From NCBI GenBank assembly GCA_021372315.1, contig JAJFUT010000073.1, positions 29,677 to 93,676 of the forward strand: a DNA stretch of 64,000 bases, written 5' to 3'. Source of the stretch: Methanobacteriota archaeon (GTDB taxonomy: Archaea > Thermoplasmatota > Thermoplasmata > Methanomassiliicoccales > UBA472). Position 1 is the first letter of the stretch; each line of letters begins with the position of its first letter. The notes under the pieces are model-generated. The model did no database searches. It was not told where the DNA came from and saw only the letters and a list, made by a program, of their open reading frames with translations. Both the position numbers and the translations under genes were made by a program. Shown one piece after another: positions 1 to 64,000 of the stretch.

Positions 1-504
1 GTAACGTCTGAACTTGGCCAGTGTGACCTCCAGGGTCGGACCACGCCCAGGGTCGTTGATCAGATGCACCTCGTCCGCCACGACCAGCGAGATCGAGGAG
101 AGCCATTCCCCGCGGTGGCGCAGGAGCGAATCGGCCTTCTCCGATGTGGCGACGATGACGTCCGCGTTCCTCAGATGCTTGTCCGGCTCGTCGTAGTCCC
201 CGACCGACATGCTGACCTTGATGCCGAGGGGTTCGAACTTCTTCAGGTCGTCGAACTTCTCCGCCGCCAAAGCCCTGAGAGGAACGATGTACATGACCTT
301 CCCTCCCTTCTCGAGCACGTGCCTCGTGGCCGCCAGGTAACCTATGAGCGATTTGCCCGAGGCCGTCGGGACCGCGACGACAAGGTTCTTGCCCGAAAGG
401 GCGATGGGCACGGCCTTCTCCTGAGGGGGATAGAGCTCGTTGATCCCGTCCGCGATGAGAACTTCGGCGACACCAGCCGGCAGGTTCAGTTCTTCGACCT
501 TCAT
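1..504 (-). CDS. hel308: Hel308/Ski2-like superfamily-2 DNA helicase. Only the N-terminal part is in the window; the gene runs off the left edge.
   Basis: Not in the ORF track because it has no stop in the window. Reverse translation from the ATG at 504 gives MKVEELNLPAGVAEVLIADGINELYPPQEKAV...VVAVPTASGKSL (motif I) ...VVADEVHLINDPGRGPTLE (DEVH motif II). Confidence 0.85.
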   Translation of the reverse strand, partial: MKVEELNLPAGVAEVLIADGINELYPPQEKAVPIALSGKNLVVAVPTASGKSLIGYLAATRHVLEKGGKVMYIVPLRALAAEKFDDLKKFEPLGIKVSMSVGDYDEPDKHLRNADVIVATSEKADSLLRHRGEWLSSISLVVADEVHLINDPGRGPTLEVTLAKFRRY

Positions 505-706
505 GATGAGGGACACTGATGACTCCATAGCCTATGATTGTTGCGATTGCCTTACTAGGACAGAGAACGGACCTTGCTCCCCTATATAGGCACTAAACAT
601 GCTGGCTAGCTTTGAAAAACGCTCTGAAAAAAGGGATAACCTTATTTAGATGTGCTTCTATGAGTCGATATCAGTGAACGCAACAGTATGGAAGCAGGAA
701 TGAACT

Positions 707-2665
707 ATGGTCGATGAGACGAAGAAGGAGGAGCAGATCGCTGACGTGGACGATTGGATCCAGACGCAGACGTTCAGCTCCACCGCCGACATAAAGATCC
801 CGGAAAAGCTCTCCGACCAGGTGATCGGGCAGGACGCTGCGGTGACCGTCATAAGGAAGGCGGCAGAACAGAAGCGTCATGTCATGCTCATCGGTGAGCC
901 AGGTACGGGCAAGTCAATGCTTGCCAAATCTATGACCGATTATCTCCCGAAGGGGGAGATGCAGGACGTCATAGCGTACCACAATCCCGAGGACGGAAAC
1001 GAGCCTAGGATACGAACTGTCCCGGCCGGTAAGGGAAAGGGCATAGTGAACGCGCAGAAGGCCGAGGCCATGAAGCGCAAGCAGCAGAAGACGTCGATGG
1101 TGTCTTTCATCATAATGGCCGTCGTCATCCTCTCGATCGTTCTGTTCATAACGTATCAGAGCGTCGATATGCTGCTCATCGGTATCGTTGCGGCCGCATT
1201 GATATTCTTTGCGACCCGATACACTGGCCAGCGCCAGGAGAACTACAATGTCCCGAAGCTGCTGATAAGTCATGACGAAAAGGACCCCTCGCCTTTCATA
1301 GACGCGACCGGAGCGCATGCAGGCGCATTGCTGGGCGATGTCAAGCACGATCCCTTCCAGAGCGGAGGGCTTGAGACCCCGGCGCACGAGCGCCTCGAGG
1401 TCGGCGCCATCCACAAGGCGAGCAAGGGCGTGCTGTTCGTAGATGAGATCAACATGCTCCACATGGAGTCCCAGCAATCGCTGCTGACGGCGCTTCAGGA
1501 GGGCAAGTTCTCCATCACCGGTCAGAGCGAGCGCTCTTCCGGCGCAATGGTCAAGTCCGAACCGGTCCCGTGCGACTTCATATTGGTCTGCGCGGGCAAC
1601 ATGGACGCCATGAAGGGCATGCACCCCGCTCTGAGGTCCCGCATACGCGGTTACGGCTACGAGGTCTACATGAGGTCCACGATGGACGACACCGAGGAGA
1701 ACAGACAGAAGCTCGTACGCTTCGTCGCCCAAGAGGTCGTCAAGGACAAGAAGATCCCGCACTTCGACAAGTTGGCCGTCGGCGAGATACTGAAGGAGGC
1801 ACAGCGCCGCGCAGGACGCAGGGGCCAGCTGACCCTCCGCCTGAGGGAGCTCGGAGGACTCGTTCGCGTCTCGGGCGATTTCGCCAAGGAGAACAACTCC
1901 GACATCGTCAAGCAGGAGCACGTCATCGGCGCGAAGGCGATCGCGAGAAGCCTGGAGCAGCAGGTGGTCGACCGCTACATCAAGGCGACGAAGGAGTACA
2001 AGTCGTTCGGGACCGAGGGCTCCGCGATCGGTATCGTTAACGGATTGGCCGCGATGAACTCGGACTCTTCGATGTCCGAACTATCTGGCATAGTCCTTCC
2101 GATCGTGGCCGAGGTAACGCCTAGCCAGACGAAGAACGGCGGCACCATCATCGCGACGGGCAAGCTCGGCGAGATAGCCAAGGAGGCCGTCCAGAACGTC
2201 TCCGCCGTCATCAAGAAGTACACTGGCGAGGACATCAGCAATCACGATGTGCACATCCAGTTCATCGGTACGTACGACGGGGTCGAGGGCGATTCCGCGT
2301 CGATATCCATCGCAACAGCGGTCGTATCGGCGCTGGAAGGCGTCCCGATCGATCAGACGCTCGCGATGACCGGCTCCCTCAGCGTCAGGGGGCAGGTGCT
2401 TCCGGTCGGTGGCGTCACGGCGAAGATCGAGGCTGCCGCCGAATCGGGGTTGAAGACCGTCCTCATTCCGAGGGCTAACCTGAACGACGTCGTGCTGGAC
2501 AAGAAGTACATCGGCAAGATTGCGATCATCCCGGTCTCGACGATGAGGGACGTGCTCGAGCTGGCGCTCATAGGCGGTCCGAAGAAGGAAAGCCTGCTGA
2601 AGAAGCTGGCGGACCTCGGCGAGAAGCTCGTTCCGCTGCCAATGAAAGCACCTGTCGTGAACTGA
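707..2665 (+). CDS. lonB: Archaeal membrane-bound ATP-dependent Lon protease (LonB)
   Basis: Walker [11 protein letters not shown] hydrophobic two-helix insert ([16 protein letters not shown] / [13 protein letters not shown]) sits inside the AAA+ domain. C-terminal Lon protease domain has the GDSASIS catalytic Ser and [10 protein letters not shown] Lys. Confidence 0.95.
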
Positions 2666-2824
2666 ACCCCGTCAAGGAAAACCTTTTCCATTTTCCATCT
2701 TTCAACCGGTCATCGTGGCCGGGTCCATTTTTCCATCGAACGCACCATATCCCGCGTCGTCGTTCGTCGCATCGGATCACGTCCACATCATATTATTATC
2801 ACGAATCGCATATGTTGTACCGTT

Positions 2825-3397
2825 ATGGTAGCGAAGGCGAAGGACCACGACTGCCTGCTCCTCGGCAGGTTCCAGCCGTTCCACAAGGGTCACCTCGAGG
2901 TCGTCAAGGAGATCGCGAAGGACTGCGATGACCTTATCATAGGCATCGGAAGCGCGCAATATTCCCACACGCCCGACAACCCGTTCACGGCCGGCGAAAG
3001 GCATCTGATGATCTCCAGGGTGCTCAGGGAGGAAGGCTTGGACAGCTTTTTCCTGGTGCCGATCGTCGATATCAACAGATATGCGATATGGGTCTCGCAC
3101 GTCGTTTCGATGGTCCCGCCTTTCCAAAAGGTGTACACGAACAATCCGCTGACGAGGCGCCTGTTCGAGGAGAGCGGCTACGAGGTGTCGTCGTCGCCCC
3201 TCTTCAACCGCGAGCTATACTCCGGGACCGAGATCAGGAGGAGGATAGCCTCTGGGGGAGAATGGAAGCACCTCGTCCCGGACGCCGTGGCGAGCGTCAT
3301 AGAGGAGATAGACGGGGCCCGGAGGCTTCAGGACATATCTGCGCAGCCAAGGAGGGAGGTCGATGAGTCTGGGGCAGGAATTGGGGAGGATTCTTAA
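2825..3397 (+). CDS. nadM: Nicotinamide-nucleotide adenylyltransferase (archaeal NMNAT)
   Basis: LLLGRFQPFHKGHLEVV (the HxGH-type nucleotidyltransferase motif of archaeal NMNAT) and a C-terminal SGTEIRRRI motif. Confidence 0.9.
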   Translation: MVAKAKDHDCLLLGRFQPFHKGHLEVVKEIAKDCDDLIIGIGSAQYSHTPDNPFTAGERHLMISRVLREEGLDSFFLVPIVDINRYAIWVSHVVSMVPPFQKVYTNNPLTRRLFEESGYEVSSSPLFNRELYSGTEIRRRIASGGEWKHLVPDAVASVIEEIDGARRLQDISAQPRREVDESGAGIGEDS

Positions 3398-3836
3398 GGG
3401 AAAGGGGCTGACGATCTCCGTCGCGGAGAGCCTCACAGGGGGTCTCGTCGGCGATATGATCACCAACGTTCCAGGGTCGTCAGCTTACTTCGAGGGAGCC
3501 GTCACCACTTACTCCAACGAGTCGAAGGTGGAGATCCTCAGGGTCAGGAAAGAGACGCTGAGGCTGCACGGCGCCGTGAGCGAGGAATGCGCGATCGAGA
3601 TGGCCTCGGGCGTCCGCGAGCTGTTCCACACCAAGGTCGGCATATCCGTCACGGGGATCGCTGGACCTTCCGGCGAGTCGTTCGGCAAGCCCGTCGGACT
3701 CGTCTACTTCGGGTTCGACAACGGCCTCACGAAGGTGACTGGCAAGAAGATATTCGAAGGCGATCGCGAAGAGATCAAAAAAGCCTCGGCCGAGCATCTG
3801 ATCGCCATGACGGCGGAGTTGCTCACAGAGTCCTGA
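3363..3836 (+). CDS. pncC: CinA C-terminal domain / nicotinamide-nucleotide amidohydrolase (PncC-like)
   Basis: LTISVAESLTGGLVGDMITNVPGSSAYFEGAVTTYSNESK is the hallmark CinA/PncC motif. Overlaps the NMNAT 3' end by 35 nt, suggesting an operon. Confidence 0.85.
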   Translation: MSLGQELGRILKGKGLTISVAESLTGGLVGDMITNVPGSSAYFEGAVTTYSNESKVEILRVRKETLRLHGAVSEECAIEMASGVRELFHTKVGISVTGIAGPSGESFGKPVGLVYFGFDNGLTKVTGKKIFEGDREEIKKASAEHLIAMTAELLTES

Positions 3837-3912
3837 GTTTCTCCAGGGCCAGAGATCCTTGAAAATCATTATCTACATTATATACCCTTAATCGTCCAGA
3901 GAAGGTCGTGGG

Positions 3913-4755
3913 ATGGGAAATCCACGTGGTAGGATACCGACGGGCGTTGCGGATTTTGACAGCATAATCAAAGGCGGAATGCCGCCTGGCTCAGTCGTAT
4001 TGCTGCTGGGGGACCTTGGGGCCGGTCAGAACGAATACGCCATAACGTCCGCGGCGAAGCTCAGCATCGTCAAGGAGAATCCCGAGAGCGCCTCGTTCTA
4101 CCTCGGCTCGTACATGAGGGAGAGGATGATGCCCGACAAGATCTGCTACGTCACCTTCTCAAGGTCGAAGGACGACATCCTCCAGGAGATCAGGATGTCC
4201 TTCAACTCCGATTTCTACGACTCGTTCTCGAGGAACGTGATCTTCAAGGATTTCTCCAGCTGTTATTTCAGGCAGACGTTGGTCCCGAGGAGCTGGACCG
4301 GCGAGAGCGCTTCCGCGCTGTTCGGCGGGAACGGCGAGGAGAACCTGCTCGAGGGACTCGTCACATATCTGGACGAGAACGCGAAGGGAAGCATGATCAT
4401 CATAGATTCCCTGACGGACCTCCTGCTGACGACGAAGATCGAGGTACAGGACCTGATCGCCGTGCTCAAGGGCATGCAGAGGGTCTCCAAGAAATGGGGC
4501 GGCGTGATCTACCTGCTGCTGACAAAGGACGTGGTCGACGACAAGAAGCAGAGGATGATAATGGACTCGGTGGACGGGGCGCTGCTGTTCGAGTGGAACA
4601 AGATCGGCACCTCGTCGCGGAGGCAGTGTTACATCCACGTCGAAAAGTTCATGAGCATACTCCCGCACCTGGACAAGGAGCGCGTGGCGCGGTTCGCCAC
4701 GACGGTGACGGCGCAGAGCGGGCTGGTCGTAATCGATACAGAAAGGATATCGTGA
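3913..4755 (+). CDS. KaiC/RecA-superfamily ATPase-like protein with a degenerate P-loop
   Basis: N-terminal pattern IPTGVADFDSIIKGGMPPGSVVLLLGDLGAGQNE is typical of KaiC-like proteins. The Walker A position reads GDLGAGQNE, with no GK[ST]. Confidence 0.7.
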   Translation: MGNPRGRIPTGVADFDSIIKGGMPPGSVVLLLGDLGAGQNEYAITSAAKLSIVKENPESASFYLGSYMRERMMPDKICYVTFSRSKDDILQEIRMSFNSDFYDSFSRNVIFKDFSSCYFRQTLVPRSWTGESASALFGGNGEENLLEGLVTYLDENAKGSMIIIDSLTDLLLTTKIEVQDLIAVLKGMQRVSKKWGGVIYLLLTKDVVDDKKQRMIMDSVDGALLFEWNKIGTSSRRQCYIHVEKFMSILPHLDKERVARFATTVTAQSGLVVIDTERIS

Positions 4756-4759
4756 TAAC

Positions 4760-5455
4760 ATGGAAAGGGTCAAGACGGGCGTGGAGGGGCTGGACGGCAT
4801 GCTGGACGGTGGGGTGCCCAAGGGTGCGACATTCGTGGTCATGGGTTCCTTCGGTACCGGCAAGACCACGTTCGGACTGCAGTTCCTGAACCAAGGCCTG
4901 GCCCAAGGCGAGAAGGGCATATACATCTCATTGGAGGAGGACCAGGAGTCCATACTCGCGGACGCGGCGGCCCATGCGTGGGACCTCAAGCCGTACATCG
5001 ACGGCCAGAAGCTGGCCGTCATCAAGCTGGAGCCGAACGACGCAAAGTCGACCATCGTTCGCATAAAGAGCGAGCTTCCCGATTTCATCAAGGGGTTCGG
5101 CGCATCGAGGATAGTCATCGATTCGATCTCACTGCTGAACATGCTCTTCGAGACCGACCACGAGAGGAGGACGAACATGTTCAACCTCTCGCAGATGATC
5201 AAGAAGGTGGGCGTCACCTGCCTGATGACGGCCGAGGTCAAGGACGAAAACCCCCTCGCCTCGAGGGACGGGCTCGTGGAGTACGTCTCAGACGGCGTCA
5301 TCTCGCTCAGGTACGAGGAGAAGCACGAGAAGAACGAGCTCCAACTGTCCCTCAGGATCATCAAGATGAGGAGGACGAGCCACTCCAGGCACATCACGCC
5401 CTATCAGATCACCAACAAGGGGATCGTCGTCCACGAGGGCGTGGAGATGCTCTGA
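4760..5455 (+). CDS. KaiC-like single-domain RecA-superfamily ATPase
   Basis: VKTGVEGLDGMLDGGVPKGATFVVMGSFGTGKTTFGLQF has a canonical Walker A. Walker B-like IVIDSISLL. Starts 4 nt after the upstream paralog. Confidence 0.85.
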   Translation: MERVKTGVEGLDGMLDGGVPKGATFVVMGSFGTGKTTFGLQFLNQGLAQGEKGIYISLEEDQESILADAAAHAWDLKPYIDGQKLAVIKLEPNDAKSTIVRIKSELPDFIKGFGASRIVIDSISLLNMLFETDHERRTNMFNLSQMIKKVGVTCLMTAEVKDENPLASRDGLVEYVSDGVISLRYEEKHEKNELQLSLRIIKMRRTSHSRHITPYQITNKGIVVHEGVEML

Positions 5456-5513
5456 GGCCCCCGCCCTAGGAAAACAATTAATCCACGATTCCGATTATCG
5501 CGTCGGTGCCAAC

Positions 5514-6416
5514 ATGAAGCTCTACCGCGAGGGTAAGGTCAAGAAGGTCTGGGTAGTCGACGACGACAGCCTGGAGTTCGAGTTCACGGACCACATCTCG
5601 GTCTTCGACAAGATCATACCGTCCGATATTCCGTTCAAGGGAGAGACCCTCTGCAGAACGGCGACATACTGGCTCAAGCTTTGCGAGGAGGCCGGAATTC
5701 GCACGGACTTCAAGCAGCTCGTCGCCGGCAACAGGATGAGGGTCAAGCGCGTCGACGTCATTCCCGATTACAGCAAGCTCAACAACGGCACTGTCAACTA
5801 CCTGATCCCTCTCGAGTTCATCTGCCGGCACTACAACGCCGGTTCCTTGAACGACAGGATCAGGTCTGGGGAGATATCGGCAGGATCGCTAGGTTACGAC
5901 AAGGGCCATGTCCCCGTCTATGGCGAGAAGCTCCCCGAGATGTTCTTTGAAACGACGACCAAGCTCGAGGAGACCGACAGGAACCTGACGACCGAGGAGG
6001 CGATGCGCATCTCCGGCCTGACGAAGGCGGAGTACGACCACGTCTTCGATGTCATCACGAGGATCGACGGCATCATCGCCAAGGAGGCCGGTTCGCGCGG
6101 TCTCATCCATGTCGACGGCAAGAAGGAGTTCGCCTACGACGAGAAGAGGCGCCTCATGATTGTCGACACATTCGGCACGGCGGACGAGGACCGCTGGTGG
6201 GACGCGAAGATGTACGAGCAGGGCAAATGCGTCGAGCTCTCGAAGGAGATGGTCCGCCAGTACTACCGCGACATCGGATATCACGACAAGCTCATGAAGG
6301 CCAGGAAGGCCGGGACCGAGGAGCCGGACATCCCCGCGCTGCCTGAGAAGATGATCGAGGAGGTCAGCAGGCTGTACATCGACATGTACGGCAAGCTGAC
6401 GGGGCTCAAGTTCTGA
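5514..6416 (+). CDS. purC: Phosphoribosylaminoimidazole-succinocarboxamide (SAICAR) synthase
   Basis: LYREGKVKKVW...FEFTDHISVFDKIIP...KGETLCRTATYWLKL matches the PurC N-terminal signature. Length is typical of the long archaeal form. Confidence 0.85.
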   Translation: MKLYREGKVKKVWVVDDDSLEFEFTDHISVFDKIIPSDIPFKGETLCRTATYWLKLCEEAGIRTDFKQLVAGNRMRVKRVDVIPDYSKLNNGTVNYLIPLEFICRHYNAGSLNDRIRSGEISAGSLGYDKGHVPVYGEKLPEMFFETTTKLEETDRNLTTEEAMRISGLTKAEYDHVFDVITRIDGIIAKEAGSRGLIHVDGKKEFAYDEKRRLMIVDTFGTADEDRWWDAKMYEQGKCVELSKEMVRQYYRDIGYHDKLMKARKAGTEEPDIPALPEKMIEEVSRLYIDMYGKLTGLKF

Positions 6417-6529
6417 TAGCATGATGTCGGGACCTATTGGGCAGGCAGAGGACTGGCGTTCGCCGTCCGCGAACGTTCCCGGAGAGCGGAAGGGCATTCC
6501 TTTAATGTGCATGGGGGGATGAAGGGACG

Positions 6530-7045
6530 ATGGCCAGGGAATTCGATGTCAACGAGGAGGGCGTCACCTCGGAGGGCTACAAGGCGCTTCACCCCAAGGT
6601 GAAGACGGCCATGCGTGTCGGCACGCTGATCTTCCTCGCGATCTCGCTAGCTTTGCTTTCCCTCACGATCATCTTCGGCGACGCGCTCGGAGGGCTGTTC
6701 TGGCCTCTCCTGCTGTTGTTCGTCCTCATCACGGTCATCGCGCTCGTGGACCTGACCATCGTACCGATAGTGTTCTACGCGCGTTACCGCTACAACGTCG
6801 GCGAGGACCGCATCGACGTGCTCCGCGGCGTATTGACCATAAGGCACACCGTCGTCCCGATCGAGAGGATACATCAGGTGGAGGTCAAGAGGGGGCCGAT
6901 CAACAACATGTTCGGACTCGCCAATGTGACGATCACGACGGCCGGGGGCGTCTCTTCCATCGAGTATCTCGAGCTGAGCGAGGCCGAGAGCATCGCCGAC
7001 AGGCTGAACGAGAAGATCGTCAGCATCCTGAAGGAAAGGGAATGA
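6530..7045 (+). CDS. YdbS-like membrane protein with one bacterial PH (bPH_2) domain
   Basis: Two N-terminal TM helices followed by RYRYNVGEDRIDVLRGVLTIRHTVVPIERIHQVEVKRGPINNMFGLANVTITTAGG (bPH_2 pattern). Confidence 0.8.
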   Translation: MAREFDVNEEGVTSEGYKALHPKVKTAMRVGTLIFLAISLALLSLTIIFGDALGGLFWPLLLLFVLITVIALVDLTIVPIVFYARYRYNVGEDRIDVLRGVLTIRHTVVPIERIHQVEVKRGPINNMFGLANVTITTAGGVSSIEYLELSEAESIADRLNEKIVSILKERE

Positions 7046-7046
7046 A

Positions 7047-8513
7047 GTGACCGGGGAGAAGATCAGGTTCCATCCGTCGGTGGTCCTCGAGAATCTGATG
7101 AGGTTCGCGATCTTCGCAGTCATCTTCCTGTTGGTATCCGTCGAGGAGAGGCCCATCGAGGCGTTCTTGGCCATCGGAGGATTGCTCGGCGTCGCCGCGA
7201 TCATATTGTTCCTCAGGTGGAGGAGGACGACGGTTCAGTTCAACGAGAACGAGCTCATCGTCGAGAGGAACACGATCTTCAAGATGAAGCGGTCGATCCC
7301 CTACTCGAAGATCGCATCCATCAACGTCAACCGCACGATCATAAGCAGGATGTTCGGCACGTCAAGGCTGCAGGTGAACGTCAATTCGAGCAGCAACGCG
7401 ACGGTGCCAGAGGCCGTTCTCGTCTTCAAGAAGGACCTGGCCGACAGGATAAGGAACCATCTGTCGCGGAACATGTACGACTCCGAACCTGTCATCGAGG
7501 CGGAGCAGGGCTCGGTCGTCAACGTCGATAACACGGACGTGCTGGTGCACGGCCTTTTCAGCCAATCCACGATGCAGACCATCTCCGGGTTCATCTTCCT
7601 CGCATGGTCCATCTTCGAAATGTATTCCGACGCTGGAGGTTCCACTGGGGGCAGCAGCGCCCTCTCGCTGGGGATGTTCTTCTTCGTGACGGTCGTCCCA
7701 TCGGTCATGCTCATCGTCCATTACGCCAATTTCAAGGTCTACAGGGTCAAGGACACGATATACCTGCAGCACGGTCTCATCAGCACGTACAGGACCTCAT
7801 TCAACGTGTCGAGGATCAACGCCATCCACGTCAAGAGCACGATGGCTTCGAGGCTCATGGGCCGGTCCTACATCGAGGCGGACGTCATAGGGCTCGGTTC
7901 GAGCAAGGACTCGCAGCGCCCCGTGCTCTGTCTGCTTAAGAGGAACGACGTGATCGAGGCGGTGCTGAAGGACCTCGTCCCCGAGTTCGTCTACGACCGG
8001 AACATCATCGTTCAGCCGAAAGGGGCGAAGAAGGCGATCGCTGCAAAGGCGTCCCTGGGGTCCGCCTTCGTCGCCGTCATGGCAGCGGCGCTGACCTGGG
8101 TCGTCGGCACCACGGACCGAACAGGTCTGTCGGGCATCGAACGGACCGTCGTCGAGAACATGTTCATCGCGGCCGGCGCCGCGATCGTCCTGGCCATCAT
8201 CTTATGGGGCTACAGGTCTTATAGGGTCAAGGAGCTGTCGTTGGGGGAGGACCTTTTCACCTTCGTCAACGGCGTGGTCGACAGGCGGAGGACGACCATG
8301 TGCTATGACAAGGTCCAGATCGTCAACGTGTCGAAAGGGCCGCTCGCCAGACGCTTCGGTCTCGCGGTAGGTTCGATATCTCTCCTCTCTTCAAAGGGCA
8401 GCGTCAGCGTGTCGTCCGGATACTTCACCGAAGCGGACCTGAACAAGGTGCACGAGACCGTCATGCAGCGCCTCGTGAACGGGAAGTACGATCACCGCGC
8501 GAACGAGATATGA
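7047..8513 (+). CDS. YdbT-like membrane protein with three bPH_2 domains
   Basis: GTG start 1 nt after the upstream stop. The module (IPYSKIASINVNRTIISRMFGTSRLQV; NVSRINAIHVKSTMASRLMGRSYIE; MCYDKVQIVNVSKGPLARRFGLAVGSISL) recurs three times, separated by TM pairs. Confidence 0.8.
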   Translation: MTGEKIRFHPSVVLENLMRFAIFAVIFLLVSVEERPIEAFLAIGGLLGVAAIILFLRWRRTTVQFNENELIVERNTIFKMKRSIPYSKIASINVNRTIISRMFGTSRLQVNVNSSSNATVPEAVLVFKKDLADRIRNHLSRNMYDSEPVIEAEQGSVVNVDNTDVLVHGLFSQSTMQTISGFIFLAWSIFEMYSDAGGSTGGSSALSLGMFFFVTVVPSVMLIVHYANFKVYRVKDTIYLQHGLISTYRTSFNVSRINAIHVKSTMASRLMGRSYIEADVIGLGSSKDSQRPVLCLLKRNDVIEAVLKDLVPEFVYDRNIIVQPKGAKKAIAAKASLGSAFVAVMAAALTWVVGTTDRTGLSGIERTVVENMFIAAGAAIVLAIILWGYRSYRVKELSLGEDLFTFVNGVVDRRRTTMCYDKVQIVNVSKGPLARRFGLAVGSISLLSSKGSVSVSSGYFTEADLNKVHETVMQRLVNGKYDHRANEI

Positions 8514-8563
8514 AGGCGGGATCTCCGAAAGTCCACCTATTTGAGAACGATCCGGCAGTTCTA

Positions 8564-9001
8564 TCAAAGATATCCGCCCAGAGGCGACATCGCCGCTCTC
8601 AGGGGCGAACCGGAGAGCATCCTCGGCCTGCCTATCCTTTCGATGTGCAGGTCATCATCGTAGGAATACACCAGATAATAGTTCAGCCAATGCATGTTGA
8701 ACTCGAGCATTCTCAATCTCGCCCTGTCCGCATGCTCGTTCGGGACGTAGATCACGAGGCGGCATTTGTTAACCAGGACGACGTAATACTCCCAGACCCT
8801 CTTCGTAGATTCCCACGAGGTCTCCGTCTCTATGAACTCCATACCGACGAGGTAGCCGTTCTCGATGATCTTGATCACGCCTCGACCCTCGCCGTCCACG
8901 TAGAACTTCGCCTCGGCGTCGTGGAATATCTTTCGGAACTCGCTCAGCGACCTCGGTACCAGCACATCGGCGAGACGCTCGATCGGGGACCTTCCGGCCA
9001 T
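8564..9001 (-). CDS. Hypothetical protein (145 aa), no recognisable family
   Basis: Protein-like composition (MAGRSPIERLADVLVPRSLSEFRKIFHDAEAKFYVDGEGRGVIKIIENGY...), unlike the opposite-strand ORF 8510..9013, which is R/H/P rich. Confidence 0.5.
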   Translation of the reverse strand: MAGRSPIERLADVLVPRSLSEFRKIFHDAEAKFYVDGEGRGVIKIIENGYLVGMEFIETETSWESTKRVWEYYVVLVNKCRLVIYVPNEHADRARLRMLEFNMHWLNYYLVYSYDDDLHIERIGRPRMLSGSPLRAAMSPLGGYL

Positions 9002-9076
9002 CGAAGGAGATAAGGTGCACTGCGGATATTTTAATCATATCGGACGAGCAGAGAGATGCGCAGTTGGTCCGAACGC

Positions 9077-9502
9077 TCAGTCCAGCATGACCTCTACTAC
9101 CTTCAGCCCCTCGGGGCACTCGATGTCACCGCAGATCTTGACGATCTTCCCCTTCATCCCCTTCTCGAGACCTGGCGGATGGCAGACCATGTACCTCGCG
9201 CAGCCTAGGTCCTTGCACTTGATCTCCTCGATCGTCACGGTCGAACCGTCCACGGCGGACTTCTTGCTCACGGCCGCTCTCATCGGTATCCTCTCGACCT
9301 CGACGACCCTGACGCCATCCTCGTGTATCTTGCACTCGTGATGCACGTCGCGCTTGGCCCTTATCTTGTACATCCCCCCGACGTCAAGGTTGAAGCACAC
9401 CGCCTTCAGCTTGCAGTCCCTGCACTCCGTCAAAGGGCCGCGGTAGATGAACCGGACCCCCTCCTTCGCCTGCCTCTCTCCGATTAATGTGATTATTACC
9501 AT
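9077..9502 (-). CDS. UPF0179 family protein (archaea-specific Cys-rich small protein)
   Basis: Internal start MVIITLIGERQAKEGVRFIYRGPLTECRDCKLKAVCFNLDVGGMYKI...HHECKIHEDGVRVVEV matches the UPF0179 pattern. GGAGGTGG lies just upstream of the ATG at 9502. The longer ORF to 9589 would overlap egsA. Confidence 0.75.
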   Translation of the reverse strand: MVIITLIGERQAKEGVRFIYRGPLTECRDCKLKAVCFNLDVGGMYKIRAKRDVHHECKIHEDGVRVVEVERIPMRAAVSKKSAVDGSTVTIEEIKCKDLGCARYMVCHPPGLEKGMKGKIVKICGDIECPEGLKVVEVMLD

Positions 9503-9527
9503 CCCTTCCCACCTCCAGGACGATGAC

Positions 9528-10595
9528 TCAGATGACCTGGGTGATCGTCGCGATCTTTTCCGCGGCCTCGGCCGTAAGGCCCATACCAAGGATAGTGAAG
9601 CGGTCCTTCCTCACCTTGTTGGCCATGACCAACGCCTGTACAACCTGCTCCTTCGTGATGCCCAGCTCCCTCGCGGTCGTAGGGGCGCCTATCTTGATCA
9701 AGGCGTCCTTTATGCGATGCCAGTCACCTCCGTGCAGGTACATCATCATAATGCAGCCTACCCCGCACTGCTCTCCGTGCAGGGCCTTTCCCGGCGCGAT
9801 CAGGTCAAGGGCGTGCGAGAACATGTGCTCGGAGCCGCTCGTCGGCCGAGAGTTCCCTGCAACGCTCATGCTGATCCCCGAAATGATAATCGGCCTGATC
9901 GCGATCCAGACGCTCTCCTCGAGGCCCGGGCGGATCAGGTCCGCGTTCTCGATCACTGTCTCCGCCGTGTAACTTGCCAGCGAGTACGCGGATCTGCTGA
10001 AGCTCTCGTTCCTCAGCCTCTTCGCGAACTCCCAGTCCAACAGGGCGGTCGAGTTCGATATGACGTCCGCGCATCCTGCTGCCAGGAGGCGGAACGGTGA
10101 TTGCACGATGATCTCGGTGTCGGCGATGACCCCGAGGGGGACCTTCGCGTCCATGGACGTCGGTCCCTTTATGTTCTTGATAGAGGCCCTTCCGGACGCT
10201 ATACCGTCGTGCGAAGCGGAGGTGGGCATGGAGATGAACTCGAGATTGCATTCCTTCGCGGCCATCTTGGCGAGGTCGATCTTGCTTCCCCCGCCTATCC
10301 CCAGAAGGAAATTGGCCTTGGTGTCCTTGACCGCTTGAACGACCTTCTTCAGATTGTCGTCCGTCGCCTCACCAACGAGTATCTCATGCACATCATACCC
10401 GTCCGCCCTTAGGCCTTCCTCAACGGTGTGCCCAGCGGCCTTTATGGTCTTCTGACCCGCGACCACCAGAGCTGTTCCCGACAACGCGAAGTCCCTGCAG
10501 ACCTGGGGGGCCATTCTTATGACGCCATGCCCGACAAGGACGTTCCTCGGAAAAACCATTGAGCGAGCCTTGGTGAAGTCGCCTTCTTCCATCAA
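9528..10595 (-). CDS. egsA: sn-Glycerol-1-phosphate dehydrogenase (archaeal lipid backbone enzyme)
   Basis: Iron-ADH/G1PDH fold motifs: FPRNVLVGHGVI, LLGIGGGSKIDLAKMAA, SASHDGIASGRASI, SGSEHMFSHALD. Confidence 0.9.
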   Translation of the reverse strand: MMEEGDFTKARSMVFPRNVLVGHGVIRMAPQVCRDFALSGTALVVAGQKTIKAAGHTVEEGLRADGYDVHEILVGEATDDNLKKVVQAVKDTKANFLLGIGGGSKIDLAKMAAKECNLEFISMPTSASHDGIASGRASIKNIKGPTSMDAKVPLGVIADTEIIVQSPFRLLAAGCADVISNSTALLDWEFAKRLRNESFSRSAYSLASYTAETVIENADLIRPGLEESVWIAIRPIIISGISMSVAGNSRPTSGSEHMFSHALDLIAPGKALHGEQCGVGCIMMMYLHGGDWHRIKDALIKIGAPTTARELGITKEQVVQALVMANKVRKDRFTILGMGLTAEAAEKIATITQVI

Positions 10596-11116
10596 AGCAC
10601 CCTGAACGTCTCCATATATCGGTCCTCATTATTTAGTTATTGGTAGTGCCTTTTTCATCTGGCCATATCATCGCGATAAGCTCGAACGGAAAAAGGACGG
10701 GTTACAGATGCAAAGTTCCCTAATGATCAGAACGGAGGAGAAAGCAACTCGGGCGGGGCGCAAGGTGGAACATGTTTCTTTCGGAGGAGAATAGGGGAAT
10801 GAGCTCCAGACCCGAGTGCTATATTTCGAGTGATATGAGGTCATATATAAAAGGAAATTGATTCCAAAAATAATCAAATCGTAAATAGTTTGAACAATAT
10901 AATTTATATAATAATAGAAATGGATATGAACTAATAAAAAATATTTAATTCTAAAGACGATTCCAATAGAACATCAATTATCACAGCTTATATCTGGTAT
11001 ATTCTACACGACGCCTCAATACACAATACAATAAAATAGAACATTTCATTACATTTATTCCGATTCAGAGTTGCTATTTAGGAAAACACAGATAAATACG
11101 AAGGGGATACTCATAG

Positions 11117-11142
11117 TATCATTATAGGGTATCATTATAGGG
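11117..11142 (+). repeat. Perfect tandem duplication of the 13-nt unit TATCATTATAGGG, ending 9 nt upstream of the response-regulator ATG
   Basis: Read directly: 11117-11129 and 11130-11142 are identical. Each unit carries a TATA-like ATTATA. Confidence 0.8.
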
Positions 11143-11150
11143 GCGTTAAC

Positions 11151-11537
11151 ATGGCAGACAGGATCAGAATTTTGATGGCCGAGGACAATCCCGACCACGT
11201 AGAACTCTGTCGCGAGTACCTGCCATCCAACGAATTTTTTCTGGACGCCGCCAAGAACGGGAAGGAAGCGTTGCAGAAGGCAAGGACGTCGAAGTATGAC
11301 ATAATAGTCCTCGACTACATGCTTCCCGATGTAACAGGCGCGCAGCTCCTTAAGGACATTCGCGCGTTCGAGAAGAAAACCCCGATCATCTTCGTCACGG
11401 CCATGGACGATCCCGACATCAGTTTCCAGGTCCTCAAGAACGGAGCGTCGGATTATGTGCCGAAGACGTTCCAATACTACGAGGTGCTCAAGGAGCGGAT
11501 CCTGGAGAACCTGCACGCGCACGATGAGAAGGCGTAG
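11151..11537 (+). CDS. CheY-like response regulator, receiver domain only
   Basis: RILMAEDNPDH...YDIIVLDYMLPDVTG (phospho-acceptor Asp) ...IIFVTAMDD...SDYVPKT. Confidence 0.9.
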   Translation: MADRIRILMAEDNPDHVELCREYLPSNEFFLDAAKNGKEALQKARTSKYDIIVLDYMLPDVTGAQLLKDIRAFEKKTPIIFVTAMDDPDISFQVLKNGASDYVPKTFQYYEVLKERILENLHAHDEKA

Positions 11538-11581
11538 TCTTATCTGGCAGTAATTTTATCTCATTCTCCAGGGTCTCGCCC

Positions 11582-12127
11582 ATGTTGGTCGTTGCGTTGA
11601 ATGGAAGTCCAAGGCGTTCTGGTAACACAGAACTGTTGCTGGACCGCGCTCTCGAGGGAGCCAGGTCCGCAGGGGCAGAGACGATGAGGATCGACGTGGC
11701 GTTCCTGGACATAGGGGGCTGCCGGGAATGCGACCGATGCCGGGAGGAGGGACGCTGCGCCGTCGATGACGGGATGAGCGCCGTCTTCGAGGCATTGGAG
11801 CGGGCCGATGCTCTGATCGTCGGGACCCCGATATTCTTCTCCGGTCCCACCGGGCAGCTGAAGACGGCGATCGACAGATGCCAGAGCATCTGGGTCAACC
11901 CTCCGGCGCGCAAGGGCAGAAAGGCGGCGATCATCGCGGTCGGGGCGGATCCTCACGCAACCTTCAGGAACGCGGTCTCCGAGATAAGGTCCTTCCTCAA
12001 CACCGTCGGTTTCGCATCGAAGGAGGAGCTTTTGGTCCCCAACGTTTTCTGTAAGGGCGACATCCTATCAAAAGAGGATGAGATGGAGAGGGCCTATTCG
12101 ATCGGCAGATCTCTCGCGGTCCCCTAA
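11582..12127 (+). CDS. Iron-sulfur flavoprotein (Isf) / NADPH-dependent FMN reductase family, paralog 1
   Basis: MLVVALNGSPRRSGNTE plus the compact cluster motif CRECDRCREEGRC (C-x2-C-x2-C-x5-C), then GTPIFFSGPTGQLK. Confidence 0.85.
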   Translation: MLVVALNGSPRRSGNTELLLDRALEGARSAGAETMRIDVAFLDIGGCRECDRCREEGRCAVDDGMSAVFEALERADALIVGTPIFFSGPTGQLKTAIDRCQSIWVNPPARKGRKAAIIAVGADPHATFRNAVSEIRSFLNTVGFASKEELLVPNVFCKGDILSKEDEMERAYSIGRSLAVP

Positions 12128-12136
12128 AGGGCACAT

Positions 12137-12892
12137 TCACGGCCTGTCCGTGCCCGTGATGTTCTTCAACTCCATGACGCCCTTGTCCAGCTGCGATACC
12201 CTCATCCGCAGGAGGACGAAGGTCGCGATGACCATCGCCGCCAGGACGACCATCGAAGCTACGTCGAGGAACAGGCTCATCTCCATCATCTCACCGAGCG
12301 AGGCCACGGCGTTGAAGAAGGCGTGCAGGACGACCGCCAGGGCATAATATCTCAGCCACGTTCTCTCGCCGGTCCCCTCCCTGTACCATCGTGCTATCCC
12401 ATACCCCGTCACCGCCGTGAAGCTGCCGTGCGCGAAGGCGGCCGTGACCGAACGGACGCAAACGAGGAACACTGCCATGAGCAGCCCTTCCGAGGCCGTG
12501 GTGAACCCGTAGAGGACGTTCTCCACAATGGCGAAGCCCAGGCCGACGGCGGCACCGTAGACGATGCCGCTCTCGAGCCGGTTCAGCTTCTTCTTGAAAA
12601 GCATGACGCAGGCAGCCTTGACCAGTTCCTCAGCTATCGGCGCCAGCAATATCGAGGTGAGGAGGATCGACGCGGTCTCGCTCATGTAGAGGATCGAGAA
12701 CGGGAGCAGGAGGACCAACGTCAGCGCACCTCCGCCGAAGACGCCGATCGTCGCGCCAGATAGGAGCGCCTTCAGGACATCGTCGAGATCGTCGGGCTCG
12801 TACCTGTCCGCGCTCCTCAGCCACAGCAGATACGCCACAGGTGGAAGTACCGATATCAGCGAAACGACTGCCAGATCGATGAACCAGGCCAT
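12137..12892 (-). CDS. PrsW-family intramembrane protease
   Basis: Polytopic membrane protein with the PIAEELVKA and FAHGSFTAVTGYG motifs characteristic of PrsW. Confidence 0.75.
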   Translation of the reverse strand: MAWFIDLAVVSLISVLPPVAYLLWLRSADRYEPDDLDDVLKALLSGATIGVFGGGALTLVLLLPFSILYMSETASILLTSILLAPIAEELVKAACVMLFKKKLNRLESGIVYGAAVGLGFAIVENVLYGFTTASEGLLMAVFLVCVRSVTAAFAHGSFTAVTGYGIARWYREGTGERTWLRYYALAVVLHAFFNAVASLGEMMEMSLFLDVASMVVLAAMVIATFVLLRMRVSQLDKGVMELKNITGTDRP

Positions 12893-12900
12893 GCTCTCAC

Positions 12901-13920
12901 TTACGAACCGTCGGAGCGGTTATTAACAATGTTCGACGGCGGTTCGCTCGAGGTGAGCGCATCAGATTGCGCTTCCCTATCGAAGGCGGCGACCAGTTCG
13001 GGCGTGAACGGGTCCAATATCGCCCCGTCCGCCCCCAGTTCCTTGATCGATTCCACCTGCGCAAGGTCAACGCCCCCACCTGCTATGATCTTGACCCCGA
13101 GCCCCTTCGCCCTCATGATCAGGTCCTCGCCGTGGAACCCGCCCTTGCCGAGGCCCCACAGGTCCATGACGGCTATGGTGTCGTATCCCATGTCCTTGAG
13201 CGCCCTCACGGCGTCCTCCAGTTTCTCGGGGTTGCCGTTCTTCTTGGACCAGACGACCGTCCTTTCATGGCAGAGGCAGGGGACGCAGCGGTCCGTCATC
13301 TCGATGATGTCCTCGAATATATCGATCGAAGGCACGGCCCAGGTGCAGGCGATGACCTCCCATGCGCCCATCGTGAAGCAGTCGTATACGTCCTGCTCGT
13401 TCCGGATGCCTATGTCCAGGCTGACATCGGCCTTCTTCCTGAGCACCTTCTGAAGTTCGGTCACACGGGCGCTGCCCGTAAGCGTGCCCTCGACGTCGAC
13501 GATGAACGTCCTGATGGTCCTATAGACCTCCTTCGAGGCGGTCCTCCAGTATTCCTTGAACGGCGTCCTCATCGAACCAGGGACCAGTCTGCCGTTCCAT
13601 GAGATATCGGAGACGAACGCCTCTCCCTTCCGGTCGTCCCAGACGAGGGGCATCATAGGAATGGTTCGGAAATTGTCGTCCGTCTTGTCATCGCGGTCCC
13701 AGACGAAGGCGATGTACTCCTCCCAGCTGGCGAACTCCATCGGCACTGCAACGCGTCCACACTTGTGGCATTTGAACGTGCCGTCATCGTTGTCGAGCTG
13801 GGCCATCGGACCGCCGATGAGCGCGACCTCGTCGATCTCGTGACTGAAGCAATAGGGACAGACCCTGACCCTTCCCTCCCATTCGTCATCGTTCACGTCA
13901 ATCCACACCTTCCAGCGCAT
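12901..13920 (-). CDS. Fusion protein: N-terminal zinc-ribbon domain plus C-terminal HisA/HisF-like TIM barrel
   Basis: N-terminus has CPYC...x31...CHKC (4-Cys ribbon). C-terminal half shows HisA/F-like strand-loop motifs IVDVEG, DIGIRNEQDV, IAVMDLWGLGKGGFHG and IIAGGGVDLAQVESIKELGADGAIL. Confidence 0.6.
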   Translation of the reverse strand: MRWKVWIDVNDDEWEGRVRVCPYCFSHEIDEVALIGGPMAQLDNDDGTFKCHKCGRVAVPMEFASWEEYIAFVWDRDDKTDDNFRTIPMMPLVWDDRKGEAFVSDISWNGRLVPGSMRTPFKEYWRTASKEVYRTIRTFIVDVEGTLTGSARVTELQKVLRKKADVSLDIGIRNEQDVYDCFTMGAWEVIACTWAVPSIDIFEDIIEMTDRCVPCLCHERTVVWSKKNGNPEKLEDAVRALKDMGYDTIAVMDLWGLGKGGFHGEDLIMRAKGLGVKIIAGGGVDLAQVESIKELGADGAILDPFTPELVAAFDREAQSDALTSSEPPSNIVNNRSDGS

Positions 13921-13936
13921 TTAAAAATGTATTCGG

Positions 13937-14509
13937 TCAGGGAAGGATGAACGTGACCGCGTCGCTCACTGCGTTCTGCGCGTGGTAGTTGTTCATTATG
14001 TCCTTCGGGTCCCCGGTCCCAGGGACGATGGTCGAGAGGACCATGTCGAACCCGAGCAGGTTAACGAACACCTTGAAGAACTTCGTGTTCTCGTAATTGT
14101 AGATCTTATCGCCGTCCTTCAGCTTGCAGGTCATGATCGTGACGGCCTTCTTCCCCTTGGGCACGAGGCTCCCGGGGTTCCCGTCCTTGTCGGGCTGGAA
14201 CAGGCTGTTGAACCGGTCGATGAGGCATTTCGTCTGGCCGGTCTCCGCGCCCATGTACATCGGGGAGCCCAGGACGACGACGTCGGACACCATTATCTCG
14301 TCCTTTATTATGGTCATGTCATCGTCGATGCTGCACACCCCCGTCCCTCTGCACCTCTGACACCCCCTGCAGCCCGAGATGTCCATCTCCGCCGTGTCAT
14401 ACCATCGGACATCGGCGCCTTTAGCTTCGCAGGACCTCCTTATCTCGCCTAGCACCCTGGCGGTGTTGCCTGTCTTGTTGGGGCTTGTACATATGAAGAG
14501 CACGCGCAT
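13937..14509 (-). CDS. Iron-sulfur flavoprotein (Isf) / FMN reductase family, paralog 2
   Basis: MRVLFICTSPNKTGNT, CRGCQRCRGTGVC (C-x2-C-x2-C-x5-C), GSPMYMGAETGQTK. Confidence 0.85.
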   Translation of the reverse strand: MRVLFICTSPNKTGNTARVLGEIRRSCEAKGADVRWYDTAEMDISGCRGCQRCRGTGVCSIDDDMTIIKDEIMVSDVVVLGSPMYMGAETGQTKCLIDRFNSLFQPDKDGNPGSLVPKGKKAVTIMTCKLKDGDKIYNYENTKFFKVFVNLLGFDMVLSTIVPGTGDPKDIMNNYHAQNAVSDAVTFILP

Positions 14510-14598
14510 TATTCGACCTTCTCTCCGATGACCGGAACATAGGTGGAAAGGCGAAGGACTGGATATATCTTCGGTCAGACCCTTCTCGATCTCATCGT

Positions 14599-14877
14599 TC
14601 AGGTTCGATGTCGTTCTCGTAGTCGAGACCTTTGCCTGGCCGGTATATGACGGCCGCCATGAACCCCATCAGGCGGAACGCCATGCCCGAGATCCACGTC
14701 CATCATCACCGGTCCGACCATTGCTATGCCTGGAAGGGCCTGAACGAGCATGATCTCGATGAACATGACCATCAATGCGATGAACGCCATCACGAGAAGG
14801 ATTATGCCGTTCCCTCTCAGGCTGAGCCTATCCTCCGATGGAGCTTCGGTCTTATGGCCGGTCATTTCGGACATCAA
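14599..14877 (-). pseudogene. Possible 5' remnant of an MFS (DHA2-like) transporter gene, or a small membrane ORF
   Basis: IILLVMAFIALMVMFIEIMLVQALPGI resembles TM1 of an MFS N-terminus (FM..LD.TIVNVALP.I). The rest of the ORF is non-protein-like, and no continuation exists in any frame. Confidence 0.25.
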
Positions 14878-14974
14878 TAATCATCTAAACTTCGGGGAGG
14901 TCAAATGAACCGGACCATATGGTATTATCTCAAGCATACCAGTTATTATAATCGCTCCTCACTTTACACCATCC

Positions 14975-15868
14975 ATGGAAAGGTCTCTCGTCGTCGGCGG
15001 AAGCGGGCTGCTCGGCCAAAATCTGGTCAGGGAGCTGAGGGCGTCGGGAGAGGACGTCCTTTCCACATACAGCTCGAACGAGGCGTCAGCGTCCAGGGAA
15101 GGTTTCGTCAAGCTAGACATACGCGATCCCGATGCCGTCGCCGAACTGCTCTACTCGTTCTCTCCGCGGCACGTCTACCTTCCCGCGGCCATGACCAACG
15201 TCGATCAGTGCGAGAGGTCCCCGACGCAGGCTTGGGACATAAACGCAGTTGGGACCATGTCCGTCGCCAAGGCCTGCAAGAACGTAGGGGCTAGGCTTCT
15301 CTACGTCTCCACCGATTACGTGTTCAGCGGCATGAAGGGGTCGAGGTACTACGAGTTCGACAACCCCGACCCGGTCAACATCTACGGGCAGACGAAGCTG
15401 GAAGGGGAGAGGGTGACGCTCGATGCGGACCGGCACAACCTAGTCTGCAGGGTGTCCGTGCTCTACGGTCGCAGCGAGAGCGGAAAATTAAATTTTGTTA
15501 CGTGGCTCATGGGCGAGCTAATGAAGGGCAACAAGGTGAGGGTGTTCCACGACCAGTACGTCTCCCCGACATACGCTCCGCATTGCGCCAAGGTGATGGT
15601 CAAGCTCATGGGCTCGGAGGAGAAAGGGGTATTCCACACATCGGGGCCCGATTGCATCAACCGATACGACATGGCGGTGGCCATCGCGAACGAGATGGGG
15701 ATGGACGCCGCATCGATCGAGAAGGTCGCCACCGCGGACGGAGGGCTTCTGGCCAGAAGGCCTGAGGTGTCATGTCTCAGCGTCGACATGGCCGAGTCCG
15801 TGCTCGACTTGGCCATGATGCCCTTCAAGGAAGGCATCTCCCTGATGAACAGGCCCAACGGCCGATGA
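14975..15868 (+). CDS. rfbD: dTDP-4-dehydrorhamnose reductase-like SDR (RmlD family)
   Basis: VVGGSGLLGQNL Rossmann motif. YVSTDYVFSG...NIYGQTKLEGE matches the RmlD signature. Confidence 0.8.
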   Translation: MERSLVVGGSGLLGQNLVRELRASGEDVLSTYSSNEASASREGFVKLDIRDPDAVAELLYSFSPRHVYLPAAMTNVDQCERSPTQAWDINAVGTMSVAKACKNVGARLLYVSTDYVFSGMKGSRYYEFDNPDPVNIYGQTKLEGERVTLDADRHNLVCRVSVLYGRSESGKLNFVTWLMGELMKGNKVRVFHDQYVSPTYAPHCAKVMVKLMGSEEKGVFHTSGPDCINRYDMAVAIANEMGMDAASIEKVATADGGLLARRPEVSCLSVDMAESVLDLAMMPFKEGISLMNRPNGR

Positions 15869-16009
15869 ACGGGGACGTGCGAACGACCCCGCACGCCCTT
15901 GGGCACATGCTAATCGTTCGGAGAGCGAACGGTCTCCAGCGAATCTCATATATACGCGATGGTTCGTTTTTTTCGCCAATGCTCCCACTGGACGCACGAG
16001 GGGCAGGGA

Positions 16010-17146
16010 ATGATCGCGATGACAGATGACAAGGGTTCAAGGATAGGCGTATTCGTCTGCGGATGCGGAGGCCAGATCGGTCTCAGTCTCGACGTCGGAA
16101 AGGTGGTCGGGACAGCGAGGGAGGCCGAGGACGTGGTCTTCGTCAAGAAGGTGGACTTCCTCTGCCACGCGCATTCAAGGGACGAGATCTCCGAGGCCAT
16201 CAGAACGGAGAGGCTTGACAGGATCGTCGTCGCTGCATGCAGCCCGAACCTCTATCTGAAGGATTTCCAGGATTCGATAGAGAAGGCTGGCCTCAACAAG
16301 CTCATGATCGAGATGGCGAACATCCGCGAACAGATCGCCTGGGTCCATTTCGAGGACAAGGAGGCGGCCACGCGCAAGGCGGAGGACATGGTGAGCATGG
16401 CGGTCGCCAAGGTCAGGCTCCAGCTGCCGAGCGAGTCAGGCAATGTCGCGTTCGTCAACAAGGACCGCTGCACCGGATGCGGCATCTGCGAGTCGGTGTG
16501 CAACATCAACGCCGTTCAGCTGGCGCCCGACAAGGATTATGAAGGGAAGCGCAGGGCGACCGTGAACCCGAAGGCGTGCGTGGGATGCGGGGCGTGCGTC
16601 TCCTCCTGCCCGACGTCGGCGCTCGATCAGACATATTTCTCGAACAAGCAGATGCTGGCGCAGATAGAGGACGTGCTGTCGAGGAAGGACGAAAGCGGGG
16701 AGCGCCCGAACGTGCTGGTGTTCAACTGCAACTGGTGCTCGTACTCCTCGGCCGACAGGGCGGGACTGATGAGGTTCGCCATCGACCCTGCGTTCCGGAC
16801 GATCAGGGTCATGTGCTCGGCGCGCATCGACCCGGAATGGATAATCAAGGCGCTGTCATTGGGAGCGGACGGGATTCTCGTCCTCGCGGGCAAGCCCGGA
16901 AGATGCCATTACGAGACCGGCAACATGAGGACTAGGAAGAGGATGACCCTCCTGAACATGGTCTTCAAGGAGCTGGGATTCGACGAGAAGCGCTTCCAGA
17001 TGGGTTATGTCGACTCGGAGCAGCCCGAACTGTACGCGAAGGTCGTTAACGATTACATCAAGGTCGTAAGGGAGCTTGGGCCCAACCCCATAGAGCCGAC
17101 GACGATAGTCGACCCCGTTCGTGTGGAGCTCCCTCAGGGCTTCTGA
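16010..17146 (+). CDS. HdrA C-terminal-like / 2x[4Fe-4S] ferredoxin / MvhD fusion protein
   Basis: IGVFVCGCGGQIG...RIVVAACSPNLY...ANIREQIAWVH is the HdrA C-terminal pattern. CTGCGICESVC and CVGCGACVSSCP are ferredoxin motifs. VLVFNCNWCSY...IRVMCSARIDPEWIIKAL...GADGILVLAGKPGRCHY is MvhD. The ORF opens at 15959, but a TATA-like CATATATA at about 15945 favours the ATG at 16010. Confidence 0.85.
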   Translation: MIAMTDDKGSRIGVFVCGCGGQIGLSLDVGKVVGTAREAEDVVFVKKVDFLCHAHSRDEISEAIRTERLDRIVVAACSPNLYLKDFQDSIEKAGLNKLMIEMANIREQIAWVHFEDKEAATRKAEDMVSMAVAKVRLQLPSESGNVAFVNKDRCTGCGICESVCNINAVQLAPDKDYEGKRRATVNPKACVGCGACVSSCPTSALDQTYFSNKQMLAQIEDVLSRKDESGERPNVLVFNCNWCSYSSADRAGLMRFAIDPAFRTIRVMCSARIDPEWIIKALSLGADGILVLAGKPGRCHYETGNMRTRKRMTLLNMVFKELGFDEKRFQMGYVDSEQPELYAKVVNDYIKVVRELGPNPIEPTTIVDPVRVELPQGF

Positions 17147-17162
17147 AAACCTTTTTTCTTTC

Positions 17163-18893
17163 CTAATTCTTCGCTTGTTCGGGGATGCGATAATTGCCCT
17201 TAGGCACGGTGATCCTGAACCTTGCGCCCTTGCCTGTCGAGCCATCCTCCACGATGTCCATCTGTCCGGTCTTAAGGATCTCCATGCAGAGGAAGAGCCC
17301 AAGGCCCGAATGGGCGCCTACCCCCTTCTCGAAAATGATCCTCTTGTCGTCATCGCGAATGCCGACGCCGTCGTCCTCGTAGATCACCTCGAGGTGATCG
17401 CCATTCTCCAGCGCTCTCAGGGATATCCTGCTCACATCCTTCCCGTGGGTGAGCGAGTTGTCCATCAGGTTGTAGAACACCTTCGAGAGCAATGGGTCAG
17501 CGAGCACCTCGTAACCTCTCGTGTCAGTGGTAAGATCGACCTTCTTTAGGTCCAGAAGCTGATCCATCGCCATGAAGGTCATGTCAAGGGATTGCCATGC
17601 TAGCCCATTGATCCCAAGCTCCTGATAGTCCTTTGCGAAGGATATCTGCCTGTCGATGTTCTGAACCGACCTAAGGCCCGAATCGATATGCCTGACCATG
17701 TCGGGGTCGGTCGTTCTCGAACGCATAAGACCCAGGCGCGCCTCCAATATGATGAGCTGGTTCCTGATGTCGTGCCTCGTGATGGTGTTCAGAAGGTCCA
17801 GCTTCAGATGCGTGGTCCTGGCATCCTCCTCAGCGTTCCATCGCGCGGTGACATCCCTCATGACGACCAGCTTCCCCATCCGAACGCCGGTATGGTCAGT
17901 GATCGCACTGATGTCCATCTCAAAACGCTCCTTTCCGATGCTTATCACCGGCATCTTCCTATCGCTCGATCCATCAGTTATGTCCAACATGTCCTTGGGG
18001 AGCATCGGCAGGACCTTTCTGACATCATCGCACAACGATGTCCGATCTCCGCAGCCAGGGAGGTGACTGGCCGTCCTGTTCATGAACAGGACGCGGTCGT
18101 TCTCGTCGAGGACGATCACACAGTCCTGCATGGTGTTGATCACACGGTCGTTCGCAAAAGGGACCATCTCGAAAAGTTCGAAGCTGAAGGCCCCTACGAA
18201 CAGTGGGATGCTTCCCGCAATGAGCCCGGTCATCACAATGATACCGCCGGGCATGTCCGTCCCCAGGGCGAAGTTTGCCACTATCGTCACGAGCGAAATG
18301 ATCGCCGAGAACGTAACGAGTCCGACGCCGGTCCTGCTTGGCCCCGTCGAATCCAGGTAGTGCCTGGCCATTATCAGGACGCTGTTGAGGACCATGATCA
18401 GGATGTAGGCACAGAAGATGTAGAAGAACGGGCCATACGAAGCATCGAACGAACGGAAGAAATTATCCGAGACCGAGGTGCTCGTGTAGAACAGCTCGTG
18501 ACGGTCGTTCGTCAGCAAGGCCGTCTCGATCAGGACCGCCGGCAGCGACAGGAGGGCCAATCTGCTCGGGGGGATGGCCTTGTTCCCGGTGAATAGGAGC
18601 GCGAAGATCATCAAGAAGATAGGCGCCGAGACATAGCCAGCGAACTCAACGCTGTTCCAGAGCAGCTTATCGCCGATGGTGGAGGAGGACGCACCGAGGT
18701 AGTACCCCCACGATATCAGCGTCTCTGAGATCATAAGGGCGATGAACGGATATCTGAACGAACGCCCGCTCCCGCTCCAGCTGAGATATGAAAGCGAGAT
18801 CGTTATGACCGACATGGTCAGAGCGACCAATGCCAGCAGCGTTATGCCCTCCATCGCAGGTTCAAGATACTTACTGTTATTAAAACCATCCAT
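17163..18893 (-). CDS. Sensor histidine kinase: 7TM N-terminal domain, PAS, HisKA, HATPase_c
   Basis: Seven hydrophobic helices, then a PAS-like segment. H-box TRHDIRNQL, N-box FYNLMDNSLTHG, G-boxes DDGVGI and GLGLFLCMEIL. The ORF extends to 18953; the start is likely 18893 or 18854. Confidence 0.9.
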   Translation of the reverse strand: MDGFNNSKYLEPAMEGITLLALVALTMSVITISLSYLSWSGSGRSFRYPFIALMISETLISWGYYLGASSSTIGDKLLWNSVEFAGYVSAPIFLMIFALLFTGNKAIPPSRLALLSLPAVLIETALLTNDRHELFYTSTSVSDNFFRSFDASYGPFFYIFCAYILIMVLNSVLIMARHYLDSTGPSRTGVGLVTFSAIISLVTIVANFALGTDMPGGIIVMTGLIAGSIPLFVGAFSFELFEMVPFANDRVINTMQDCVIVLDENDRVLFMNRTASHLPGCGDRTSLCDDVRKVLPMLPKDMLDITDGSSDRKMPVISIGKERFEMDISAITDHTGVRMGKLVVMRDVTARWNAEEDARTTHLKLDLLNTITRHDIRNQLIILEARLGLMRSRTTDPDMVRHIDSGLRSVQNIDRQISFAKDYQELGINGLAWQSLDMTFMAMDQLLDLKKVDLTTDTRGYEVLADPLLSKVFYNLMDNSLTHGKDVSRISLRALENGDHLEVIYEDDGVGIRDDDKRIIFEKGVGAHSGLGLFLCMEILKTGQMDIVEDGSTGKGARFRITVPKGNYRIPEQAKN

Positions 18894-19034
18894 TTCAAAA
18901 ATTAATGGAGAAGAACCATGAGCAGTGGAACTCGTACCTGCCCTTCGGAACATTGGTCCTGGAACGCGCCGTCAACGCCCAACTTGAAAAAAAAAGATGG
19001 AAATGGTTTGGCCGGCCATTGGGCCGATCGGCGT

Positions 19035-20534
19035 TCACTCGCCCCTCTTTCCAGTGAGCAACGACACGCCGATCATCGCCGCGAACCCCAGGGGCACGCT
19101 GACTATGCCCGGGTTCGTCAGCGGGAAGAGCGGGTCGTCCATGTACGTAGGGCTGACGGCGATGAGCACCAGCGCGCTCACGAGGCCGACGGCTATCCCC
19201 GATACGATGCCCCTGTCCGTGGCCTTCTTCCAGAAAAGCACTCCGATCAGGGCGGGTATGTTCGCGGAGGCTGCGAGGGCGAATGCCAGGCCGACGAGGA
19301 AGGCGACGTTCTGCCCCTTCATCACCATGCCCAGGGCGATCGCCAGCAGTCCGACGCCAACGGCCGTTATCTTCGACACCCTCAGGGCGGACTTGTCCGA
19401 CTTCTTCTTCCCGAGTATCTCGGTGTAGATGTCGTGCGCGATGGCCCCGGCCGATGCCATGATCAGCCCAGACACCGTCCCCAATATCGTGGCGAACGCT
19501 ATCGACGATATGAGCGCGAAGAACAGCTCCCCGCCTATGAAGTTGGCCAGCGTCGGCGCCGCGAGGTTGGAGTCCGTGACGATGAACTTACCCTGCCCCG
19601 CGAAGTAGTTCGTGCCAAGTCCCAGATACAGCATGAGGACGTAGAACACCCCCATCAGTACGATGGCTACCACCGTCGACTTCCTCGCATCCGAGGGCTT
19701 CGGTACGGTGTAGTACCTGATCAGGACGTGCGGCAGCGCCGCCGTTCCGAGCAGCAGCGCCAGGCACAGCGAGGCGAAGTCCCACGGGTCATTGAACTTA
19801 AGACCGGGCGATAGGAACGCGTCGCCTGTATGCGCCAGTCCTCCAGTCGCCGGATTGGCCGCTCCATTGTCTAGGAAGTTCTGTATGAACTCGAGCGGGC
19901 CGAACCCGGAGACAACAAGGACACCGATCGTCAGCGCTATGACGGCGATGAACAGCAGGAGCGCCTTGATGAACTGCACCCAGGTCGTGCTGACCATGCC
20001 GGCCGTGGCCACGATCAATATCACGATGCCACCGACTATCAGCACCCCCCATTCATAGGGGAAGCCGAGCAGAGGCTGAATGATCGTCCCTGCGCCCACC
20101 ATCTGCGGGATCAGGTAGAATATGCTCACGACGAGCGTGCTTATCGCAGCTGCCAGCCTCACGGACTTGCTCTTGAACTTCGAGACGAGGGCGTCGGCGA
20201 AGGTGTACTTGCCCATGACCCTCAGCGGTTCGGCTATCAAGAACAGCGCGACGATCCATCCGGCCAGGAAACCTATGCCGTAGATGAACCCGTCGAAACC
20301 GCTGAACGCGATCATTCCGGCTATGCCAAGGAACGACGCCGCGCTGAGGTAATCACCAGCGAACGCCACGCCGTTGACGAACCACTTCACGCTGCCTCCC
20401 GCGGTGTAATAATGACCTGCGGTACGCACCCTTCTCGAGAAATATGTCGAGATCGCAAGCGTGACCATCACGATGATGACGAACAGCGTGAAGGCCAATG
20501 GCTTGAAATCGTTGGCTAATGCTTCTGCAACCAT
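19035..20534 (-). CDS. actP: Cation/acetate symporter (SSF family, ActP-like)
   Basis: AGHYYTAGGSVKWFVNGVAFAGDYLSAASFLGIAGMIAFSGFDGFIYGIGFLAGW is the ActP N-terminal signature. About 13 TM segments. Confidence 0.85.
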   Translation of the reverse strand: MVAEALANDFKPLAFTLFVIIVMVTLAISTYFSRRVRTAGHYYTAGGSVKWFVNGVAFAGDYLSAASFLGIAGMIAFSGFDGFIYGIGFLAGWIVALFLIAEPLRVMGKYTFADALVSKFKSKSVRLAAAISTLVVSIFYLIPQMVGAGTIIQPLLGFPYEWGVLIVGGIVILIVATAGMVSTTWVQFIKALLLFIAVIALTIGVLVVSGFGPLEFIQNFLDNGAANPATGGLAHTGDAFLSPGLKFNDPWDFASLCLALLLGTAALPHVLIRYYTVPKPSDARKSTVVAIVLMGVFYVLMLYLGLGTNYFAGQGKFIVTDSNLAAPTLANFIGGELFFALISSIAFATILGTVSGLIMASAGAIAHDIYTEILGKKKSDKSALRVSKITAVGVGLLAIALGMVMKGQNVAFLVGLAFALAASANIPALIGVLFWKKATDRGIVSGIAVGLVSALVLIAVSPTYMDDPLFPLTNPGIVSVPLGFAAMIGVSLLTGKRGE

Positions 20535-20537
20535 GCT

Positions 20538-21263
20538 TCAAGCCTCCTGGGCCTTCTCCATCTTGATGGCATACCAGTTGAACACGACGGCCATGACTAT
20601 CGCAAGTATGATCGCTGCGAATCCCAAGACCAGTCCGACGTTGAGACCAAGCAGCCTCTCGGACATGACGCCTCTTTCAAAGGCGCCGAGGATCATGAGC
20701 AAAGCGTAGAATGCCACATATACGGCGAACAGGACGAGCCCGACCTTGAACTGCTTCGTGGAGGTGATCGACTCCACCGTCTTCGGCTTCTTCTTGCCGT
20801 CGATCCTACGCGCGAGCATCAAAGCCTCCCTCCCCTGCTCCTTGGTGGGGTTGATCGTGAGGACCTCGCATTTTGCGTGCTTAGCGACGCTCTTCGCGAC
20901 ATCTCCAAGATACAGTCCCGCCAGTCCGGACGGTGCGGAGCTGCCCATGACGATGGTCTGGACGCCCATCGCATTGGAGACGTTGATGATCTCGCCGGAC
21001 ACAGGTCCTTCCCGAACGACCTCGTCGTAGGGAACGCCCTCCTGCTTGGCAAGCTCCCGTGCGAAGGCCATTCCATCGATGTCGGGGCATCTCTTCAGGG
21101 TGACGTTCCCTGCCTGCTGCTCTATCTCGGTCGATGGCGTGGACTCGATGACGGTGAGGATGATCAGTTTTGCCTTCCTCTCCTTCGCCATCTTGACCGC
21201 TTCGATCGTCGCGACGAGCGCTGGCAACGAGCTGTCCGTCGGCAGCAGAATTTTCTGCTCCAT
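20538..21263 (-). CDS. Universal stress protein (USP) domain fused to a DUF485 (YjcH-like) two-TM domain
   Basis: N-terminus has ILLPTDSSLPA...LIILTVIES...TIVMGSSAPSGLAGLYLGDVAKSVAKHAKCEVL (USP). C-terminus has FKVGLVLFAVYVAFYALLMILGAFERGVM...LNVGLVLGFAAIILAIVMAVVFNWYAIKME (DUF485 pattern). Ends 3 nt before actP. Confidence 0.75.
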   Translation of the reverse strand: MEQKILLPTDSSLPALVATIEAVKMAKERKAKLIILTVIESTPSTEIEQQAGNVTLKRCPDIDGMAFARELAKQEGVPYDEVVREGPVSGEIINVSNAMGVQTIVMGSSAPSGLAGLYLGDVAKSVAKHAKCEVLTINPTKEQGREALMLARRIDGKKKPKTVESITSTKQFKVGLVLFAVYVAFYALLMILGAFERGVMSERLLGLNVGLVLGFAAIILAIVMAVVFNWYAIKMEKAQEA

Positions 21264-21500
21264 CAGATTCCCCCTCCTCCGTTCAGCGTCCTTTCGTCCG
21301 ATAGCATGGCAAGGTCCCGCTTCGTTCCTACGTCACCGTAGTTCCTCGGCGAAACCCCCCACCCTAAGAAGTTGCCTTTCGAGGCTTGAGGGGCTCCGGT
21401 GGGAGAGCGTCTCCTCCTTCTCCTGCCTGGATGGTCGAATGCATCCTGCATGGCAGGCGCTTACTCGATGGTCCTTACTTAAAACTATGCAAAATACACT

Positions 21501-21543
21501 ACGATACTTGTCGATTTACCTCATAATTTCAACGATAATCGTA
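21501..21543 (-). promoter_or_regulatory. Two copies of an ACGATA-N-T-N-GTCGA-like motif upstream of the USP-DUF485/actP operon, shared with the acs upstream region
   Basis: ACGATACTTGTCGA (21501-21514) and ATTTCAACGATAATCGT (21526-21542). A 14-nt exact match (ATTTCAACGATAAT) recurs at 62920-62933. Confidence 0.45.
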
Positions 21544-21700
21544 TTTTATGTGCGTTATACTGATAAAAAGTGAACATATGTCGGGGAATAACAACGTCGT
21601 ATGACGATACAACATAAAAAAAGAAGAGCTCCAAGGCCTGCGCTGGACGCAGATGCTCGATGAGGAAAAATGAACGACGGTCGAAGGAGCGGTTCGAGAC

Positions 21701-22027
21701 TCAGCCGCGAGCCTGCCTTCGATTGAAAGCAGCGATCGCCTGCCGGACCGTCCCTTCCTCGTCAGTGATTATCTTGATGCCCTTCGACTCCAGCTTCCTG
21801 ACGCCGTGCGGTCCTATGAATCCAGTGATCACGGCCTCGGGCTTCAGCTTGAGAACGTTCTCGGCAGTCTGAATTCCGTAACCGATGTCCGTGTCGACGA
21901 GGACGTTGTCGAACACGTCGACCTTCAGGGTCTCAGTGTCGACGATGAGGAGAAAAGGGGCATGCCCGAACTCCTCGGCGACCAAGGCATCGATGTCCGT
22001 CCCTTCCGCGGTCACGCATACCTTCAC
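21701..22027 (-). CDS. NifB/NifX-like (dinitrogenase FeMo-cofactor binding fold) small protein
   Basis: MKVCVTAEGTDIDALVAEEFGHAPFLLIVD...EAVITGFIGPHGVRKLESKGIKI matches the Nitro_FeMo-Co domain pattern. Confidence 0.75.
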   Translation of the reverse strand: MKVCVTAEGTDIDALVAEEFGHAPFLLIVDTETLKVDVFDNVLVDTDIGYGIQTAENVLKLKPEAVITGFIGPHGVRKLESKGIKIITDEEGTVRQAIAAFNRRQARG

Positions 22028-22031
22028 GCGC

Positions 22032-22892
22032 TCACCTCTTGACAGGCTTTCTAGGAGGAAGGGATTCGACGGTCTCCTTCAGCTTGTCGGCGATCAGTTG
22101 GAACGCGACAGCGCCTTCGGATTCGGGCGCCCCTAGCACGACAGGCCTCCCGTCATCGCCAGCAGGTACCATGGCCATGTCGATCGGTATCCTGCCGAGG
22201 AACGGCACTCCAAGGTCCTTCGCGGCCTTCTCCCCGCCCCCCATCTTGAACAGGTCGATCCGCTCCCCGCAATGAGGGCACTTGAAGCCGGACATGTTCT
22301 CGATCACTCCCAGCACTGGCAATCCGAGCTTCTTTGCGAACATGACGGATTTCCTCGAGTCTAGGAGCGCAACGTCCTGAGGGGTCGTGACGATGACCGC
22401 GCCGTCCGCCTCGGGAATGAGCTGCGCGATGCTCAGCGGCTCGTCGCCGGTTCCTGGCGGGAGGTCGATGACCAGATAGTCAAGCTTCCCCCAGTTCACG
22501 TCTGTCAGGAACTGCCTGATCGCCCCCATCTTCGCAGGCCCCCTCCAGACGACCGGGGCGTCCTTGTCCGAGATCAGGAATGCCATCGAGATCGCCTTCA
22601 GGTGAGGGGTCACCTCCACTGGGAATATGCCCTCGTCGTCGGCCATCAATGGGGCGTCCTCGACGCCTAGCATCTTCGGCACGTTCGGACCCGTTATGTC
22701 AACGTCCAGGATGCCGGTCTCGTACCCGCGCATCGCCAGGGACATCGCGAGGTTCGTCGCTACGGTGCTCTTTCCAACGCCGCCCTTGCCGCTCATGATG
22801 ATGATCTTGTGCTTTATCTGTGCCAGTCTCTTCATGAGCTTGACGTCCTCGCTCTGGACCGTCTCAACGTTAATCTCGTTTCCTTGTTCCAT
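22032..22892 (-). CDS. Mrp/NBP35/ApbC-family Fe-S cluster carrier ATPase
   Basis: [20 protein letters not shown] deviant Walker [10 protein letters not shown], and the CPHCG Cys pair. The ORF extends to 22961, but the conserved region begins after the ATG at 22892. Confidence 0.9.
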
Positions 22893-23001
22893 GGTATCAC
22901 TGTCAATCGAGGTCCTGCGGTCAGGATACCGACGAATAAACACCCTTCCGTATAAAACCAATGGCTAACTTGCTTCGGTCAGGATGGTCATAATCAAAGG
23001 A

Positions 23002-24087
23002 TCATGCGTATCTCTGGACCAGGTCGTCGACGATCCTCTTCGAGGCGTCCCCTCCTCCCAGGCAGGGCGTCCAGTCCGCAGTTCTCGAGAGCATGGTCCT
23101 GGCCGCCTCGGCTATGGCATCTGGGTGCGTGCCGGACAGCATGTTCGCTCCGACCTCGACGGTCTCGGGGCGTTCGGTCGAGTCCCTCATGGTCACACAG
23201 GGGACGTTCAGGATGCACCCTTCCTCCTGCAATCCGCCTGAATCTGTAATGAGCAATCTTGCCTTGGACTCCAGTTGCAGGAAGTCTAGGTATCCGACCG
23301 GCTCGACGAGCATTATGCGGTCGGGGAGCGAGATGGCGAACCTCTCGATGTTCTTCCTGGTCCTGGGATGGATCGGCATGAGCACGGGCAGCCCCGATTC
23401 CTCCGAAGCGATCTCGAGACCCCTCAGCAACCCTTTCAGCCTCGATCCGTCCTCGACGTTCTCCTGCCTGTGCGAGGTCGCGAGGATATAGCCGCCGGCC
23501 TTGAGCCCGAAGGTGCTCAGAACGTTCGACCTCCTGTCGGAGATGTCCAGGTTCTGCCTGACGGCGTCGACGATCGTGTTTCCGGTGACGACTATCCTGT
23601 TCTCGGGAATGCCTTCCGCCAGGAGATTGGCCTTCGATCTCTGGGTGGGAGGGTAGAGAATGTCCGAGATGTGGTCGACCATGACCCTATTGATCTCCTC
23701 TGGCATGTGCCGGTCGAACGATCTCAGACCCGCTTCCACATGACCTACGTCGATGCCGAGCTTCGCCGCGGCGATGGCACCTGCGAGGACGGTGTTCGTG
23801 TCCCCCTGGACGAGGACAGCGTCCGGTCTATCGCCGACGAGCGCGCTCTCGATGCCGACAAGGATCGATCCCGTCTGCTTGGCGTGGGTTCCTGAACCCA
23901 CGTTGAGATTGTACTTCGCGTCGTCCAGCTCCAGGTCCTTGAAGAAGACCCTGTCCATCTCATAGGAATAATGCTGCCCCGTGTGGATGACGTAATGCTC
24001 TATCGAACGGGACCTGAGCTCTCTTATGACAGGGGACATCTTGATCATCTCTGGCCTTGTGCCCAGAACGACGCATATCTTCATCAC
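23002..24087 (-). CDS. wecB: UDP-N-acetylglucosamine 2-epimerase (non-hydrolysing)
   Basis: KICVVLGTRPEMIKMSPV...HTGQHYSYEM...VQGDTNTVLAGA...HVEAGLRS...TDSGGLQEE. Confidence 0.9.
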   Translation of the reverse strand: MMKICVVLGTRPEMIKMSPVIRELRSRSIEHYVIHTGQHYSYEMDRVFFKDLELDDAKYNLNVGSGTHAKQTGSILVGIESALVGDRPDAVLVQGDTNTVLAGAIAAAKLGIDVGHVEAGLRSFDRHMPEEINRVMVDHISDILYPPTQRSKANLLAEGIPENRIVVTGNTIVDAVRQNLDISDRRSNVLSTFGLKAGGYILATSHRQENVEDGSRLKGLLRGLEIASEESGLPVLMPIHPRTRKNIERFAISLPDRIMLVEPVGYLDFLQLESKARLLITDSGGLQEEGCILNVPCVTMRDSTERPETVEVGANMLSGTHPDAIAEAARTMLSRTADWTPCLGGGDASKRIVDDLVQRYA

Positions 24088-24093
24088 GACACC

Positions 24094-24879
24094 TCAACCT
24101 AGCAGCGCGCTGACATTCTTCGACATCCTCGAGATGTCCAACCAGGGGAGCACCCTCCGGATCTCGTCCTTCCTATCGACCAGGTCGCTCGCGAGCACGA
24201 AATCGTGGCATAGCAGCTCCTTGACGTCCGAACGCTTCAGGTCCATCGCCGTTATCGGATATAGCCTATGCTCCTCGATGATGTCCTCCAGGCTCTTCTC
24301 CTCAGGGTATCTCCAGCCCAGAAGTCCGATGTTCATGCATCTCGCATATTGGACCACATCGCTCGAGAAACGGGTGTTGGTCACTAGCCAGACCCGCTCG
24401 AGGTTCTCGATGTTCTGCAGGTCGAGGAAACGGCCGAACGTGTAAAGGGCCGTCTGGATCGAGCACTTGATCCCCTGCGAGTTGTGGAACTTGCATTCGA
24501 CGGTCTCCTTACGGCCGTCCTTCAGCAGCACGACGTCGACCTCGTGCTGGACGCATTGACCTTGGACCATCTGTCTGATCTTAGTCTCATAGCCTAGCGA
24601 TTCGAATATCTTGGCCGTGAACGTCTCGAACGCGTAGCCGTCCGGTCCGAGGTTCATGATGGCCTTCTTGAGCCCGAACTTGACCTTGCGCTCGGCATCG
24701 AGCATCATGTTCAGCTTGCGATAGATCTCCTCCGTGGAGATCCCGTCATAAAGATGAATGCGTAGCTTCTCGATTATCGCATCCGCCTCCGACTGGGACA
24801 TGCCCGACTTCATCAGGGAGGCCCTGGTCTTCCTGGGGTCGTACTGCTCCCTCTCTCCCGATCGCTTGATGACTAACAT
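24094..24879 (-). CDS. ATP-cone domain fused to an Mrr-like (PD-(D/E)xK) restriction-endonuclease domain
   Basis: MLVIKRSGEREQYDPRKTRASL...ISTEEIYRKL is the ATP-cone. GYAFETFTAKIFESLGYE...HEVDVVLL...ETVECKFH...VWLVTNTRFSS is the Mrr_cat core with D and ExK. The ORF extends to 24975; the conserved ATP-cone begins at the ATG at 24879. Confidence 0.7.
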   Translation of the reverse strand: MLVIKRSGEREQYDPRKTRASLMKSGMSQSEADAIIEKLRIHLYDGISTEEIYRKLNMMLDAERKVKFGLKKAIMNLGPDGYAFETFTAKIFESLGYETKIRQMVQGQCVQHEVDVVLLKDGRKETVECKFHNSQGIKCSIQTALYTFGRFLDLQNIENLERVWLVTNTRFSSDVVQYARCMNIGLLGWRYPEEKSLEDIIEEHRLYPITAMDLKRSDVKELLCHDFVLASDLVDRKDEIRRVLPWLDISRMSKNVSALLG

Positions 24880-24937
24880 ATCAGGCCTGTGACTAGAATA
24901 CCTTGAGGGATGATAATCATTGCTCGTGGTCTGGGGC

Positions 24938-25483
24938 TCAAAAAACCTTGGCCCTCTTGCCAAGGAGCGAGGCATCGGGCTCGAACTCGTTGACCTCGTC
25001 CACCTTCGTCGGGTCCATGACCTGCAGCGGGGACAGGTCCTTCTCTTGACCGTCGACGCAGCTTCCCGAGTCCCACTTTATCGTGTTCATGTCCTTCTTG
25101 AAGAGCATGGTCTGCCCGTTCTTCCAGGTGACCAGGAGATTGATGACCCCGGCCTTGACCTCGAGATTGAGGTTCTTCATCACTGACGTGTAGGTCGCGG
25201 CCTTGCCCCTGCCGGACGTCCTGGAGGCGCCGCATTTCGTCATGAGGCCGATGTTCTCCATCTGATAGACGAGCTTGTAGCATGTGGCTATAGGTAGGTT
25301 CACTGCCGGTGATATGTCGCTCACCGTCATGCACCTCCTAGAGGTTATCCCAAGGATGAACATTGCCACAGGGTCGATGACGATGTGGGCGATCTCCTTG
25401 CGGTCCTGTTTGTTTAAAAGTTCTATCGATGAGAGGACAGCATACTCAGTCGTCCTACTCTCCCCTTCGTAAATACCCACCAA
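24938..25483 (-). CDS. Winged-helix (ArsR/TrmB-like) transcriptional regulator with a beta-rich C-terminal domain
   Basis: DPVAMFILGITSRRCMTVSDISPAVNLPIATCYKLVYQMENIGLMT resembles a wHTH recognition unit. Confidence 0.55.
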   Translation of the reverse strand: MVGIYEGESRTTEYAVLSSIELLNKQDRKEIAHIVIDPVAMFILGITSRRCMTVSDISPAVNLPIATCYKLVYQMENIGLMTKCGASRTSGRGKAATYTSVMKNLNLEVKAGVINLLVTWKNGQTMLFKKDMNTIKWDSGSCVDGQEKDLSPLQVMDPTKVDEVNEFEPDASLLGKRAKVF

Positions 25484-25605
25484 ATCCCCCGTACATCAAT
25501 CAAAGGTCGGGGTTTAAATCTTTCTGTATATCTTATTTTCAAAAGCTGGACCGTATGTTTTATTGTTAAACGGAGAATAAATAAAAAAGAGGTTCGGCGG
25601 GTCGT

Positions 25606-27558
25606 TCAATCGAGCTTCGGCTTCGCCAAAGCTATTGCCCTCACATCGACCCAGTTGACGAACTTCATCTCCCTGCCATACCCGTCGGCGAACTTCTTCT
25701 CGATGACGTCGACCTTGACCCTGACGTCCTCGACGCCCGCGCGGGTTATCCTGTCCCTGACCGTCGACGAGGTCAGTGACCTTGCCGCGTTTATCGCCTC
25801 TCCGAGCTGCGAGTACTGCGAAGGGGACGACATCGGGCTGAAGACGAGGAACTTGTCGTCCCTCACGTAGACCTGCGCCGAGAACAGCTCCGAGACCTCG
25901 CTGCAGACCGCCCCCACAGCGTTGCCTACCTCGTGGTTCTCCGGGACGATGACCTTGCCGTCGATCCTGTCCTGGAGCGGGAGAATGAACTCCTTCGCTG
26001 GGGCGCCTATCCCGACTATCGTCTTGCCTGGCGACATCCTCATGCCGAACCCGCCCAGCTTCTCGTGCCCCGTCGTCCCCCTCAGAAGTTTCTTGAACGC
26101 CTGGTCGTCCCCGACCTTGACGCCGCTGTCGATCAGACCCTTCTTTAGCAGCTCCTCGCCGACCCTCGTGATCATGAGCTTCATTATCATATGCGCCAGA
26201 ACGTCGGCGTCCTCTCCCATGCGGTCCCCGAACATCTTCATTCCCATGTTCGATGCCTCGACGTCCCCGCTCCTGAAGATCCCCAAGTGATGTAGCGCAT
26301 CTGTTGGCGTGAGGCCGGTCCTCATCAGCAGACCCCTGAGCCTCATGCTTTCCAGGAAGGTGCTAGTGACGACGGCCTTGCCCTCCAGCCCCGTGATCAT
26401 CTCTGCCCAGGTGCACGGGGCGTTCGCATGTACGAAATCGTAGAGCAGCCTCTCCTTGGGCGTGAGCCTCGACATGTCGTTCCTGACGGCGGTGAACATC
26501 TCCAGGTCCTTGGTCGCCTCGAGCCTCTCCTTGAAGTTGGGGTACCTCACCGATGCGATCGCGAGCGGCATCACCTTCTCCGGTCCGACAACCAGGCCAT
26601 AGTCCTTGTCCAGCCTGATTATCGAATCCCCGCCAAGTCCACTGGTCCAGATATCTATCCCTTTGACCCTCGTGCGCCAGTTCCCGACCATCGCCCCGTC
26701 CATGTTGAGCCGGGGGAAGCCTTCGTCGAGGCACGCTATGTCGGTCGACGTCCCGCCCATGTCCACGACCCAGCAATCGTCCTCGCCAGAGAGCACCTTG
26801 CCCCCCATCAGGCTCGCGGCCGGTCCCGACAGGACCATCTCCACGGGCATCTCCCTGGCCGTGGCTATGCTCATGAGGCCCCCGTCGCCCTTGAAGACGA
26901 ATATCCTTCCGTTGATGTCCCTGGCCTTCATCGATTTCTCGATGCCGTCCAGGAAGTCGTTGATGATCGGCAGGAGCTTCGCGTTGAGGATCGCGGTGAC
27001 GGTCCTCTCCATTATCCCAAGCTCCGACGTGAACGACTGTCCCATGATGACCGGGACCTTCTTCCTCTTCCTCACGGCGTCCCTGACGAATATCTCCTGA
27101 TAGCCGTTGCAGACGCTGAACATGCCCGATACGACGACAGCGTCGACGTCGGTGCCGACGTCATCGATGGCGTCCTCCAGCTCTTTCTCGTCGATGGAGA
27201 CGTTCACATGGCCGACCGAGTCGCATCCGCCCTTGATGAACCTGGACTTGTTGTAGGGCAGGTTCCACTCAGGGTCCGGCTTCCAGCCCATGCCTATGAG
27301 GCCGACATGACCGCCCTTCCCCTGGAGGATCGAGTTCGTCGCCAAGGTGGTGGATATCCCGACAAGCTTGATGTCCGTTCTGTCAATGGAACGGCCGGCC
27401 AGCGCAGCGTCCACGGCGGACAGTATCCCTATCGACAGGTCGTCATAGGTCGTCGGGCTCTTCGCCTTAGAGATTATCCTCCTGGTGTCGAGTTCCACGA
27501 TGACGACATCTGTGTAGGTACCACCGTTATCGATGCCCAGTCCAAGCTTCACGGCCAT
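25606..27558 (-). CDS. Hydantoinase/oxoprolinase family protein (HyuA-like)
   Basis: LGLGIDNGGTYTDVVIVE (ASKHA phosphate-1 motif), CWVVDMGGTSTDIA, SGPAASLMGG. Length is about 650 aa. No B-subunit gene is adjacent. Confidence 0.8.
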   Translation of the reverse strand: MAVKLGLGIDNGGTYTDVVIVELDTRRIISKAKSPTTYDDLSIGILSAVDAALAGRSIDRTDIKLVGISTTLATNSILQGKGGHVGLIGMGWKPDPEWNLPYNKSRFIKGGCDSVGHVNVSIDEKELEDAIDDVGTDVDAVVVSGMFSVCNGYQEIFVRDAVRKRKKVPVIMGQSFTSELGIMERTVTAILNAKLLPIINDFLDGIEKSMKARDINGRIFVFKGDGGLMSIATAREMPVEMVLSGPAASLMGGKVLSGEDDCWVVDMGGTSTDIACLDEGFPRLNMDGAMVGNWRTRVKGIDIWTSGLGGDSIIRLDKDYGLVVGPEKVMPLAIASVRYPNFKERLEATKDLEMFTAVRNDMSRLTPKERLLYDFVHANAPCTWAEMITGLEGKAVVTSTFLESMRLRGLLMRTGLTPTDALHHLGIFRSGDVEASNMGMKMFGDRMGEDADVLAHMIMKLMITRVGEELLKKGLIDSGVKVGDDQAFKKLLRGTTGHEKLGGFGMRMSPGKTIVGIGAPAKEFILPLQDRIDGKVIVPENHEVGNAVGAVCSEVSELFSAQVYVRDDKFLVFSPMSSPSQYSQLGEAINAARSLTSSTVRDRITRAGVEDVRVKVDVIEKKFADGYGREMKFVNWVDVRAIALAKPKLD

Positions 27559-27686
27559 GGCCCTCTAACCATGATACCATGAAAATAAACCTTTCGATAT
27601 TTCAATGGAAGATCGATCGATCGACTGGTATATATCATAAAACAGAATAAAAAATGACGACAGATATGAAATGGTTTGCGCGAACC

Positions 27687-28910
27687 TCACATCCGGGCGA
27701 GGTCCACCTTTTCCAGCGTCGCGTCTATCTCCTCCTTCAACGCCGGAGGCAATCCCCTGATGCCGACGTCCAGGAATCCCTTGACGATGATGCCTACGGC
27801 CTCCTCCTCTGTGAGCCCGCGGGACATCAGGTACTCGATCTGGTCCTGAGCGATCTTTCCTACGGCGGCCTCGTGCGTCATCTCGACCTCGGGCACGCGG
27901 GCGTCCAGCTCCGGTATTGCGATCTGGATGCCTTTGTTGGAGAGGATGAGCCCTTTGCACTCCAGATGCCCCTTCACGTCCTTGGCCGCCCCGACCATCA
28001 GCCCCCTGGCGATCATCTTTCCGCCGGTGGTGATGGTCCTGGAGACGATCTCCGCCTTGCATCCCGGGGCGTTCATCATGACCTTCGAGCCCAGGTCCAT
28101 CTCGCTTCCCGGATGGGCTATCGCCACCGTGTTGAAGACGCAGACGCCGTTAGGTCCGTTCATGTTCGCGGTCGGGTACGCCTGGATCGTCTTGACAGGC
28201 TTCAGTGCGATGTAGTTATTGATGTACACCGCCCCTTCGTCCATCTCCACGACGGTCCTGGGACGGACGCCAATGTTCTCGGCCCAGTTGTGTATCATGG
28301 TGAACGTGAGCTTAGCGTTCTTCTTCAGGTAGAACTCGGAGATGCCGAGATGCAACGCCTCGTCGACATGCTTGCTGGTGCTGCAGCCAGTGATGACCTC
28401 GAGCTCCGCCCCCTCTTCAATGATTATGATGTTGTGAACGGTCTGGGCCACGTCCTGCGATTTCAGCATCAGGCACGTCTGGACCGGCAGCTTGACCTTC
28501 TGTCCAGGGAGCGCGTGGATGAAATAACCGTCCGCCTCCTCGATGAACGTCCTCGCCGTATACTTGTCGGCGTCGGCCTTGACGGCCTTCCAGTTATACT
28601 CCTGAAGCCAGTCGTGGACCTTCAACGCCTTCTGCAATGACATGACCTCGACGCCCGTCCCGAGCTGCTTCTCGTGGACGACCGAGTTGTCCATGAGGAC
28701 GAACGAACCTGACCTTCCCTCGTCCGATGGGACGACCCCGACGTTCAGGAGGGTCTTCTGGTCCTCCTCCTTCAGCTCGCGCAGGTCCTTTGTCTCCCCG
28801 ATGTCCTTCCTGCCGATCCCGAACTTGTCGAGATCGATGTCCTGGCCATAGGCGGCCTTCTTATGCTTCGCCAGCTCCGCCTTCTTTTTTATCTCGGAAT
28901 CGACGGCCAT
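27687..28910 (-). CDS. sufB: Fe-S cluster assembly scaffold SufB
   Basis: C-terminal HEAAVGKIAQDQIEYLMSRGLTEEEA and a beta-helix region typical of SufB/D. The ATG at 28910 lies 1 nt after the sufC stop. The longer ORF to 29057 overlaps sufC. Confidence 0.9.
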   Translation of the reverse strand: MAVDSEIKKKAELAKHKKAAYGQDIDLDKFGIGRKDIGETKDLRELKEEDQKTLLNVGVVPSDEGRSGSFVLMDNSVVHEKQLGTGVEVMSLQKALKVHDWLQEYNWKAVKADADKYTARTFIEEADGYFIHALPGQKVKLPVQTCLMLKSQDVAQTVHNIIIIEEGAELEVITGCSTSKHVDEALHLGISEFYLKKNAKLTFTMIHNWAENIGVRPRTVVEMDEGAVYINNYIALKPVKTIQAYPTANMNGPNGVCVFNTVAIAHPGSEMDLGSKVMMNAPGCKAEIVSRTITTGGKMIARGLMVGAAKDVKGHLECKGLILSNKGIQIAIPELDARVPEVEMTHEAAVGKIAQDQIEYLMSRGLTEEEAVGIIVKGFLDVGIRGLPPALKEEIDATLEKVDLARM

Positions 28911-28911
28911 A

Positions 28912-29688
28912 TCAGTTCGCCCCCTCTTCCTTGACCTTGACGAGCGTCTTCTTCCCGATGTTGCAGCTGATGCACTCATCGTATCCCTTCGTTCGGATCT
29001 CGTGGAGAAGTTCGCGTGGATTGCCAGTGCACGCGACGGTGCCTTTGCACATGACATAACCGCGGTCCGCGTTGACGTAATCCAGGATCTGACCCGTATG
29101 GGTGATCACGAGCGCCCCCTTTCCGACCGCGCCGCTCTTGCCTGCGCAGGACGTTCCGCGAATGAGCTCATGCACCTTCTTCCCGACCTTCTCGATGGAC
29201 ACGATGTCCACTCCCGATTCCGGTTCGTCCAGCATGACGAAGCAGGGGTTCTGGGCCGCGAGCTGCAATAGCTCGGAGCGCTTGATCTCCCCTCCGCTGA
29301 AACCGACGTTGACGTCCCTGGTGAGGAATCCAGTCAGGTTCAGGTCCTCCGCCAGGTCCTCGGCCTTGACCCGACCCTTGCTCATGATCTTGACCAGATT
29401 TCCAAGCTGGACGCCTACGAGGTTCGGAGGCCTCTGCATCATCAGCCCGATGCCCGTCTGCGCACGCTCAGAGACCGACTTGTTCGTGATGTCCTCGCCG
29501 TTGAAGATTATCCTTCCCTTGGTCACCTTGTAGCCGCTGAATCCCATTATGGTCATCAGCAAGGTCGACTTGCCGGAACCGTTCGGTCCGAAAAGGACGT
29601 TAGTGTATCCTGACATGACCGATATGTTGATGTCGTGGAGGACTTCCCTTCCACCGACCTCGACCGAAAGATCCTGTATCTCCAGCAT
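28912..29688 (-). CDS. sufC: Fe-S cluster assembly ATPase SufC
   Basis: MLEIQDLSVEVGG...GPNGSGKSTL...GFSGGEIKRSELLQL...VMLDEPESGVD. GGTGAT SD before the ATG at 29688; the ORF extends to 29721. Confidence 0.9.
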   Translation of the reverse strand: MLEIQDLSVEVGGREVLHDINISVMSGYTNVLFGPNGSGKSTLLMTIMGFSGYKVTKGRIIFNGEDITNKSVSERAQTGIGLMMQRPPNLVGVQLGNLVKIMSKGRVKAEDLAEDLNLTGFLTRDVNVGFSGGEIKRSELLQLAAQNPCFVMLDEPESGVDIVSIEKVGKKVHELIRGTSCAGKSGAVGKGALVITHTGQILDYVNADRGYVMCKGTVACTGNPRELLHEIRTKGYDECISCNIGKKTLVKVKEEGAN

Positions 29689-29805
29689 TAAATCACCGTT
29701 CCACGATTCTAAAGAGGCCATTTAATTTTATCGTCCGCTCAATGCCCTTACGACGATGCAATATCTAATTAATTCGGACGAGATAAGGTTCTGGAGCGGG
29801 CAAAG

Positions 29806-30852
29806 ATGATTGAGACCGACGTTCTGATCATAGGGGGAGGGGTCGCCGGAATGACTGTGGCATCGGAGCTGGCGGAAGAGGGTCTGAACACCGTCATCGT
29901 TGAGAAGGGGCCAGCTCTCGGAGGCAGATTGCCGTCGATATCTCACGTCTTCCCGACGATGGAACACGGACGGGAGATCTCTTCGAAGATGACGGGCTGG
30001 ATATCGATTCTAACGGGGTCCGGGAAGCTTGTCGCACAGCTAGCATCGATCGTCGATAAGGTCACCAAGGACAACGATCTCTTCGTCTCCGAGGTCCTCA
30101 AGGAGGACGGGAGCAGGGATGGCGTGAGGTCGAAGGCCGTCGTCATGGCAACAGGCCTGGAGCCGATCGACGCATCGATCATTCCCGAGTTCGGGCTCGG
30201 GGCTCACAAGGACGTCATAACGTCTGTGCAACTGGAAGAGATGCTCTCATCCGGCAGCGGAGTTCATCGCCCTTCCAACGGAGCCGTCCCCAGGACGATC
30301 ACCTTCGTCCAATGCGTCGGTTCCCGCGTCGAGAGGAGGGGCGTCCGATACTGCAGCAACGTCTGCTGCCTGAACGCTATTAAGAACGCCTCGCTTTTGA
30401 GGGACCTATCGCCAGACACACGCTCGTACATTCTTTACATCGACATCAGGTCTCACGGGAAAGGCTATGAGGACGCTTACAAGGAGGCGAGACGAAGGGG
30501 CGTAACGTTCATCAGGGGGCAGCCCTCGCTCGTCCTCGACAAGGAAGGGAAGCTGCTGGTCTGCGGCGAGAACACTCTGCTCAAGGAGCTCTACGAGATC
30601 GAATCCGAGCTGGTCGTCCTGAGCGTCGGGTTGCGCACGCCGGAGACGAACCAGATGATGTTCGGGGCCGCAGGCATCGACATGAGCAAGGACGGGTTGC
30701 CCGTCTGTGAGAACGAACTTTTGCTTGCTGAAAGCTCGAAGATGAAAGGGGTGTTCTTCGCAGGTTCGGTCGAGGCGCCCAAGGACATAAGGGACACCGT
30801 CCTGCATTCAAAGGCATGCGCTCTGGCCGTCACAAAATATCTGAAGGGCTGA
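29806..30852 (+). CDS. HdrA-like FAD-dependent oxidoreductase (thioredoxin-reductase-like core only)
   Basis: DVLIIGGGVAGMTVASELAEEG...VEKGPALGG (FAD motif), FVQCVGSRVERRGVRYCSNVCCLNAIKNA (HdrA cluster motif), FFAGSVEAPKDIRDTV. Confidence 0.8.
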   Translation: MIETDVLIIGGGVAGMTVASELAEEGLNTVIVEKGPALGGRLPSISHVFPTMEHGREISSKMTGWISILTGSGKLVAQLASIVDKVTKDNDLFVSEVLKEDGSRDGVRSKAVVMATGLEPIDASIIPEFGLGAHKDVITSVQLEEMLSSGSGVHRPSNGAVPRTITFVQCVGSRVERRGVRYCSNVCCLNAIKNASLLRDLSPDTRSYILYIDIRSHGKGYEDAYKEARRRGVTFIRGQPSLVLDKEGKLLVCGENTLLKELYEIESELVVLSVGLRTPETNQMMFGAAGIDMSKDGLPVCENELLLAESSKMKGVFFAGSVEAPKDIRDTVLHSKACALAVTKYLKG

Positions 30853-30858
30853 GCTGGA

Positions 30859-31362
30859 TCATTTCGTAACTATCGTCCTTATCGTGACCCCGGTGTCTCT
30901 CTTCCCTTCCCCTTCCCCTACCTTATGAGCTTCGACCGCTGGTCTGGGTGCGTCCTCGATCACGCCGAGCCTGTTCCCGAAAGGGTCCAGGAAGACGATC
31001 AGTAACCCTCCCCAGGACTGCTTCTTCGGTTTCACCACGAATACGACGCCCTCGTCGACGAGACGCCTATGCACCTCGAATATGCTCTCGGTGGCGAACA
31101 TGATGCCGGTATCGATACCGGGCATCCTCTCCTCCCCCTCCTTCGGCACGTAAAGGGCGATCCTTGCGTCCTGTCCGATCATGCCCATCTCTATCCAATT
31201 GTCCGCCCTGCGGTCATAGAGGATGTCCAGACCGAGCGCGGAGCGGTACCAGTCAGCCGCCTCTTCAAGGTCCGTGACCGGAACGGTCGCCATCCAGATC
31301 CGCTTCAGCCGCCCCCTTCCGAGGTCGTACGCATCTCCTCCCATTGGATCGCCGATAGGCAT
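30859..31362 (-). CDS. VOC/glyoxalase-family protein
   Basis: VPVTDLEEAADWYRSALGLDI...FLDPFGNRLGVIED shows the glyoxalase-fold motifs. Start uncertain; the ORF extends to 31440. Confidence 0.65.
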   Translation of the reverse strand: MPIGDPMGGDAYDLGRGRLKRIWMATVPVTDLEEAADWYRSALGLDILYDRRADNWIEMGMIGQDARIALYVPKEGEERMPGIDTGIMFATESIFEVHRRLVDEGVVFVVKPKKQSWGGLLIVFLDPFGNRLGVIEDAPRPAVEAHKVGEGEGKRDTGVTIRTIVTK

Positions 31363-31565
31363 GCCACATCGAACGCATAGGAAGGTATAATACCGTTTCC
31401 AGGACGGTTGGGACATGCGGCGGTCACAGGCAGCTAACATGTTCGGTGATCATTTGAAAATGTTTTCCGAGCCAGATTCGCGCGATGATCAAATTGCTGT
31501 ACATTTTTACAAAACCGGTCCCATTTCGGAAACATTCATCTAAACAGACCAATCTCTATCATATC

Positions 31566-32483
31566 ATGCCGGCGCTCGAAGTTCGAAATCTCAAGAAGAG
31601 TTTCGGTGATGTCCAAGCAGTGAAGGACATCTCGTTCTCCGTGGAACCGAAGGAGTTCTTCGGTCTCTTGGGACCGAATGGTGCTGGAAAGACAACTTCG
31701 ATCCGTATGATAACAGGCGTCCTAAACCCGGATGCGGGCTCTGTGATCATCGAGGGCACCGATCTAAAAAAGAACTTCTTGGAAGCGAAAATGAAGATGG
31801 GGGTCATCCCGGAGGTAGGCAATATCTACCCCGACCTGAGCGCCAGGGAGAACATCGATCTGGTAGGACGGTTCTATGGCCTTTCTAAAGCGACCAGAGA
31901 GGACCGGGCAGATAAATTGCTCACGGACCTTGGATTGAAGGAACGGGCAGATGACCTCACCCGCAAGTTCTCGAAAGGGATGAGGCAGAGGGTGAGCATC
32001 GCCTGCGCCATGGTACATGAGCCGCCTATCCTCATCCTCGATGAACCGACCGAGGGATTGGACGTGATGAGCCGCCGTCTGATCGTCGACAAGGTCAAGG
32101 AGATGAACCGGAAAGGTTCCACGGTCATCCTCACCACGCACAACATCGAGGAGGCGAGCCGCCTATGCCAAAGGGTGTGCATAGTGAACAAGGGCAGCAT
32201 CGTTGCGATCGACACTCCGGACCGTCTCCGGAAGACGACGGAAATGATGCAGATGGTCGAGGTCGCATTCGACCGGAAGGTCGAACAGGCATGGTTCCTT
32301 ACAGGGTACATCAGCCGTGCGGAGCTATGCAACGATAAATGGCGCTTCTATGCCGACGACCTGGACAAGGCCATCGAACAGATAGTGAAGGTCAAGGAAG
32401 AGCAAGGTGTGAAGATCCTCTCCATGAGCACCTCAGGACCTACGCTCGAGGACGTTTTCGTAAAACTATGCGAGGTGCACTGA
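31566..32483 (+). CDS. ABC transporter ATP-binding protein (ABC-2/DrrA type)
   Basis: LEVRNLKKSFG...GLLGPNGAGKTT...FSKGMRQRVSIA...LILDEPTEGLD. The ORF opens at 31485; the conserved start is MPALEV at 31566. Confidence 0.9.
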   Translation: MPALEVRNLKKSFGDVQAVKDISFSVEPKEFFGLLGPNGAGKTTSIRMITGVLNPDAGSVIIEGTDLKKNFLEAKMKMGVIPEVGNIYPDLSARENIDLVGRFYGLSKATREDRADKLLTDLGLKERADDLTRKFSKGMRQRVSIACAMVHEPPILILDEPTEGLDVMSRRLIVDKVKEMNRKGSTVILTTHNIEEASRLCQRVCIVNKGSIVAIDTPDRLRKTTEMMQMVEVAFDRKVEQAWFLTGYISRAELCNDKWRFYADDLDKAIEQIVKVKEEQGVKILSMSTSGPTLEDVFVKLCEVH

Positions 32484-33229
32484 TGAACTGGAACGTGTAT
32501 CTGCGCGGCATATCCGTTGTGGCGCGCAAGGATATGCGCATCTACTATCGCAAGGCCCCGGTCTTCATCTTCGGCCTCATCCTACCTACGTTCCTGTTCT
32601 TAGCGTTCTTCGTCGGACGGGAGCTGGACATCAATAAGTACTTCCCCGGGTTCTTGGCCATGTCCCTCTTCTTCACCTCGTCCTCTGTGGGGCCGCTCAT
32701 CGTGCCCTGGGAAAAGCAGCAGGGCACCTTCGAACGATTGCTGACCTATCCGTTGAGCATAAGCAGCATCGTGCTCGGGGATTGCATAGCAGGAGCTGTC
32801 TTCGGTCTGCTCATAAGCGTCATCGTTGGAACGTTCGGGATATTGCTGATCCCGATCACGGTCACCGATATCGCCCTGATCATCCTGGCCTTCGCCCTTG
32901 GGAACCTATGCTTCTCGGGACTAGGCGTTCTCCTGTCTTCCCCGGGAGGGAAGGCTCCGGCCAACATCATGATGCTGGCCGCGTTGGTGCGGTTCCCTCT
33001 GATATTCGTATCAGGGATATTCATACCCGTGAGCGAGATGACCGGTGCGGCCAGATATATCACGTATGGCTCGCCTCTCACCTATCTGGTGGACCTGCTG
33101 AACCATAGCATGGGCCAGGACTACGTTTTCGATTGGTGGGCGGACCTGCTGGTGCTGACCGGGTTCACGGTACTGTTCGTGACCGTCGCCATGTCGGTGC
33201 TGAGGCGCATGAGCTTGAAGGGACTGTGA
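32483..33229 (+). CDS. ABC-2 type transporter permease
   Basis: Six hydrophobic segments. The ATG overlaps the ATPase stop (TGATG). The N-terminal 48 aa of track ORF 32339.. lie inside the ATPase gene and are rejected. Confidence 0.85.
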   Translation: MNWNVYLRGISVVARKDMRIYYRKAPVFIFGLILPTFLFLAFFVGRELDINKYFPGFLAMSLFFTSSSVGPLIVPWEKQQGTFERLLTYPLSISSIVLGDCIAGAVFGLLISVIVGTFGILLIPITVTDIALIILAFALGNLCFSGLGVLLSSPGGKAPANIMMLAALVRFPLIFVSGIFIPVSEMTGAARYITYGSPLTYLVDLLNHSMGQDYVFDWWADLLVLTGFTVLFVTVAMSVLRRMSLKGL

Positions 33230-33482
33230 AACGCGGACCGAGCGCTCCTGAAGATCACCTCATCGACATAAATGATACGATCGAGATCTGTTGCTGGCCT
33301 TTCATATTCGCGATGGGGCCGTTCATGTCGGAAAGGAATATACATGACCAAGGCCTTATCTGATCTAAGGACCGAATGGTCCTGGTATCATCGGATTGAT
33401 AGGTACGACAGCCAGACATAAGAGCGAAAAAGGACGATGAACGCCAATTCCACTTCCTACGTTTTAATCACGAGGGGTCAGA

Positions 33483-34145
33483 ATGCAAGACGAATCCGAT
33501 CAGCAGAAACAATGGGACAAGACGTATGCCAGCGCGAACGATTTCTTTGGGACCGACCCGAGCGAGCTGGCCGTCAGCGCCCTGCCAGCATTCAAAGACA
33601 ATAAGGTAAGGAACATATTGGAACTCGGTTGCGGGCAGGGTCGCGACACGTGGTTCTTCGCCAAGAACGGCTTTGAGATGACCGCGCTCGACTATTCCGA
33701 GGCAGGCATCTGCCAGATGAAGGAAAAGGCGAAGGGCCAAGGGGCCAAGGTCTCTTTGAAGGTCCATGATGCCCGAGATCCTTTGCCATTCCCAGACGAT
33801 TCGTTCGATGCGATATACTCGCACATGTTCTTCACGATGGAGTTCACCGAGGAAGAGGTCGCCAAAATGTTGGCAGAGTGCCAACGCGTGCTTCGGCCCG
33901 GGGGCATCAACATCTATTCGGTCAGGAACGACCACGACCCTCACTACGGCAAGTTCATTGCCAAAGGGAAGGACATGTGGCAGAATCCGATGGGGTTCGT
34001 CGTCCATTTCTTCACCGAGGAGATGATAAGAAGATTGGCAAAGGGATACGAACTGATGTGGATCAAGGAGTTCGAGGACCGCTCCCCGCCCTTCGTGAAG
34101 AAGCTATATGAGGTCGCATTGAGAAAGCCAAGCGAGGCCTTATAG
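33483..34145 (+). CDS. Class I SAM-dependent methyltransferase
   Basis: ILELGCGQGRDTWFFAKNGFEMTALDYS (motif I / post-I), LRPGGINIYS. Confidence 0.85.
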   Translation: MQDESDQQKQWDKTYASANDFFGTDPSELAVSALPAFKDNKVRNILELGCGQGRDTWFFAKNGFEMTALDYSEAGICQMKEKAKGQGAKVSLKVHDARDPLPFPDDSFDAIYSHMFFTMEFTEEEVAKMLAECQRVLRPGGINIYSVRNDHDPHYGKFIAKGKDMWQNPMGFVVHFFTEEMIRRLAKGYELMWIKEFEDRSPPFVKKLYEVALRKPSEAL

Positions 34146-34150
34146 GAACA

Positions 34151-34339
34151 ATGAGGAGGCCAGGCATGAAAGAATGTCAATTATGTCACACACAGAACCA
34201 AGAAGGTGTCGCCAGGTGCGTCAAATGCGGAAGGCCCCTGCTCTTCGGGCAAGTATCTCAGAGGCCGTGCCCCTCGTGCGGCCGCGGCAATCCAAACGAT
34301 ACGAAGACCTGCGTTTACTGTAAAGCGCCCTTAGGTTAA
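34151..34339 (+). CDS. Double zinc-ribbon small protein
   Basis: CQLC..x11..CVKC and CPSC..x11..CVYC make two CxxC pairs each. Starts 5 nt after the methyltransferase. Confidence 0.6.
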   Translation: MRRPGMKECQLCHTQNQEGVARCVKCGRPLLFGQVSQRPCPSCGRGNPNDTKTCVYCKAPLG

Positions 34340-34353
34340 GACCCTTCGGCCTC

Positions 34354-35715
34354 TCATCTTCTGGCGTAGTTTGAGCAAGCGTCAACGAACGACGAGGCTA
34401 CACGTTCGTCCGTCCCGAAATGAAGATGGGTATAGGATGCCAGAACGTTCGGTGAGGCCATGCCGTCCAGGGAATCCGTGATCCCCTTGTCCTTGTCCAG
34501 GGAGTACGCGAAATCCTTTTCGCCGCATTCTGTGACGTGCGAATAATGGAAGACGTGCCCTCTCAGCGTCCTTCCCTTCTTGGTCAGGATGGTGTCCCTG
34601 AGCGCCGTCGCCTCGACATATCCGAGCGACTGCAGGCTCCCGGTCATCTCCACCTTGGCGTCGAAAAGCGAAGCCATGCCATGCTCCGCTCCCTGGAGGT
34701 CCTTCATCGATCTGCACATGTACATCAGTCCGCCGCATTCTGCGTAGACCGGCATGCCGTTCGAGGCCAGCGTTCTCAGCCTGCTCATCATTTCATGGTT
34801 CTCACCCAGACGTTCAGCGAACATCTCAGGATACCCGCCTCCGAAGTAGACACCGTCGACGTCGGGCATCGTGTCCTTCAGCGGTGATAACGGTACGATC
34901 TCGGCGCCGTTCGCCGTCAGCATGTCGAGGTTGTCCTGATAATAGAAATTGAACGCCGCGTCCTTGGCCAGACCTATCCTGCACCTCGGAGCCATGACCG
35001 GTCTGGACGCCTCCTCCTCACCGTTGAAAGGAACCGCTTGCCTGGCGATCTCGATGAGGCGATCGATGTCCAGATGTTCCTCCATCAGTTCAGCGATCCT
35101 TTCATAGCTCAACGAATTGTCCTCCTCGCCCGCCGGCACTAGACCGAGATGCCTGCTCTTCAGGCCAGCATCTTCGGCCAGGGGAAGCCCGCCGAGGCAT
35201 TCGATGCCTCTCAACGATGCCTCCAGCATGCTCAGGTGCCGCCTGCCGCCGACATTGTTGAAGATGACCCCTGCGATGTTCACGTCCGGGTCATAATCGA
35301 CGAAGCCCTTGGCGACGGCGCCGAGGCTTCGGGCCGACGCGGAGGCGTTGAGGATCAGGATCACCGGGCAATCCAGCACCTTCGACAGATGGGCGCTGCT
35401 GCCTTCCTCAGACAATCCGTCATACCCGTCATAGAAGCCCATTACGCCCTCGACGAGCGACAGATCGGCACCCTTGGAGTTCGAAACGAACGACCTCTTG
35501 ACGTGATCGGGGAACATCCAGGTGTCCAGGTTCCGCGATATCCTCGATGATACCGCATTATGATGCATGGGGTCCAGGAAGTCCGGACCCGTTTTGAACG
35601 GCTGTACGGCAAGGCCCCTGCCCCTGAAAGACGATATCAGACCGATCGTGACCGTCGATTTACCGACGCCGCTCCTCTCCCCGGCGATCATCACCCTGGG
35701 CCTGATGAACTCCAT
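34354..35715 (-). CDS. cbiA: Cobyrinate / Ni-sirohydrochlorin a,c-diamide synthase (CbiA/CfbB family)
   Basis: VMIAGERSGVGKSTVTIGL...QPFKTGPDFLDP, plus a C-terminal GATase domain with AECGGLMY. Confidence 0.85.
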   Translation of the reverse strand: MEFIRPRVMIAGERSGVGKSTVTIGLISSFRGRGLAVQPFKTGPDFLDPMHHNAVSSRISRNLDTWMFPDHVKRSFVSNSKGADLSLVEGVMGFYDGYDGLSEEGSSAHLSKVLDCPVILILNASASARSLGAVAKGFVDYDPDVNIAGVIFNNVGGRRHLSMLEASLRGIECLGGLPLAEDAGLKSRHLGLVPAGEEDNSLSYERIAELMEEHLDIDRLIEIARQAVPFNGEEEASRPVMAPRCRIGLAKDAAFNFYYQDNLDMLTANGAEIVPLSPLKDTMPDVDGVYFGGGYPEMFAERLGENHEMMSRLRTLASNGMPVYAECGGLMYMCRSMKDLQGAEHGMASLFDAKVEMTGSLQSLGYVEATALRDTILTKKGRTLRGHVFHYSHVTECGEKDFAYSLDKDKGITDSLDGMASPNVLASYTHLHFGTDERVASSFVDACSNYARR

Positions 35716-36020
35716 ACGCTTATTCCTCCGACCCTGTCATCACATCGGAAAAACCGATCGTCAGGATCGCAAGGTCCATCGACGAATGAAAAGAACACGA
35801 TACTATCTGGCGATAATCGTCGCTCATCTCGATCCCAACGAGTTGGAGATATTATCCAACTCCATACAAATAGGTATTGCATATGGGTCGGACCATACGA
35901 TCGGGTCATCTGAGAACGCGCCCTTTCATATGTTACTCATACCTGAGACGGCGATCATGGGGAGATATCATCTTTCGAAAGCCTTGGGATCATCGGCAGT
36001 TCGTACGAGGTGGATCCGGC

Positions 36021-37202
36021 ATGAAGAACGTTCGTTCAGGCGCACTGCACTTCGAAGCGAAGAGATACCTTCCAGATGGCGTGTCAATGCCATCGTGGTC
36101 GTTCGAACCGTATCCAAATTACATCCAGGCAGGCAGGGGACCTTATGTCACCGACGTCGACGGAAACGATCTCATAGACTATCGGATGGGCTCGGGAGCG
36201 CTCATCCTAGGCCATGCAAGGCGGGAGGTCACGGAAGCGGTGAAGCAGCAGCTGGAACTTGGTGCGGTGTTCGACGCGCCCACGGAGAAGGAGCTGAAGA
36301 TGGCCAAGCTCATTGGCAGGTCCTTTCCGTCCATGGAGATGATGAGGTTCTGCGGGTCTGAGGCCGAGGCAAAGGTCCGCGGGGTCCGCGTCGCTCAAAG
36401 CTACACGGGGAGGAAGAAGGTCATGTCCATAGGAGGTGCTCTCCCGTCCGATATGTCCAGCACAGTACCTGTGCCGTTCAACGACCTCGACACGGCCGAC
36501 GATCTGATGAGGCAGGACGAGGGGGGTTTCGCGGCCGTGGCGCTCGAGCCTCTCGCCACGATCAACGGCCTCTCGCTCCCGGCCGAGGGTTATCTGCAAG
36601 GGATAAGGGACATTGCAACGGACCACGGGGCGTTGCTCATGTTCGACGAGACGACCACGGGGTTCCGTCTGGCCAAGGGCGGGGCCCAGCAGTTCTATCG
36701 CGTTGTCCCTGACATCACAGTGCTCGGAAGGACGGCTGGAGGAGGTCTTCCGTTCGGCGCGTTCGGAGCATCGAGGGAGGTCATGACGACCCGTCACGCC
36801 GGTAGGAGGTCATGCGACGCGTTCGCTGGGAACCCTCTTAGCTTAGCTGCCGGGATCGAGACGCTCAGGATCATCGGGAAGGAAGGACACGACGACACGA
36901 ACGCAAGGGGCGAGGAGCTCAGGAAAGGTATCGAGAGCGTCATCAACGAGCTGCATCTCGGTTTCCATTTCGTCGGAGAGGGGTCGATGTTCCAGCTGTT
37001 CTTGGCAAACCGTTCATTTTCTGCTGAAATCGACGCAGGGAACTGTGATCTGGACAGGTATGCAGAGCTTTCATCGATGCTGATGAACAAGGGGGTCTGC
37101 CTGACCTCATCGCAGTTCGGGACCAACTTCCTTTCGACATCCCATGATCGGTCCGTCATCGAAAGGACGGTGGATATCTTCACCGAGGCCTTGCTCGGTT
37201 AG
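36021..37202 (+). CDS. Glutamate-1-semialdehyde aminomutase (HemL)-like protein lacking the PLP lysine
   Basis: Collinear with HemL (YVTDVDGNDLIDY, FDAPTEKELKMAKL, LMFDETTTGFR, AGNPLSLAAG). Reads LGRTAGGGLP where HemL has LGKIIGGG, and lacks the GCYHGH...PxSxGVP segment. GGTGGAT SD before the ATG at 36021. Confidence 0.7.
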   Translation: MKNVRSGALHFEAKRYLPDGVSMPSWSFEPYPNYIQAGRGPYVTDVDGNDLIDYRMGSGALILGHARREVTEAVKQQLELGAVFDAPTEKELKMAKLIGRSFPSMEMMRFCGSEAEAKVRGVRVAQSYTGRKKVMSIGGALPSDMSSTVPVPFNDLDTADDLMRQDEGGFAAVALEPLATINGLSLPAEGYLQGIRDIATDHGALLMFDETTTGFRLAKGGAQQFYRVVPDITVLGRTAGGGLPFGAFGASREVMTTRHAGRRSCDAFAGNPLSLAAGIETLRIIGKEGHDDTNARGEELRKGIESVINELHLGFHFVGEGSMFQLFLANRSFSAEIDAGNCDLDRYAELSSMLMNKGVCLTSSQFGTNFLSTSHDRSVIERTVDIFTEALLG

Positions 37203-37362
37203 CATGACGATATCCATCTAGCTAGGGGGGAGGGCAAGATCGTTCGTCCTCGTTGCTATGAGAAGCACAAAAAGGAAGGACTTGACGCGCATATCGGTAT
37301 CATAACGAAGGGCCCAGAGGATTTTCTCGGAACGCCTCCGGAGTCGCCCTAGGTGATCGGTC

Positions 37363-38166
37363 ATGACCAAACTAGCGATCATGAGAATGAAGGACAATAT
37401 GACGGAATCCGTCGACCAGGCGAGGGGGATGGGATTCGACGTCATGTTCGCGTCGCCGCTCGAGCTATCGGAGATGGACACCCCAGACTTCTGGAGGTTC
37501 GTCGACGACCTGGAGGCGGACAGGGCCGGCAGGGTCCTGCTGACGAGCGCCACAGCGGTCAGGTACATGTTCGAGCTGCTCGAGAAGAAAGGGAGAGCCT
37601 CCTCCGCCTTCTCTAAGCTCAACAAACGCGGGATCATAGCGGTCGGGCCGCTCACGGCCGAGGCGGCGAAGGCCAAATGGCTAAAATCGGAGACCGTCCC
37701 TGAAAGGTTCACGTCCGATCAGCTCGCCTCGTTCCTGAAGAGCAAGGTCGCAAAGGGCGAGACGGTCTGGGTCGTCCGCTCCGACCAGGGTTCGGAGGTC
37801 GTTAGAAAGGGGCTCGAGTCCTTAGGGGCCAAGGTCGAAGAGGTACCGGTCTACACCTTGAAGAAATCCGATCAGGACAGGGCCCTGCTGGATATGTATT
37901 ACTTCACCGTGAACGGAGGCATCGACGCCTATATCTTCACGAGCCCGCTTTCCGCCAAGGCGTTCATCGAGGAGGGCGAGAAGAAGTACGGGGTAAGGGA
38001 GTTCGGAACTGCTCTCAACGATTCGATCATCGCAGCCATGGGCGAGCCTACGAAGAAGATGCTCGAGAGCATGGGCGTCGACGTGGACGTGATCTCCGGG
38101 AGCCCGAGGTTCGAGGACACGCTGAAGGCAGTGAAGCTGTACATCGAGAAAGGCACCGGACGCTGA
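37363..38166 (+). CDS. hemD: Uroporphyrinogen-III synthase
   Basis: Two-lobed HemD pattern: VLLTSATAVRYMFELL...IIAVGPLTAEAAKA...AYIFTSPLSAKAFIE...IIAAMGEPTKKMLE. Confidence 0.75.
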   Translation: MTKLAIMRMKDNMTESVDQARGMGFDVMFASPLELSEMDTPDFWRFVDDLEADRAGRVLLTSATAVRYMFELLEKKGRASSAFSKLNKRGIIAVGPLTAEAAKAKWLKSETVPERFTSDQLASFLKSKVAKGETVWVVRSDQGSEVVRKGLESLGAKVEEVPVYTLKKSDQDRALLDMYYFTVNGGIDAYIFTSPLSAKAFIEEGEKKYGVREFGTALNDSIIAAMGEPTKKMLESMGVDVDVISGSPRFEDTLKAVKLYIEKGTGR

Positions 38167-38973
38167 TCATCTCTTCAGAAGGAGTTCCAGCGATTCCTGC
38201 ACTGACATAGGAGGGCGGAACTCCTTTCCGGTCGCGTCGCGCCATTTCATCATCAGCCTGGAGAACGACGGCAGCTCTAGGCTCGCCTCCTTCAGCACTG
38301 CCTCGTCCTCGACCAGCCCGCGGAAGTCGCCGTCGTATATGACCTTCTTCTTCAGCACGATGACGCGCTGCGCAAGCTCGAAAGCGACGCTAAGGTCGTG
38401 CGTCGCCAGGACGAAACCCTGAGGGATCGATCGCAAAATGTTCACCAGGTCCCTCCTTCCCTGCGGGTCGAGGTTCGCCGTAGGCTCGTCCAGGAGCAGG
38501 GTCGGCGGGGACATTGCCAGGACGCCTGCGATCGCCACCCTCTTCTTCTCGCCGATCGACAACCTGTGAGGCACCCTGTCCCCGAAGTCGGAGATCCCAG
38601 CGAGCTCCATCGCCTTCCTGACCCTCTCCCTCACATCATCCTCGGTCAGGCCCATGTTGATCGGCCCGAACGCGACGTCCTCCCATACCGTAGGCATGAA
38701 TATCTGGTCATCAGGGTCCTGGAACAGAAGGCCGACCTTCCTCCTGACGTTCACGGCGTCCTTCTTCGTCAGCTCGGTCCCGCCTATCGTCACCTTGCCC
38801 TTGGTAGGGATGCTAAGCCCGGACATCAGGTGCAGCAGCGTGCTCTTCCCGGCCCCATTGGGACCAACGAGCGCGACATGCTCGCCTTCCTTGAGCGCGA
38901 TGCCCACGTCCTCGAGGGCATAGGGGCTCTCCAGATACCTGAACCAGACCCCCTCCAGTCGCATCACGTCCAA
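38167..38973 (-). CDS. cbiO: ECF transporter ATPase (CbiO/NikO type)
   Basis: VALVGPNGAGKSTL, LSIGEKKRVAIAGVLA, LLLDEPTANLD. Overlaps cbiQ by 10 nt. Confidence 0.9.
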   Translation of the reverse strand: MDVMRLEGVWFRYLESPYALEDVGIALKEGEHVALVGPNGAGKSTLLHLMSGLSIPTKGKVTIGGTELTKKDAVNVRRKVGLLFQDPDDQIFMPTVWEDVAFGPINMGLTEDDVRERVRKAMELAGISDFGDRVPHRLSIGEKKRVAIAGVLAMSPPTLLLDEPTANLDPQGRRDLVNILRSIPQGFVLATHDLSVAFELAQRVIVLKKKVIYDGDFRGLVEDEAVLKEASLELPSFSRLMMKWRDATGKEFRPPMSVQESLELLLKR

Positions 38974-39701
38974 TGTACCGCCTCCAGTTGCATAGATATC
39001 AGCAGGCAGCTGAAACCGATGAAGAGGAACGCGAACCCGGCATCCCTCGCCCTGACCCGAAGCTCGTCGATCGTCCTCATGTCGCCGGTGTAACCTCGTG
39101 ATAGCAGGGCGTCATAGATCTTCGTCGCCCTGACGTTCGAACGGACAAGGACCATGCCGATCGTGTACGATATCGTCTTGAACGCGCCTAGGTCGAGCAG
39201 GTTCCGACCTCCGGTGAAGCCCCTTGCCTTTCGGGCCAGCCTCATTCGTGACATCTCGTCGATGAGGAGGAAGATGAAACGGTACGTGAACAACAGAAGG
39301 TTGCAGACGATCTCCGGGACCTTGTACCATCTCAGAGCCTTTAGGGTACTGAAGAAGGGCGTCGTCGACACCATGAGCAATAACGCGAGGACGGATGCGG
39401 AGATCCTGAAGCATATCGCGACAGCGTTCTCAAGGCTTGACGTGAGGAACATCGTGATGAACGCGAAGAGTATGAACGGAAAGGCGAGGATGAAGTTACT
39501 GACCATATGTCTCATCGGAACGCCCGACGCTTCGACCAGGACCATCGTGAAGACGAGCGCGAGGTACAGGGCGGTCAGGTCCCTCAGCATCGCCACGACG
39601 CATATGAAGAAGATGGTGCAGGCCAGCTTGACCCTCGGGTCGAAACGGAAGAACCGCGAACCCTTGGCGAAACGGTCCACCTCATCATGTTCGAAACCCA
39701 T
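38964..39701 (-). CDS. cbiQ: ECF transporter transmembrane (T) component CbiQ
   Basis: FRFDPRVKL..., and MRLARKARGF, which I read as the CbiQ/EcfT coupling-helix region. Five to six TM segments. Confidence 0.85.
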   Translation of the reverse strand: MGFEHDEVDRFAKGSRFFRFDPRVKLACTIFFICVVAMLRDLTALYLALVFTMVLVEASGVPMRHMVSNFILAFPFILFAFITMFLTSSLENAVAICFRISASVLALLLMVSTTPFFSTLKALRWYKVPEIVCNLLLFTYRFIFLLIDEMSRMRLARKARGFTGGRNLLDLGAFKTISYTIGMVLVRSNVRATKIYDALLSRGYTGDMRTIDELRVRARDAGFAFLFIGFSCLLISMQLEAVHWT

Positions 39702-39712
39702 CCAGGACCTCC

Positions 39713-40009
39713 TTAGTTCGTCTTCTTGTTCTTCCTGCTCCGGAGCACTAGGATGTATCCGGTCATGACGACCATGACGATGAGGAATCCGAGTATTCCC
39801 ATCAGCAGGCTCGAGGAGTAGTTCTCCCCGTAATCGAACGGAGCCTCCCAGACTGGCTCGCCCTCGCTGACGCCATTGTCCTCCATCGTCCTCTCTAGGC
39901 CGTCCCCGTACATCGCCGAGAACGCGTAGAATCCCACGAGGCCGATGGCGAAGACGATGACGAGTGCGATGACCGCCTTCAGGTATTTCCTCTCGATCAG
40001 AGCATCACC
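39713..40009 (-). CDS. PDGLE-domain small membrane protein (takes the CbiN position); start codon unresolved
   Basis: TM - YGDGLERTMEDNG... - TM architecture with the GDGLE motif. No ATG/GTG/TTG lies in frame between the cbiM stop and the first TM helix. The long track ORF 39713..40387 is an artefactual extension through cbiM. Confidence 0.6.
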   Translation of the reverse strand, partial: GDALIERKYLKAVIALVIVFAIGLVGFYAFSAMYGDGLERTMEDNGVSEGEPVWEAPFDYGENYSSSLLMGILGFLIVMVVMTGYILVLRSRKNKKTN

Positions 40010-40668
40010 TCGGGTTTCGGTTCGGCCTTCCCGAGCTGCATCGTGAGCATCTCCGGCGCGATCTTCGCGAGGAAGCTTATCACGCCCATCGTGATCAGCC
40101 CTTCGCCGACGCCGATGACCGCGTGCCATCCGAGCATCGTCGGTATCGCGACGATGCCATTGATGCCGTACGCTCCGTTGGATAGCGTGAAGCTGAGGGC
40201 GAGCGCCATTGCGCATGCCGATGCCGCTAGAACTATCGCGAACCACGATGCCGCGAAGGAGGTGGCGGAACGGGCCTTCCCGTTGGCCAATCTGATGATG
40301 ACGGCTGAAGCGAATGGAGCGACGACCGCCATGTTCAGAAGGTTCAGCCCCAGTGCGGTGATCCCGCCATCTCCGAAGACCAGGCATTGGATTACAAGGA
40401 TGACGGTCATCACAACTATCGAGCCGTATACCCCTAGCAACATGACGGCGAGTGTGGCTCCGACCAGATGCCCCGTGGTGCCTCCCCCGACGGGGAAATT
40501 GAGCATCTGGGCAACGAAGATGCCCGCGGCAAGAATGGCCATGAACGGCACCTTACTCTCATCCACGGTCCTGTTGACCTTCGATACCGCAAAAGCTATG
40601 ACTGGAAGGGCTATCGCCCATCCCGCGAACAAGATCATCGGGTCCATCAGGCCATCCGGTATGTGCAT
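39997..40668 (-). CDS. cbiM: Cobalt/nickel ECF substrate-capture component CbiM/NikM
   Basis: N-terminal MHIPDG (metal-ligating MH) followed by FPVGGGTTGHLVG. Confidence 0.9.
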   Translation of the reverse strand: MHIPDGLMDPMILFAGWAIALPVIAFAVSKVNRTVDESKVPFMAILAAGIFVAQMLNFPVGGGTTGHLVGATLAVMLLGVYGSIVVMTVILVIQCLVFGDGGITALGLNLLNMAVVAPFASAVIIRLANGKARSATSFAASWFAIVLAASACAMALALSFTLSNGAYGINGIVAIPTMLGWHAVIGVGEGLITMGVISFLAKIAPEMLTMQLGKAEPKPEVML

Positions 40669-40779
40669 TTGGCGATTCTCCCAAAAGTTGCGCTTCTTAG
40701 GAGAATGCTAAGGACCGAGGGGATATATGAATATTACGAAATCATAAAAAGTGTTACGAAAGGTGTTTGGCCTTACGCG

Positions 40780-41568
40780 TCACTTGCAGGCCTCTCTCAG
40801 GCCTCTCACGAACGACGCCACCTTCTCGGGGCCATCTCCCTCGACCACCTTCTTGAGTATGGAGCTTCCGATGATCACGCCGTCGGCCCCGAACTCGACG
40901 AGCCTCTTCACATGAGAAGGGGAGGAAATGCCGAATCCGACGGCGACGGGCATATCGCCGGCCGCGGTCTTGGCCCTCTTGATGAGCAGCTCGACGTCGT
41001 CGCTCATCTCCTTCGACTGCCCCGTGGTCCCGAGCCTGCTGACCAGGTAAAGATATCCCGAGGTCGCCTCGGCCAATTCCCGCATCCTCTCGTCCCCGGA
41101 CGTAGGCGCGGCGAGCTGGATCAGATCGACTTGCCTTTTCCTGCAATGCTTCATCAGGTCCTTCGATTCCTCGAGCGATAGGTCGGCGACTATGAGCCCG
41201 TCGACCCCGCTCTCGGCGGCCCTCTTCACGAACTCGGCCTCGCCGATCTGGAATATAGGATTGTAGTAGCCCATCAGGACGACCGGCACCTTGGTCGACC
41301 GCCTCAGCTCCTTTACGAGATCGAGCACGTTTCCAGGCCTCATGCCGTTCTTCAGTGCTGCCGCGGACGTCGCCTGGATGACCGGACCGTCCGCCAAAGG
41401 GTCCGTGAACGGCACGCCGATCTCGAGAACATCGGCCCCGGCCTTGACGCAAGACAGCATGTACTCGAGCGAACTTTCGCGGTCGGGATATCCGGCCGTG
41501 AGATAGACGACCAGCGCGCACCTCCCTTCGGACCTTGCCTTCTTGAACGCATTCCGTATCTCGCTCAT
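40780..41568 (-). CDS. trpA: Tryptophan synthase alpha chain
   Basis: [10 protein letters not shown]...[18 protein letters not shown]...GFGIS. Confidence 0.95.
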
Positions 41569-42743
41569 CTTATCAGCCCCAGCCCGTGAACCGTCTCAAG
41601 GTCCTTGTCCCCGCGTCCAGATATCGTGATGACGACGATCTCGTCCTTCCTCATCTCCCTGGCCCTCTGCATCGCCGCATAGACCGCATGTGACGATTCC
41701 AGGGCCGGGATGATGCCTTCGAGCCTCGACAGCGTGACGAACGCCTCGAGCGCCTGTTCGTCCGTGACACCGATGTACTCTGCCCTCCTGACATCCTTCA
41801 GGAACGAATGCTCCGGCCCGACTCCGGGATAATCGAGGCCGGCCGCGATGCTGTGAGCTTCGTTTATCATCCCGTCCTTGTCCTGAAGGAGGTATGACTT
41901 GCTTCCCTGGAACACGCCTATGGTGCCTGCCGACAGCGTCGCGGAATGCTTTCCAGTCGCTATCCCGCAGCCGGCAGCCTCAGCGCCTAGCATTCGAACG
42001 GTCTTGTCCTTGAGGAACGGATGGAACGTGCCGATAGCGTTGGACCCGCCGCCTACGCACGCGACGAGCAGGTCTGGTAACCTTCCCTCCTGCTCCTTGA
42101 GCTGCGCCCTTATCTCCTTCCCGATGACGCTCTGAAGGTCCCTAACGATCATAGGATAGGGATGAGGTCCTGCGGCCGTGCCGAAAAGATAGAACGTGTT
42201 CTCCACGCTCGCGACCCAGTCCCTGAACGCCTCGTTGATCGCGTCCTTCAATGTCCTCGAACCGATCTGCACCTCGTTGACCTTGGCGCCCATGAGCCTC
42301 ATGCGGAAGACGTTCATCCTCTGGCGCTTGACGTCCTCGGCCCCCATGTAGATCTCGCACTCCATCCCAAGGACCGCCGCGGCCATCGCCGTGGCTGTGC
42401 CGTGCTGCCCGGCGCCCGTCTCGGCGATGAGCCTCGTCTTGCCCATTCGCTTTGCCAGCAGGGCCTGCCCCATGACGTTGTTGAACTTGTGCGCCCCGCC
42501 GTGGCAGAGGTCCTCCCTCTTCAGGTAGATCTTCGCCCCGCCGCACATCTCCGTCAGCCGCCTGGCGAAGTACAAGGGGGTCTCCCTGCCGCCGTAATTG
42601 ACATGGTACCAGCGGAGCTCTTCCTGGAACCTCTTGTCGTTCTTGCTGAGCATATATTCCGTTTCCAGCTCCTCGAGGGCGTGCATGAGCACCTCCGGCA
42701 CGTACTGCCCTCCGAACTCTCCGTACCTTCCCTTTCCCGACAT
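41565..42743 (-). CDS. trpB: Tryptophan synthase beta chain
   Basis: [11 protein letters not shown]..., [16 protein letters not shown] (PLP Lys), GGGSNAIG. Confidence 0.95.
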
Positions 42744-42758
42744 CCTAGCACCTTTCCA

Positions 42759-43379
42759 TCATTTCTTCCGTGCGTTCTCGATGAACCTATCGATCAGTGC
42801 AGCGCTCTTCACGCCGTTCTCCTCGACCCCCGAGGAGACGTCCACCACGTCCGGGTGGACCGTCGATATCGCCATCCCTACGTTATCCGGATCAAGACCC
42901 CCGGCCAGGACGCATTTGGTCGGCCTGAGGAACTGAGCTATAGAGGCGCTGACGTTCCAGTCATGCGTTTCACCGGAACCGCCTCCCTGGACCGATGGCG
43001 TGTCGAGAACGACCTTGTCGGTGAACCTCCTGAGGTCCCTCAGGGTCTGCGCCGTAACGTTCTTCATGACGGGCAGGAGCAGCCACAGCTCGCAACTGAG
43101 CGATTCTCTCAATCTCACCATCTCATCCACGCTGAACCTTGAATGGACCTGTACTACGTCAGGGTGCAGTTCGTTCACGAGATCGATGATCGCATCGACA
43201 TTCCGGATCGTCGTCACGACGACCTTCCTCCGATCCGTCAAGGCCATGAGCGTCCTTGCCCTCGCCACGGTCAGGCATCGCCTCGAATCGGTCATCAGGA
43301 CGAATCCCAGATAATCAGCTTCCGAGGCCGAGGCGACATCGGCTTCGCTCATGATCCCGCAGATCTTCACATCGGTCAT
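42759..43379 (-). CDS. trpF: N-(5'-phosphoribosyl)anthranilate isomerase
   Basis: MTDVKICGI...ADYLGFV...LAGGL. The ATG at 43379 overlaps the trpC stop. The longer ORF to 43463 is rejected. Confidence 0.85.
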   Translation of the reverse strand: MTDVKICGIMSEADVASASEADYLGFVLMTDSRRCLTVARARTLMALTDRRKVVVTTIRNVDAIIDLVNELHPDVVQVHSRFSVDEMVRLRESLSCELWLLLPVMKNVTAQTLRDLRRFTDKVVLDTPSVQGGGSGETHDWNVSASIAQFLRPTKCVLAGGLDPDNVGMAISTVHPDVVDVSSGVEENGVKSAALIDRFIENARKK

Positions 43380-44167
43380 CTGTCGACCGCCAGCTGGATC
43401 AGCCTCGTCTTCGGGCTGTTGTTGGACGACAGCTCCGTCCCTATCAGGACGGCGTCCGCCCACGCATCCCTGAGGTCCATGATCTCCCGTTTAGTGCTAA
43501 TTCCGCTCAAAATGACTATCTGGCGGTCATCGCGGCCGACCATCGGGAGGAGCTTCATCGCGTGTCCCTTGACGACGTTCAGCGTATGAAGGTCCCTTTG
43601 ATTGATCCCGATCATGTCGGCCTCGCTGTCCATGATCTTCTTGAGCTCCCATTCATCGTGCCCTTCGAGGAGGACCTCCAGCCCGAGCCCGTGGGCCTGG
43701 GCTATCAAGGAGTCCCTCAGTTCCTTACCTCCCTCGATGTCGAAGATGCCCTGGATCAGAAGCACCGCGCTTGCCCCGAACCTCTTCGCCGCCTCCAACT
43801 GCTGGTCCGATACGATGAAGTCCTTCATCATGACCGGGATGTCCGGGTCTCTGACGGACTCGAGTATCGTCAAGCTGCCTTCGAAGCAGGTCGGTTCAGT
43901 GAGTATCGACAGCCCCGCAGCTCCTCCTGTGATGTAATCATCGACGAGGTCCCTGGCGCTCGTCTGCGATATCGTGCCTCGCTGAGGCGTCGCGAGCTTC
44001 ACCTCGGCGATTATAGGAAAATCGTGTGATACTCTGATGCCGTACGTGAGCTCGGGATGCTCTGGAACGGCGATCCTCGGCCTCGCGTTGTAATAACCGG
44101 ACGCCACCAGCTCCTTCGCCCTGCGGATCTGGACCTTGAGGAAATCATTCTCGCTTTCCACTTTCAA
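43376..44167 (-). CDS. trpC: Indole-3-glycerol-phosphate synthase
   Basis: IIAEVKLATP..., MMKDFIV, IGINQRDL, SGIST motifs. Confidence 0.9.
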   Translation of the reverse strand: MKVESENDFLKVQIRRAKELVASGYYNARPRIAVPEHPELTYGIRVSHDFPIIAEVKLATPQRGTISQTSARDLVDDYITGGAAGLSILTEPTCFEGSLTILESVRDPDIPVMMKDFIVSDQQLEAAKRFGASAVLLIQGIFDIEGGKELRDSLIAQAHGLGLEVLLEGHDEWELKKIMDSEADMIGINQRDLHTLNVVKGHAMKLLPMVGRDDRQIVILSGISTKREIMDLRDAWADAVLIGTELSSNNSPKTRLIQLAVDR

Positions 44168-45164
44168 TACCCCCTGCGGACAATATCCTATCGAGCTGAC
44201 CGGAAGCTTTCCCCGACCTCATCGCCTTTTCTGCCATGTCCACGCCGGACCCTATCGTCTTCGTGAGCCCGAACGCGTAAAGGCCGAAGGCGGCGTTCAG
44301 CTTGACCATGTCGGACCGGCCTGGCATAGAGCCATCGAGTATATCCCTGGCCATCGAGGCCGCCTCGAGAGGCGTCAGCTCCCCGACGTCCATGGGCGAC
44401 GGCGCCTCGATTCCTAACGCCCTCGGGTCTATTTGATACTTCGATTCACCGTCTATCCCGACCTCGACGACATCCGTCGGGCCGAGCGTCGATACCTCGT
44501 CCATGCCTGGCGCGCCGTGGACGACCAACCCCCTTTCGATCCCGAGGGCGAAGAGGGAATCCCCGACGACGTCCAACGATCGGACGTCTGGGACGCCTAT
44601 CAATTGGCGTTTGACCGCGCTTACAGGGTTCAGCAAAGGGCCCAGGATGTTGAAGACCGTCCTTTTGCCGATGTCCTTCCTGACAGGGGCGACATGACGC
44701 ATCGCCGGATGGTAACTGGGCGCGTAGAGGAACGTGAACCCGATGTCGTCCAGCATCATCTTGGCCCTTTCCTTCCCGATATGGATGTCGAATCCCAGCG
44801 CCTCCATGAGATCGGCGCTGCCGCACTTTCCGTTGCTTGAGCGGTTCCCGTGCTTCGCGACAGGCACGCCCAGCGATGAGACGACGACCGACGCGAGAGT
44901 GGAGACGTTGAAGGTCCTGAACCCCGCTCCTCCGGTGCCGCACATGTCGAGGACCGCTTCGTGCCTGGTGCAGACCTTGACCGACGCGTCCATGAACGGC
45001 GCGGCGAAGGCCATCAGGTCCTCGGCGGTCTCTCCCCTCTCCGCGATCCCGATAAGTACGGCCTTGACGAGGGCGTCGTCCGCCATGCCCATCGAGATCG
45101 ACCGTGCGAGCGAGGATATCGTCATCCTTTCCATCTGAGCCTGGTGCGCCATCATGCCATTCAC
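44145..45164 (-). CDS. trpD: Anthranilate phosphoribosyltransferase
   Basis: DMCGTGGAGFRTFNVST...VAKHGNRSSNGKCGSADLMEALG. Confidence 0.95.
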   Translation of the reverse strand: MNGMMAHQAQMERMTISSLARSISMGMADDALVKAVLIGIAERGETAEDLMAFAAPFMDASVKVCTRHEAVLDMCGTGGAGFRTFNVSTLASVVVSSLGVPVAKHGNRSSNGKCGSADLMEALGFDIHIGKERAKMMLDDIGFTFLYAPSYHPAMRHVAPVRKDIGKRTVFNILGPLLNPVSAVKRQLIGVPDVRSLDVVGDSLFALGIERGLVVHGAPGMDEVSTLGPTDVVEVGIDGESKYQIDPRALGIEAPSPMDVGELTPLEAASMARDILDGSMPGRSDMVKLNAAFGLYAFGLTKTIGSGVDMAEKAMRSGKASGQLDRILSAGGIESGKRE

Positions 45165-45736
45165 CTCGACATCCTGATGAAGTTGGCGAGCACGTCCTTG
45201 CCCTTCGGGGTGAGCACCGATTCGGGGTGGAACTGGACCCCGTGGATCGGATACTTCCTGTGCCTTATCGCCATGATCTCGCCGTCCTTCGTCTTGGCGA
45301 CCGCCTCCAGCTCTGAAGACAGGTCCCTTACCACTAGCGAATGGTACCTTCCGACGAGCATCGGGTTATCGAGGCCTTCGAACAATCCTTCGCCATCGTG
45401 ATCGATCAGGGACGCCTTGCCGTGCACGGGCACATCGATCCTGGCTATCTTCGACCCGTAGAGGGCGGCGATGCCCTGATGGCCGAGACAGACGCCGAGC
45501 GTCGGGACCTCGGGCGAAAGCTCGAGCAGGACGTCCTTGCAGATGCCGAAGTCCCTTCCGTTCAATGGATGGCCCGGACCAGGTGATACGACGATCGCGT
45601 TGGGGTCGAACCTCTTGATCTCTTCAAGGCCGATCGCGTCGTTCCTCTTCACGGCGCAATCGACGCCCAGCTCGCCCAGGGCCTGTTTGAGATTGTATAC
45701 GAACGAATCGTAGTTATCGAGCAGAAGGAGCTTCAT
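45161..45736 (-). CDS. trpG: Anthranilate synthase component II (glutamine amidotransferase)
   Basis: MKLLLLDNYDSFVYNL...SPGPG...LGVCLGHQ...VQFHPES. The upstream 111 aa of the track ORF are R-rich and overlap trpE, so they are rejected. Confidence 0.9.
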   Translation of the reverse strand: MKLLLLDNYDSFVYNLKQALGELGVDCAVKRNDAIGLEEIKRFDPNAIVVSPGPGHPLNGRDFGICKDVLLELSPEVPTLGVCLGHQGIAALYGSKIARIDVPVHGKASLIDHDGEGLFEGLDNPMLVGRYHSLVVRDLSSELEAVAKTKDGEIMAIRHRKYPIHGVQFHPESVLTPKGKDVLANFIRMSR

Positions 45737-47100
45737 TTCCCGATACCACCTTCGGCCATGCTCTTCAGCAGCGCAGCTGACATCGCCCCGAGCTTGCTCT
45801 CGGTCTCCAGATATTCCTTCGAAGGGACGGAATCGTAGACGATGCCTGCGCCGGACTGGAACCTCAACCTGTCCCTGCAGACGAAGGCGGAGCGGATGGA
45901 GATGGCCGAGTCTAGGTCCCCGTTGAGCGATAAGTATCCGACGGCTCCTGCGTACGGCCCTCTCGGCGCTTTCTCCAGGTCGGCGATGATCTCCATCGCC
46001 CTCGGCTTCGGTGCGCCGGAGACTGTGCCCGCCGGGAATACGGCGCAGAACGCGTCGACGGCATCGCACTCCTTTGCCAGCGTGCCCTGCACCTTCGAGA
46101 CCAGATGCTGCACGTGACTGAACTCCTCGACCTTCATGTAGTCGGCGAGGTGGACGGTTCCGATCTCGCAGACCTTCCCCAGGTCGTTCCTTGCGAGGTC
46201 GACGAGCATCGCATGTTCCGCCCTCTCCTTCTCGTCACCCTGCATCTCCTCCTTGAAATGCCTCCGCTCCTTCATGTTCTGACCGAGCGGTCTCGTCCCT
46301 GCGATCGGGTACGTGAAGACCTCCCCGTCCTTTACAGTGACGAGCGTCTCCGGACTGGAACCGAGGACCTTCCTCTCCCCGAAGTCCAGATAGAACATGT
46401 ACGGCGAGGGGTTCACCGTCCTGAGGTCCTTGTACAATACGAAGGGGTCGCCCGATATCTCATGCTCCACGGCCCTGGAGACGACGATCTGGAAGGCCTC
46501 TCCCTCGGCGACCTTCTCCTTCGCCTTCGAGACGTTCGACTCGAACATCGGCCGGGGGGTGAGGTCCTTCGCCCTGCCGACCATCATCCTCCGCCTGTCC
46601 ACCGTGAGGTCCATGTTACCGAGCATCTTCCTAAGGGCGTCCGAGCCGTCGATGGAGAAGTAGTAACATCTGAACTTGGAATGGTCGAACACGACCCCTT
46701 CCTTATACATGCCCAGCTCGAAGTCGGGGAAGGAGCGGTCCCTCATGAAATGGACCTTCTCCTCGAGGTATCTGGCGAACTCGAACGAGAAATAGCCGAC
46801 GAGGCCGCCGACGAACGGGAACGTCCTGTCCTCGATCCTATCGTCGGCAATGACCTTCTTGATCGCCTCGACCGGCCCCATATCGGCAACGTCCGGACAA
46901 CCGGTGACGTTTCCGTCCTCGCACCTGAGGACGAACTTCGGGCAGCAGCCTATGAAGGAGTACGAGACGACCCGGTCTGCACCGACGGCGCTCTCTAGCA
47001 GGAACGAGGTCCTTGACCTCGACGAGACGTTGGAATAGAGCTCGATCGGCGTAAGGTTCGTCGAAAGGGGCTCGATATCGATCCCATCAATGCGATTCAT
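45733..47100 (-). CDS. trpE: Anthranilate synthase component I
   Basis: LLESA..., FPAGTVSGAPKPRAMEII, YAGAVGY, and GAGIVYDS near the C-terminus. Confidence 0.95.
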   Translation of the reverse strand: MNRIDGIDIEPLSTNLTPIELYSNVSSRSRTSFLLESAVGADRVVSYSFIGCCPKFVLRCEDGNVTGCPDVADMGPVEAIKKVIADDRIEDRTFPFVGGLVGYFSFEFARYLEEKVHFMRDRSFPDFELGMYKEGVVFDHSKFRCYYFSIDGSDALRKMLGNMDLTVDRRRMMVGRAKDLTPRPMFESNVSKAKEKVAEGEAFQIVVSRAVEHEISGDPFVLYKDLRTVNPSPYMFYLDFGERKVLGSSPETLVTVKDGEVFTYPIAGTRPLGQNMKERRHFKEEMQGDEKERAEHAMLVDLARNDLGKVCEIGTVHLADYMKVEEFSHVQHLVSKVQGTLAKECDAVDAFCAVFPAGTVSGAPKPRAMEIIADLEKAPRGPYAGAVGYLSLNGDLDSAISIRSAFVCRDRLRFQSGAGIVYDSVPSKEYLETESKLGAMSAALLKSMAEGGIGK

Positions 47101-47109
47101 GTAAAAAGG

Positions 47110-47155
47110 TGTACATCAATAACCATATTTAATCATTGTTGTATAAATTTATACA
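47110..47155. promoter_or_regulatory. trpE / flavoprotein divergent promoter: a TGTACA hexamer plus a perfect 16-nt palindrome TGTATAAATTTATACA that carries back-to-back TATA boxes
   Basis: TGTACA at 47110-47115 and TGTATAAATTTATACA at 47140-47155, read directly. The palindrome is exact. Confidence 0.5.
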
Positions 47156-47218
47156 TTTTAAGCGGCCCCCTTGACCGGACAAAAAGATATTTGGCACATG
47201 CGATGCTGATACGGTCAC

Positions 47219-47794
47219 ATGAAGGTCATAGCGTTCAACGGAAGCCCGAGGAAGAACGGGAACACCAGGCGGGCATTGGAGATCGTCCTGGAGAGGATCG
47301 AGGCAGAGGGCATAGAGACCGAGCTAATCGACATAGCGATGAGACCATTGGAGCCATGCCACGCCTGCGGAACATGCGGACGGAACAGGGACCGGAAGTG
47401 CATATATGACAAGGATAAGCTCAACCTATGGATCGAGAAGATATGCGAGGCCGACGGGTTCATCATCGGTTCGCCGACGTACTTCGGCAACATGACCCCC
47501 CAGACCAAGGCGTTCATCGACAGGGTCGGGTTCGTGACCCGCGCTAACGGGCCCCTCTTGAAGAGGAAGGTCGGGGCGGCCGTCGCCGTGAACCGCCGTG
47601 CCGGAGCGTTGGTCACGTTCCAGGACATCAACAATCTCTTCCTCATCAGCCAGATGATCGTTCCAGGCAGCAGCTACTGGAACATCGTGACGGCATTGGA
47701 CCCCGGTGATATCGAGAACGACGCCGAGGGCGTGCAGACGATGAGAACTCTTGGCGAGAACGTCGCTTGGCTCGTGAGGAAGCTGAAGGAGTGA
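47219..47794 (+). CDS. Iron-sulfur flavoprotein (Isf) / FMN reductase family, paralog 3
   Basis: MKVIAFNGSPRKNGNT, CHACGTCGRNRDRKC (C-x2-C-x2-C-x7-C), GSPTYFGNMTPQTK. Confidence 0.85.
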   Translation: MKVIAFNGSPRKNGNTRRALEIVLERIEAEGIETELIDIAMRPLEPCHACGTCGRNRDRKCIYDKDKLNLWIEKICEADGFIIGSPTYFGNMTPQTKAFIDRVGFVTRANGPLLKRKVGAAVAVNRRAGALVTFQDINNLFLISQMIVPGSSYWNIVTALDPGDIENDAEGVQTMRTLGENVAWLVRKLKE

Positions 47795-47831
47795 AAGGGC
47801 AGTTTGAAATATCCGCTGCTCCGTCGAATCG

Positions 47832-47990
47832 ATGGCGAAGAAAATGTCCGAGGTCAAGAAGGAATCGGTCTGCCCTATCTGCGACACCTACAACATGAAG
47901 GGCATGTGGCAGTGCGAATGTGGATTCATGAACCTCTCGAAGGACGCGAAATGCCGCAAATGCGGGAAGGCCAGGGAGAACGGTCCCTGA
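47832..47990 (+). CDS. 52-aa zinc-finger protein (RanBP2-like Cys spacing)
   Basis: Below the ORF-track size cutoff. ATG 47832 to TGA 47990 gives MAKKMSEVKKESVCPICDTYNMKGMWQCECGFMNLSKDAKCRKCGKARENGP, with CxxC...WxCxC-x3-N-x6-CxxC. Confidence 0.5.
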   Translation: MAKKMSEVKKESVCPICDTYNMKGMWQCECGFMNLSKDAKCRKCGKARENGP

Positions 47991-48011
47991 GACCATCCTT
48001 TTACGTTCCCC

Positions 48012-48293
48012 TTACGATGCCAGCATCTTTTTCAGGGTATCGTAGTCTATGCTCAGTCCTATCACGTCGCCGACCATCGCGACCTGATCGGTCCTGATCT
48101 TGATCATCGCGGTGGACTTGAACAGGCCGGTCTTGACCTTCAGGTCCTTCGCCACGACTTTTTGGATGGTGACGAAAAGCTCATCCACCTTCCACGTCTC
48201 CGTGTTCATGTCGCATCCCGTCATCGTTCCTACGTTGCGCATGTCCTTTGTAACGACTGGTTTCTTGTCAGTTGTAGCTAGCTCGATTGCCAT
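48012..48293 (-). CDS. PRC-barrel domain protein
   Basis: 93 aa, beta-rich. VVTKDMRNVGTMTGCDMNTETWKVDELFV resembles the PRC-barrel pattern. Confidence 0.5.
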   Translation of the reverse strand: MAIELATTDKKPVVTKDMRNVGTMTGCDMNTETWKVDELFVTIQKVVAKDLKVKTGLFKSTAMIKIRTDQVAMVGDVIGLSIDYDTLKKMLAS

Positions 48294-48439
48294 CTCTTAC
48301 CCTCTGAGGTTATGGTAGACATCTTCCAGCTTTTAAATATTTTGCACGTATAATATAAATTGATAGTCGAAAAAAACAAAAATATTATTCCAGGATGCCT
48401 GAGCGTTCGGCATCCCGTGACATATCCTAAGGGCCCACT

Positions 48440-48775
48440 TCCTTGAGACATCCGCCGCCAGTTCCTTGGCCAGGCCTTCGCCTTCTCCGTCTCTCCGGCC
48501 TCCTTGAAGTGATATCCTTCCTTTCCTCCGACAACATACGAATGGAGCGGGGTACCGACCAGTGCGAACCCGGCCTTCGTCGGCATCGGGGACATCTTCT
48601 TTTTCGCGTTTCCTTTGAACGCTGAACGCATCTTCGTGTCGAAGGTCATCGCCATCTTCCCGGCGAGCAGCTTTCCATTCAGTCCCTCCAGGTAGCCCTT
48701 CATCGGTCTCGACATGTTCCATGCTGTCGTAGGCGTGCAAACCTCCGATCGTCCGCTGTCGCGACCGATGGACAT
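48440..48775 (-). pseudogene. Flavodoxin/FMN-reductase-like gene remnant (5'-truncated, probable frameshift near the 3' end)
   Basis: CTPTTAWNMSRPMKGYLEGLNGKLLAGKMAMTF resembles G[ST]PTY..nm...mK.flD....l.GK of flavodoxin-fold proteins, but no N-terminal FMN-loop half exists upstream. The frame then runs through AT-rich intergenic DNA, while an alternative frame reads GLAKELAADVSRKWA. Confidence 0.35.
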
Positions 48776-48831
48776 TTGTCCAATAGGTCAGGTTAATGAA
48801 CCTTGCTACCCATACGGGTATCGCTAGTTTC

Positions 48832-50697
48832 ATGACAGTGAGCGATTGGAGGAAGAGGTACAAGTCGAAGGTCTGCTCGCCCCAGGATGCGGTGCAGCAC
48901 ATCAGGCGAGGGGATACCATCTTCATCGCGACGGCATGCGGCGAGCCGCAGGCGCTCGTCAAGGCCATGGTCGCAGAGGCCGAGTCCCTTGCGGACAACG
49001 AGGTGATCCAGACCTTATCCATAGGTCCCAACACGTTCGCAGAGGAGAGGTTCGCGAGCCAGTTCCGTCTCAACGCTCTTTTCATAGGCCCGGGCACGAG
49101 GGAGGCCGTCAACCAGGGCAGGGCCGATTACACTCCGATATATCTTTCCGAGATCGAAAGGCTGTTCGAAACGGCCACCATCACCATCGAGGTGGCGTTG
49201 ATCCAGGTGTCACCACCGGACGAGGACGGCAACTGCTCGCTAGGCGTCAGCGTCGACATCACCAAGAGCGCCGCGGAGCACGCGGACATCGTCCTGGCGC
49301 AGGTGAACGAGAACATGCCTCGGACAAAGGGCGACTCGTTCATCCACGTCAACGAGATAGACCATCTGGTCGATCTGACGGAGCCTCTGCTCGAATGGGT
49401 ACCGGAAAGGGAGGAGGACCCGGAAGTATTGGCGCGCATAGGCAGGCATCTCTCCGAGCTCGTCCAGGACGGTTCGACGATCCAGATAGGTTACGGGACG
49501 ACGCCCGACGCGGTCCTCAAGCATCTGGGCAGCAGGAAGGACCTGGGCGTCCACACCGAAGTGTTCTCCGACGGGCTGATGGAGCTGGCGAAGGTCGGCG
49601 TCGTCACCGGTAGCAGAAAGACCGTGCATCCAGGAAAGATGATAGCCTCGTTCGTGATGGGGACGAAGGAGCTGTACGCCTGGGTTAACAACAACGACGC
49701 CATCGAGATGCATCCGTCATCCTACACGAACGATCCTTTCGTCATAGCGAAGAACGACGACATGGTGTCGATAAACACCGCCCTGTCGATCGACCTGACG
49801 GGGCAGGTCTGCGCCGATCAGATCGGCCACCGGTTCTTCTCAGGGCTCGGAGGTCAGGTGGATTTCATGCGCGGGGCCGCCCGCGCCAGGAACGGCAAAC
49901 CCATAATCGTGATGCCCTCGACCGCCAGGGATGGCATGGTATCGAGGATCGTTCCGCATCTGGAGGAGGGTGATAGCGTCACCACACCGCGCGGGGACGT
50001 GCACTACGTCGTCACCGAGTACGGCGTGGCCGAGCTCCACGGGAAGAGCATCATGCAGCGCACCCTCGCCCTGATCGAGATCGCGCACCCGAAGTTCAGG
50101 GACGAGCTGTTGGCGCACGCCAAATCGTTGCATCTCATATTCGCCGACCAGGCGGGGACCTCGATCAAGTCCATCTATCCAGAGCAGTACGAGATGGTCG
50201 CCCGGCTCAAGGACCTGGACGTCTATATAAGGCCGGCCAAGGCATCGGACGAGACCCTGCTGAGGGAGCTATTCTATTCGTTCAGCGACACGACGGTGTA
50301 CTCTCGATACATGGCGCCCCGCAAGTCCTTCTCGCACACGGAGCTGTCGAGCATCGTCGACATCGATTACGTCGAGCGCATGACGATGATCGCGCTGATC
50401 AAGGAGAGGGGGACATGGAAGGCCGTAGGCGTCTCGACGTTCGACATGGACCGTCCGTCGAACACGGCCGAGGTGTCGTTCATCGTCGCGGACAGGATGC
50501 AGGGGAAGGGCATCGGGACGAGGCTCATGGAACAGATGATAAAGGCCGGGAGGGACCGTTCGATCAAGGCGTTCACGGCCGAGACGCTCGCGGAGAACGT
50601 CAAGATGCTGGATATATTCTATAGGACGGGGTACAAGGTCGAGACGAAGCTCATCGAGGACACGTACATCGTCAAGATGGACCTGTGGCAGAAGTGA
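48832..50697 (+). CDS. Acetyl-CoA hydrolase/transferase-family domain fused to a Pat-type GNAT acetyltransferase domain
   Basis: N-terminal about 430 aa: SPQDAVQHIRRGDTIF, EVFSDGLMEL, FSGLGGQVDFMRGA, VVTEYGVAELHGKS (CoA-transferase family). C-terminal: YIRPAKASDETLLRELFYSFSDTTVYSRYM...VDIDYVERMTMIAL...AEVSFIVADRMQGKGIGTRLM (GNAT of the Pat/AcuA type). The ORF opens at 48796; the start is probably MTVSDW at 48832. Confidence 0.85.
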   Translation: MTVSDWRKRYKSKVCSPQDAVQHIRRGDTIFIATACGEPQALVKAMVAEAESLADNEVIQTLSIGPNTFAEERFASQFRLNALFIGPGTREAVNQGRADYTPIYLSEIERLFETATITIEVALIQVSPPDEDGNCSLGVSVDITKSAAEHADIVLAQVNENMPRTKGDSFIHVNEIDHLVDLTEPLLEWVPEREEDPEVLARIGRHLSELVQDGSTIQIGYGTTPDAVLKHLGSRKDLGVHTEVFSDGLMELAKVGVVTGSRKTVHPGKMIASFVMGTKELYAWVNNNDAIEMHPSSYTNDPFVIAKNDDMVSINTALSIDLTGQVCADQIGHRFFSGLGGQVDFMRGAARARNGKPIIVMPSTARDGMVSRIVPHLEEGDSVTTPRGDVHYVVTEYGVAELHGKSIMQRTLALIEIAHPKFRDELLAHAKSLHLIFADQAGTSIKSIYPEQYEMVARLKDLDVYIRPAKASDETLLRELFYSFSDTTVYSRYMAPRKSFSHTELSSIVDIDYVERMTMIALIKERGTWKAVGVSTFDMDRPSNTAEVSFIVADRMQGKGIGTRLMEQMIKAGRDRSIKAFTAETLAENVKMLDIFYRTGYKVETKLIEDTYIVKMDLWQK

Positions 50698-50869
50698 GCC
50701 ATATCTGAGGTCGACATTTCCCGATCAATTAATACTCTGGCTTCGAGCGCCGCTCATCTCAGACCTAATCTTATTCTGACAATGATATGATTCGGCCGAC
50801 CGCGAAGAACATCGGCCGACGAACCGTTGGGGGTCCTTATCGTGCGGGCCCATCACCTTTTTTCACAGT

Positions 50870-51298
50870 TCAGCCCTGCATCTTCTTCTTGATCTTCCTG
50901 CCCTCTTTCACAACATCGTCCTTTAGGTCCTTGGCGGCTTCCTTCATTTCATGTCCTACCATCTTCGCATCTTCCTTCACGTGTCTTCCGCTTCCCTTGA
51001 GGTCCTTGCCAAGGTTCTTCGCGTCATCTCTAACATGTCCGCCACTACCTTTGAGGTCTTGGCCAATGTTCTTGGCATCAGTCTTGAAGTTCTTTCCGGC
51101 CTCTTTCATCTCATGGCCTGCCGTCTTGGCGTCGTTCTTCAGGGTCGTTCCCGCTGCCTTGATGCTGCGGCCCGTCCTCTTGGCATCGTCCTTCAGGTTC
51201 ATTCCAGCCACCTTGATGTCGTGACCCGTCTTTTTAGTCCTGGCTGATACCTTGTCATCGAATGATTGCTTGTTGGTCTTGTCTTCCATCATTTTCAC
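50870..51298 (-). CDS. Small hydrophilic protein built from 18-aa tandem repeats (LEA/CsbD-like stress protein)
   Basis: Five full repeats of G-x2-[LFV]-[KR]-x-DAK-x2-G-x2-[ILM]-K-x-[AS]: GMNLKDDAKRTGRSIKAA / GTTLKNDAKTAGHEMKEA / GKNFKTDAKNIGQDLKGS / GGHVRDDAKNLGKDLKGS / GRHVKEDAKMVGHEMKEA. Confidence 0.65.
   Translation of the reverse strand: MKMMEDKTNKQSFDDKVSARTKKTGHDIKVAGMNLKDDAKRTGRSIKAAGTTLKNDAKTAGHEMKEAGKNFKTDAKNIGQDLKGSGGHVRDDAKNLGKDLKGSGRHVKEDAKMVGHEMKEAAKDLKDDVVKEGRKIKKKMQG
50936..51205 (-). repeat. Five tandem 54-nt coding repeats inside the LEA/CsbD-like gene
   Basis: Derived from the 18-aa periodicity seen in the translation, residues 32-121. Confidence 0.7.
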
Positions 51299-51402
51299 CT
51301 TACAGGCGAACAGTGTGAGTCACAAGTAGATAATCATATGTTATCGAAAGCTAGATGTTTTTTTAAAGATGAAATTTTTTACGTGACCATTCGGACATGT
51401 AC

Positions 51403-53082
51403 CTACATCATGAGGACGTTCAGGACGAGGTCCACGATGTAGCCGGACACGGCGCCGACCCAGATCAGCAGGACGAAGTGCACGCCTGTCGTGGCGATGC
51501 TTCCGCCCTTCACGATAGGGATCATGATCGCCGAGAAGAATGCATGGATGATGATTATGGAGAAGACCATGATGTTCAGCAGGTCGACGTTGTACGACGC
51601 GTTGAATATGCTGTCCAAGAACCCCCCTGTCGGAATACCGGACGTGTCGACGTTCAGGTTCGTGACCACGTTGTTCATGTACTCGATGATTCCGATCGTG
51701 ATCCAAAGCGTGAATGCCAGCGAGACCATTATACCATAGAACACGCCGTAGAAACCTGAGCTTATCGACAGCCTCTTCTTCCTTATCGTCAGGACCTTGA
51801 AGAGGTTGTTGCTGATGAACGAGCTCGTCTCCTCCGGCTTTGATCCGGAGAGGACGCATTCCATGTAGATGCTGCTGAACCTCTTGATGAGGTTGCTGCT
51901 CGACTCGGCAGCGAAGTGCTCCCAGGACTTCCGGGGGTCGATGTACATGTTCAGCCTCTTCGACAGGTTCTCGACCATGCTCGTGAGCGGCCCGAACTTG
52001 TGCACGGCCAGGTTCTTCACCGCACCGGGCATCGTCTGCCCGCTGACGGACGACGAACGCCCGAGGGACCTGATGAACGCGCCGAATATCTCATCCCTCT
52101 TCTCGATCCTCTTCTCCTCCCTCATCATCAGTATGCCGGGGATGAGGACTGGCATGAATATCGAAGCGGCCATGAGCATAGGCGGGAGGTCGAAGTCCTT
52201 CAGCGTGATGAACAAGAGGAAAATACCGGCTATGGCCACGAACAGCGACAATATCAGGATGCGGTCCTTGTCGGATACGAGCCTCCCCTTTATCTTCTGC
52301 CTGAAGGGGTACCAGATGTCCTCCTTCGGGACCTTCGACAATATGAGGACGACGAAAAGGGCCTCCATGATGACGAACCCCACCACGACGCCAATCATGA
52401 GCTCGTCGACCATAGTCTGGCTCAGCAACGGTATGATGGCCACGAAGACGCAGATGAAGATGAGCGCGGTGACCGCGCCGGTGTATATCTCCTTCAGGAA
52501 ATCGACGTCCTTGAGCGAGGACTCGCATCGAAGGACGTACTCGTCCATCAGCACGTCGTGCTCGTTGTTCATGAAACGGTCGAGCGGCTCGCCCACGTCG
52601 ATGGCGTGGCTCAGTCTCGAGAAGAAGTCGTTCTCGAGCTTGCTCGGCGATTGCGAGGCGACGAAGGCGCATCCGACCGACACGGAGACGTTGTATAGCT
52701 TCATGAGCCGGTAGATCTTCTCGGAGTCCTTGGACAGTGGTCCGTACTCCTTCTTCTGGGACAGGATGTGGAATATCCTCTCGAAGCCCATGTCCGAAGT
52801 GGCCAGGGCTGCGAGCTCGGTGATGTACGAAGGCATGGTCCTGTCGATCTTGATCCTCCTCTGCGACGCCGAGACATAAGGCCATATGACGACGACCATG
52901 ACAAGGAAGTAGAATGACGCGAAGACGGCGAACAGGCTCGTCACTTCCATATATGGCCCGATGGAAAACCATGTGAGCGCCGGGAACGCGATCCCGAAGA
53001 TGCCGATCGTCAGTCCGAGAAGGGTGAGATACTTCTTCCGGTCCATCTCCATCGTGCTGAGGGCGAGCCGATACTTCATCAT
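51403..53082 (-). CDS. flaJ: Archaellum polytopic membrane platform protein FlaJ/ArlJ
   Basis: 559-aa membrane protein with two TadC/GspF-like halves, immediately downstream of flaI. Confidence 0.9.
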   Translation of the reverse strand: MMKYRLALSTMEMDRKKYLTLLGLTIGIFGIAFPALTWFSIGPYMEVTSLFAVFASFYFLVMVVVIWPYVSASQRRIKIDRTMPSYITELAALATSDMGFERIFHILSQKKEYGPLSKDSEKIYRLMKLYNVSVSVGCAFVASQSPSKLENDFFSRLSHAIDVGEPLDRFMNNEHDVLMDEYVLRCESSLKDVDFLKEIYTGAVTALIFICVFVAIIPLLSQTMVDELMIGVVVGFVIMEALFVVLILSKVPKEDIWYPFRQKIKGRLVSDKDRILILSLFVAIAGIFLLFITLKDFDLPPMLMAASIFMPVLIPGILMMREEKRIEKRDEIFGAFIRSLGRSSSVSGQTMPGAVKNLAVHKFGPLTSMVENLSKRLNMYIDPRKSWEHFAAESSSNLIKRFSSIYMECVLSGSKPEETSSFISNNLFKVLTIRKKRLSISSGFYGVFYGIMVSLAFTLWITIGIIEYMNNVVTNLNVDTSGIPTGGFLDSIFNASYNVDLLNIMVFSIIIIHAFFSAIMIPIVKGGSIATTGVHFVLLIWVGAVSGYIVDLVLNVLMM

Positions 53083-53091
53083 CTTCTTCCC

Positions 53092-54768
53092 TCAGTAGCT
53101 GAAGGGCAGCGAGGACGGCCCCTTCTCGTAATAATCGTTGAAGACCTTGACGACGTCGCGGTATGACGTGATGTCCAGCTCGACCATCCTCTCTATGATC
53201 CTCTGCCTAGTCCTCAGGTCGTTGTAGATGTCCTTCTTCTCAGCGTATCCGTGCTCGACGGCGATCTTGTTCTCGAGGATATGCGAGTTGTTCAGCCCGC
53301 GGAATATGTGCTTGTCCTTGTTGGCGTCCCACTTGAAGACGACCCGGGTCAGGATGCCACCCTGGTCCCTGTTGTAGCCGACGAACTCCTCCACGTGGGT
53401 TACCCGCCTGAGGACGAGGCCGTTGACGTTCACGGCCGACTGGAATATGATGACGTTGACGTTGTCTATGAAAGAAAGAGGGATGTTGACAGGCTGCCCG
53501 GTCATCCTCTGGATGAACTTCGTCGAGGTGGACGCGTGGAACGTCGCAATGACCGGGATGCCTGTCTGCATGCACTGAAACGCGACACGCGCCTCCTCTC
53601 CACGGATCTCGCCTATGACGATATAATCGGGCCTCGAACGCAGGGCAGCCCTGAGCAGGTCGAACATCGTGACCCTCGCCTCCTCCGGTCCAGATTCCCT
53701 CGTGACGCAGCGCTGCCACGAACGCTGGGGCGGCTTGACCTCCGGTGTGTCCTCCACGGAGTATATCTTGCCCCTGTGGTCGACGAAGGTGAGAACGCCG
53801 TTGAGCGTGGACGTCTTACCGGAGGCGGTCTCCCCGCAGATCATGATGTTGACCTTGTTCTCAAGGCATAGCCAAAGATAGGCTCCCAGTTCCGGGGAGA
53901 ACGTCCCCCACTTGATCAGCTGGATCGGCGATATCGGCTCGGCCGAGAACTTACGGATCGTGAACGAGCTTCCCCTGGCGGAGATCTCGTTCGAATAGAT
54001 CATGTTGATACGGGAGCCGTCGGGCAATATCCCGTCGACGATCGGCTTGGAAGCGGACACGGGCCTGCCCATCCTCTCCGACATCGAGACGAAGAACTCG
54101 TTCAGGGAGGCGTCATCGTCGAACTTGATGTTCGTCTCGAGAGCGTACTGGAACGCCTTGTGCGATACCCTCACGCTCGTCGTTCCGACGAGGTGTATGT
54201 CCTCGATGTACTGGTCGAGGATGAGGGGCTGTATCGTCCCGAACCCAATGATGTCCCTGTTGACGAAGTACCTGAAGAGCTCGTACTCGTCCTTCGCGAC
54301 CGTAACCTTGTCCCCTGCTCCGATGAGCCGGGCCATGGGGGATTTCCTGAGGAAGTTCTCGTCATCGTCGGGGTTTCCCACCTTGACGATGCGGTCGAAT
54401 AGCTTGTTGAGCAGGCGCTCCTTCTCCTCGTAGGACTCCTTGGCGTCGACGTTGGACGCGCGGCTCAATATGCCCCACTTGATGGCCTGGAGCTTGATCT
54501 TCTCGACCTGCGTGAGCTTCTTTTCGATGCTGTTGTACTTATTGATCTTCGCGTCGATGTGGATGAAGCCCGAGCCGGCCGTGTAGATGAAATTGCAGGA
54601 GTCCGGGTCTCTCGCGGCCTCCTTCCTGATTACCGCCAGCTCCTTGATCGTGAGGTTCTTATAGAACTTCGGGAGCGTGGTCGTGCCCTTCGAGAGCTCC
54701 TCTAGGTACTGTCTGAGGACCGGGTTCGTCTCGGCCTGCTTGAGGAGCTCGTCTTCCATTTCCCGCAC
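53092..54768 (-). CDS. flaI: Archaellum assembly/motor ATPase FlaI/ArlI
   Basis: Type II/IV secretion NTPase motifs: ICGETASGKTSTLN (Walker A), IVIGEIRGEEA (Walker B region), His box ATFHAS. Confidence 0.95.
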   Translation of the reverse strand: MREMEDELLKQAETNPVLRQYLEELSKGTTTLPKFYKNLTIKELAVIRKEAARDPDSCNFIYTAGSGFIHIDAKINKYNSIEKKLTQVEKIKLQAIKWGILSRASNVDAKESYEEKERLLNKLFDRIVKVGNPDDDENFLRKSPMARLIGAGDKVTVAKDEYELFRYFVNRDIIGFGTIQPLILDQYIEDIHLVGTTSVRVSHKAFQYALETNIKFDDDASLNEFFVSMSERMGRPVSASKPIVDGILPDGSRINMIYSNEISARGSSFTIRKFSAEPISPIQLIKWGTFSPELGAYLWLCLENKVNIMICGETASGKTSTLNGVLTFVDHRGKIYSVEDTPEVKPPQRSWQRCVTRESGPEEARVTMFDLLRAALRSRPDYIVIGEIRGEEARVAFQCMQTGIPVIATFHASTSTKFIQRMTGQPVNIPLSFIDNVNVIIFQSAVNVNGLVLRRVTHVEEFVGYNRDQGGILTRVVFKWDANKDKHIFRGLNNSHILENKIAVEHGYAEKKDIYNDLRTRQRIIERMVELDITSYRDVVKVFNDYYEKGPSSLPFSY

Positions 54769-54809
54769 CTTCTCCTGCCTGCTTTGTTGCCTTGATCCCT
54801 ATCTCACGC

Positions 54810-55523
54810 TCATCCCGATAGGTCGGTGATCTCGATGACCATGCCCGACTTCGGTTCTATCCTGTACTTCATCTGGTCCTCGACCTGTCCCCTCGCTCGG
54901 AGGAAGCGTTTGACATGTATCTCCCTGGAGACCCCTCCCTTCGTGTTCATGACGAGGTCGAGGTAGACATCGGCCGACAGCCTGAGCGGGTCCAGGTTGG
55001 GTAGCCCGGCCTCCGACGTCAGCACGACGGTCTTGTCCATCCTCGTCAGCTTCTTCAGGAACCCCATGAGCGAGTTCGCGTGCTCGTAGTCCATGTTCTT
55101 GTTGAGCAACGATGAGAACGAATCGACGATGAGCACGTCCCTGACGAAGAGCTGGGGGGAGTTGACGAGCTTGACGAGGAAATCGTCCCGCGTCCTGGTC
55201 TGGCCAAGGAGCGGGTAGACCGGCACGTAGAGCAGCTTGTCGCTGAGCAGGTGCGGACCGATCTGGTAATTGATGGAGTACATCTGGTCGATGAAGTCCT
55301 TGAACGTCATCTCGGTCGACACGTACGTCACGCTGACGCCGTTGCTCAGGAAGCCGTAGCATAAACGCTGGCTCAGTATGCTCCTTCCGGAGCCTTCGGG
55401 GCCTTCGATGAAGACGACGGACCCTTTCGGTATCCCCTTTCCCAGCCTGACGTCCAGCTCGTCGGTCTTAAGGCCGAACCTGTAGACCCCGTCATCCCCA
55501 TTGCCCTTCTGGTCCTGTACCAT
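54810..55523 (-). CDS. flaH: Archaellum KaiC-like protein FlaH/ArlH (P-loop reads GPEGSGRS)
   Basis: LDVRLGKGIPKGSVVFIEGPEGSGRSILSQRL, sitting in the flaG-flaH-flaI position. Confidence 0.85.
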   Translation of the reverse strand: MVQDQKGNGDDGVYRFGLKTDELDVRLGKGIPKGSVVFIEGPEGSGRSILSQRLCYGFLSNGVSVTYVSTEMTFKDFIDQMYSINYQIGPHLLSDKLLYVPVYPLLGQTRTRDDFLVKLVNSPQLFVRDVLIVDSFSSLLNKNMDYEHANSLMGFLKKLTRMDKTVVLTSEAGLPNLDPLRLSADVYLDLVMNTKGGVSREIHVKRFLRARGQVEDQMKYRIEPKSGMVIEITDLSG

Positions 55524-55547
55524 CTTCCCATCGTCCTTTCTAAATCC

Positions 55548-55991
55548 TCAGACCCGGAACAGGAACGTGTCCGATCTGCCGCTGCCAGTTATGACCTTGA
55601 TCGTGTGGTCCCCTTCGTCGATGTCTGCGCCGACCGTGAGCACCAGTATGGTCGATGGACCCCATTCTTTCGAGCTGGAGCCGTCCAGGCGGGCCGCCGT
55701 CTCATTATTGTAGACCCCGTCGAGCATGACCATGACGTCGTAGGTGCCCATCACCGATGTCCCGATGTTCTCGACGTAGATCGTCAGTTCGCCATCGGAG
55801 TACGGCATCATCGTCGGGTCGTTGATGATCACGATGTCCGTGGCTATGCTATCTCCGAGCGCATCGGCCTGGTCCTCGATCTTCTCCCCCATCTGGAACC
55901 CGACGCCGATGATGACGCCGGCCAGCGAGGCCGCGACCACAATCGCCGCAATGAAGAAGACCGTCTGCGATATCGCGGCATCGGATGCCAT
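55548..55991 (-). CDS. flaG: Archaellum stator-associated protein FlaG/ArlG
   Basis: MASDAAISQTVFFIAAIVVAASLAGVI is an archaellin-like N-terminal helix. The ATG overlaps the flaF stop (TGATG). Confidence 0.8.
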   Translation of the reverse strand: MASDAAISQTVFFIAAIVVAASLAGVIIGVGFQMGEKIEDQADALGDSIATDIVIINDPTMMPYSDGELTIYVENIGTSVMGTYDVMVMLDGVYNNETAARLDGSSSKEWGPSTILVLTVGADIDEGDHTIKVITGSGRSDTFLFRV

Positions 55992-56422
55992 CAGATCGCC
56001 TCGGCCTGAACATGGTCGGACGCCCAACCGTAGGCCGTCACCTTGACCCTTGCGTTCTCGATCTCACCGGGCAATTCTATGATGATCGATTCGCCCGGCG
56101 CCCAGATGTTGCTTCCAGGATGTCCTTCCACTGTTATCCGTAGCATGGTCCAGTTGCACAGCGTGCCGTTGACGAGCACATCAACGTCCTGTAACGTTAT
56201 CGTCTCCCCCCCATCGTTCCTTACGAGCAAGGAGTCGTTAAGACCGTCGACCGAAACGATGGAGATGGACGTTCCCCTGATCTCCTCGTTCCTGGCGACG
56301 CTCTCGTCCTGCGCGTCCGCGACCTTTTCTTCGAGATCGGTCATGGCCCCGAAAACGATGCTGAACGTTATGACGGCGGCCGTGAACAATATGGCCGTCG
56401 CCGCGGAGACGCTGAGGCCCAT
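55991..56422 (-). CDS. flaF: Archaellum stator-associated protein FlaF/ArlF
   Basis: MGLSVSAATAILFTAAVITFSIVFG N-terminal helix followed by a beta-sandwich-like remainder. Operon position fits. Confidence 0.8.
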   Translation of the reverse strand: MGLSVSAATAILFTAAVITFSIVFGAMTDLEEKVADAQDESVARNEEIRGTSISIVSVDGLNDSLLVRNDGGETITLQDVDVLVNGTLCNWTMLRITVEGHPGSNIWAPGESIIIELPGEIENARVKVTAYGWASDHVQAEAI

Positions 56423-56424
56423 CC

Positions 56425-57171
56425 TTACCTCACTTCCAGGCGCCTCAGTTCTGCCAGCCAGTGGTCCAGTTCGTCGTAGTCCTCCTCGGTGAGGCGGCTG
56501 CCGTTCATCTTATCCATATATATCCTGTTCATGTGATATTCCACGATCTTGTGGACCTGGGTGAAGCAGTAATTGTCCGTCTTATAGGAAGGTGCTGGTG
56601 CGGCAGGCTCGTTCGAAAGGCCGGGGGGCGTGGATTCCCTGAACTGCTGCCTTTGCTCGGGAACGGCGCCTTCATGTCTTCCGTTCGGCATCTTCATGTC
56701 GGTCCTCGGCCTTTCGAAGGGATCGAACTCCGGCGCCCTCGATCTGACCTGGTTCAAAGGCATAGCTTCGAAGCTGTCCTGAGGCCTCATGATATAGTCG
56801 TCTGGCTGGTCGTCCGAGTTCTTCTTCATCGGGATCGACATCTGCTCCATGTCGTTGTTCCTGAACGAGTTCTCGACGAACGGATTGTACTGGCGACTCA
56901 CCATCTCGTAGACCTGAAGGAGCGCCTTCATCGATTCGTTTATCGAGCCCAGGTCGTTCTTCATCGAGTCGATGTCCCCTTTGAGGGACTTTCCCTGCAT
57001 CTGGAGCCCGTCTACCTGTCCCTTAAGATCGGTCACGGTCGCGTTCACGACCTTGATCCTCTCATCGTCCTTTGGCAGCGCCTGGACGTTCACATCGAAG
57101 GCCTGGTCGCCAGGTCGTCTCGCGAGAACGTCCTTCTGGTCGAGGGACGGCAATTTGGCTAGATCATCCAT
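56425..57171 (-). CDS. Archaellum accessory protein of the FlaC/D/E (ArlCDE) family
   Basis: Coiled-coil segment followed by ALLQVYEMVSRQYNPFVE (FlaC/D/E motif). GAGGA SD before the ATG at 57171; the ORF extends to 57246. Confidence 0.7.
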   Translation of the reverse strand: MDDLAKLPSLDQKDVLARRPGDQAFDVNVQALPKDDERIKVVNATVTDLKGQVDGLQMQGKSLKGDIDSMKNDLGSINESMKALLQVYEMVSRQYNPFVENSFRNNDMEQMSIPMKKNSDDQPDDYIMRPQDSFEAMPLNQVRSRAPEFDPFERPRTDMKMPNGRHEGAVPEQRQQFRESTPPGLSNEPAAPAPSYKTDNYCFTQVHKIVEYHMNRIYMDKMNGSRLTEEDYDELDHWLAELRRLEVR

Positions 57172-57324
57172 GGATTCCTCGTTATCCTTCTTCTTCCTGA
57201 ACGATATGACGGCTAGAAATGGAAGAAAGAAGGGCAGAGGGCACATTCGCCTGTTTTTCGCGCTATCACACTCCTCTGTCCGGTTAATTAAAGGGTTTAA
57301 GAGGTTTGGCAGTGTCTTTCGAGC

Positions 57325-57915
57325 TTATGCCAGATCGACCATTGCGGTTGTGAAGACCTCAGGCGTGTAGAACGTCACCAATGTTGCCTGTCCATAGGCG
57401 GGGGTGATCGTTATCTGGACGTACTGAGAGTTCTCAACATCGTTGGTGAGCTCGTTCAGATCGATCGAGATCTTGATCATGTCGCCCTGCCCGACCATCT
57501 TGACGGCGTCTGCGGTCCAGTCAGCTCCGGAGACCGCGACAACCTGTCCAGCGGTGTACAGCGGGGATGTGCCTGTGTTGTTGTAGAGCAGGTTCTGGTT
57601 CCCATCGTTGACAGAGATCAGGACGTTCTCCATGTTGATGGATGGACTTCCGGACTGGAGCCTCAGGTAAACATCGACGCTCGTCAGGGTGCCGTCAGTG
57701 ACGCTGGCGGTCCCGACCACGTCGTAGCAGATGAATCCGGTAGCTACGTTGTCAATTGCCTGGGATCCGGTATCCTGTGCCTGTTCCCTGACATCGTTCG
57801 CGGTGCTGATCAATACCGACGCGGCGACGGCTGCTACGAGGACCATCGCGATAAAGATGATCATCGTTCCGACGCCCATTTCGGCGCGCTTATCCAACTT
57901 CCTTTTCATCATCAT
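57325..57915 (-). CDS. flaB: Archaellin (flagellin) FlaB/ArlB with a class III signal peptide
   Basis: MMMKRKLDKRAEMG/VGTMIIFIAMVLVAAVAASVLI is the canonical pre-archaellin N-terminus. The ORF extends to 57981. Confidence 0.9.
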   Translation of the reverse strand: MMMKRKLDKRAEMGVGTMIIFIAMVLVAAVAASVLISTANDVREQAQDTGSQAIDNVATGFICYDVVGTASVTDGTLTSVDVYLRLQSGSPSINMENVLISVNDGNQNLLYNNTGTSPLYTAGQVVAVSGADWTADAVKMVGQGDMIKISIDLNELTNDVENSQYVQITITPAYGQATLVTFYTPEVFTTAMVDLA

Positions 57916-58247
57916 ATTCTTCCCTTCTGATATGGTCGGAGCCTGCGCTGATCGACAGTGCGAAGGACCCGACCCATCCAATCTCCTTCGAGGCGATCAG
58001 GCGGCATTGAAATATGTTCTGGCCAGCCGCAAAGTTGGAGATGATGATGTAAATATAATTGTCATATTTAAATTTAATCAGACAAATATACAAAAAATAT
58101 TAACATAATCCAAGAATTTCATCATAATATATACATTATGTCAATGAATATATCTAATATGCAAGTATATTATTCATATACTTTCATAACGATATACATA
58201 TGATTATATTAATAAAATTAATAATATTATTAACGTTTGTAATTTTA
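57916..58247 (-). promoter_or_regulatory. Very AT-rich archaellum operon upstream region
   Basis: About 230 bp of almost pure A/T (58040-58250) with many TATA-like elements between the PAS gene stop and flaB. Confidence 0.5.
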
Positions 58248-60359
58248 TCATCCATCGATGTTCTCCCTCGGAACGAATATCTCGAACCGAAGTCCCCTCC
58301 CATCCTGCTCGCTGACCTCCAGTTCGAATCCTGTTACGTCAAGGACATCCTTCATTGTCACGATATCATCGAAAAGGACAGGGTCCTTCAGGATGTCGCA
58401 GCGCTCCCATCTCATCTTCAAGGGGGACAGCACTCCGATGTTGCTGACAATGATGCGGCCCCCGTCCTCATCGTTGAAGTATGCAAGCTCGATGTGGTCA
58501 TCGTCAGTTGAATGATTGAGGACGTCATCGAACATCAGCAGCAGGACGTTCTCGAGATGGGGGTCCGCGAAGATCCGGACGTCGTCGATCTCCCCGAGCA
58601 TTTCGAACCCAGCGCTGCCCATCTTCTCCGCTGCCCTTTTACAGATGCCCCGGAGACTGAACCAGGAAGGACCCTCGATCGGTACGACGCCCTCCACCGC
58701 ATCCAGCTCGGTGGCTATCGATACGGCATCGCATTCAGTCCCAGCGTAATGTACGACCGCGCCGCCTTCGGTCATCGGCACCTCTTCGACGACCCTGGTC
58801 CCATAGAATATGTACAGTATGGAAGGTCCGGCCATCCTGACCGCCCCTATGTTGTAACTGCGGTGGACGCCATCTGCGTCCTTGAAATCGACCTTTCTGC
58901 ACCCGCTCTCCGCATTGGACCATTCGGGCAGCATCTCTACGATGTTCCTTCCAATGGCCTTCCTGCCCCCGAGCAGCATATCTATCAGTTGAGTGGCGTA
59001 GAGGATGTCGCCCATCCTGTCGGTGACGATGAGGAACGCGTCCCTGTCCTCGACGATGGGCCTCGCTGGCGACTCGTCGACGTTCCCCGTTCCCACATCA
59101 TCACCGACGCAGGTGCACCAGAACGTGAACGCCCTGCCATTTTGCGTCGAGATCGGGACCTGGTCTATTTCCAAGGTGATCTCCTTCTTCTTCCCGATCA
59201 TTGTGGTAAGGACCATGGGGCCTGCATGCGCGAATGGCCCGTCCTCGCCGTCCTTTTCGATGATGCTTGACTTGACCTTGCCTATGCCAGGCAGAAGTTC
59301 CTCCATCGCAGAGATGGCCTTTCCGAGTGCTACCTTCGACGGAACCTCGGTGATCTCCTCCATCCGACGGTCCCATTTGACCACGAGACCCTGGTCGTCA
59401 AGGATGAACATCCCATCCCATTCCCTCTCGACGATGAAGTCCACGACATTGACGAGCTCCATGATCTTACAGCCGTTCAAGACCGAGGACTTACCGACCT
59501 CGTGGGCGTTGCTCGCCCGTAGCATCTGATCGGGGGTAGGCTCGAGAACAACGACCTTCTCCTCGCTGTATCTCGTCATCTCGATGATATGGTACGAATG
59601 TTTCGTGCCGTCCTTCAGTTCGATGATGCCCGTCTCATCGTTCGAGGCAGCTATGAGGATACCGTCTATCAGCTGCGTCGAGGCCTTTACAGAGGAGAGC
59701 AGCGCACCGAGCATCTCGTTCCCGTTAGCGTAAGCTCGTCCTGACGAAAGGCCGAACGTATCCGCCCAGGCCTTGTTCCACATGAGGATCTCGCCGTCCT
59801 GCGTGATGGCCATCGACGGCAAGGTCATCCGCATCACCAGATCGACCGTTCCCAGGGACGGCCTCCTGTTCATAGGGCATGCAAAGCTCGATGTGACGTC
59901 CTTCCCGGCCCACCACAAGCCGGTCAAGCGCTCTTTCGCCATCTTGATCGGCTCTGCGACGAAGGAGAACCATCGAAGCCCTCTCTCCGGGCCATCGACG
60001 CTAACTATGAGATCCAGACCGTCGTCTTGGCCCTCCTTTACTCTTTCCAGCCAATCGTCGACCCTTATCTGAAGCTCCTTGTCCGCCGGGATGACGTTTC
60101 CGATGAAGGATTTCTGTTTCAGCCCCCCTTCGATCGGGAAAGACAGATTTGCGACGTCGTTGGAATAGGTGATGACCAGATCCAATCCTGTCTTGATATG
60201 TATGAGAGGGGCATCTTTGCCGGTGTTGGCGTCAGGTCTCTTCGAGCTTTCGCCGTCCTCCGAGACCAGGTCCTTGATGGCCGAGTATAGGTCGCGCCAT
60301 ACGGCTCCGCTGTGCCACGACCTTCCGCCAACGAAATCCATATCCTCCACTCTCCGCAC
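58248..60359 (-). CDS. Cytoplasmic multi-PAS sensor protein with a degenerate C-terminal histidine-kinase-like module
   Basis: Several PAS-like segments (PSMAITQDGEILMWNKAWADTFG; FILDDQGLVVKWDRRMEEITE; FLIVTDRMGDILYAT). The C-terminus IFADPHLENVLLLMFDDVLNHS...GRGLRFEIFVP parallels the HATPase of the 17163 kinase, but the DxGxG/GxGL boxes and the HDIRN H-box are absent. Confidence 0.7.
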   Translation of the reverse strand: MRRVEDMDFVGGRSWHSGAVWRDLYSAIKDLVSEDGESSKRPDANTGKDAPLIHIKTGLDLVITYSNDVANLSFPIEGGLKQKSFIGNVIPADKELQIRVDDWLERVKEGQDDGLDLIVSVDGPERGLRWFSFVAEPIKMAKERLTGLWWAGKDVTSSFACPMNRRPSLGTVDLVMRMTLPSMAITQDGEILMWNKAWADTFGLSSGRAYANGNEMLGALLSSVKASTQLIDGILIAASNDETGIIELKDGTKHSYHIIEMTRYSEEKVVVLEPTPDQMLRASNAHEVGKSSVLNGCKIMELVNVVDFIVEREWDGMFILDDQGLVVKWDRRMEEITEVPSKVALGKAISAMEELLPGIGKVKSSIIEKDGEDGPFAHAGPMVLTTMIGKKKEITLEIDQVPISTQNGRAFTFWCTCVGDDVGTGNVDESPARPIVEDRDAFLIVTDRMGDILYATQLIDMLLGGRKAIGRNIVEMLPEWSNAESGCRKVDFKDADGVHRSYNIGAVRMAGPSILYIFYGTRVVEEVPMTEGGAVVHYAGTECDAVSIATELDAVEGVVPIEGPSWFSLRGICKRAAEKMGSAGFEMLGEIDDVRIFADPHLENVLLLMFDDVLNHSTDDDHIELAYFNDEDGGRIIVSNIGVLSPLKMRWERCDILKDPVLFDDIVTMKDVLDVTGFELEVSEQDGRGLRFEIFVPRENIDG

Positions 60360-60596
60360 CCGCCCACGAGGGAGAACTTACATCGCGTGCGCTATCCAGC
60401 GTGCCGATCATAAGGCAGGCTCGAAAATTGCATAGCGCAATCCGCAAGCTTCAACTGCGTTTACTGATCCTCTATACGCGACCTTCTATTTTCCCCGGAA
60501 AACCGTAACTATTATTGAATATAAAAGATTATTATTGATCATGATAACTTTGAGAATCAGAGAGCTCGTGGAGAAACGAAAATGCCGTGAAGGGAA

Positions 60597-60748
60597 CGAG
60601 AGATCGCTGGGCCCATCGAGAACGTTTAGGTTGGGAGAATAGAGATTTTTTGGGGGCAGGGTTGGAGGTCCCTGCCCCCGCTCCAGGCATAAAACATCCT
60701 GGAGGAGTCTTTAGGGGGGTTCGGCGGGGTGGCCGAACTTATCTCTCG
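60597..60748. other. Cluster of three adjacent hairpins enclosed by an 8-bp long-range helix: either a structured RNA or a compound terminator downstream of acs
   Basis: GGGGGCAGGG(60652-61)/CCCTGCCCCC(60670-79). CTCCAGG(60681-87)/CCTGGAG(60698-704). GTTCGGC(60719-25)/GCCGAAC(60732-38). Closing helix CGAGAGAT(60597-604)/ATCTCTCG(60741-48). Confidence 0.4.
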
Positions 60749-60805
60749 GATTCAAATTTAATATTTGAGTGTTTTGGACCACCGCACCGGAAATGTCGTT
60801 GCATC

Positions 60806-62782
60806 TCACTTGTTCCGGATCTTCTTGTGGTCCGCCACAAGCTTGTCGACGACGGTCGGGTCGGCGAGCGTCGTGACGTCCCCAAGTTCCTCCTCCTGGT
60901 CGGATGCGATCTTCCTGAGGATGCGCCTCATGATCTTCCCGCTGCGGGTCTTCGGCAGGCCAGGGGCGAACTGGATGACGTCCGGGACCGCGATCGGACC
61001 GACGCTCTTCCTTACGTGCAGGACGAGGTCCTTCAGCAGTTCCGGCGACTCCGGCACTCCGGTCTTGAGAGTGACGTAGGCGTAGATCGCCTCTCCCTTG
61101 ATCTCGTGAGGCATCGGAACGACCGCAGCCTCGGCGACCTTCGGGTGCGCCACCAGGGCCGATTCGACCTCCGCCGCGCCTATCCTGTGACCGCTGACCT
61201 TGATGACGTCGTCGACGCGGCCCATGATCCAGACGTACCCGTCCTTGTCATGCCTGGCGCTGTCGCCAGTAAAGTAAACGCCGTGGAAGCGGCTCCAGTA
61301 CGTCTCGATGAACCTGTCGTGCTGACCCCAGACGGTCCTCATGATTCCGGGCCAGGGCTTCTTGATGACCAGATATCCTCCCTCGTTGACGCCCGCGGGC
61401 TTGCCGTCCTCCTTGAGGATCGCAGGCTCGATGCCGAAGAACGGCATGGTCGCGGAACCGGGCTTGGTGGTCGTGGCGCCGGGCAGAGGTGTGATCATTA
61501 TGCCTCCGGTCTCGGTCTGCCACCACGTATCGACGATCGGGCACCTTTCATGCCCTATGTTCTTGTGGTACCACATCCAGGCCTCTGGGTTGATAGGCTC
61601 TCCGACGGAGCCCAGCAGCCTCAGCGAGGACAGGTCTCTCCTGTTCGGCCACGCCTCGCCCTCCCTCATGAGGGAGCGTATCGCTGTCGGGGCCGTGTAG
61701 AATATGTTGACGCCGAACTTCTCGATGATCTGCCAGAAGCGGTCATGTTCGGGGTACGTCGGTATCCCTTCGAACACGACCTGAGTGGCGCCGGCCGACA
61801 TCGGTCCGTACAGGATGTACGAATGACCCGTGATCCATCCGCAGTCGGCTGTGCACCAGTAGACATCGTCGTCGTGGTAATCGAAGATGTACTTGAACGT
61901 CCTGTTGACATAGACCATGTAACCGCCGGTGGTATGGACGACCCCCTTCGGTTTTCCGGTGGACCCGGACGTGTATAGGATGAACAGCGGGTCCTCCGCA
62001 TCCATCCATTCAGGCTCGCAGACATGGGAGGCCTTGCTCGTCTCCTCGTGGAGCCAGAAGTCCCTTCCCTCGGTCATGACGACCTCGTTTCCGCCCCTCT
62101 TGACGACGAGCACGCTGCTGATGTCCGTCCCCTTCTCGAGCGCGGCGTCCGCGTTGGATTTCAAGGAGATGAGCTTGCCTCCTCGGCGGTTGCCGTCAGC
62201 GGTGATCAATACCTTGCATTGGCTGTCGTTGATCCTGTCGCGGAGCGAGTCGGCGCTGAATCCGCCGAACACGACGCTGTGGACCGCGCCTATCCTGGCG
62301 CATGCGAGCATGCTGAACATGAGCTCCGGGATCATCGGCAGGTAGATCGAGACGCGGTCCCCCTTGGCCACGCCCTTGCTCTTGAGGACGTTGGCGATCT
62401 TTGAGACCTCATACAACACCTGCTGGTAGGTGAACGTCTTGACCTCGTCGTCGTTCTCTCCCTGCCAGATGATGGCCGCCTTGTTCTTGTACGGACCGAG
62501 CGCGTAACGGTCGACACAGTTGTAACAGGCGTTGAGCTTTCCACCTTCGTACCACTTGATCCTCGCCTCGTCCACGTTCCAGCTGAAGACATTGTTCCAC
62601 TTGGCGAACCAGTGCAAGCAGTCAGCGTTCTTTTCCCAGAATGCGACGGGGTCCTTGATCGATTCCGCGTACATCTTTTCATATTCCGCCATGGACTTGA
62701 TGTGCGCGTGCTCTCTGAACTCCTTCGTCGGTTCGAACCTTCTGTCCTCCTCCATCACTGACTCTATCGTTTTTTCGCTCAT
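60806..62782 (-). CDS. acs: Acetyl-CoA synthetase (AMP-forming)
   Basis: [19 protein letters not shown] (AMP-binding motif), WWQTETGG, and a C-terminal [18 protein letters not shown] (A10 motif carrying the regulatory/catalytic Lys). Confidence 0.95.
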
Positions 62783-62919
62783 CCGAACAATTCCTCCGGT
62801 GACTTTTCATCCGATCTAGCTTGATAAGAAGTTTGATAGATGCCCTTAAAAGCCGGTTCGGTTTTTAAGAGTTTCGAAAAGCGAATCAATAAAACAACTG
62901 TAATTATATCTTTCGTATT

Positions 62920-62939
62920 ATTTCAACGATAATTGTCGA
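62920..62939 (-). promoter_or_regulatory. Imperfect palindrome TTTCAACGAT-A-ATTGTCGAAA in the acs / MIP divergent promoter, sharing a 14-mer with the actP-operon upstream region
   Basis: ATTTCAACGATAAT (62920-62933) is identical to 21526-21539. ACGATAATTGTCGA (62926-62939) matches 21501-21514 at 13 of 14 positions. Confidence 0.45.
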
Positions 62940-63125
62940 AATTTTACGAATTATGTAGATTATTTCCGAAAAAAAGTATTTGCCGATGTGGAAATCCGTT
63001 AGGTGTCGTTGCCAACACGTCCGTCATCGAAATATCGCATTTCCCCTGCGAGGCGACTTTAATATTTAATTTTTACTTTAAATTTTAATAGATGCAATAA
63101 ACTGACCCGCCCAAATAGGGATGAA

Positions 63126-63848
63126 ATGGCGACGCTGAAGCAGAATTTGACGGCAGAGTTCCTTGGGTCCATGTTCTTGGTGATCGTCGCGATAGGGTCG
63201 ACCATCTTGCCCGTCGAGGTCTTTCATGTCGACACCGGCGTTGCGGTGTTCATGAACGCGATGGCGGTCGCGATGGTCCTCTATGCCCTGATCGAGACGT
63301 TCGGTCCGATATCCGGAGCCCACTTCAATCCCGCCGTGACGCTCTCGCTCTTCCTCACGAAGGACATCAGCGCGAGGAAGGCGTCGATGTACGTCCTTAT
63401 CCAGATCATCGGAGGTATGGTCGGCCTACTGGTCACCCACCTGATGTTCTGGGACGTCAATGACACGTTGTTGACGATCAGCGAGAACTCGAAGACGCCA
63501 TCGTTGTACTTCGCCGAGTTCATCGGGACGTTCGCCCTTCTCGCGGTCATATACGGCTGCGTGAGGGCCGGCTCGAAGAACACGCCTTTGGCCGTGTCGT
63601 TCATCGTCGGCGGGCTCCTCATCACCACCTCATCGACCATGTACGCGAACCCGGTCGTCACCTTGGCGAGGGTCTTCACTTACGCCATGTGCGGAATAAC
63701 GCCTGGCGATGCCGTGATCTTCATGATGGCCGAGATCATCGGGGCGATCGCCGCAGCGGCCGTCATCGGCAAGCTGCTCTACCCGAAGAAGCTGGACAGC
63801 GTATGCACGCCGTACAATTGCCCGCCGAAGCTCATCGAGATAAAATGA
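63126..63848 (+). CDS. MIP/aquaporin-family channel with non-canonical second half-helix motif (NPA / NPV)
   Basis: SGAHFNPAVTLSLFL is the first NPA. ANPVVTLARVF sits at the second position, where canonical MIPs have NPAR. Six TM segments. Confidence 0.85.
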   Translation: MATLKQNLTAEFLGSMFLVIVAIGSTILPVEVFHVDTGVAVFMNAMAVAMVLYALIETFGPISGAHFNPAVTLSLFLTKDISARKASMYVLIQIIGGMVGLLVTHLMFWDVNDTLLTISENSKTPSLYFAEFIGTFALLAVIYGCVRAGSKNTPLAVSFIVGGLLITTSSTMYANPVVTLARVFTYAMCGITPGDAVIFMMAEIIGAIAAAAVIGKLLYPKKLDSVCTPYNCPPKLIEIK

Positions 63849-63899
63849 TCGGCAGGAGCGAATGAAGAGGCCTGAGTGAGAACGTCATCGCACGCTCTC

Positions 63900-64000
63900 T
63901 CACTTGGCCTGATGCCATTTGCCTATCGGAACTCTGATCTCGAACCTCGCCCCTTTTCCGAATATTCCGTTCTCCCTGATCTTCAGGTCGGTTATGCTGA
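63900..64000 (-). CDS. C-terminal end of a histidine kinase (HATPase_c tail); the gene runs off the right edge
   Basis: The reverse strand reads ...SITDLKIRENGIFGKGARFEIRVPIGKWHQAK-stop. GKGARFEIRVP parallels the kinase at 17163 (GKGARFRITVP). Confidence 0.6.
   Translation of the reverse strand, partial: SITDLKIRENGIFGKGARFEIRVPIGKWHQAK

Follow-up and report, generated by a model that had tools for sequence, protein, structure and literature searches.

On the evidence of sequence comparison, the two acetate-assimilation promoters carried by a 64-kb stretch of Methanomassiliicoccales DNA (the window), one of them upstream of acs and the other upstream of an operon of a small ORF, a USP-DUF485 fusion gene and actP, have in common a cis-regulatory module that is real, conserved and specific to them. 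The conserved unit of this module is, judging from orthologous promoters, a box of about 20 bp with the form AaaTCG[A/T]CAAnTATCGT. It is represented upstream of acs by positions 62923-62942 and upstream of the actP operon by 21498-21517, a segment that the original prediction had listed as a mere relative of the element it described. With moderate confidence, the module is read here as the target of one transcription factor of Lrp type, which would co-regulate acs together with the small ORF/USP-DUF485/actP operon.

Methanomassiliicoccales are methanogens of gut and wetland. They are thought to be reliant on an outside supply of acetate or other organics as a source of cell carbon, and their use of acetate has been inferred from genomes (PMC7824343). 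A search of the literature found nothing on the regulation of acetate uptake in this order.

Gene context and the shared 14-mer

The window has a G+C content of about 58%, with AT-rich spacers. The acs gene (60806..62782, minus strand) encodes an AMP-forming acetyl-CoA synthetase of 658 aa with the Pfam domains ACAS_N, AMP-binding and AMP-binding_C, which shares 71-84% identity with Acs proteins from Methanomassiliicoccales MAGs. On the same strand, the gene for a 241-aa USP-DUF485 fusion (20538..21263; Pfam Usp 1.1e-22, DUF485 1.6e-9) precedes that for a 499-aa ActP-like sodium:solute symporter (19035..20534; Pfam SSF 7.5e-86), and the synteny of these two genes is kept in every relative examined. 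A histidine kinase gene (17163..18953, minus strand), with Pfam domains HisKA_7TM and HATPase_c, begins 81 nt 3' of actP and is possibly co-transcribed with it. The membership of this kinase in the module is uncertain: its synteny is found only in the closest relatives (loci L144 and L146), no such gene lies 3' of actP in L147-L152, and the window holds no response regulator near it. HisKA_7TM kinases do recur beside USP-domain genes, 3' of actP in the window, L144 and L146, and beside an HTH_20 regulator gene and a Usp gene in the genome PtaU1.Bin124 (L153:5317-8238).

Elsewhere in the window lie an archaellum operon, flaB to flaJ (51403-57981), a gene of the MvhD/FlpD type and two AT-rich islands devoid of long ORFs (10800-11050 and 58020-58250; G+C 0.32-0.40), the second of which sits between the archaellin gene and the gene of a PAS-domain protein. 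A fusion of acetyl-CoA hydrolase/transferase and GNAT domains is encoded at 48796-50697 on the plus strand. Related CoA-transferase-GNAT fusion genes are convergent with acs in four other loci (L008:5212-7077, L004:5341-7206, L012:5672-7543 and L039:5992-7803), and the fusion is plausibly tied to acetate metabolism by a route other than a shared box, this neighbourhood suggesting a functional link to Acs, for example through acetylation control or CoA transfer.

The starting point of the analysis was an exact 14-mer, ATTTCAACGATAAT, which had been claimed at 21526-21539 and 62920-62933 of the plus strand. Both copies are exact and they are the only two in the window, where no third match appears even with two mismatches allowed. 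The relative that had been described next to it, ACGATACTTGTCGA (21501-21514), is identical at 13 of 14 positions to ACGATAATTGTCGA (62926-62939), as predicted, and the statement that the two 14-mers share one orientation relative to their genes is equally correct: both regions lie 5' of minus-strand genes, with ATTATCGTTGAAAT as the gene-sense reading. The predicted distances are right when measured to the start codons of USP-DUF485 and acs, but the actP operon begins earlier, at a small ORF of 62 codons.

When the 31 intergenic regions of the window were compared in all 465 pairs and in both orientations, the acs and actP spacers formed the sole pair with a common word of at least 13 nt, and a 12-mer was common to four intergenic pairs. 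A common word of at least 14 nt was obtained in 0.16% of 5000 dinucleotide shuffles of the two AT-rich cores. Shuffling of the whole window, with up to two mismatches accepted, produced at least two matches in 5 of 100 shuffles. By itself the 14-mer is thus only moderately improbable as a product of chance, and it is suggestive rather than decisive evidence. What is decisive for a shared element, as far as can be read from the DNA, is conservation across orthologous promoters. In the acs promoter the 14-mer itself takes in the right half of the proximal box and adjoining flank, and in the actP promoter (21526-21539) the right half of the distal box plus a GAAAT flank. The prediction of a cis-element that is common to both promoters, and specific to them, is sustained, but its core unit is the related copy at 21501-21514 and not the exact 14-mer.

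Conservation, specificity and fixed geometry of the boxes

Both strands of the 64 kb were scanned with a matrix that drew its acs boxes from other genomes and excluded the window; the two promoters took ranks 1 and 2 (acs 62923-62942, 23.8 bits; actP 21498-21517, 21.8 bits), and the next match, at 16.0 bits, falls inside coding sequence. A matrix made from acs boxes only scores 18.7-21.7 bits in the actP promoter of each of the 8 genomes, with the match invariably at -65/-66 relative to the first ATG, and one made from actP boxes only scores 15.4-22.4 bits in the acs promoters of 10 genomes. Spacers in general do not carry the motif: within the window, the remaining 29 intergenic regions peak at 8.4 bits with the acs-only matrix and 6.8 bits with the actP-only matrix, against about 22 bits at both promoters. 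In some 240 kb of DNA from relatives, no comparably strong match was seen outside acs and actP promoters. Of the two outcomes that the original prediction had named as counting against it, scattered copies and a lack of conservation, neither turned up in the DNA covered.

Orthologous promoters retain the motif 5' of acs in 11 genomes and 5' of the actP operon in 8, with its distance to the predicted TATA box fixed. The box ends 15 nt 5' of the TATA in 8 of 8 actP-operon promoters and 15 or 16 nt 5' of it in the 11 acs promoters. Flanking sequence diverges around the boxes, which are kept in these 19 promoters while the encoded proteins are 53-84% identical. In a more distant clade (the metagenomic relatives L081-L091, and L152; USP 45-48% identical) the promoter and the small ORF are kept and the boxes are reduced to their right halves, TCGTA or TCGCA, and the acs promoter of L012 has only degenerate boxes, which are positioned elsewhere. 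A search for the palindrome ACRATNATYGT with one mismatch was uninformative, with 9 matches vs 6.7 expected.

A third site, which had been proposed as a weaker relative at 48365-48380 near the CoA-transferase-GNAT locus, did not survive. It is absent from the matrix matches and no box is present in the orthologous CoA-transferase-GNAT promoters, so it was dropped from the motif set. A further candidate, to which the palindrome search had pointed, lies within ACGATACTATCTGGCGATAATCGTC (35797-35821, plus strand), between a divergent gene for a cobyrinate a,c-diamide synthase-like protein and a class-III aminotransferase (HemL-like) gene. Its GGCGA-TAA-TCGTC (35809-35821) has the FFRP form, and it was rejected as off-geometry, at 26 nt rather than 15 from the nearest TATA-like sequence, and as low-scoring with the acs and actP matrices.

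In the actP promoter, the proximal box is GACAAGTATCGTA in gene sense (21500..21512, minus strand), assigned from its matrix match and its conservation. It is contained in a 20-bp core, AAATCGACAAGTATCGTAGT (21498-21517, minus strand), which is the local form of the AaaTCG[A/T]CAAnTATCGT unit. The proximal sequence (A)TCGACAAaTATCGTAG is kept 15 nt from the TATA in L144 and L146-L151 (USP 53-79% identical), and in 8 genomes the proximal box is found at -65/-66 from the ATG of the small ORF; in the window, measured to this ATG, the 13-bp proximal box starts 61 nt upstream, the 20-mer core 66 nt and the distal box 92 nt. The distal box, TACGATTATCGTT (21531..21543, minus strand), is a 5-3-5 palindrome of the Lrp/FFRP type. 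In the window, L144, L146, L147, L148, L149 and L151, TACGAwwwTCGTn occurs exactly 31 bp (counted from TCGT to TCGT) 5' of the proximal box, and the spacer between the two boxes varies among these seven genomes. Forms of the distal box include TACGA-TTA-TCGTT in the window, TACGA-ATA-TCGTG in L148 and, upstream of acs, TACGA-TTT-TCGTA in L011, and in L149 it is a perfect palindrome, TACGATATTCGTA (TACGA-TAT-TCGTA).

Downstream of these boxes, conservation points to TTTTAAGTA (21476..21484, minus strand) as the TATA box of the actP operon, with a weak hexamer, GCATAG, at the predicted BRE position (21485-21490, minus strand). TTTAAGTA is kept in 7 of the 8 actP promoters, and the variant in L150 is ATTAAATA. 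In all 8 genomes, 15 nt separate the proximal box from the start of the predicted TATA, and 23-24 nt separate the end of this TATA from the ATG of the small ORF, the sequence between TATA and ATG being unconserved. This spacing is read as that of a promoter for a leaderless or near-leaderless mRNA, from which the small ORF would probably be translated with no leader or a very short one. The small ORF, recognised by its conserved frame as the first cistron of the operon, encodes 62 aa (MQDAFDHPGRRRRRRS...; 21263..21451, minus strand). Although identity is low, 13 genomes keep this frame open over 48-66 codons. The stop codon of the small ORF and the start of USP-DUF485 overlap to within about 4 nt, and the encoded product has an Arg-rich N-terminus, M(Q/R)D..HPxRRRRR, and no match in Pfam. 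Because the reading frame is kept in those 13 genomes, the 190-nt G+C-rich stretch 5' of USP-DUF485 was rejected as a structured leader. Further upstream, a CGTC-N4-GACG palindrome lies 5' of the distal box (21592-21610, minus strand) and takes the form ACGTC-AAAA-GACGT in L147 and L149. A TATA-like sequence, TTTTTATC, is present in several genomes about 18 nt 5' of the distal box (about 21561-21569, minus strand in the window) and may be a second promoter of the actP operon.

The acs promoter has a proximal box, GACAATTATCGTT (62925..62937, minus strand), likewise assigned from matrix match and conservation, in a 20-bp core, ATTTCGACAATTATCGTTGA (62923-62942, minus strand). This box forms the centre of a 21-bp palindrome, TTTCGACAAT-T-ATCGTTGAAA (62921-62941), and AaaTCG[A/T]CAAyTATCGT is kept 5' of acs in L001-L008, L010 and L039. 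The predicted BRE, CGAAAG (62910-62915), and predicted TATA, ATATAATTA (62901-62909), follow on the minus strand, and CGAAAGnTTTAATTA, which combines the BRE-like CGAAA with the TATA, is kept in the 11 acs promoters 15 nt (in some 16 nt) after the box. A weak second box, TACATAATTCGTA (62945..62957, minus strand), matches TACGAWWWTCGTA with two mismatches. Its centre lies 20 bp, or two helical turns, 5' of that of the proximal box, and it falls within an imperfect inverted repeat of about 53 bp with 26-nt arms and its centre at 62931. This exact copy is not conserved, and the distal-type boxes of relatives stand at other phased distances: the actP-distal matrix finds palindromes 51 bp 5' of the acs proximal box in L005-L008 and L039, and the acs promoter of L011 has the distal-type palindrome TACGATTTTCGTA. 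Near the predicted transcription start of acs, GCGCTTTTCGAAACTCTTAAAAA (about 62860-62885, minus strand) is present in the window and L001-L003 and missing from L004-L008, and may represent either a second BRE/TATA (CGAAA plus CTCTTAAAAA) or a second operator.

The boxes sit 3' of the oligo-T tract that trails the preceding gene and 5' of the predicted TATA, and are therefore probably outside the transcript. An RNA element was rejected on this position and because Rfam finds nothing in the window. The idea that only a core promoter (BRE/TATA) had been detected was also set aside, the boxes being separate from, and 5' of, the conserved TATA/BRE and absent from the other 29 intergenic regions.

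Site form, proposed mechanism and alternative readings

The distal boxes have the 13-bp form abcdeWWWedcba, with 5-bp inverted halves around a centre of three A/T pairs. In the proximal box, GACAA-WWW-TCGT(A/T), the TATA-proximal half is perfect and the other half is off at position d in every orthologue, and an additional conserved TCG lies 5' of the box, beyond the 13-bp form. Thermoplasma and Methanomassiliicoccales both belong to the Thermoplasmata. For TvFL3 of Thermoplasma volcanium, the SELEX optimum is TACGA[AAT/ATT]TCGTA (PMC2715240), to which the distal consensus TACGAWWWTCGTA is equal at 13 of 13 positions. The same source includes Ptr2, LysM and FL10 in a group of xxCGA-WWW-TCGxx sites, and lists as preferences GGACGA[WWW]TCGTCC (half-site GACGA) for Ptr2, TACGC for Ptr1 and TTCGA for LysM and FL10 (PMC2715240).

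Spacing agrees with the FFRP form as well, since the boxes are phased at 31 bp in seven actP promoters, at 20 bp in the acs promoter of the window and at 51 bp in five acs promoters of relatives (L005-L008 and L039), and the proximal box, 15 or 16 nt 5' of the predicted TATA, is placed just upstream of the predicted BRE. The archaeal activators Ptr2, LysM and Ss-LrpB use a position-constrained dimer site just 5' of the BRE with auxiliary sites 2-3 helical turns further 5', and activate through recruitment of TBP (PMC2995911). The match in box form, position near the BRE and phasing to these three systems favours an Lrp-type upstream activating module. The common operator of the original prediction is retained as one shared element, but its geometry is that of an upstream activating site 5' of BRE/TATA and not of a repressor operator.

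From these features we infer the regulator family, the activating sign and the nature of the signal as follows. The proximal 13-bp box, ending 15 nt 5' of the predicted TATA, stops about 9 nt 5' of the BRE position; the actP distal palindrome lies three helical turns (31 bp) further 5', and the weak acs box of the window two turns 5'. A dimeric or octameric regulator of the Lrp/AsnC family (FFRP) could then bind the phased boxes along a single side of the helix. Those of its subunits that sit on the half-site next to the TATA (the perfect TCGTA half) would help to recruit TBP and TFB, so that acs and the actP operon would be activated jointly by a metabolic signal. The acetate response proposed in the original prediction is not carried over into this reading; the known effectors of Lrp/FFRP proteins tend to be amino acids or other small metabolic compounds. 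The off-palindrome left half, GACAA, together with the extra TCG, implies that recognition may differ from that of a canonical FFRP dimer. No Lrp/AsnC gene was found in the 64-kb window or in the roughly 240 kb of relatives' loci by tblastn with E. coli Lrp and P. furiosus LrpA or by Pfam, scans of the window ORFs with Pfam gave no clear DNA-binding protein, and no FFRP from Thermoplasmata was recognisable in the PDB.

It is conceivable, although we regard it as unlikely, that the boxes are bound by a factor outside the Lrp family, either an HTH_20/ArsR-like winged-helix protein of about 120 aa or a 181-aa, weakly HTH-like protein encoded at 24938-25483. An HTH_20 gene for a 120-aa protein (L005:2038-2400) stands directly 5' of acs in L004-L008 and L039, with proteins 99-100% identical among these six species-level genomes, and in L012 (79%), and members of the family are at least 70% identical throughout Methanomassiliicoccales. 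In PtaU1.Bin124 the HTH_20 gene adjoins a Usp gene and a HisKA_7TM hybrid kinase gene, which are domain types of the actP operon. The window gene at 24938-25483 (minus strand), about 3.5 kb 5' of the actP operon, encodes a distant homologue of the HTH_20 protein (25% identity, E 2.5e-4) with sub-threshold matches to TrmB and IclR HTH domains. However, the neighbourhood of HTH_20 genes is inconsistently linked to acetate, with polysaccharide genes around it in another MAG, and the 3 kb around acs contain no HTH_20 gene in L001-L003 or the window. The HTH_20 gene's own loci lack the box, and L012 possesses the gene, yet its acs promoter boxes are degenerate and displaced. A protein of this kind would also leave the 13/13 match of the distal box to a known FFRP optimum unexplained. 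Genes of the HTH_10 type are found close to actP in L150 and L152 alone.

A second doubtful alternative accepts the Lrp-type binding and reverses or doubles its sign: an oligomer would spread or wrap over BRE/TATA and shut both promoters when the signal is present, in the manner of lysine-bound FL11 or of Ss-LrpB at high concentration. Depending on their oligomeric state, archaeal Lrp proteins can indeed repress or have a dual role (PMC2995911). The acs box centres an imperfect palindrome of about 53 bp whose downstream arm, TACGAAAG, overlaps the BRE, and if TTTTTATC were a second promoter, the actP distal box would, on a reading of the sequences, lie at its start site. However, the best-conserved contacts stop 15 nt before the TATA and do not overlap BRE, TATA or start, unlike classical archaeal repressor sites; the CGAAA at the BRE position of acs is what is expected of a BRE, and it is missing from the actP promoters. 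A strict position of the box relative to the TATA is, moreover, a hallmark of activators (PMC2995911).

A chance likeness of AT-rich DNA, a generic core-promoter feature or the remnant of a duplicated or mobile segment, in each case without a specific role, would accord with the merely moderate improbability of the 14-mer (the 5 in 100 whole-window shuffles) and with the 12-mers common to four other intergenic pairs, but is highly improbable, since the phylogenetic footprint, with boxes kept in 19 orthologous promoters while flanks diverge, contradicts chance, no other intergenic region of the window exceeds 8.4 bits, and the likeness between the acs and actP promoters is limited to boxes and TATA spacing, which argues against recent duplication.

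The Lrp-type reading yields a precise and testable prediction that covers the two promoters, with boxes specified to the level of the conserved CG dinucleotides, activation and the regulator family. For a TACGA half-site, the recognition residues expected from the Yokoyama code would be Ser34-Glu35-Gly36-Thr37-Arg39. The candidate regulators in any complete genome are thereby narrowed to a few Lrp paralogues, and the box is a ready binding probe.

Comparison with known systems

Acs and an acetate permease operon were not found described in the literature as targets of an archaeal Lrp protein, nor was an archaeal regulator or motif for acs/actP. The closest counterparts in regulatory design are Ptr2 at the rb2 and fdxA promoters of Methanocaldococcus jannaschii and LysM and Ss-LrpB of Sulfolobus. 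These systems are alike in their 13-bp boxes with a CGA-WWW-TCG core, in the constrained box near the BRE with auxiliary boxes 2-3 turns 5' and in their targets, which belong to transport and central metabolism. They differ in that the proximal box of acs and actP is asymmetric (GACAA vs TACGA) and carries the extra upstream TCG, and in that the regulator here is a predicted one. With TvFL3 the distal-box consensus is identical, as exemplified by TACGATATTCGTA in L149 and TACGATTTTCGTA in L011, which is a likeness of the binding site. A known archaeal regulatory design would in this way be extended to a new regulon, which is useful rather than surprising.

A bolder proposal, offered only tentatively, is that an Lrp-type activator senses carbon status (acetate, acetyl-CoA or a derived amino acid) and governs a dedicated acetate-assimilation regulon in these methyl-reducing methanogens. 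Under such a regulator, acs would be expressed along with an operon of an architecture not described before, which encodes a leaderless, Arg-rich 62-aa protein, USP-DUF485, ActP and, in some genomes, the HisKA_7TM kinase.

In bacteria, CrbS/CrbR (MxtR/ErdR) consists of a sensor kinase with a solute-symporter domain and its cognate DNA-binding response regulator. One bacterial regulator of this system places acetyl-CoA synthetase and the DUF485-ActP acetate permease under joint control (PMC8402216), a logic like that of the present module, in which acs is coupled with a DUF485-ActP permease unit. The parts differ: CrbS/CrbR combines bacterial promoters with a kinase and response regulator, whereas the promoters here are of the archaeal BRE/TATA type and the kinase adjoining actP has an N-terminus of the HisKA_7TM type. 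The module was not assigned to the CrbS/CrbR system, given a HisKA_7TM plus HATPase_c kinase, an archaeal host and neither a response regulator nor a bacterial-type promoter in the window. If the proposal of a dedicated regulon is true, it would be an archaeal functional counterpart of CrbS/CrbR, built from unrelated parts.

Follow-up and report, generated by a model that had tools for sequence, protein, structure and literature searches.

The hemL gene at the centre of this study lies in a 64 kb window, the whole stretch of DNA that was analysed. It is probably the leftover hemL of an eroded operon, encoding a pseudoenzyme that selection has retained for a non-catalytic role. We regard the product as a pseudoenzyme because its catalytic residues are lost although the gene is under purifying selection and retains an intact frame, a GSAM-like predicted fold and about 100 of 157 family-conserved positions. 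Features of the locus are compiled in Table 1.

Table 1. Positions in the window of the degenerate hemL, its altered active-site residues and its surroundings.
Feature	Position	Strand	Basis or remarks
cbiA/cfbB-like a,c-diamide synthase gene, divergent from hemL	34354..35715	-	Pfam CbiA + GATase_3
Palindrome TTGGAGATATTATCCAA (TTGGA-N7-TCCAA)	35843..35859	+	17 nt; once in the window, 0.01 matches expected by chance
Shine-Dalgarno-like GAGGTGGA upstream of the hemL start	36007..36014	+	Read in the sequence; conserved in L001
Degenerate hemL, GSAM-derived, predicted to be catalytically dismantled, 393 aa	36021..37202	+	Pfam, NCBIfam, alignments, AF2 model
Trp26 for substrate-carboxylate-binding Arg32	36096..36098	+	SSPVRAF -> SMPSWSF
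SEAEA for SGTEA (residues 113-117; Gly123Glu, Thr124Ala)	36357..36371	+	Alignments; role from PMC7338781
Deletion junction Ala140/Leu141, 26 gating-loop residues gone including Tyr150-His153	36438..36443	+	Alignments
Ile181 for Asn217	36561..36563	+	EPV.GN.G -> EPLATING; 28 residues before the conserved Asp
Asp209, equivalent of Asp245 (pyridine-N ligand), kept	36645..36647	+	FDE motif conserved
Arg237 (AGG) for Schiff-base Lys273	36729..36731	+	LGRTAGGG vs LGK(I/V)IGGG; adjoining Ile -> Thr
RSCDA for YQAGT (Tyr301-Thr305)	36807..36821	+	Alignments
Gly367 for Glu406	37119..37121	+	SQFE -> SQFG; role from PMC7338781
hemL-hemD spacer	37203..37362	+	37263-37328 resembles the last ~22 hemC codons
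hemD (uroporphyrinogen-III synthase), apparently intact	37363..38166	+	Pfam HEM4, 127 bits
cbiO, cbiQ, small membrane protein, cbiM (ECF-type Co/Ni transporter)	38167..40668	-	Pfam; followed by trpABFCD

Fold and active site of the hemL product

The reading frame of the window hemL is intact, and its ATG aligned with the starts of homologues. The product (P0001) is identical to NCBI MCE5296636.1. It could be aligned end to end with glutamate-1-semialdehyde aminomutase (GSAM, HemL), both with PDB 3bs8 (E = 4e-70) and with the Synechococcus enzyme (3fq8/2gsa), at 31-35% identity to crystallised GSAM enzymes; the nearest archaeal HemLs share 50-55% with it. Pfam Aminotran_3 (PF00202) matched with 128.5 bits (gathering score 30.5), as expected for the class III fold. 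The HemL/GSAM equivalog model TIGR00713 gave 310.6 against a cut-off of 527.3, i.e. 217 bits short; canonical neighbours scored 567 (P0003), 539 (P0012) and 527.5 (P0005), and other degenerate HemL copies 313, 288 and 251. Despite its GSAM descent, the protein should not be classed among the HemL enzymes. The AF2 model (pLDDT 90.3, pTM 0.89) matched GSAM crystal chains in Foldseek with TM 0.92-0.95 and an rmsd of 1.8-2.7 Å; the structure prediction called for in the earlier note thus returned a GSAM-like model. Its sole segment with pLDDT below 50 (residues 261-266) lies over the YQAGT replacement.

Arg237 stood opposite the catalytic lysine in every alignment, and no lysine lies closer than about 18 residues in either direction. 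Likewise altered is the SGTEA segment, the cofactor-binding start of the interface helix in GSAM (PMC7338781). The gating loop, which comprises Cys149-Thr183 in GSAM (PMC7338781), is shorter by 26 residues than in archaeal HemLs; on the Synechococcus GSAM chain, residues 140 to 143 of the window protein span positions 143 to 173, which corresponds to a loss of about 27 residues from Tyr150 to about Gly175. Three substrate-binding residues are replaced, Ser29 by Met, Arg32 by Trp and Glu406 by Gly, of which Arg32 binds the substrate carboxylate in GSAM (PMC7338781). Asn217, also among the named active-site residues of GSAM (PMC7338781), is an isoleucine, and the same source describes Tyr301-Thr305 as the loop fixing the cofactor phosphate of the partner subunit. 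Neither this loop nor Gly123-Thr124 is preserved, leaving the protein devoid of the cofactor-phosphate ligands. The role of Asn217 is presumably to form a hydrogen bond to the cofactor O3'. The only one of these active-site residues to be retained is Asp245, together with the glycine-rich loop that follows the lysine position.

The extent of the changes was quantified on 157 columns that are at least 90% conserved among 103 canonical HemLs. The window protein was off consensus at 58 of them, compared with a median of 2 and a maximum of 27 for the canonical HemLs. Since the loop, the lysine and the phosphate, O3' and substrate residues are replaced or gone, we infer a catalytically dead product that would not convert glutamate-1-semialdehyde to 5-aminolevulinate. 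The earlier note had read the protein as collinear with HemL, with arginine for the Schiff-base lysine, an altered SGTEA segment and a deletion of about 25-30 residues in the active-site loop, and had held that it cannot be a normal aminomutase. All of this agrees with our alignments, which gave no lysine at the PLP site on realignment, and the changes Ser29Met, Arg32Trp, Asn217Ile, YQAGT to RSCDA and Glu406Gly come in addition.

Remains of the hem operon in the window and in other lineages

The ancestral gene order, as seen in close relatives, consists of cfbB/cbiA on the minus strand, sirC-hemA-hemB-hemL-hemC-cobA-hemD on the plus strand and cbiOQ(N)M on the minus strand, followed by trp. 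This canonical hem operon is present in the related Methanomassiliicoccales L002, L003, L006 and L007. In the window it has shrunk to hemL-hemD with both flanks collinear with the canonical loci, and sirC, hemA, hemB, hemC and cobA were not found anywhere in the 64 kb by tblastn. The window hemL has the same position and orientation between the hem promoter and hemD, with conserved flanks, which makes it the orthologue of the operon's hemL by position and not a paralogue. Of 11 genes syntenic with L003, it shows the lowest conservation (48% vs 52-81%).

The divergent amidase gene shares 71% identity with its positional counterpart in L007, and that counterpart adjoins cfbC/cfbD-like, CbiX and Mur-ligase-like genes. 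With NCBIfam the amidase passed the cobB model (499.6, cut-off 261) and did not reach that of CfbB (477.7, cut-off 560), and in four loci NCBIfam left the choice between CfbB and CbiA unsettled. HemD shares 69-72% identity with HemD of canonical relatives, and the cbiO-cbiQ-cbiM flank is 68-81% identical to and collinear with L003/L007. The label PDGLE for the small membrane protein derives only from a GDGLE motif in its translation, and 73 aa of this protein, when scanned, had no Pfam match. The tetrapyrrole and Ni/Co neighbourhood described previously therefore stands for the divergent cbiA/cfbB-like gene, hemD, cbiO, cbiQ and cbiM; the CfbB cut-off and a Pfam match for PDGLE were not attained, and the ancestry of the locus from an operon that lost sirC, hemA, hemB, hemC and cobA had been missed.

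The TTGGA-N7-TCCAA element found ahead of the window hemL is also located upstream of the degenerate hemL in L001 and L089, and in canonical L007 it directly precedes the start of sirC. It is a putative promoter/operator, probably kept from the ancestral hem operon. A search of the whole window with Rfam at gathering threshold gave no match and hence no riboswitch in the cbiA-hemL spacer. A scan for bacterial-type promoters and terminators was uninformative, the model being bacterial and the host archaeal. Downstream, the hemL-hemD spacer is about 94% identical to that of L001, with unusual conservation of positions 37248-37362. Local alignment of the spacer to the HemC C-terminus gave a score of 45, which was reached by 1 of 500 shuffles; folding of the spacer gave no RNA-structure signal (z = +1.3).

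At least two other lineages eroded the hem operon independently, each of which retained both hemL and hemD as hemL degenerated. In L004/L005 the locus is reduced and its HemL, still full-length, deviates at 15 of the 157 conserved columns, including Arg32. The reduced locus of L089 shows a different loop deletion and a Lys to Arg exchange. A third arrangement, degenerate hemL-hemC-hemD, was found in L090. NJ trees of HemD, CbiO and CbiQ combined placed the reduced loci among canonical relatives, with L005 and L006 together at 100% and L089 joining them at 94.5%, and the deletion remnants differ between reduced loci. P0001 and P0038 share 43 deviant conserved columns, where about 24 are expected by chance, and have the same replacement residue in only 4 of the 43.

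In an NJ tree of HemL itself the degenerate copies grouped together (99.5%). A common origin of these copies was rejected on three grounds: the HemD, CbiO and CbiQ trees disagree with the grouping, each degenerate HemL is nearer to canonical HemLs than to the other degenerate copies, and the shared positions carry unlike residues.

The closest relative and selection on hemL

Among the matches listed from 5.8 billion proteins, only one other protein has the same deletion, namely P0002 with 82% identity, so that the clade of the loop deletion has two known members. P0002 is encoded on L001, an independent JGI contig from another sample with the same gene order. The deletion junction is identical in both, 29 derived substitutions are common to the two genes, and the 5' region including the Shine-Dalgarno site is conserved. 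P0002 keeps the lysine (LGKIAGGG; AAG ATA, Lys Ile, at the Arg237 site); as it shares the deletion, the loss of the lysine must have occurred at strain level. The K-to-R variant therefore does not define a clade, and a sizeable clade linked to cbiA/cfbB, for which the earlier note proposed a test, is absent among the matches listed. Two metagenome scans revealed no close relative of the window hemL and did not recover L001 either. A profile search of genome contigs with the HemL alignment returned, among the matches listed, only distant HemLs of 30-40% identity and neither the window's MAG nor its relatives.

Comparison with L001 gave a dN/dS of 0.24 for hemL at a dS of 0.415 (chi-square p = 3e-20), with values below 0.45 in every 60-codon window; the C-terminal third, at 0.35-0.44, was the least constrained. 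The adjoining hemD, with a dN/dS of 0.078, is under about threefold stronger selection. In neutral simulations the frame was still open in 0 of 5000 runs at the divergence from canonical hemL and in 1.3% at the window-L001 divergence; the open reading frame is intact in the degenerate hemL of the window, L001, L089 and L090. Frameshifts, stops and a dN/dS of about 1, the marks of a pseudogene, are absent from the window hemL. With a dN/dS of 0.24, an intact frame and a GSAM-like predicted fold, it is not a free-running pseudogene. The gene is thus intact, as first described, and the possibility of a decaying pseudogene unique to the strain, raised at the same time, is contradicted also by the presence of the deletion in L001.

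Residues that are invariant in canonical HemLs continued to be lost after the split, 14 in the window and 10 in L001, among them K237R, T267A, P244Q and S364M. The two copies also differ at the Lys, Thr305 and Pro244 positions. Given its weaker selection compared with hemD, hemL may be heading slowly towards loss.

Possible role of the degenerate hemL and related systems

In the reading we favour, internal deletions would have removed sirC-hemA-hemB and hemC-cobA and left the operator/promoter, hemL and hemD. The stranding of hemL may have lifted the constraint on the aminomutase active site. The gating loop would then have been excised and the residues for the phosphate (Gly123, Thr124, Tyr301-Thr305), O3' (Asn217) and the substrate (Ser29, Arg32, Glu406) replaced, and the Schiff-base lysine would have become arginine in the window strain. 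The predicted product is a GSAM-shaped scaffold, probably dimeric, with an open, cofactor-poor cleft, and would be produced along with HemD from the surviving hem promoter. Its most likely action would be the binding of a protein partner or of a ligand of the tetrapyrrole pathway, not catalysis. Asp245 and the glycine-rich loop are kept, even in other HemL-like proteins without the lysine, so that non-covalent binding of a pyridoxamine-type cofactor may still be possible.

A functionless relic is rather unlikely but would explain part of the pattern. The gene would survive because it sits between the sole promoter and a needed hemD; nonsense mutations, frameshifts and missense changes that destabilise the protein would be purged through their effect on hemD expression or through toxic misfolding, until the gene is eventually deleted. 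This is consistent with the relaxed selection relative to hemD, more so in the C-terminal domain, with the continuing loss of invariant residues in both members, with the tiny size of the clade and with a GC3 of 0.73 as against 0.82-0.83 in neighbouring genes. However, clean internal deletions (sirC-hemB, hemC-cobA) occurred in several lineages and yet spared hemL at least three independent times. Moreover, dN/dS is well below 1 over the whole gene, and the fold and about 100 family-conserved positions persist, which holds even for L089 with its 42-52% identity. These observations argue against a relic.

That the product is a regulatory or partner subunit appears decidedly unlikely. Here hemA, hemB, hemC and a canonical hemL would be encoded elsewhere, and the redundant window protein would pair, for example, with the active HemL or with glutamyl-tRNA reductase. 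The strong constraint on hemD argues that uroporphyrinogen III is still made and hence implies a live route to hydroxymethylbilane, for which hemA, hemB, hemC and possibly a real hemL would be needed outside the window; if they do lie elsewhere in the genome, hemL is stranded with respect to this locus alone. Furthermore, the dead HemL of L090 is still translationally coupled to hemC by a 4-nt overlap, and the active sites of GSAM form between the two subunits of the dimer (PMC7338781). A precedent is Ser4/Ser5, in which a fold-type-I aminotransferase homologue without the lysine is reported to hetero-oligomerise with an active paralogue (PMC11726168). Complexes of GluTR with GSAM are also known (PMC9614494). 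In contrast, the window hemL is a positional orthologue and not a duplicate. No second HemL, HemA or HemB of the window's MAG or of L005 was present among the best 120 matches listed in three protein searches, an argument of little weight as L003's own HemA was missing from one list.

An even smaller chance falls to a neofunctionalised enzyme, in which the loop-less cleft and new residues (Trp26, Glu114, Arg237, Arg262/263, Asp266) would serve a different reaction, with a tetrapyrrole intermediate, for instance, as its larger substrate and either with no covalent PLP or with non-covalent PMP. Purifying selection, the preserved Asp245 and GGG loop, the recurrence of loop loss and Lys to Arg in L089 and the adjoining hemD and cfbB/cbiA-like amidase genes would fit such an enzyme, as does the K to R mutant of the GSAM-family PctV, which still crystallises with PMP (PDB 4zm4). 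On the other hand, the replacements at released positions differ between independent lineages (28 different, 4 the same), and the two closest members are unlike at the Lys, Thr305 and Pro244 positions. This is the pattern of relaxed sites rather than of a newly optimised active site. In addition, all known phosphate ligands are lost, and the AF2 model has its lowest confidence over the segment that replaces YQAGT.

An artefact of sequencing or assembly, or a pseudogene confined to this strain, is hardly credible: the window stems from a MAG and Lys to Arg occurs in its sequence alone, but the deletion, the 29 derived substitutions and the gene order are repeated on the independent contig L001, Lys to Arg is accompanied by the adjacent Ile to Thr, and the frame is open in both.

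The selected pseudoenzyme that we propose resembles GSAM (Synechococcus 2GSA/2HOY, B. subtilis 3BS8; TIGR00713) in full-length collinearity, fold, Asp245 and its place in the hemL slot, and differs from it by the missing gating loop, Schiff-base Lys, phosphate ligands, Asn217, Ser29, Arg32 and Glu406. With Ser4 of Serratia sp. ATCC 39006 (PMC11726168) it shares the superfamily, the loss of the catalytic lysine and the retention in a biosynthetic cluster. Ser4 is described there as truncated at both ends and encoded beside its active paralogue; in contrast, the window protein is full-length except for one loop, belongs to class III (GSAM family) and has no active partner encoded nearby. Dead HemL proteins were not described in the literature that was searched, which also had nothing on CP058896. 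On hem-gene loss in Methanomassiliicoccales the searches gave only one MAG without de novo cobalamin synthesis, that of 'Ca. Methanomassiliicoccus armoricus', in which Btu importers are present (PMC7824343). This archaeon belongs to the same order and likewise has lost most genes of a tetrapyrrole pathway from genome or locus; the repeated retention of hemL and hemD with hemL turned dead, as seen here, is absent from that paper.

Other HemL-like proteins without the lysine, often also without the loop, formed about 15 clusters at 50% identity, with Ser (P0505), Pro (P0391) or Arg (P0408), for example, at the lysine position. They share with the window protein a shortened gating-loop region, the missing Schiff-base lysine and, in all of them, Asp245, and differ in being mostly bacterial and only 30-37% identical. 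Two of these loci were read and neither adjoins hem genes; no paper on the clusters was found in literature searches. It is a long shot that HemL-derived pseudoenzymes form a recurrent class, in which archaea of this group would repeatedly keep a module of a loop-less, cofactor-less HemL and HemD behind the old hem operator to handle or salvage tetrapyrrole intermediates once de novo 5-aminolevulinate and porphobilinogen synthesis were given up, with the bacterial proteins as related solutions. The opened dimer cleft might then, for example, hold a carboxylate-rich macrocycle for the cfbB/cbiA-type amidase and the Ni/Co transporter.

The loci form a natural series from enzyme to pseudoenzyme, from the intact operon through a stranded full-length copy and a loop-less copy with the lysine to one without it, and the series is replicated in independent lineages. 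The degenerate copies separate roughly 100 of the 157 conserved positions, which would serve the fold, from roughly 55 that would serve catalysis. If the retention of hemL together with hemD is functional, it would point to an unknown tetrapyrrole-handling step in relatives of methyl-reducing methanogens; if it is not, the locus would be an instructive case of the slow decay of an expressed, operon-internal gene. The window protein and its relatives are annotated automatically as 'glutamate-1-semialdehyde 2,1-aminomutase' or 'PLP-dependent enzyme', which will lead metabolic reconstructions of these archaea to record the C5 step as present by mistake.

Catalytic residues and predicted fold of the degenerate HemL

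The degenerate hemL homologue of the window (hemL*) is an open frame whose ATG aligns with the starts of its homologues, GAGGTGGA being located just 5' of it; the gene is intact, as the earlier note had held. The encoded protein (P0001) is identical to NCBI MCE5296636.1, filed there as 'aminotransferase class III-fold PLP-dependent enzyme' from a 'Euryarchaeota archaeon' MAG. It reached the Pfam Aminotran_3 threshold, and its top NCBIfam models were HemL models, the score of 310.6 bits lying below the TIGR00713 equivalog cut-off of 527.3. The top solved-structure matches were all glutamate-1-semialdehyde aminomutases (GSAMs), each aligning in two pieces separated by a ~30-residue gap in the crystal-structure sequence.

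Residue roles were taken from the Synechococcus GSAM paper (PMC7338781), and its numbering was verified on the alignment to chain 3fq8_A. Lys273 is replaced by Arg (AGG) and the following Ile by Thr, Gly123-Thr124 of SGTEA by Glu-Ala (SEAEA), and the gating loop from Tyr150 to about Gly175 is deleted (26 residues relative to archaeal HemLs, about 27 relative to Synechococcus). The alignment confirmed these three previously noticed changes and added further active-site losses, namely Ser29 to Met, Arg32 to Trp, Asn217 to Ile, Glu406 to Gly and Tyr301-Thr305 (YQAGT) to RSCDA. Asp245 is kept. Across 157 alignment columns at least 90% conserved among 103 canonical HemLs, P0001 was off consensus at 58, the canonical proteins deviating at a median of 2 and a maximum of 27. 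These losses bear out the view that P0001 is not a normal aminomutase; judged from its sequence, it should be unable to act as a working one.

The AlphaFold2 model (72-sequence alignment) had a mean pLDDT of 90.3 and a pTM of 0.89, with pLDDT below 50 only at residues 261-266, the replaced phosphate-fixing loop. Foldseek comparison with the PDB returned GSAM chains at TM 0.92-0.95 and rmsd 1.8-2.7 Å, the top target-normalised scores belonging to chains in which less of the sequence was modelled (393-402 of about 427-432 residues). The protein is thus predicted to still fold like GSAM.

When 5.8 billion clustered proteins were searched, only P0002 (82% identical, JGI sample 3300037067) shared the deletion among the matches listed, followed by ordinary Methanomassiliicoccales HemLs (421-426 aa, 50-55% identity). 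Two metagenome scans yielded no further close relatives. P0001 and P0002 have in common the deletion junction, SEAEA, the Trp, Ile and Gly replacements and 29 further substitutions at conserved columns. P0002, unlike P0001, retains Lys (LGKIAGGG) and the Thr305 equivalent. The lysine was therefore lost late, at strain level; its loss does not define the variant and speaks against the proposed Lys-less clade dedicated to corrinoid/F430 processing.

Erosion of the hem operon

Among relatives whose HemL is normal, the closest (loci L002, L003 = CP058896.1, L006 and L007) have hemL in fourth place in a canonical sirC-hemA-hemB-hemL-hemC-cobA-hemD operon, which is flanked on the left by a divergent cbiA/cfbB-like amidase gene and on the right by cbiO-cbiQ-(small protein)-cbiM and trpABFCD. 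The window has the same flanks (52-83% protein identity) with just hemL* and hemD between them, and tblastn detected no sirC, hemA, hemB, hemC, cobA or corrin-ring cbi genes in the whole 64 kb. The earlier note had correctly recognised the tetrapyrrole/Ni-Co neighbours (cbiA/cfbB, hemD, cbiO-cbiQ-cbiM) and missed that hemL was left in an eroded hem operon. Relative to L003, no syntenic gene was less conserved than hemL* (48%; HemD 69%, CbiO and TrpB 81%).

Upstream of the degenerate hemL, three eroded loci, namely the window, L089 and L001 (an independent JGI contig with the same deletion and gene order, which encodes P0002), carry the palindrome TTGGA-N7-TCCAA (TTGGAGRTATYATCCAA), whose centre is TATA-like; in canonical L007 it lies directly 5' of the sirC start codon, and it is absent from L002 and L003. 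We infer a retained hem-operon promoter/operator, probably a repressor operator overlapping the promoter. Part of the hemL*-hemD spacer resembles the last ~22 hemC codons (score reached by 1 of 500 shuffles). Taken together, flanks, palindrome and hemC-like remnant demonstrate internal deletions in situ and no insertion of a paralogue beside hemD, and hemL* is the positional orthologue of canonical hemL. In the conserved part of the spacer, window and L001 agree at about 94% of positions, whereas synonymous sites of the flanking genes are less conserved (pS about 0.30-0.32). It gave no RNA-structure signal (z = +1.3), and its reading frame is not conserved, a stop codon being read through in L001. 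Might an internal hemD promoter or leader be the reason?

Positions of features in the window and in related loci
Feature	Locus	Position	Strand	Remark
hemL* ORF	window	36021-37202	+	intact, 393 codons
17-nt palindrome TTGGAGATATTATCCAA	window	35843-35859		one occurrence in window
Palindrome	L001	45-62
Palindrome	L089	97-114
Palindrome	L007	7004-7021
Conserved hemL*-hemD spacer	window	37248-37362
hemB remnant	L005	9948-9995		upstream of hemL
Eroded locus	L090 (JGI 3300064049)	1001-3955		HemL, hemC, hemD, then NikR, cbiOQM
Mur-ligase-like protein, 431-432 aa	L005	6937-8235		weak Mur_ligase_M match only
Mur-ligase-like protein, 431-432 aa	L007	1782-3077		weak Mur_ligase_M match only
SSF symporter beside Usp-DUF485 fusion	window	19035-21263		ActP-like
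Acetyl-CoA hydrolase/transferase	window	48796-50697		fused to GNAT domain
Archaellum cluster	window	51403-57246		FlaJ-, FlaI-, FlaH/KaiC-, FlaC-like genes
AMP-forming acetyl-CoA synthetase	window	60806-62782

Erosion of the operon recurred independently. In L004 and in L005, which lies on a 1.4-Mb contig, the order is cbiA, then hemL-hemD, then cbiO; their HemL is full length and keeps Lys, but His or Gln already takes the place of Arg32 and 15 of the 157 columns are off consensus. Some 50-70 nt 5' of hemL, both loci carry a non-coding remnant of the last ~16-22 hemB codons, which tblastn detected at E of about 4e-5 to 1e-4; it marks a deletion boundary other than that of the window. Between the two loci dN/dS was 0.29 for hemL, 0.24 for hemD and 0.06-0.09 for cbiA and trpB. 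Compared with L005, L004 (ENA contig_80211) has trpA in two pieces, a cbiQ of 119 aa and a split trpG-like GATase gene, due to either assembly frameshifts or true gene decay; its hemL ORF is full length despite these neighbours. L089 (hemL-hemD-cbiO-cbiQ) encodes a 398-aa HemL whose loop deletion lies in a different place; it reads LGRTIGGG (again Lys to Arg) and deviates at 65 of the columns. L090, in which hemC overlaps a loop-less, Lys-containing HemL gene and hemD follows, shows erosion at an intermediate stage. Both HemC and HemD of this locus may be degenerating too, since they are far more divergent than its CbiO (64-70%), HemC having 39-43% identity to the canonical proteins and HemD 41-52% to the remaining HemDs compared.

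In NJ trees of HemD+CbiO+CbiQ, L005 grouped with canonical L006 (100%), L089 beside that pair (94.5%), and the window with canonical L002, L003 and L007. As the eroded loci are placed among different canonical relatives, the erosions were separate events. P0001 and P0038, another degenerate HemL, both deviate at 43 conserved columns (about 24 expected by chance), with the same new residue at 4, different residues at 28 and shared gaps at 11, which indicates that the same sites decayed independently. Grouping of the degenerate copies in the HemL tree was rejected as a sign of common origin, being best explained by long-branch attraction.

Constraint on hemL* and its possible role

Between window and L001, hemL* is under purifying selection (dN 0.100, dS 0.415, dN/dS 0.24), with a strong deficit of non-synonymous relative to synonymous changes (chi-square p = 3e-20). 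Regional dN/dS was 0.12-0.36 at residues 1-240 and 0.29-0.44 in the C-terminal third, nowhere near 1. Under simulated random substitution, the frame stayed open in 1.3% of runs at the window-L001 divergence and in 0 of 5000 at that between window and canonical hemL. The 5' region is 88% identical, which exceeds synonymous-site conservation. Low dN/dS, open frame and conserved 5' region and spacer therefore indicate that protein-level constraint persisted after the active site was dismantled, although it was about three times looser than on hemD (dN/dS 0.078). Since the split, 14 canonical-invariant residues were lost in the window HemL and 10 in that of L001, a pattern that fits released active-site positions.

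The description that suits hemL* best is that of a dead HemL stranded when the hem operon eroded. The core of the earlier claim was right and the finding real. We consider it fairly probable that the gene is a dead, selected and stranded orthologue, and favour a pseudoenzyme kept for a binding role; the protein would then be inactive as an aminomutase and have a non-catalytic function, and hemL* and hemD would be expressed together from the old hem promoter.

The rival explanations follow in falling order of confidence. A functionless relic, shielded by its place upstream of hemD, is unlikely; the looser constraint relative to hemD would favour it, and the selection described above is to be set against it. 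It is rather improbable that hemL* is a non-catalytic partner with the pathway retained elsewhere in the genome. A new enzyme is very improbable, and an artefact can practically be dismissed, the deletion and gene order recurring in L001.

The strong constraint on hemD implies a supply of hydroxymethylbilane, a compound too unstable for salvage, and hemA, hemB and hemC may therefore lie outside the window. Neither HemA nor HemB nor a second HemL that could be assigned to the window's MAG or the L005 contig stood among the best 120 matches of three lists, a weak negative as one list also lacked the query's own protein. Enteric bacterial hemL mutants are leaky and glutamate-1-semialdehyde rearranges slowly unaided; of all catalytic steps in the pathway, that of HemL may thus be the easiest to dispense with.

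The neighbouring amidase passed the NCBIfam CobB cut-offs and missed the CfbB cut-off in 4 of 4 loci tested. Its orthologues adjoin cfbC/cfbD-like genes, CbiX and a Mur-ligase-like gene in L007 and a Mur-ligase-like gene in L005, which makes an F430-pathway role (CfbB) of the amidase plausible. The Mur-ligase-like protein (49% identical between L005 and L007, not present in the window) adjoins the cbiA/cfbB-like gene and may be CfbE (F430 synthetase). No methanogenesis markers (mcr, mtr, cfbA/C/D/E) were found in the 64-kb window.

Pseudoenzymes of the PLP fold-type-I superfamily are a known kind, to which a dead HemL would belong. The case is notable for the replicated natural series and for the unexplained co-retention of hemL and hemD.

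Lysine-less HemL-like proteins in other genomes

A profile of three dead archaeal HemLs, searched against 1.84 billion representatives, revealed Lys-less HemL-like proteins that fall into about 15 separate clusters at 50% identity (among them P0383, P0391, P0392, P0408, P0420, P0428, P0453, P0470, P0475, P0483, P0497, P0505 and P0507; loci L092-L096). No description of such proteins was found in the literature. Lys is replaced by Arg, Ser, Pro, Ala, Glu, Asn or Gly; the loop region is short in many, and Asp245 is kept in all. Two of the loci were read, both bacterial and neither in a hem cluster. P0505 (Lys to Ser) has a glucosaminidase and a histidine phosphatase as neighbours, and its contig also encodes a Por-secretion-tail protein. 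P0391 (Lys to Pro) is encoded in a 5.67-Mb bacterial genome with a second class-III aminotransferase (441 aa) 4.4 kb away.
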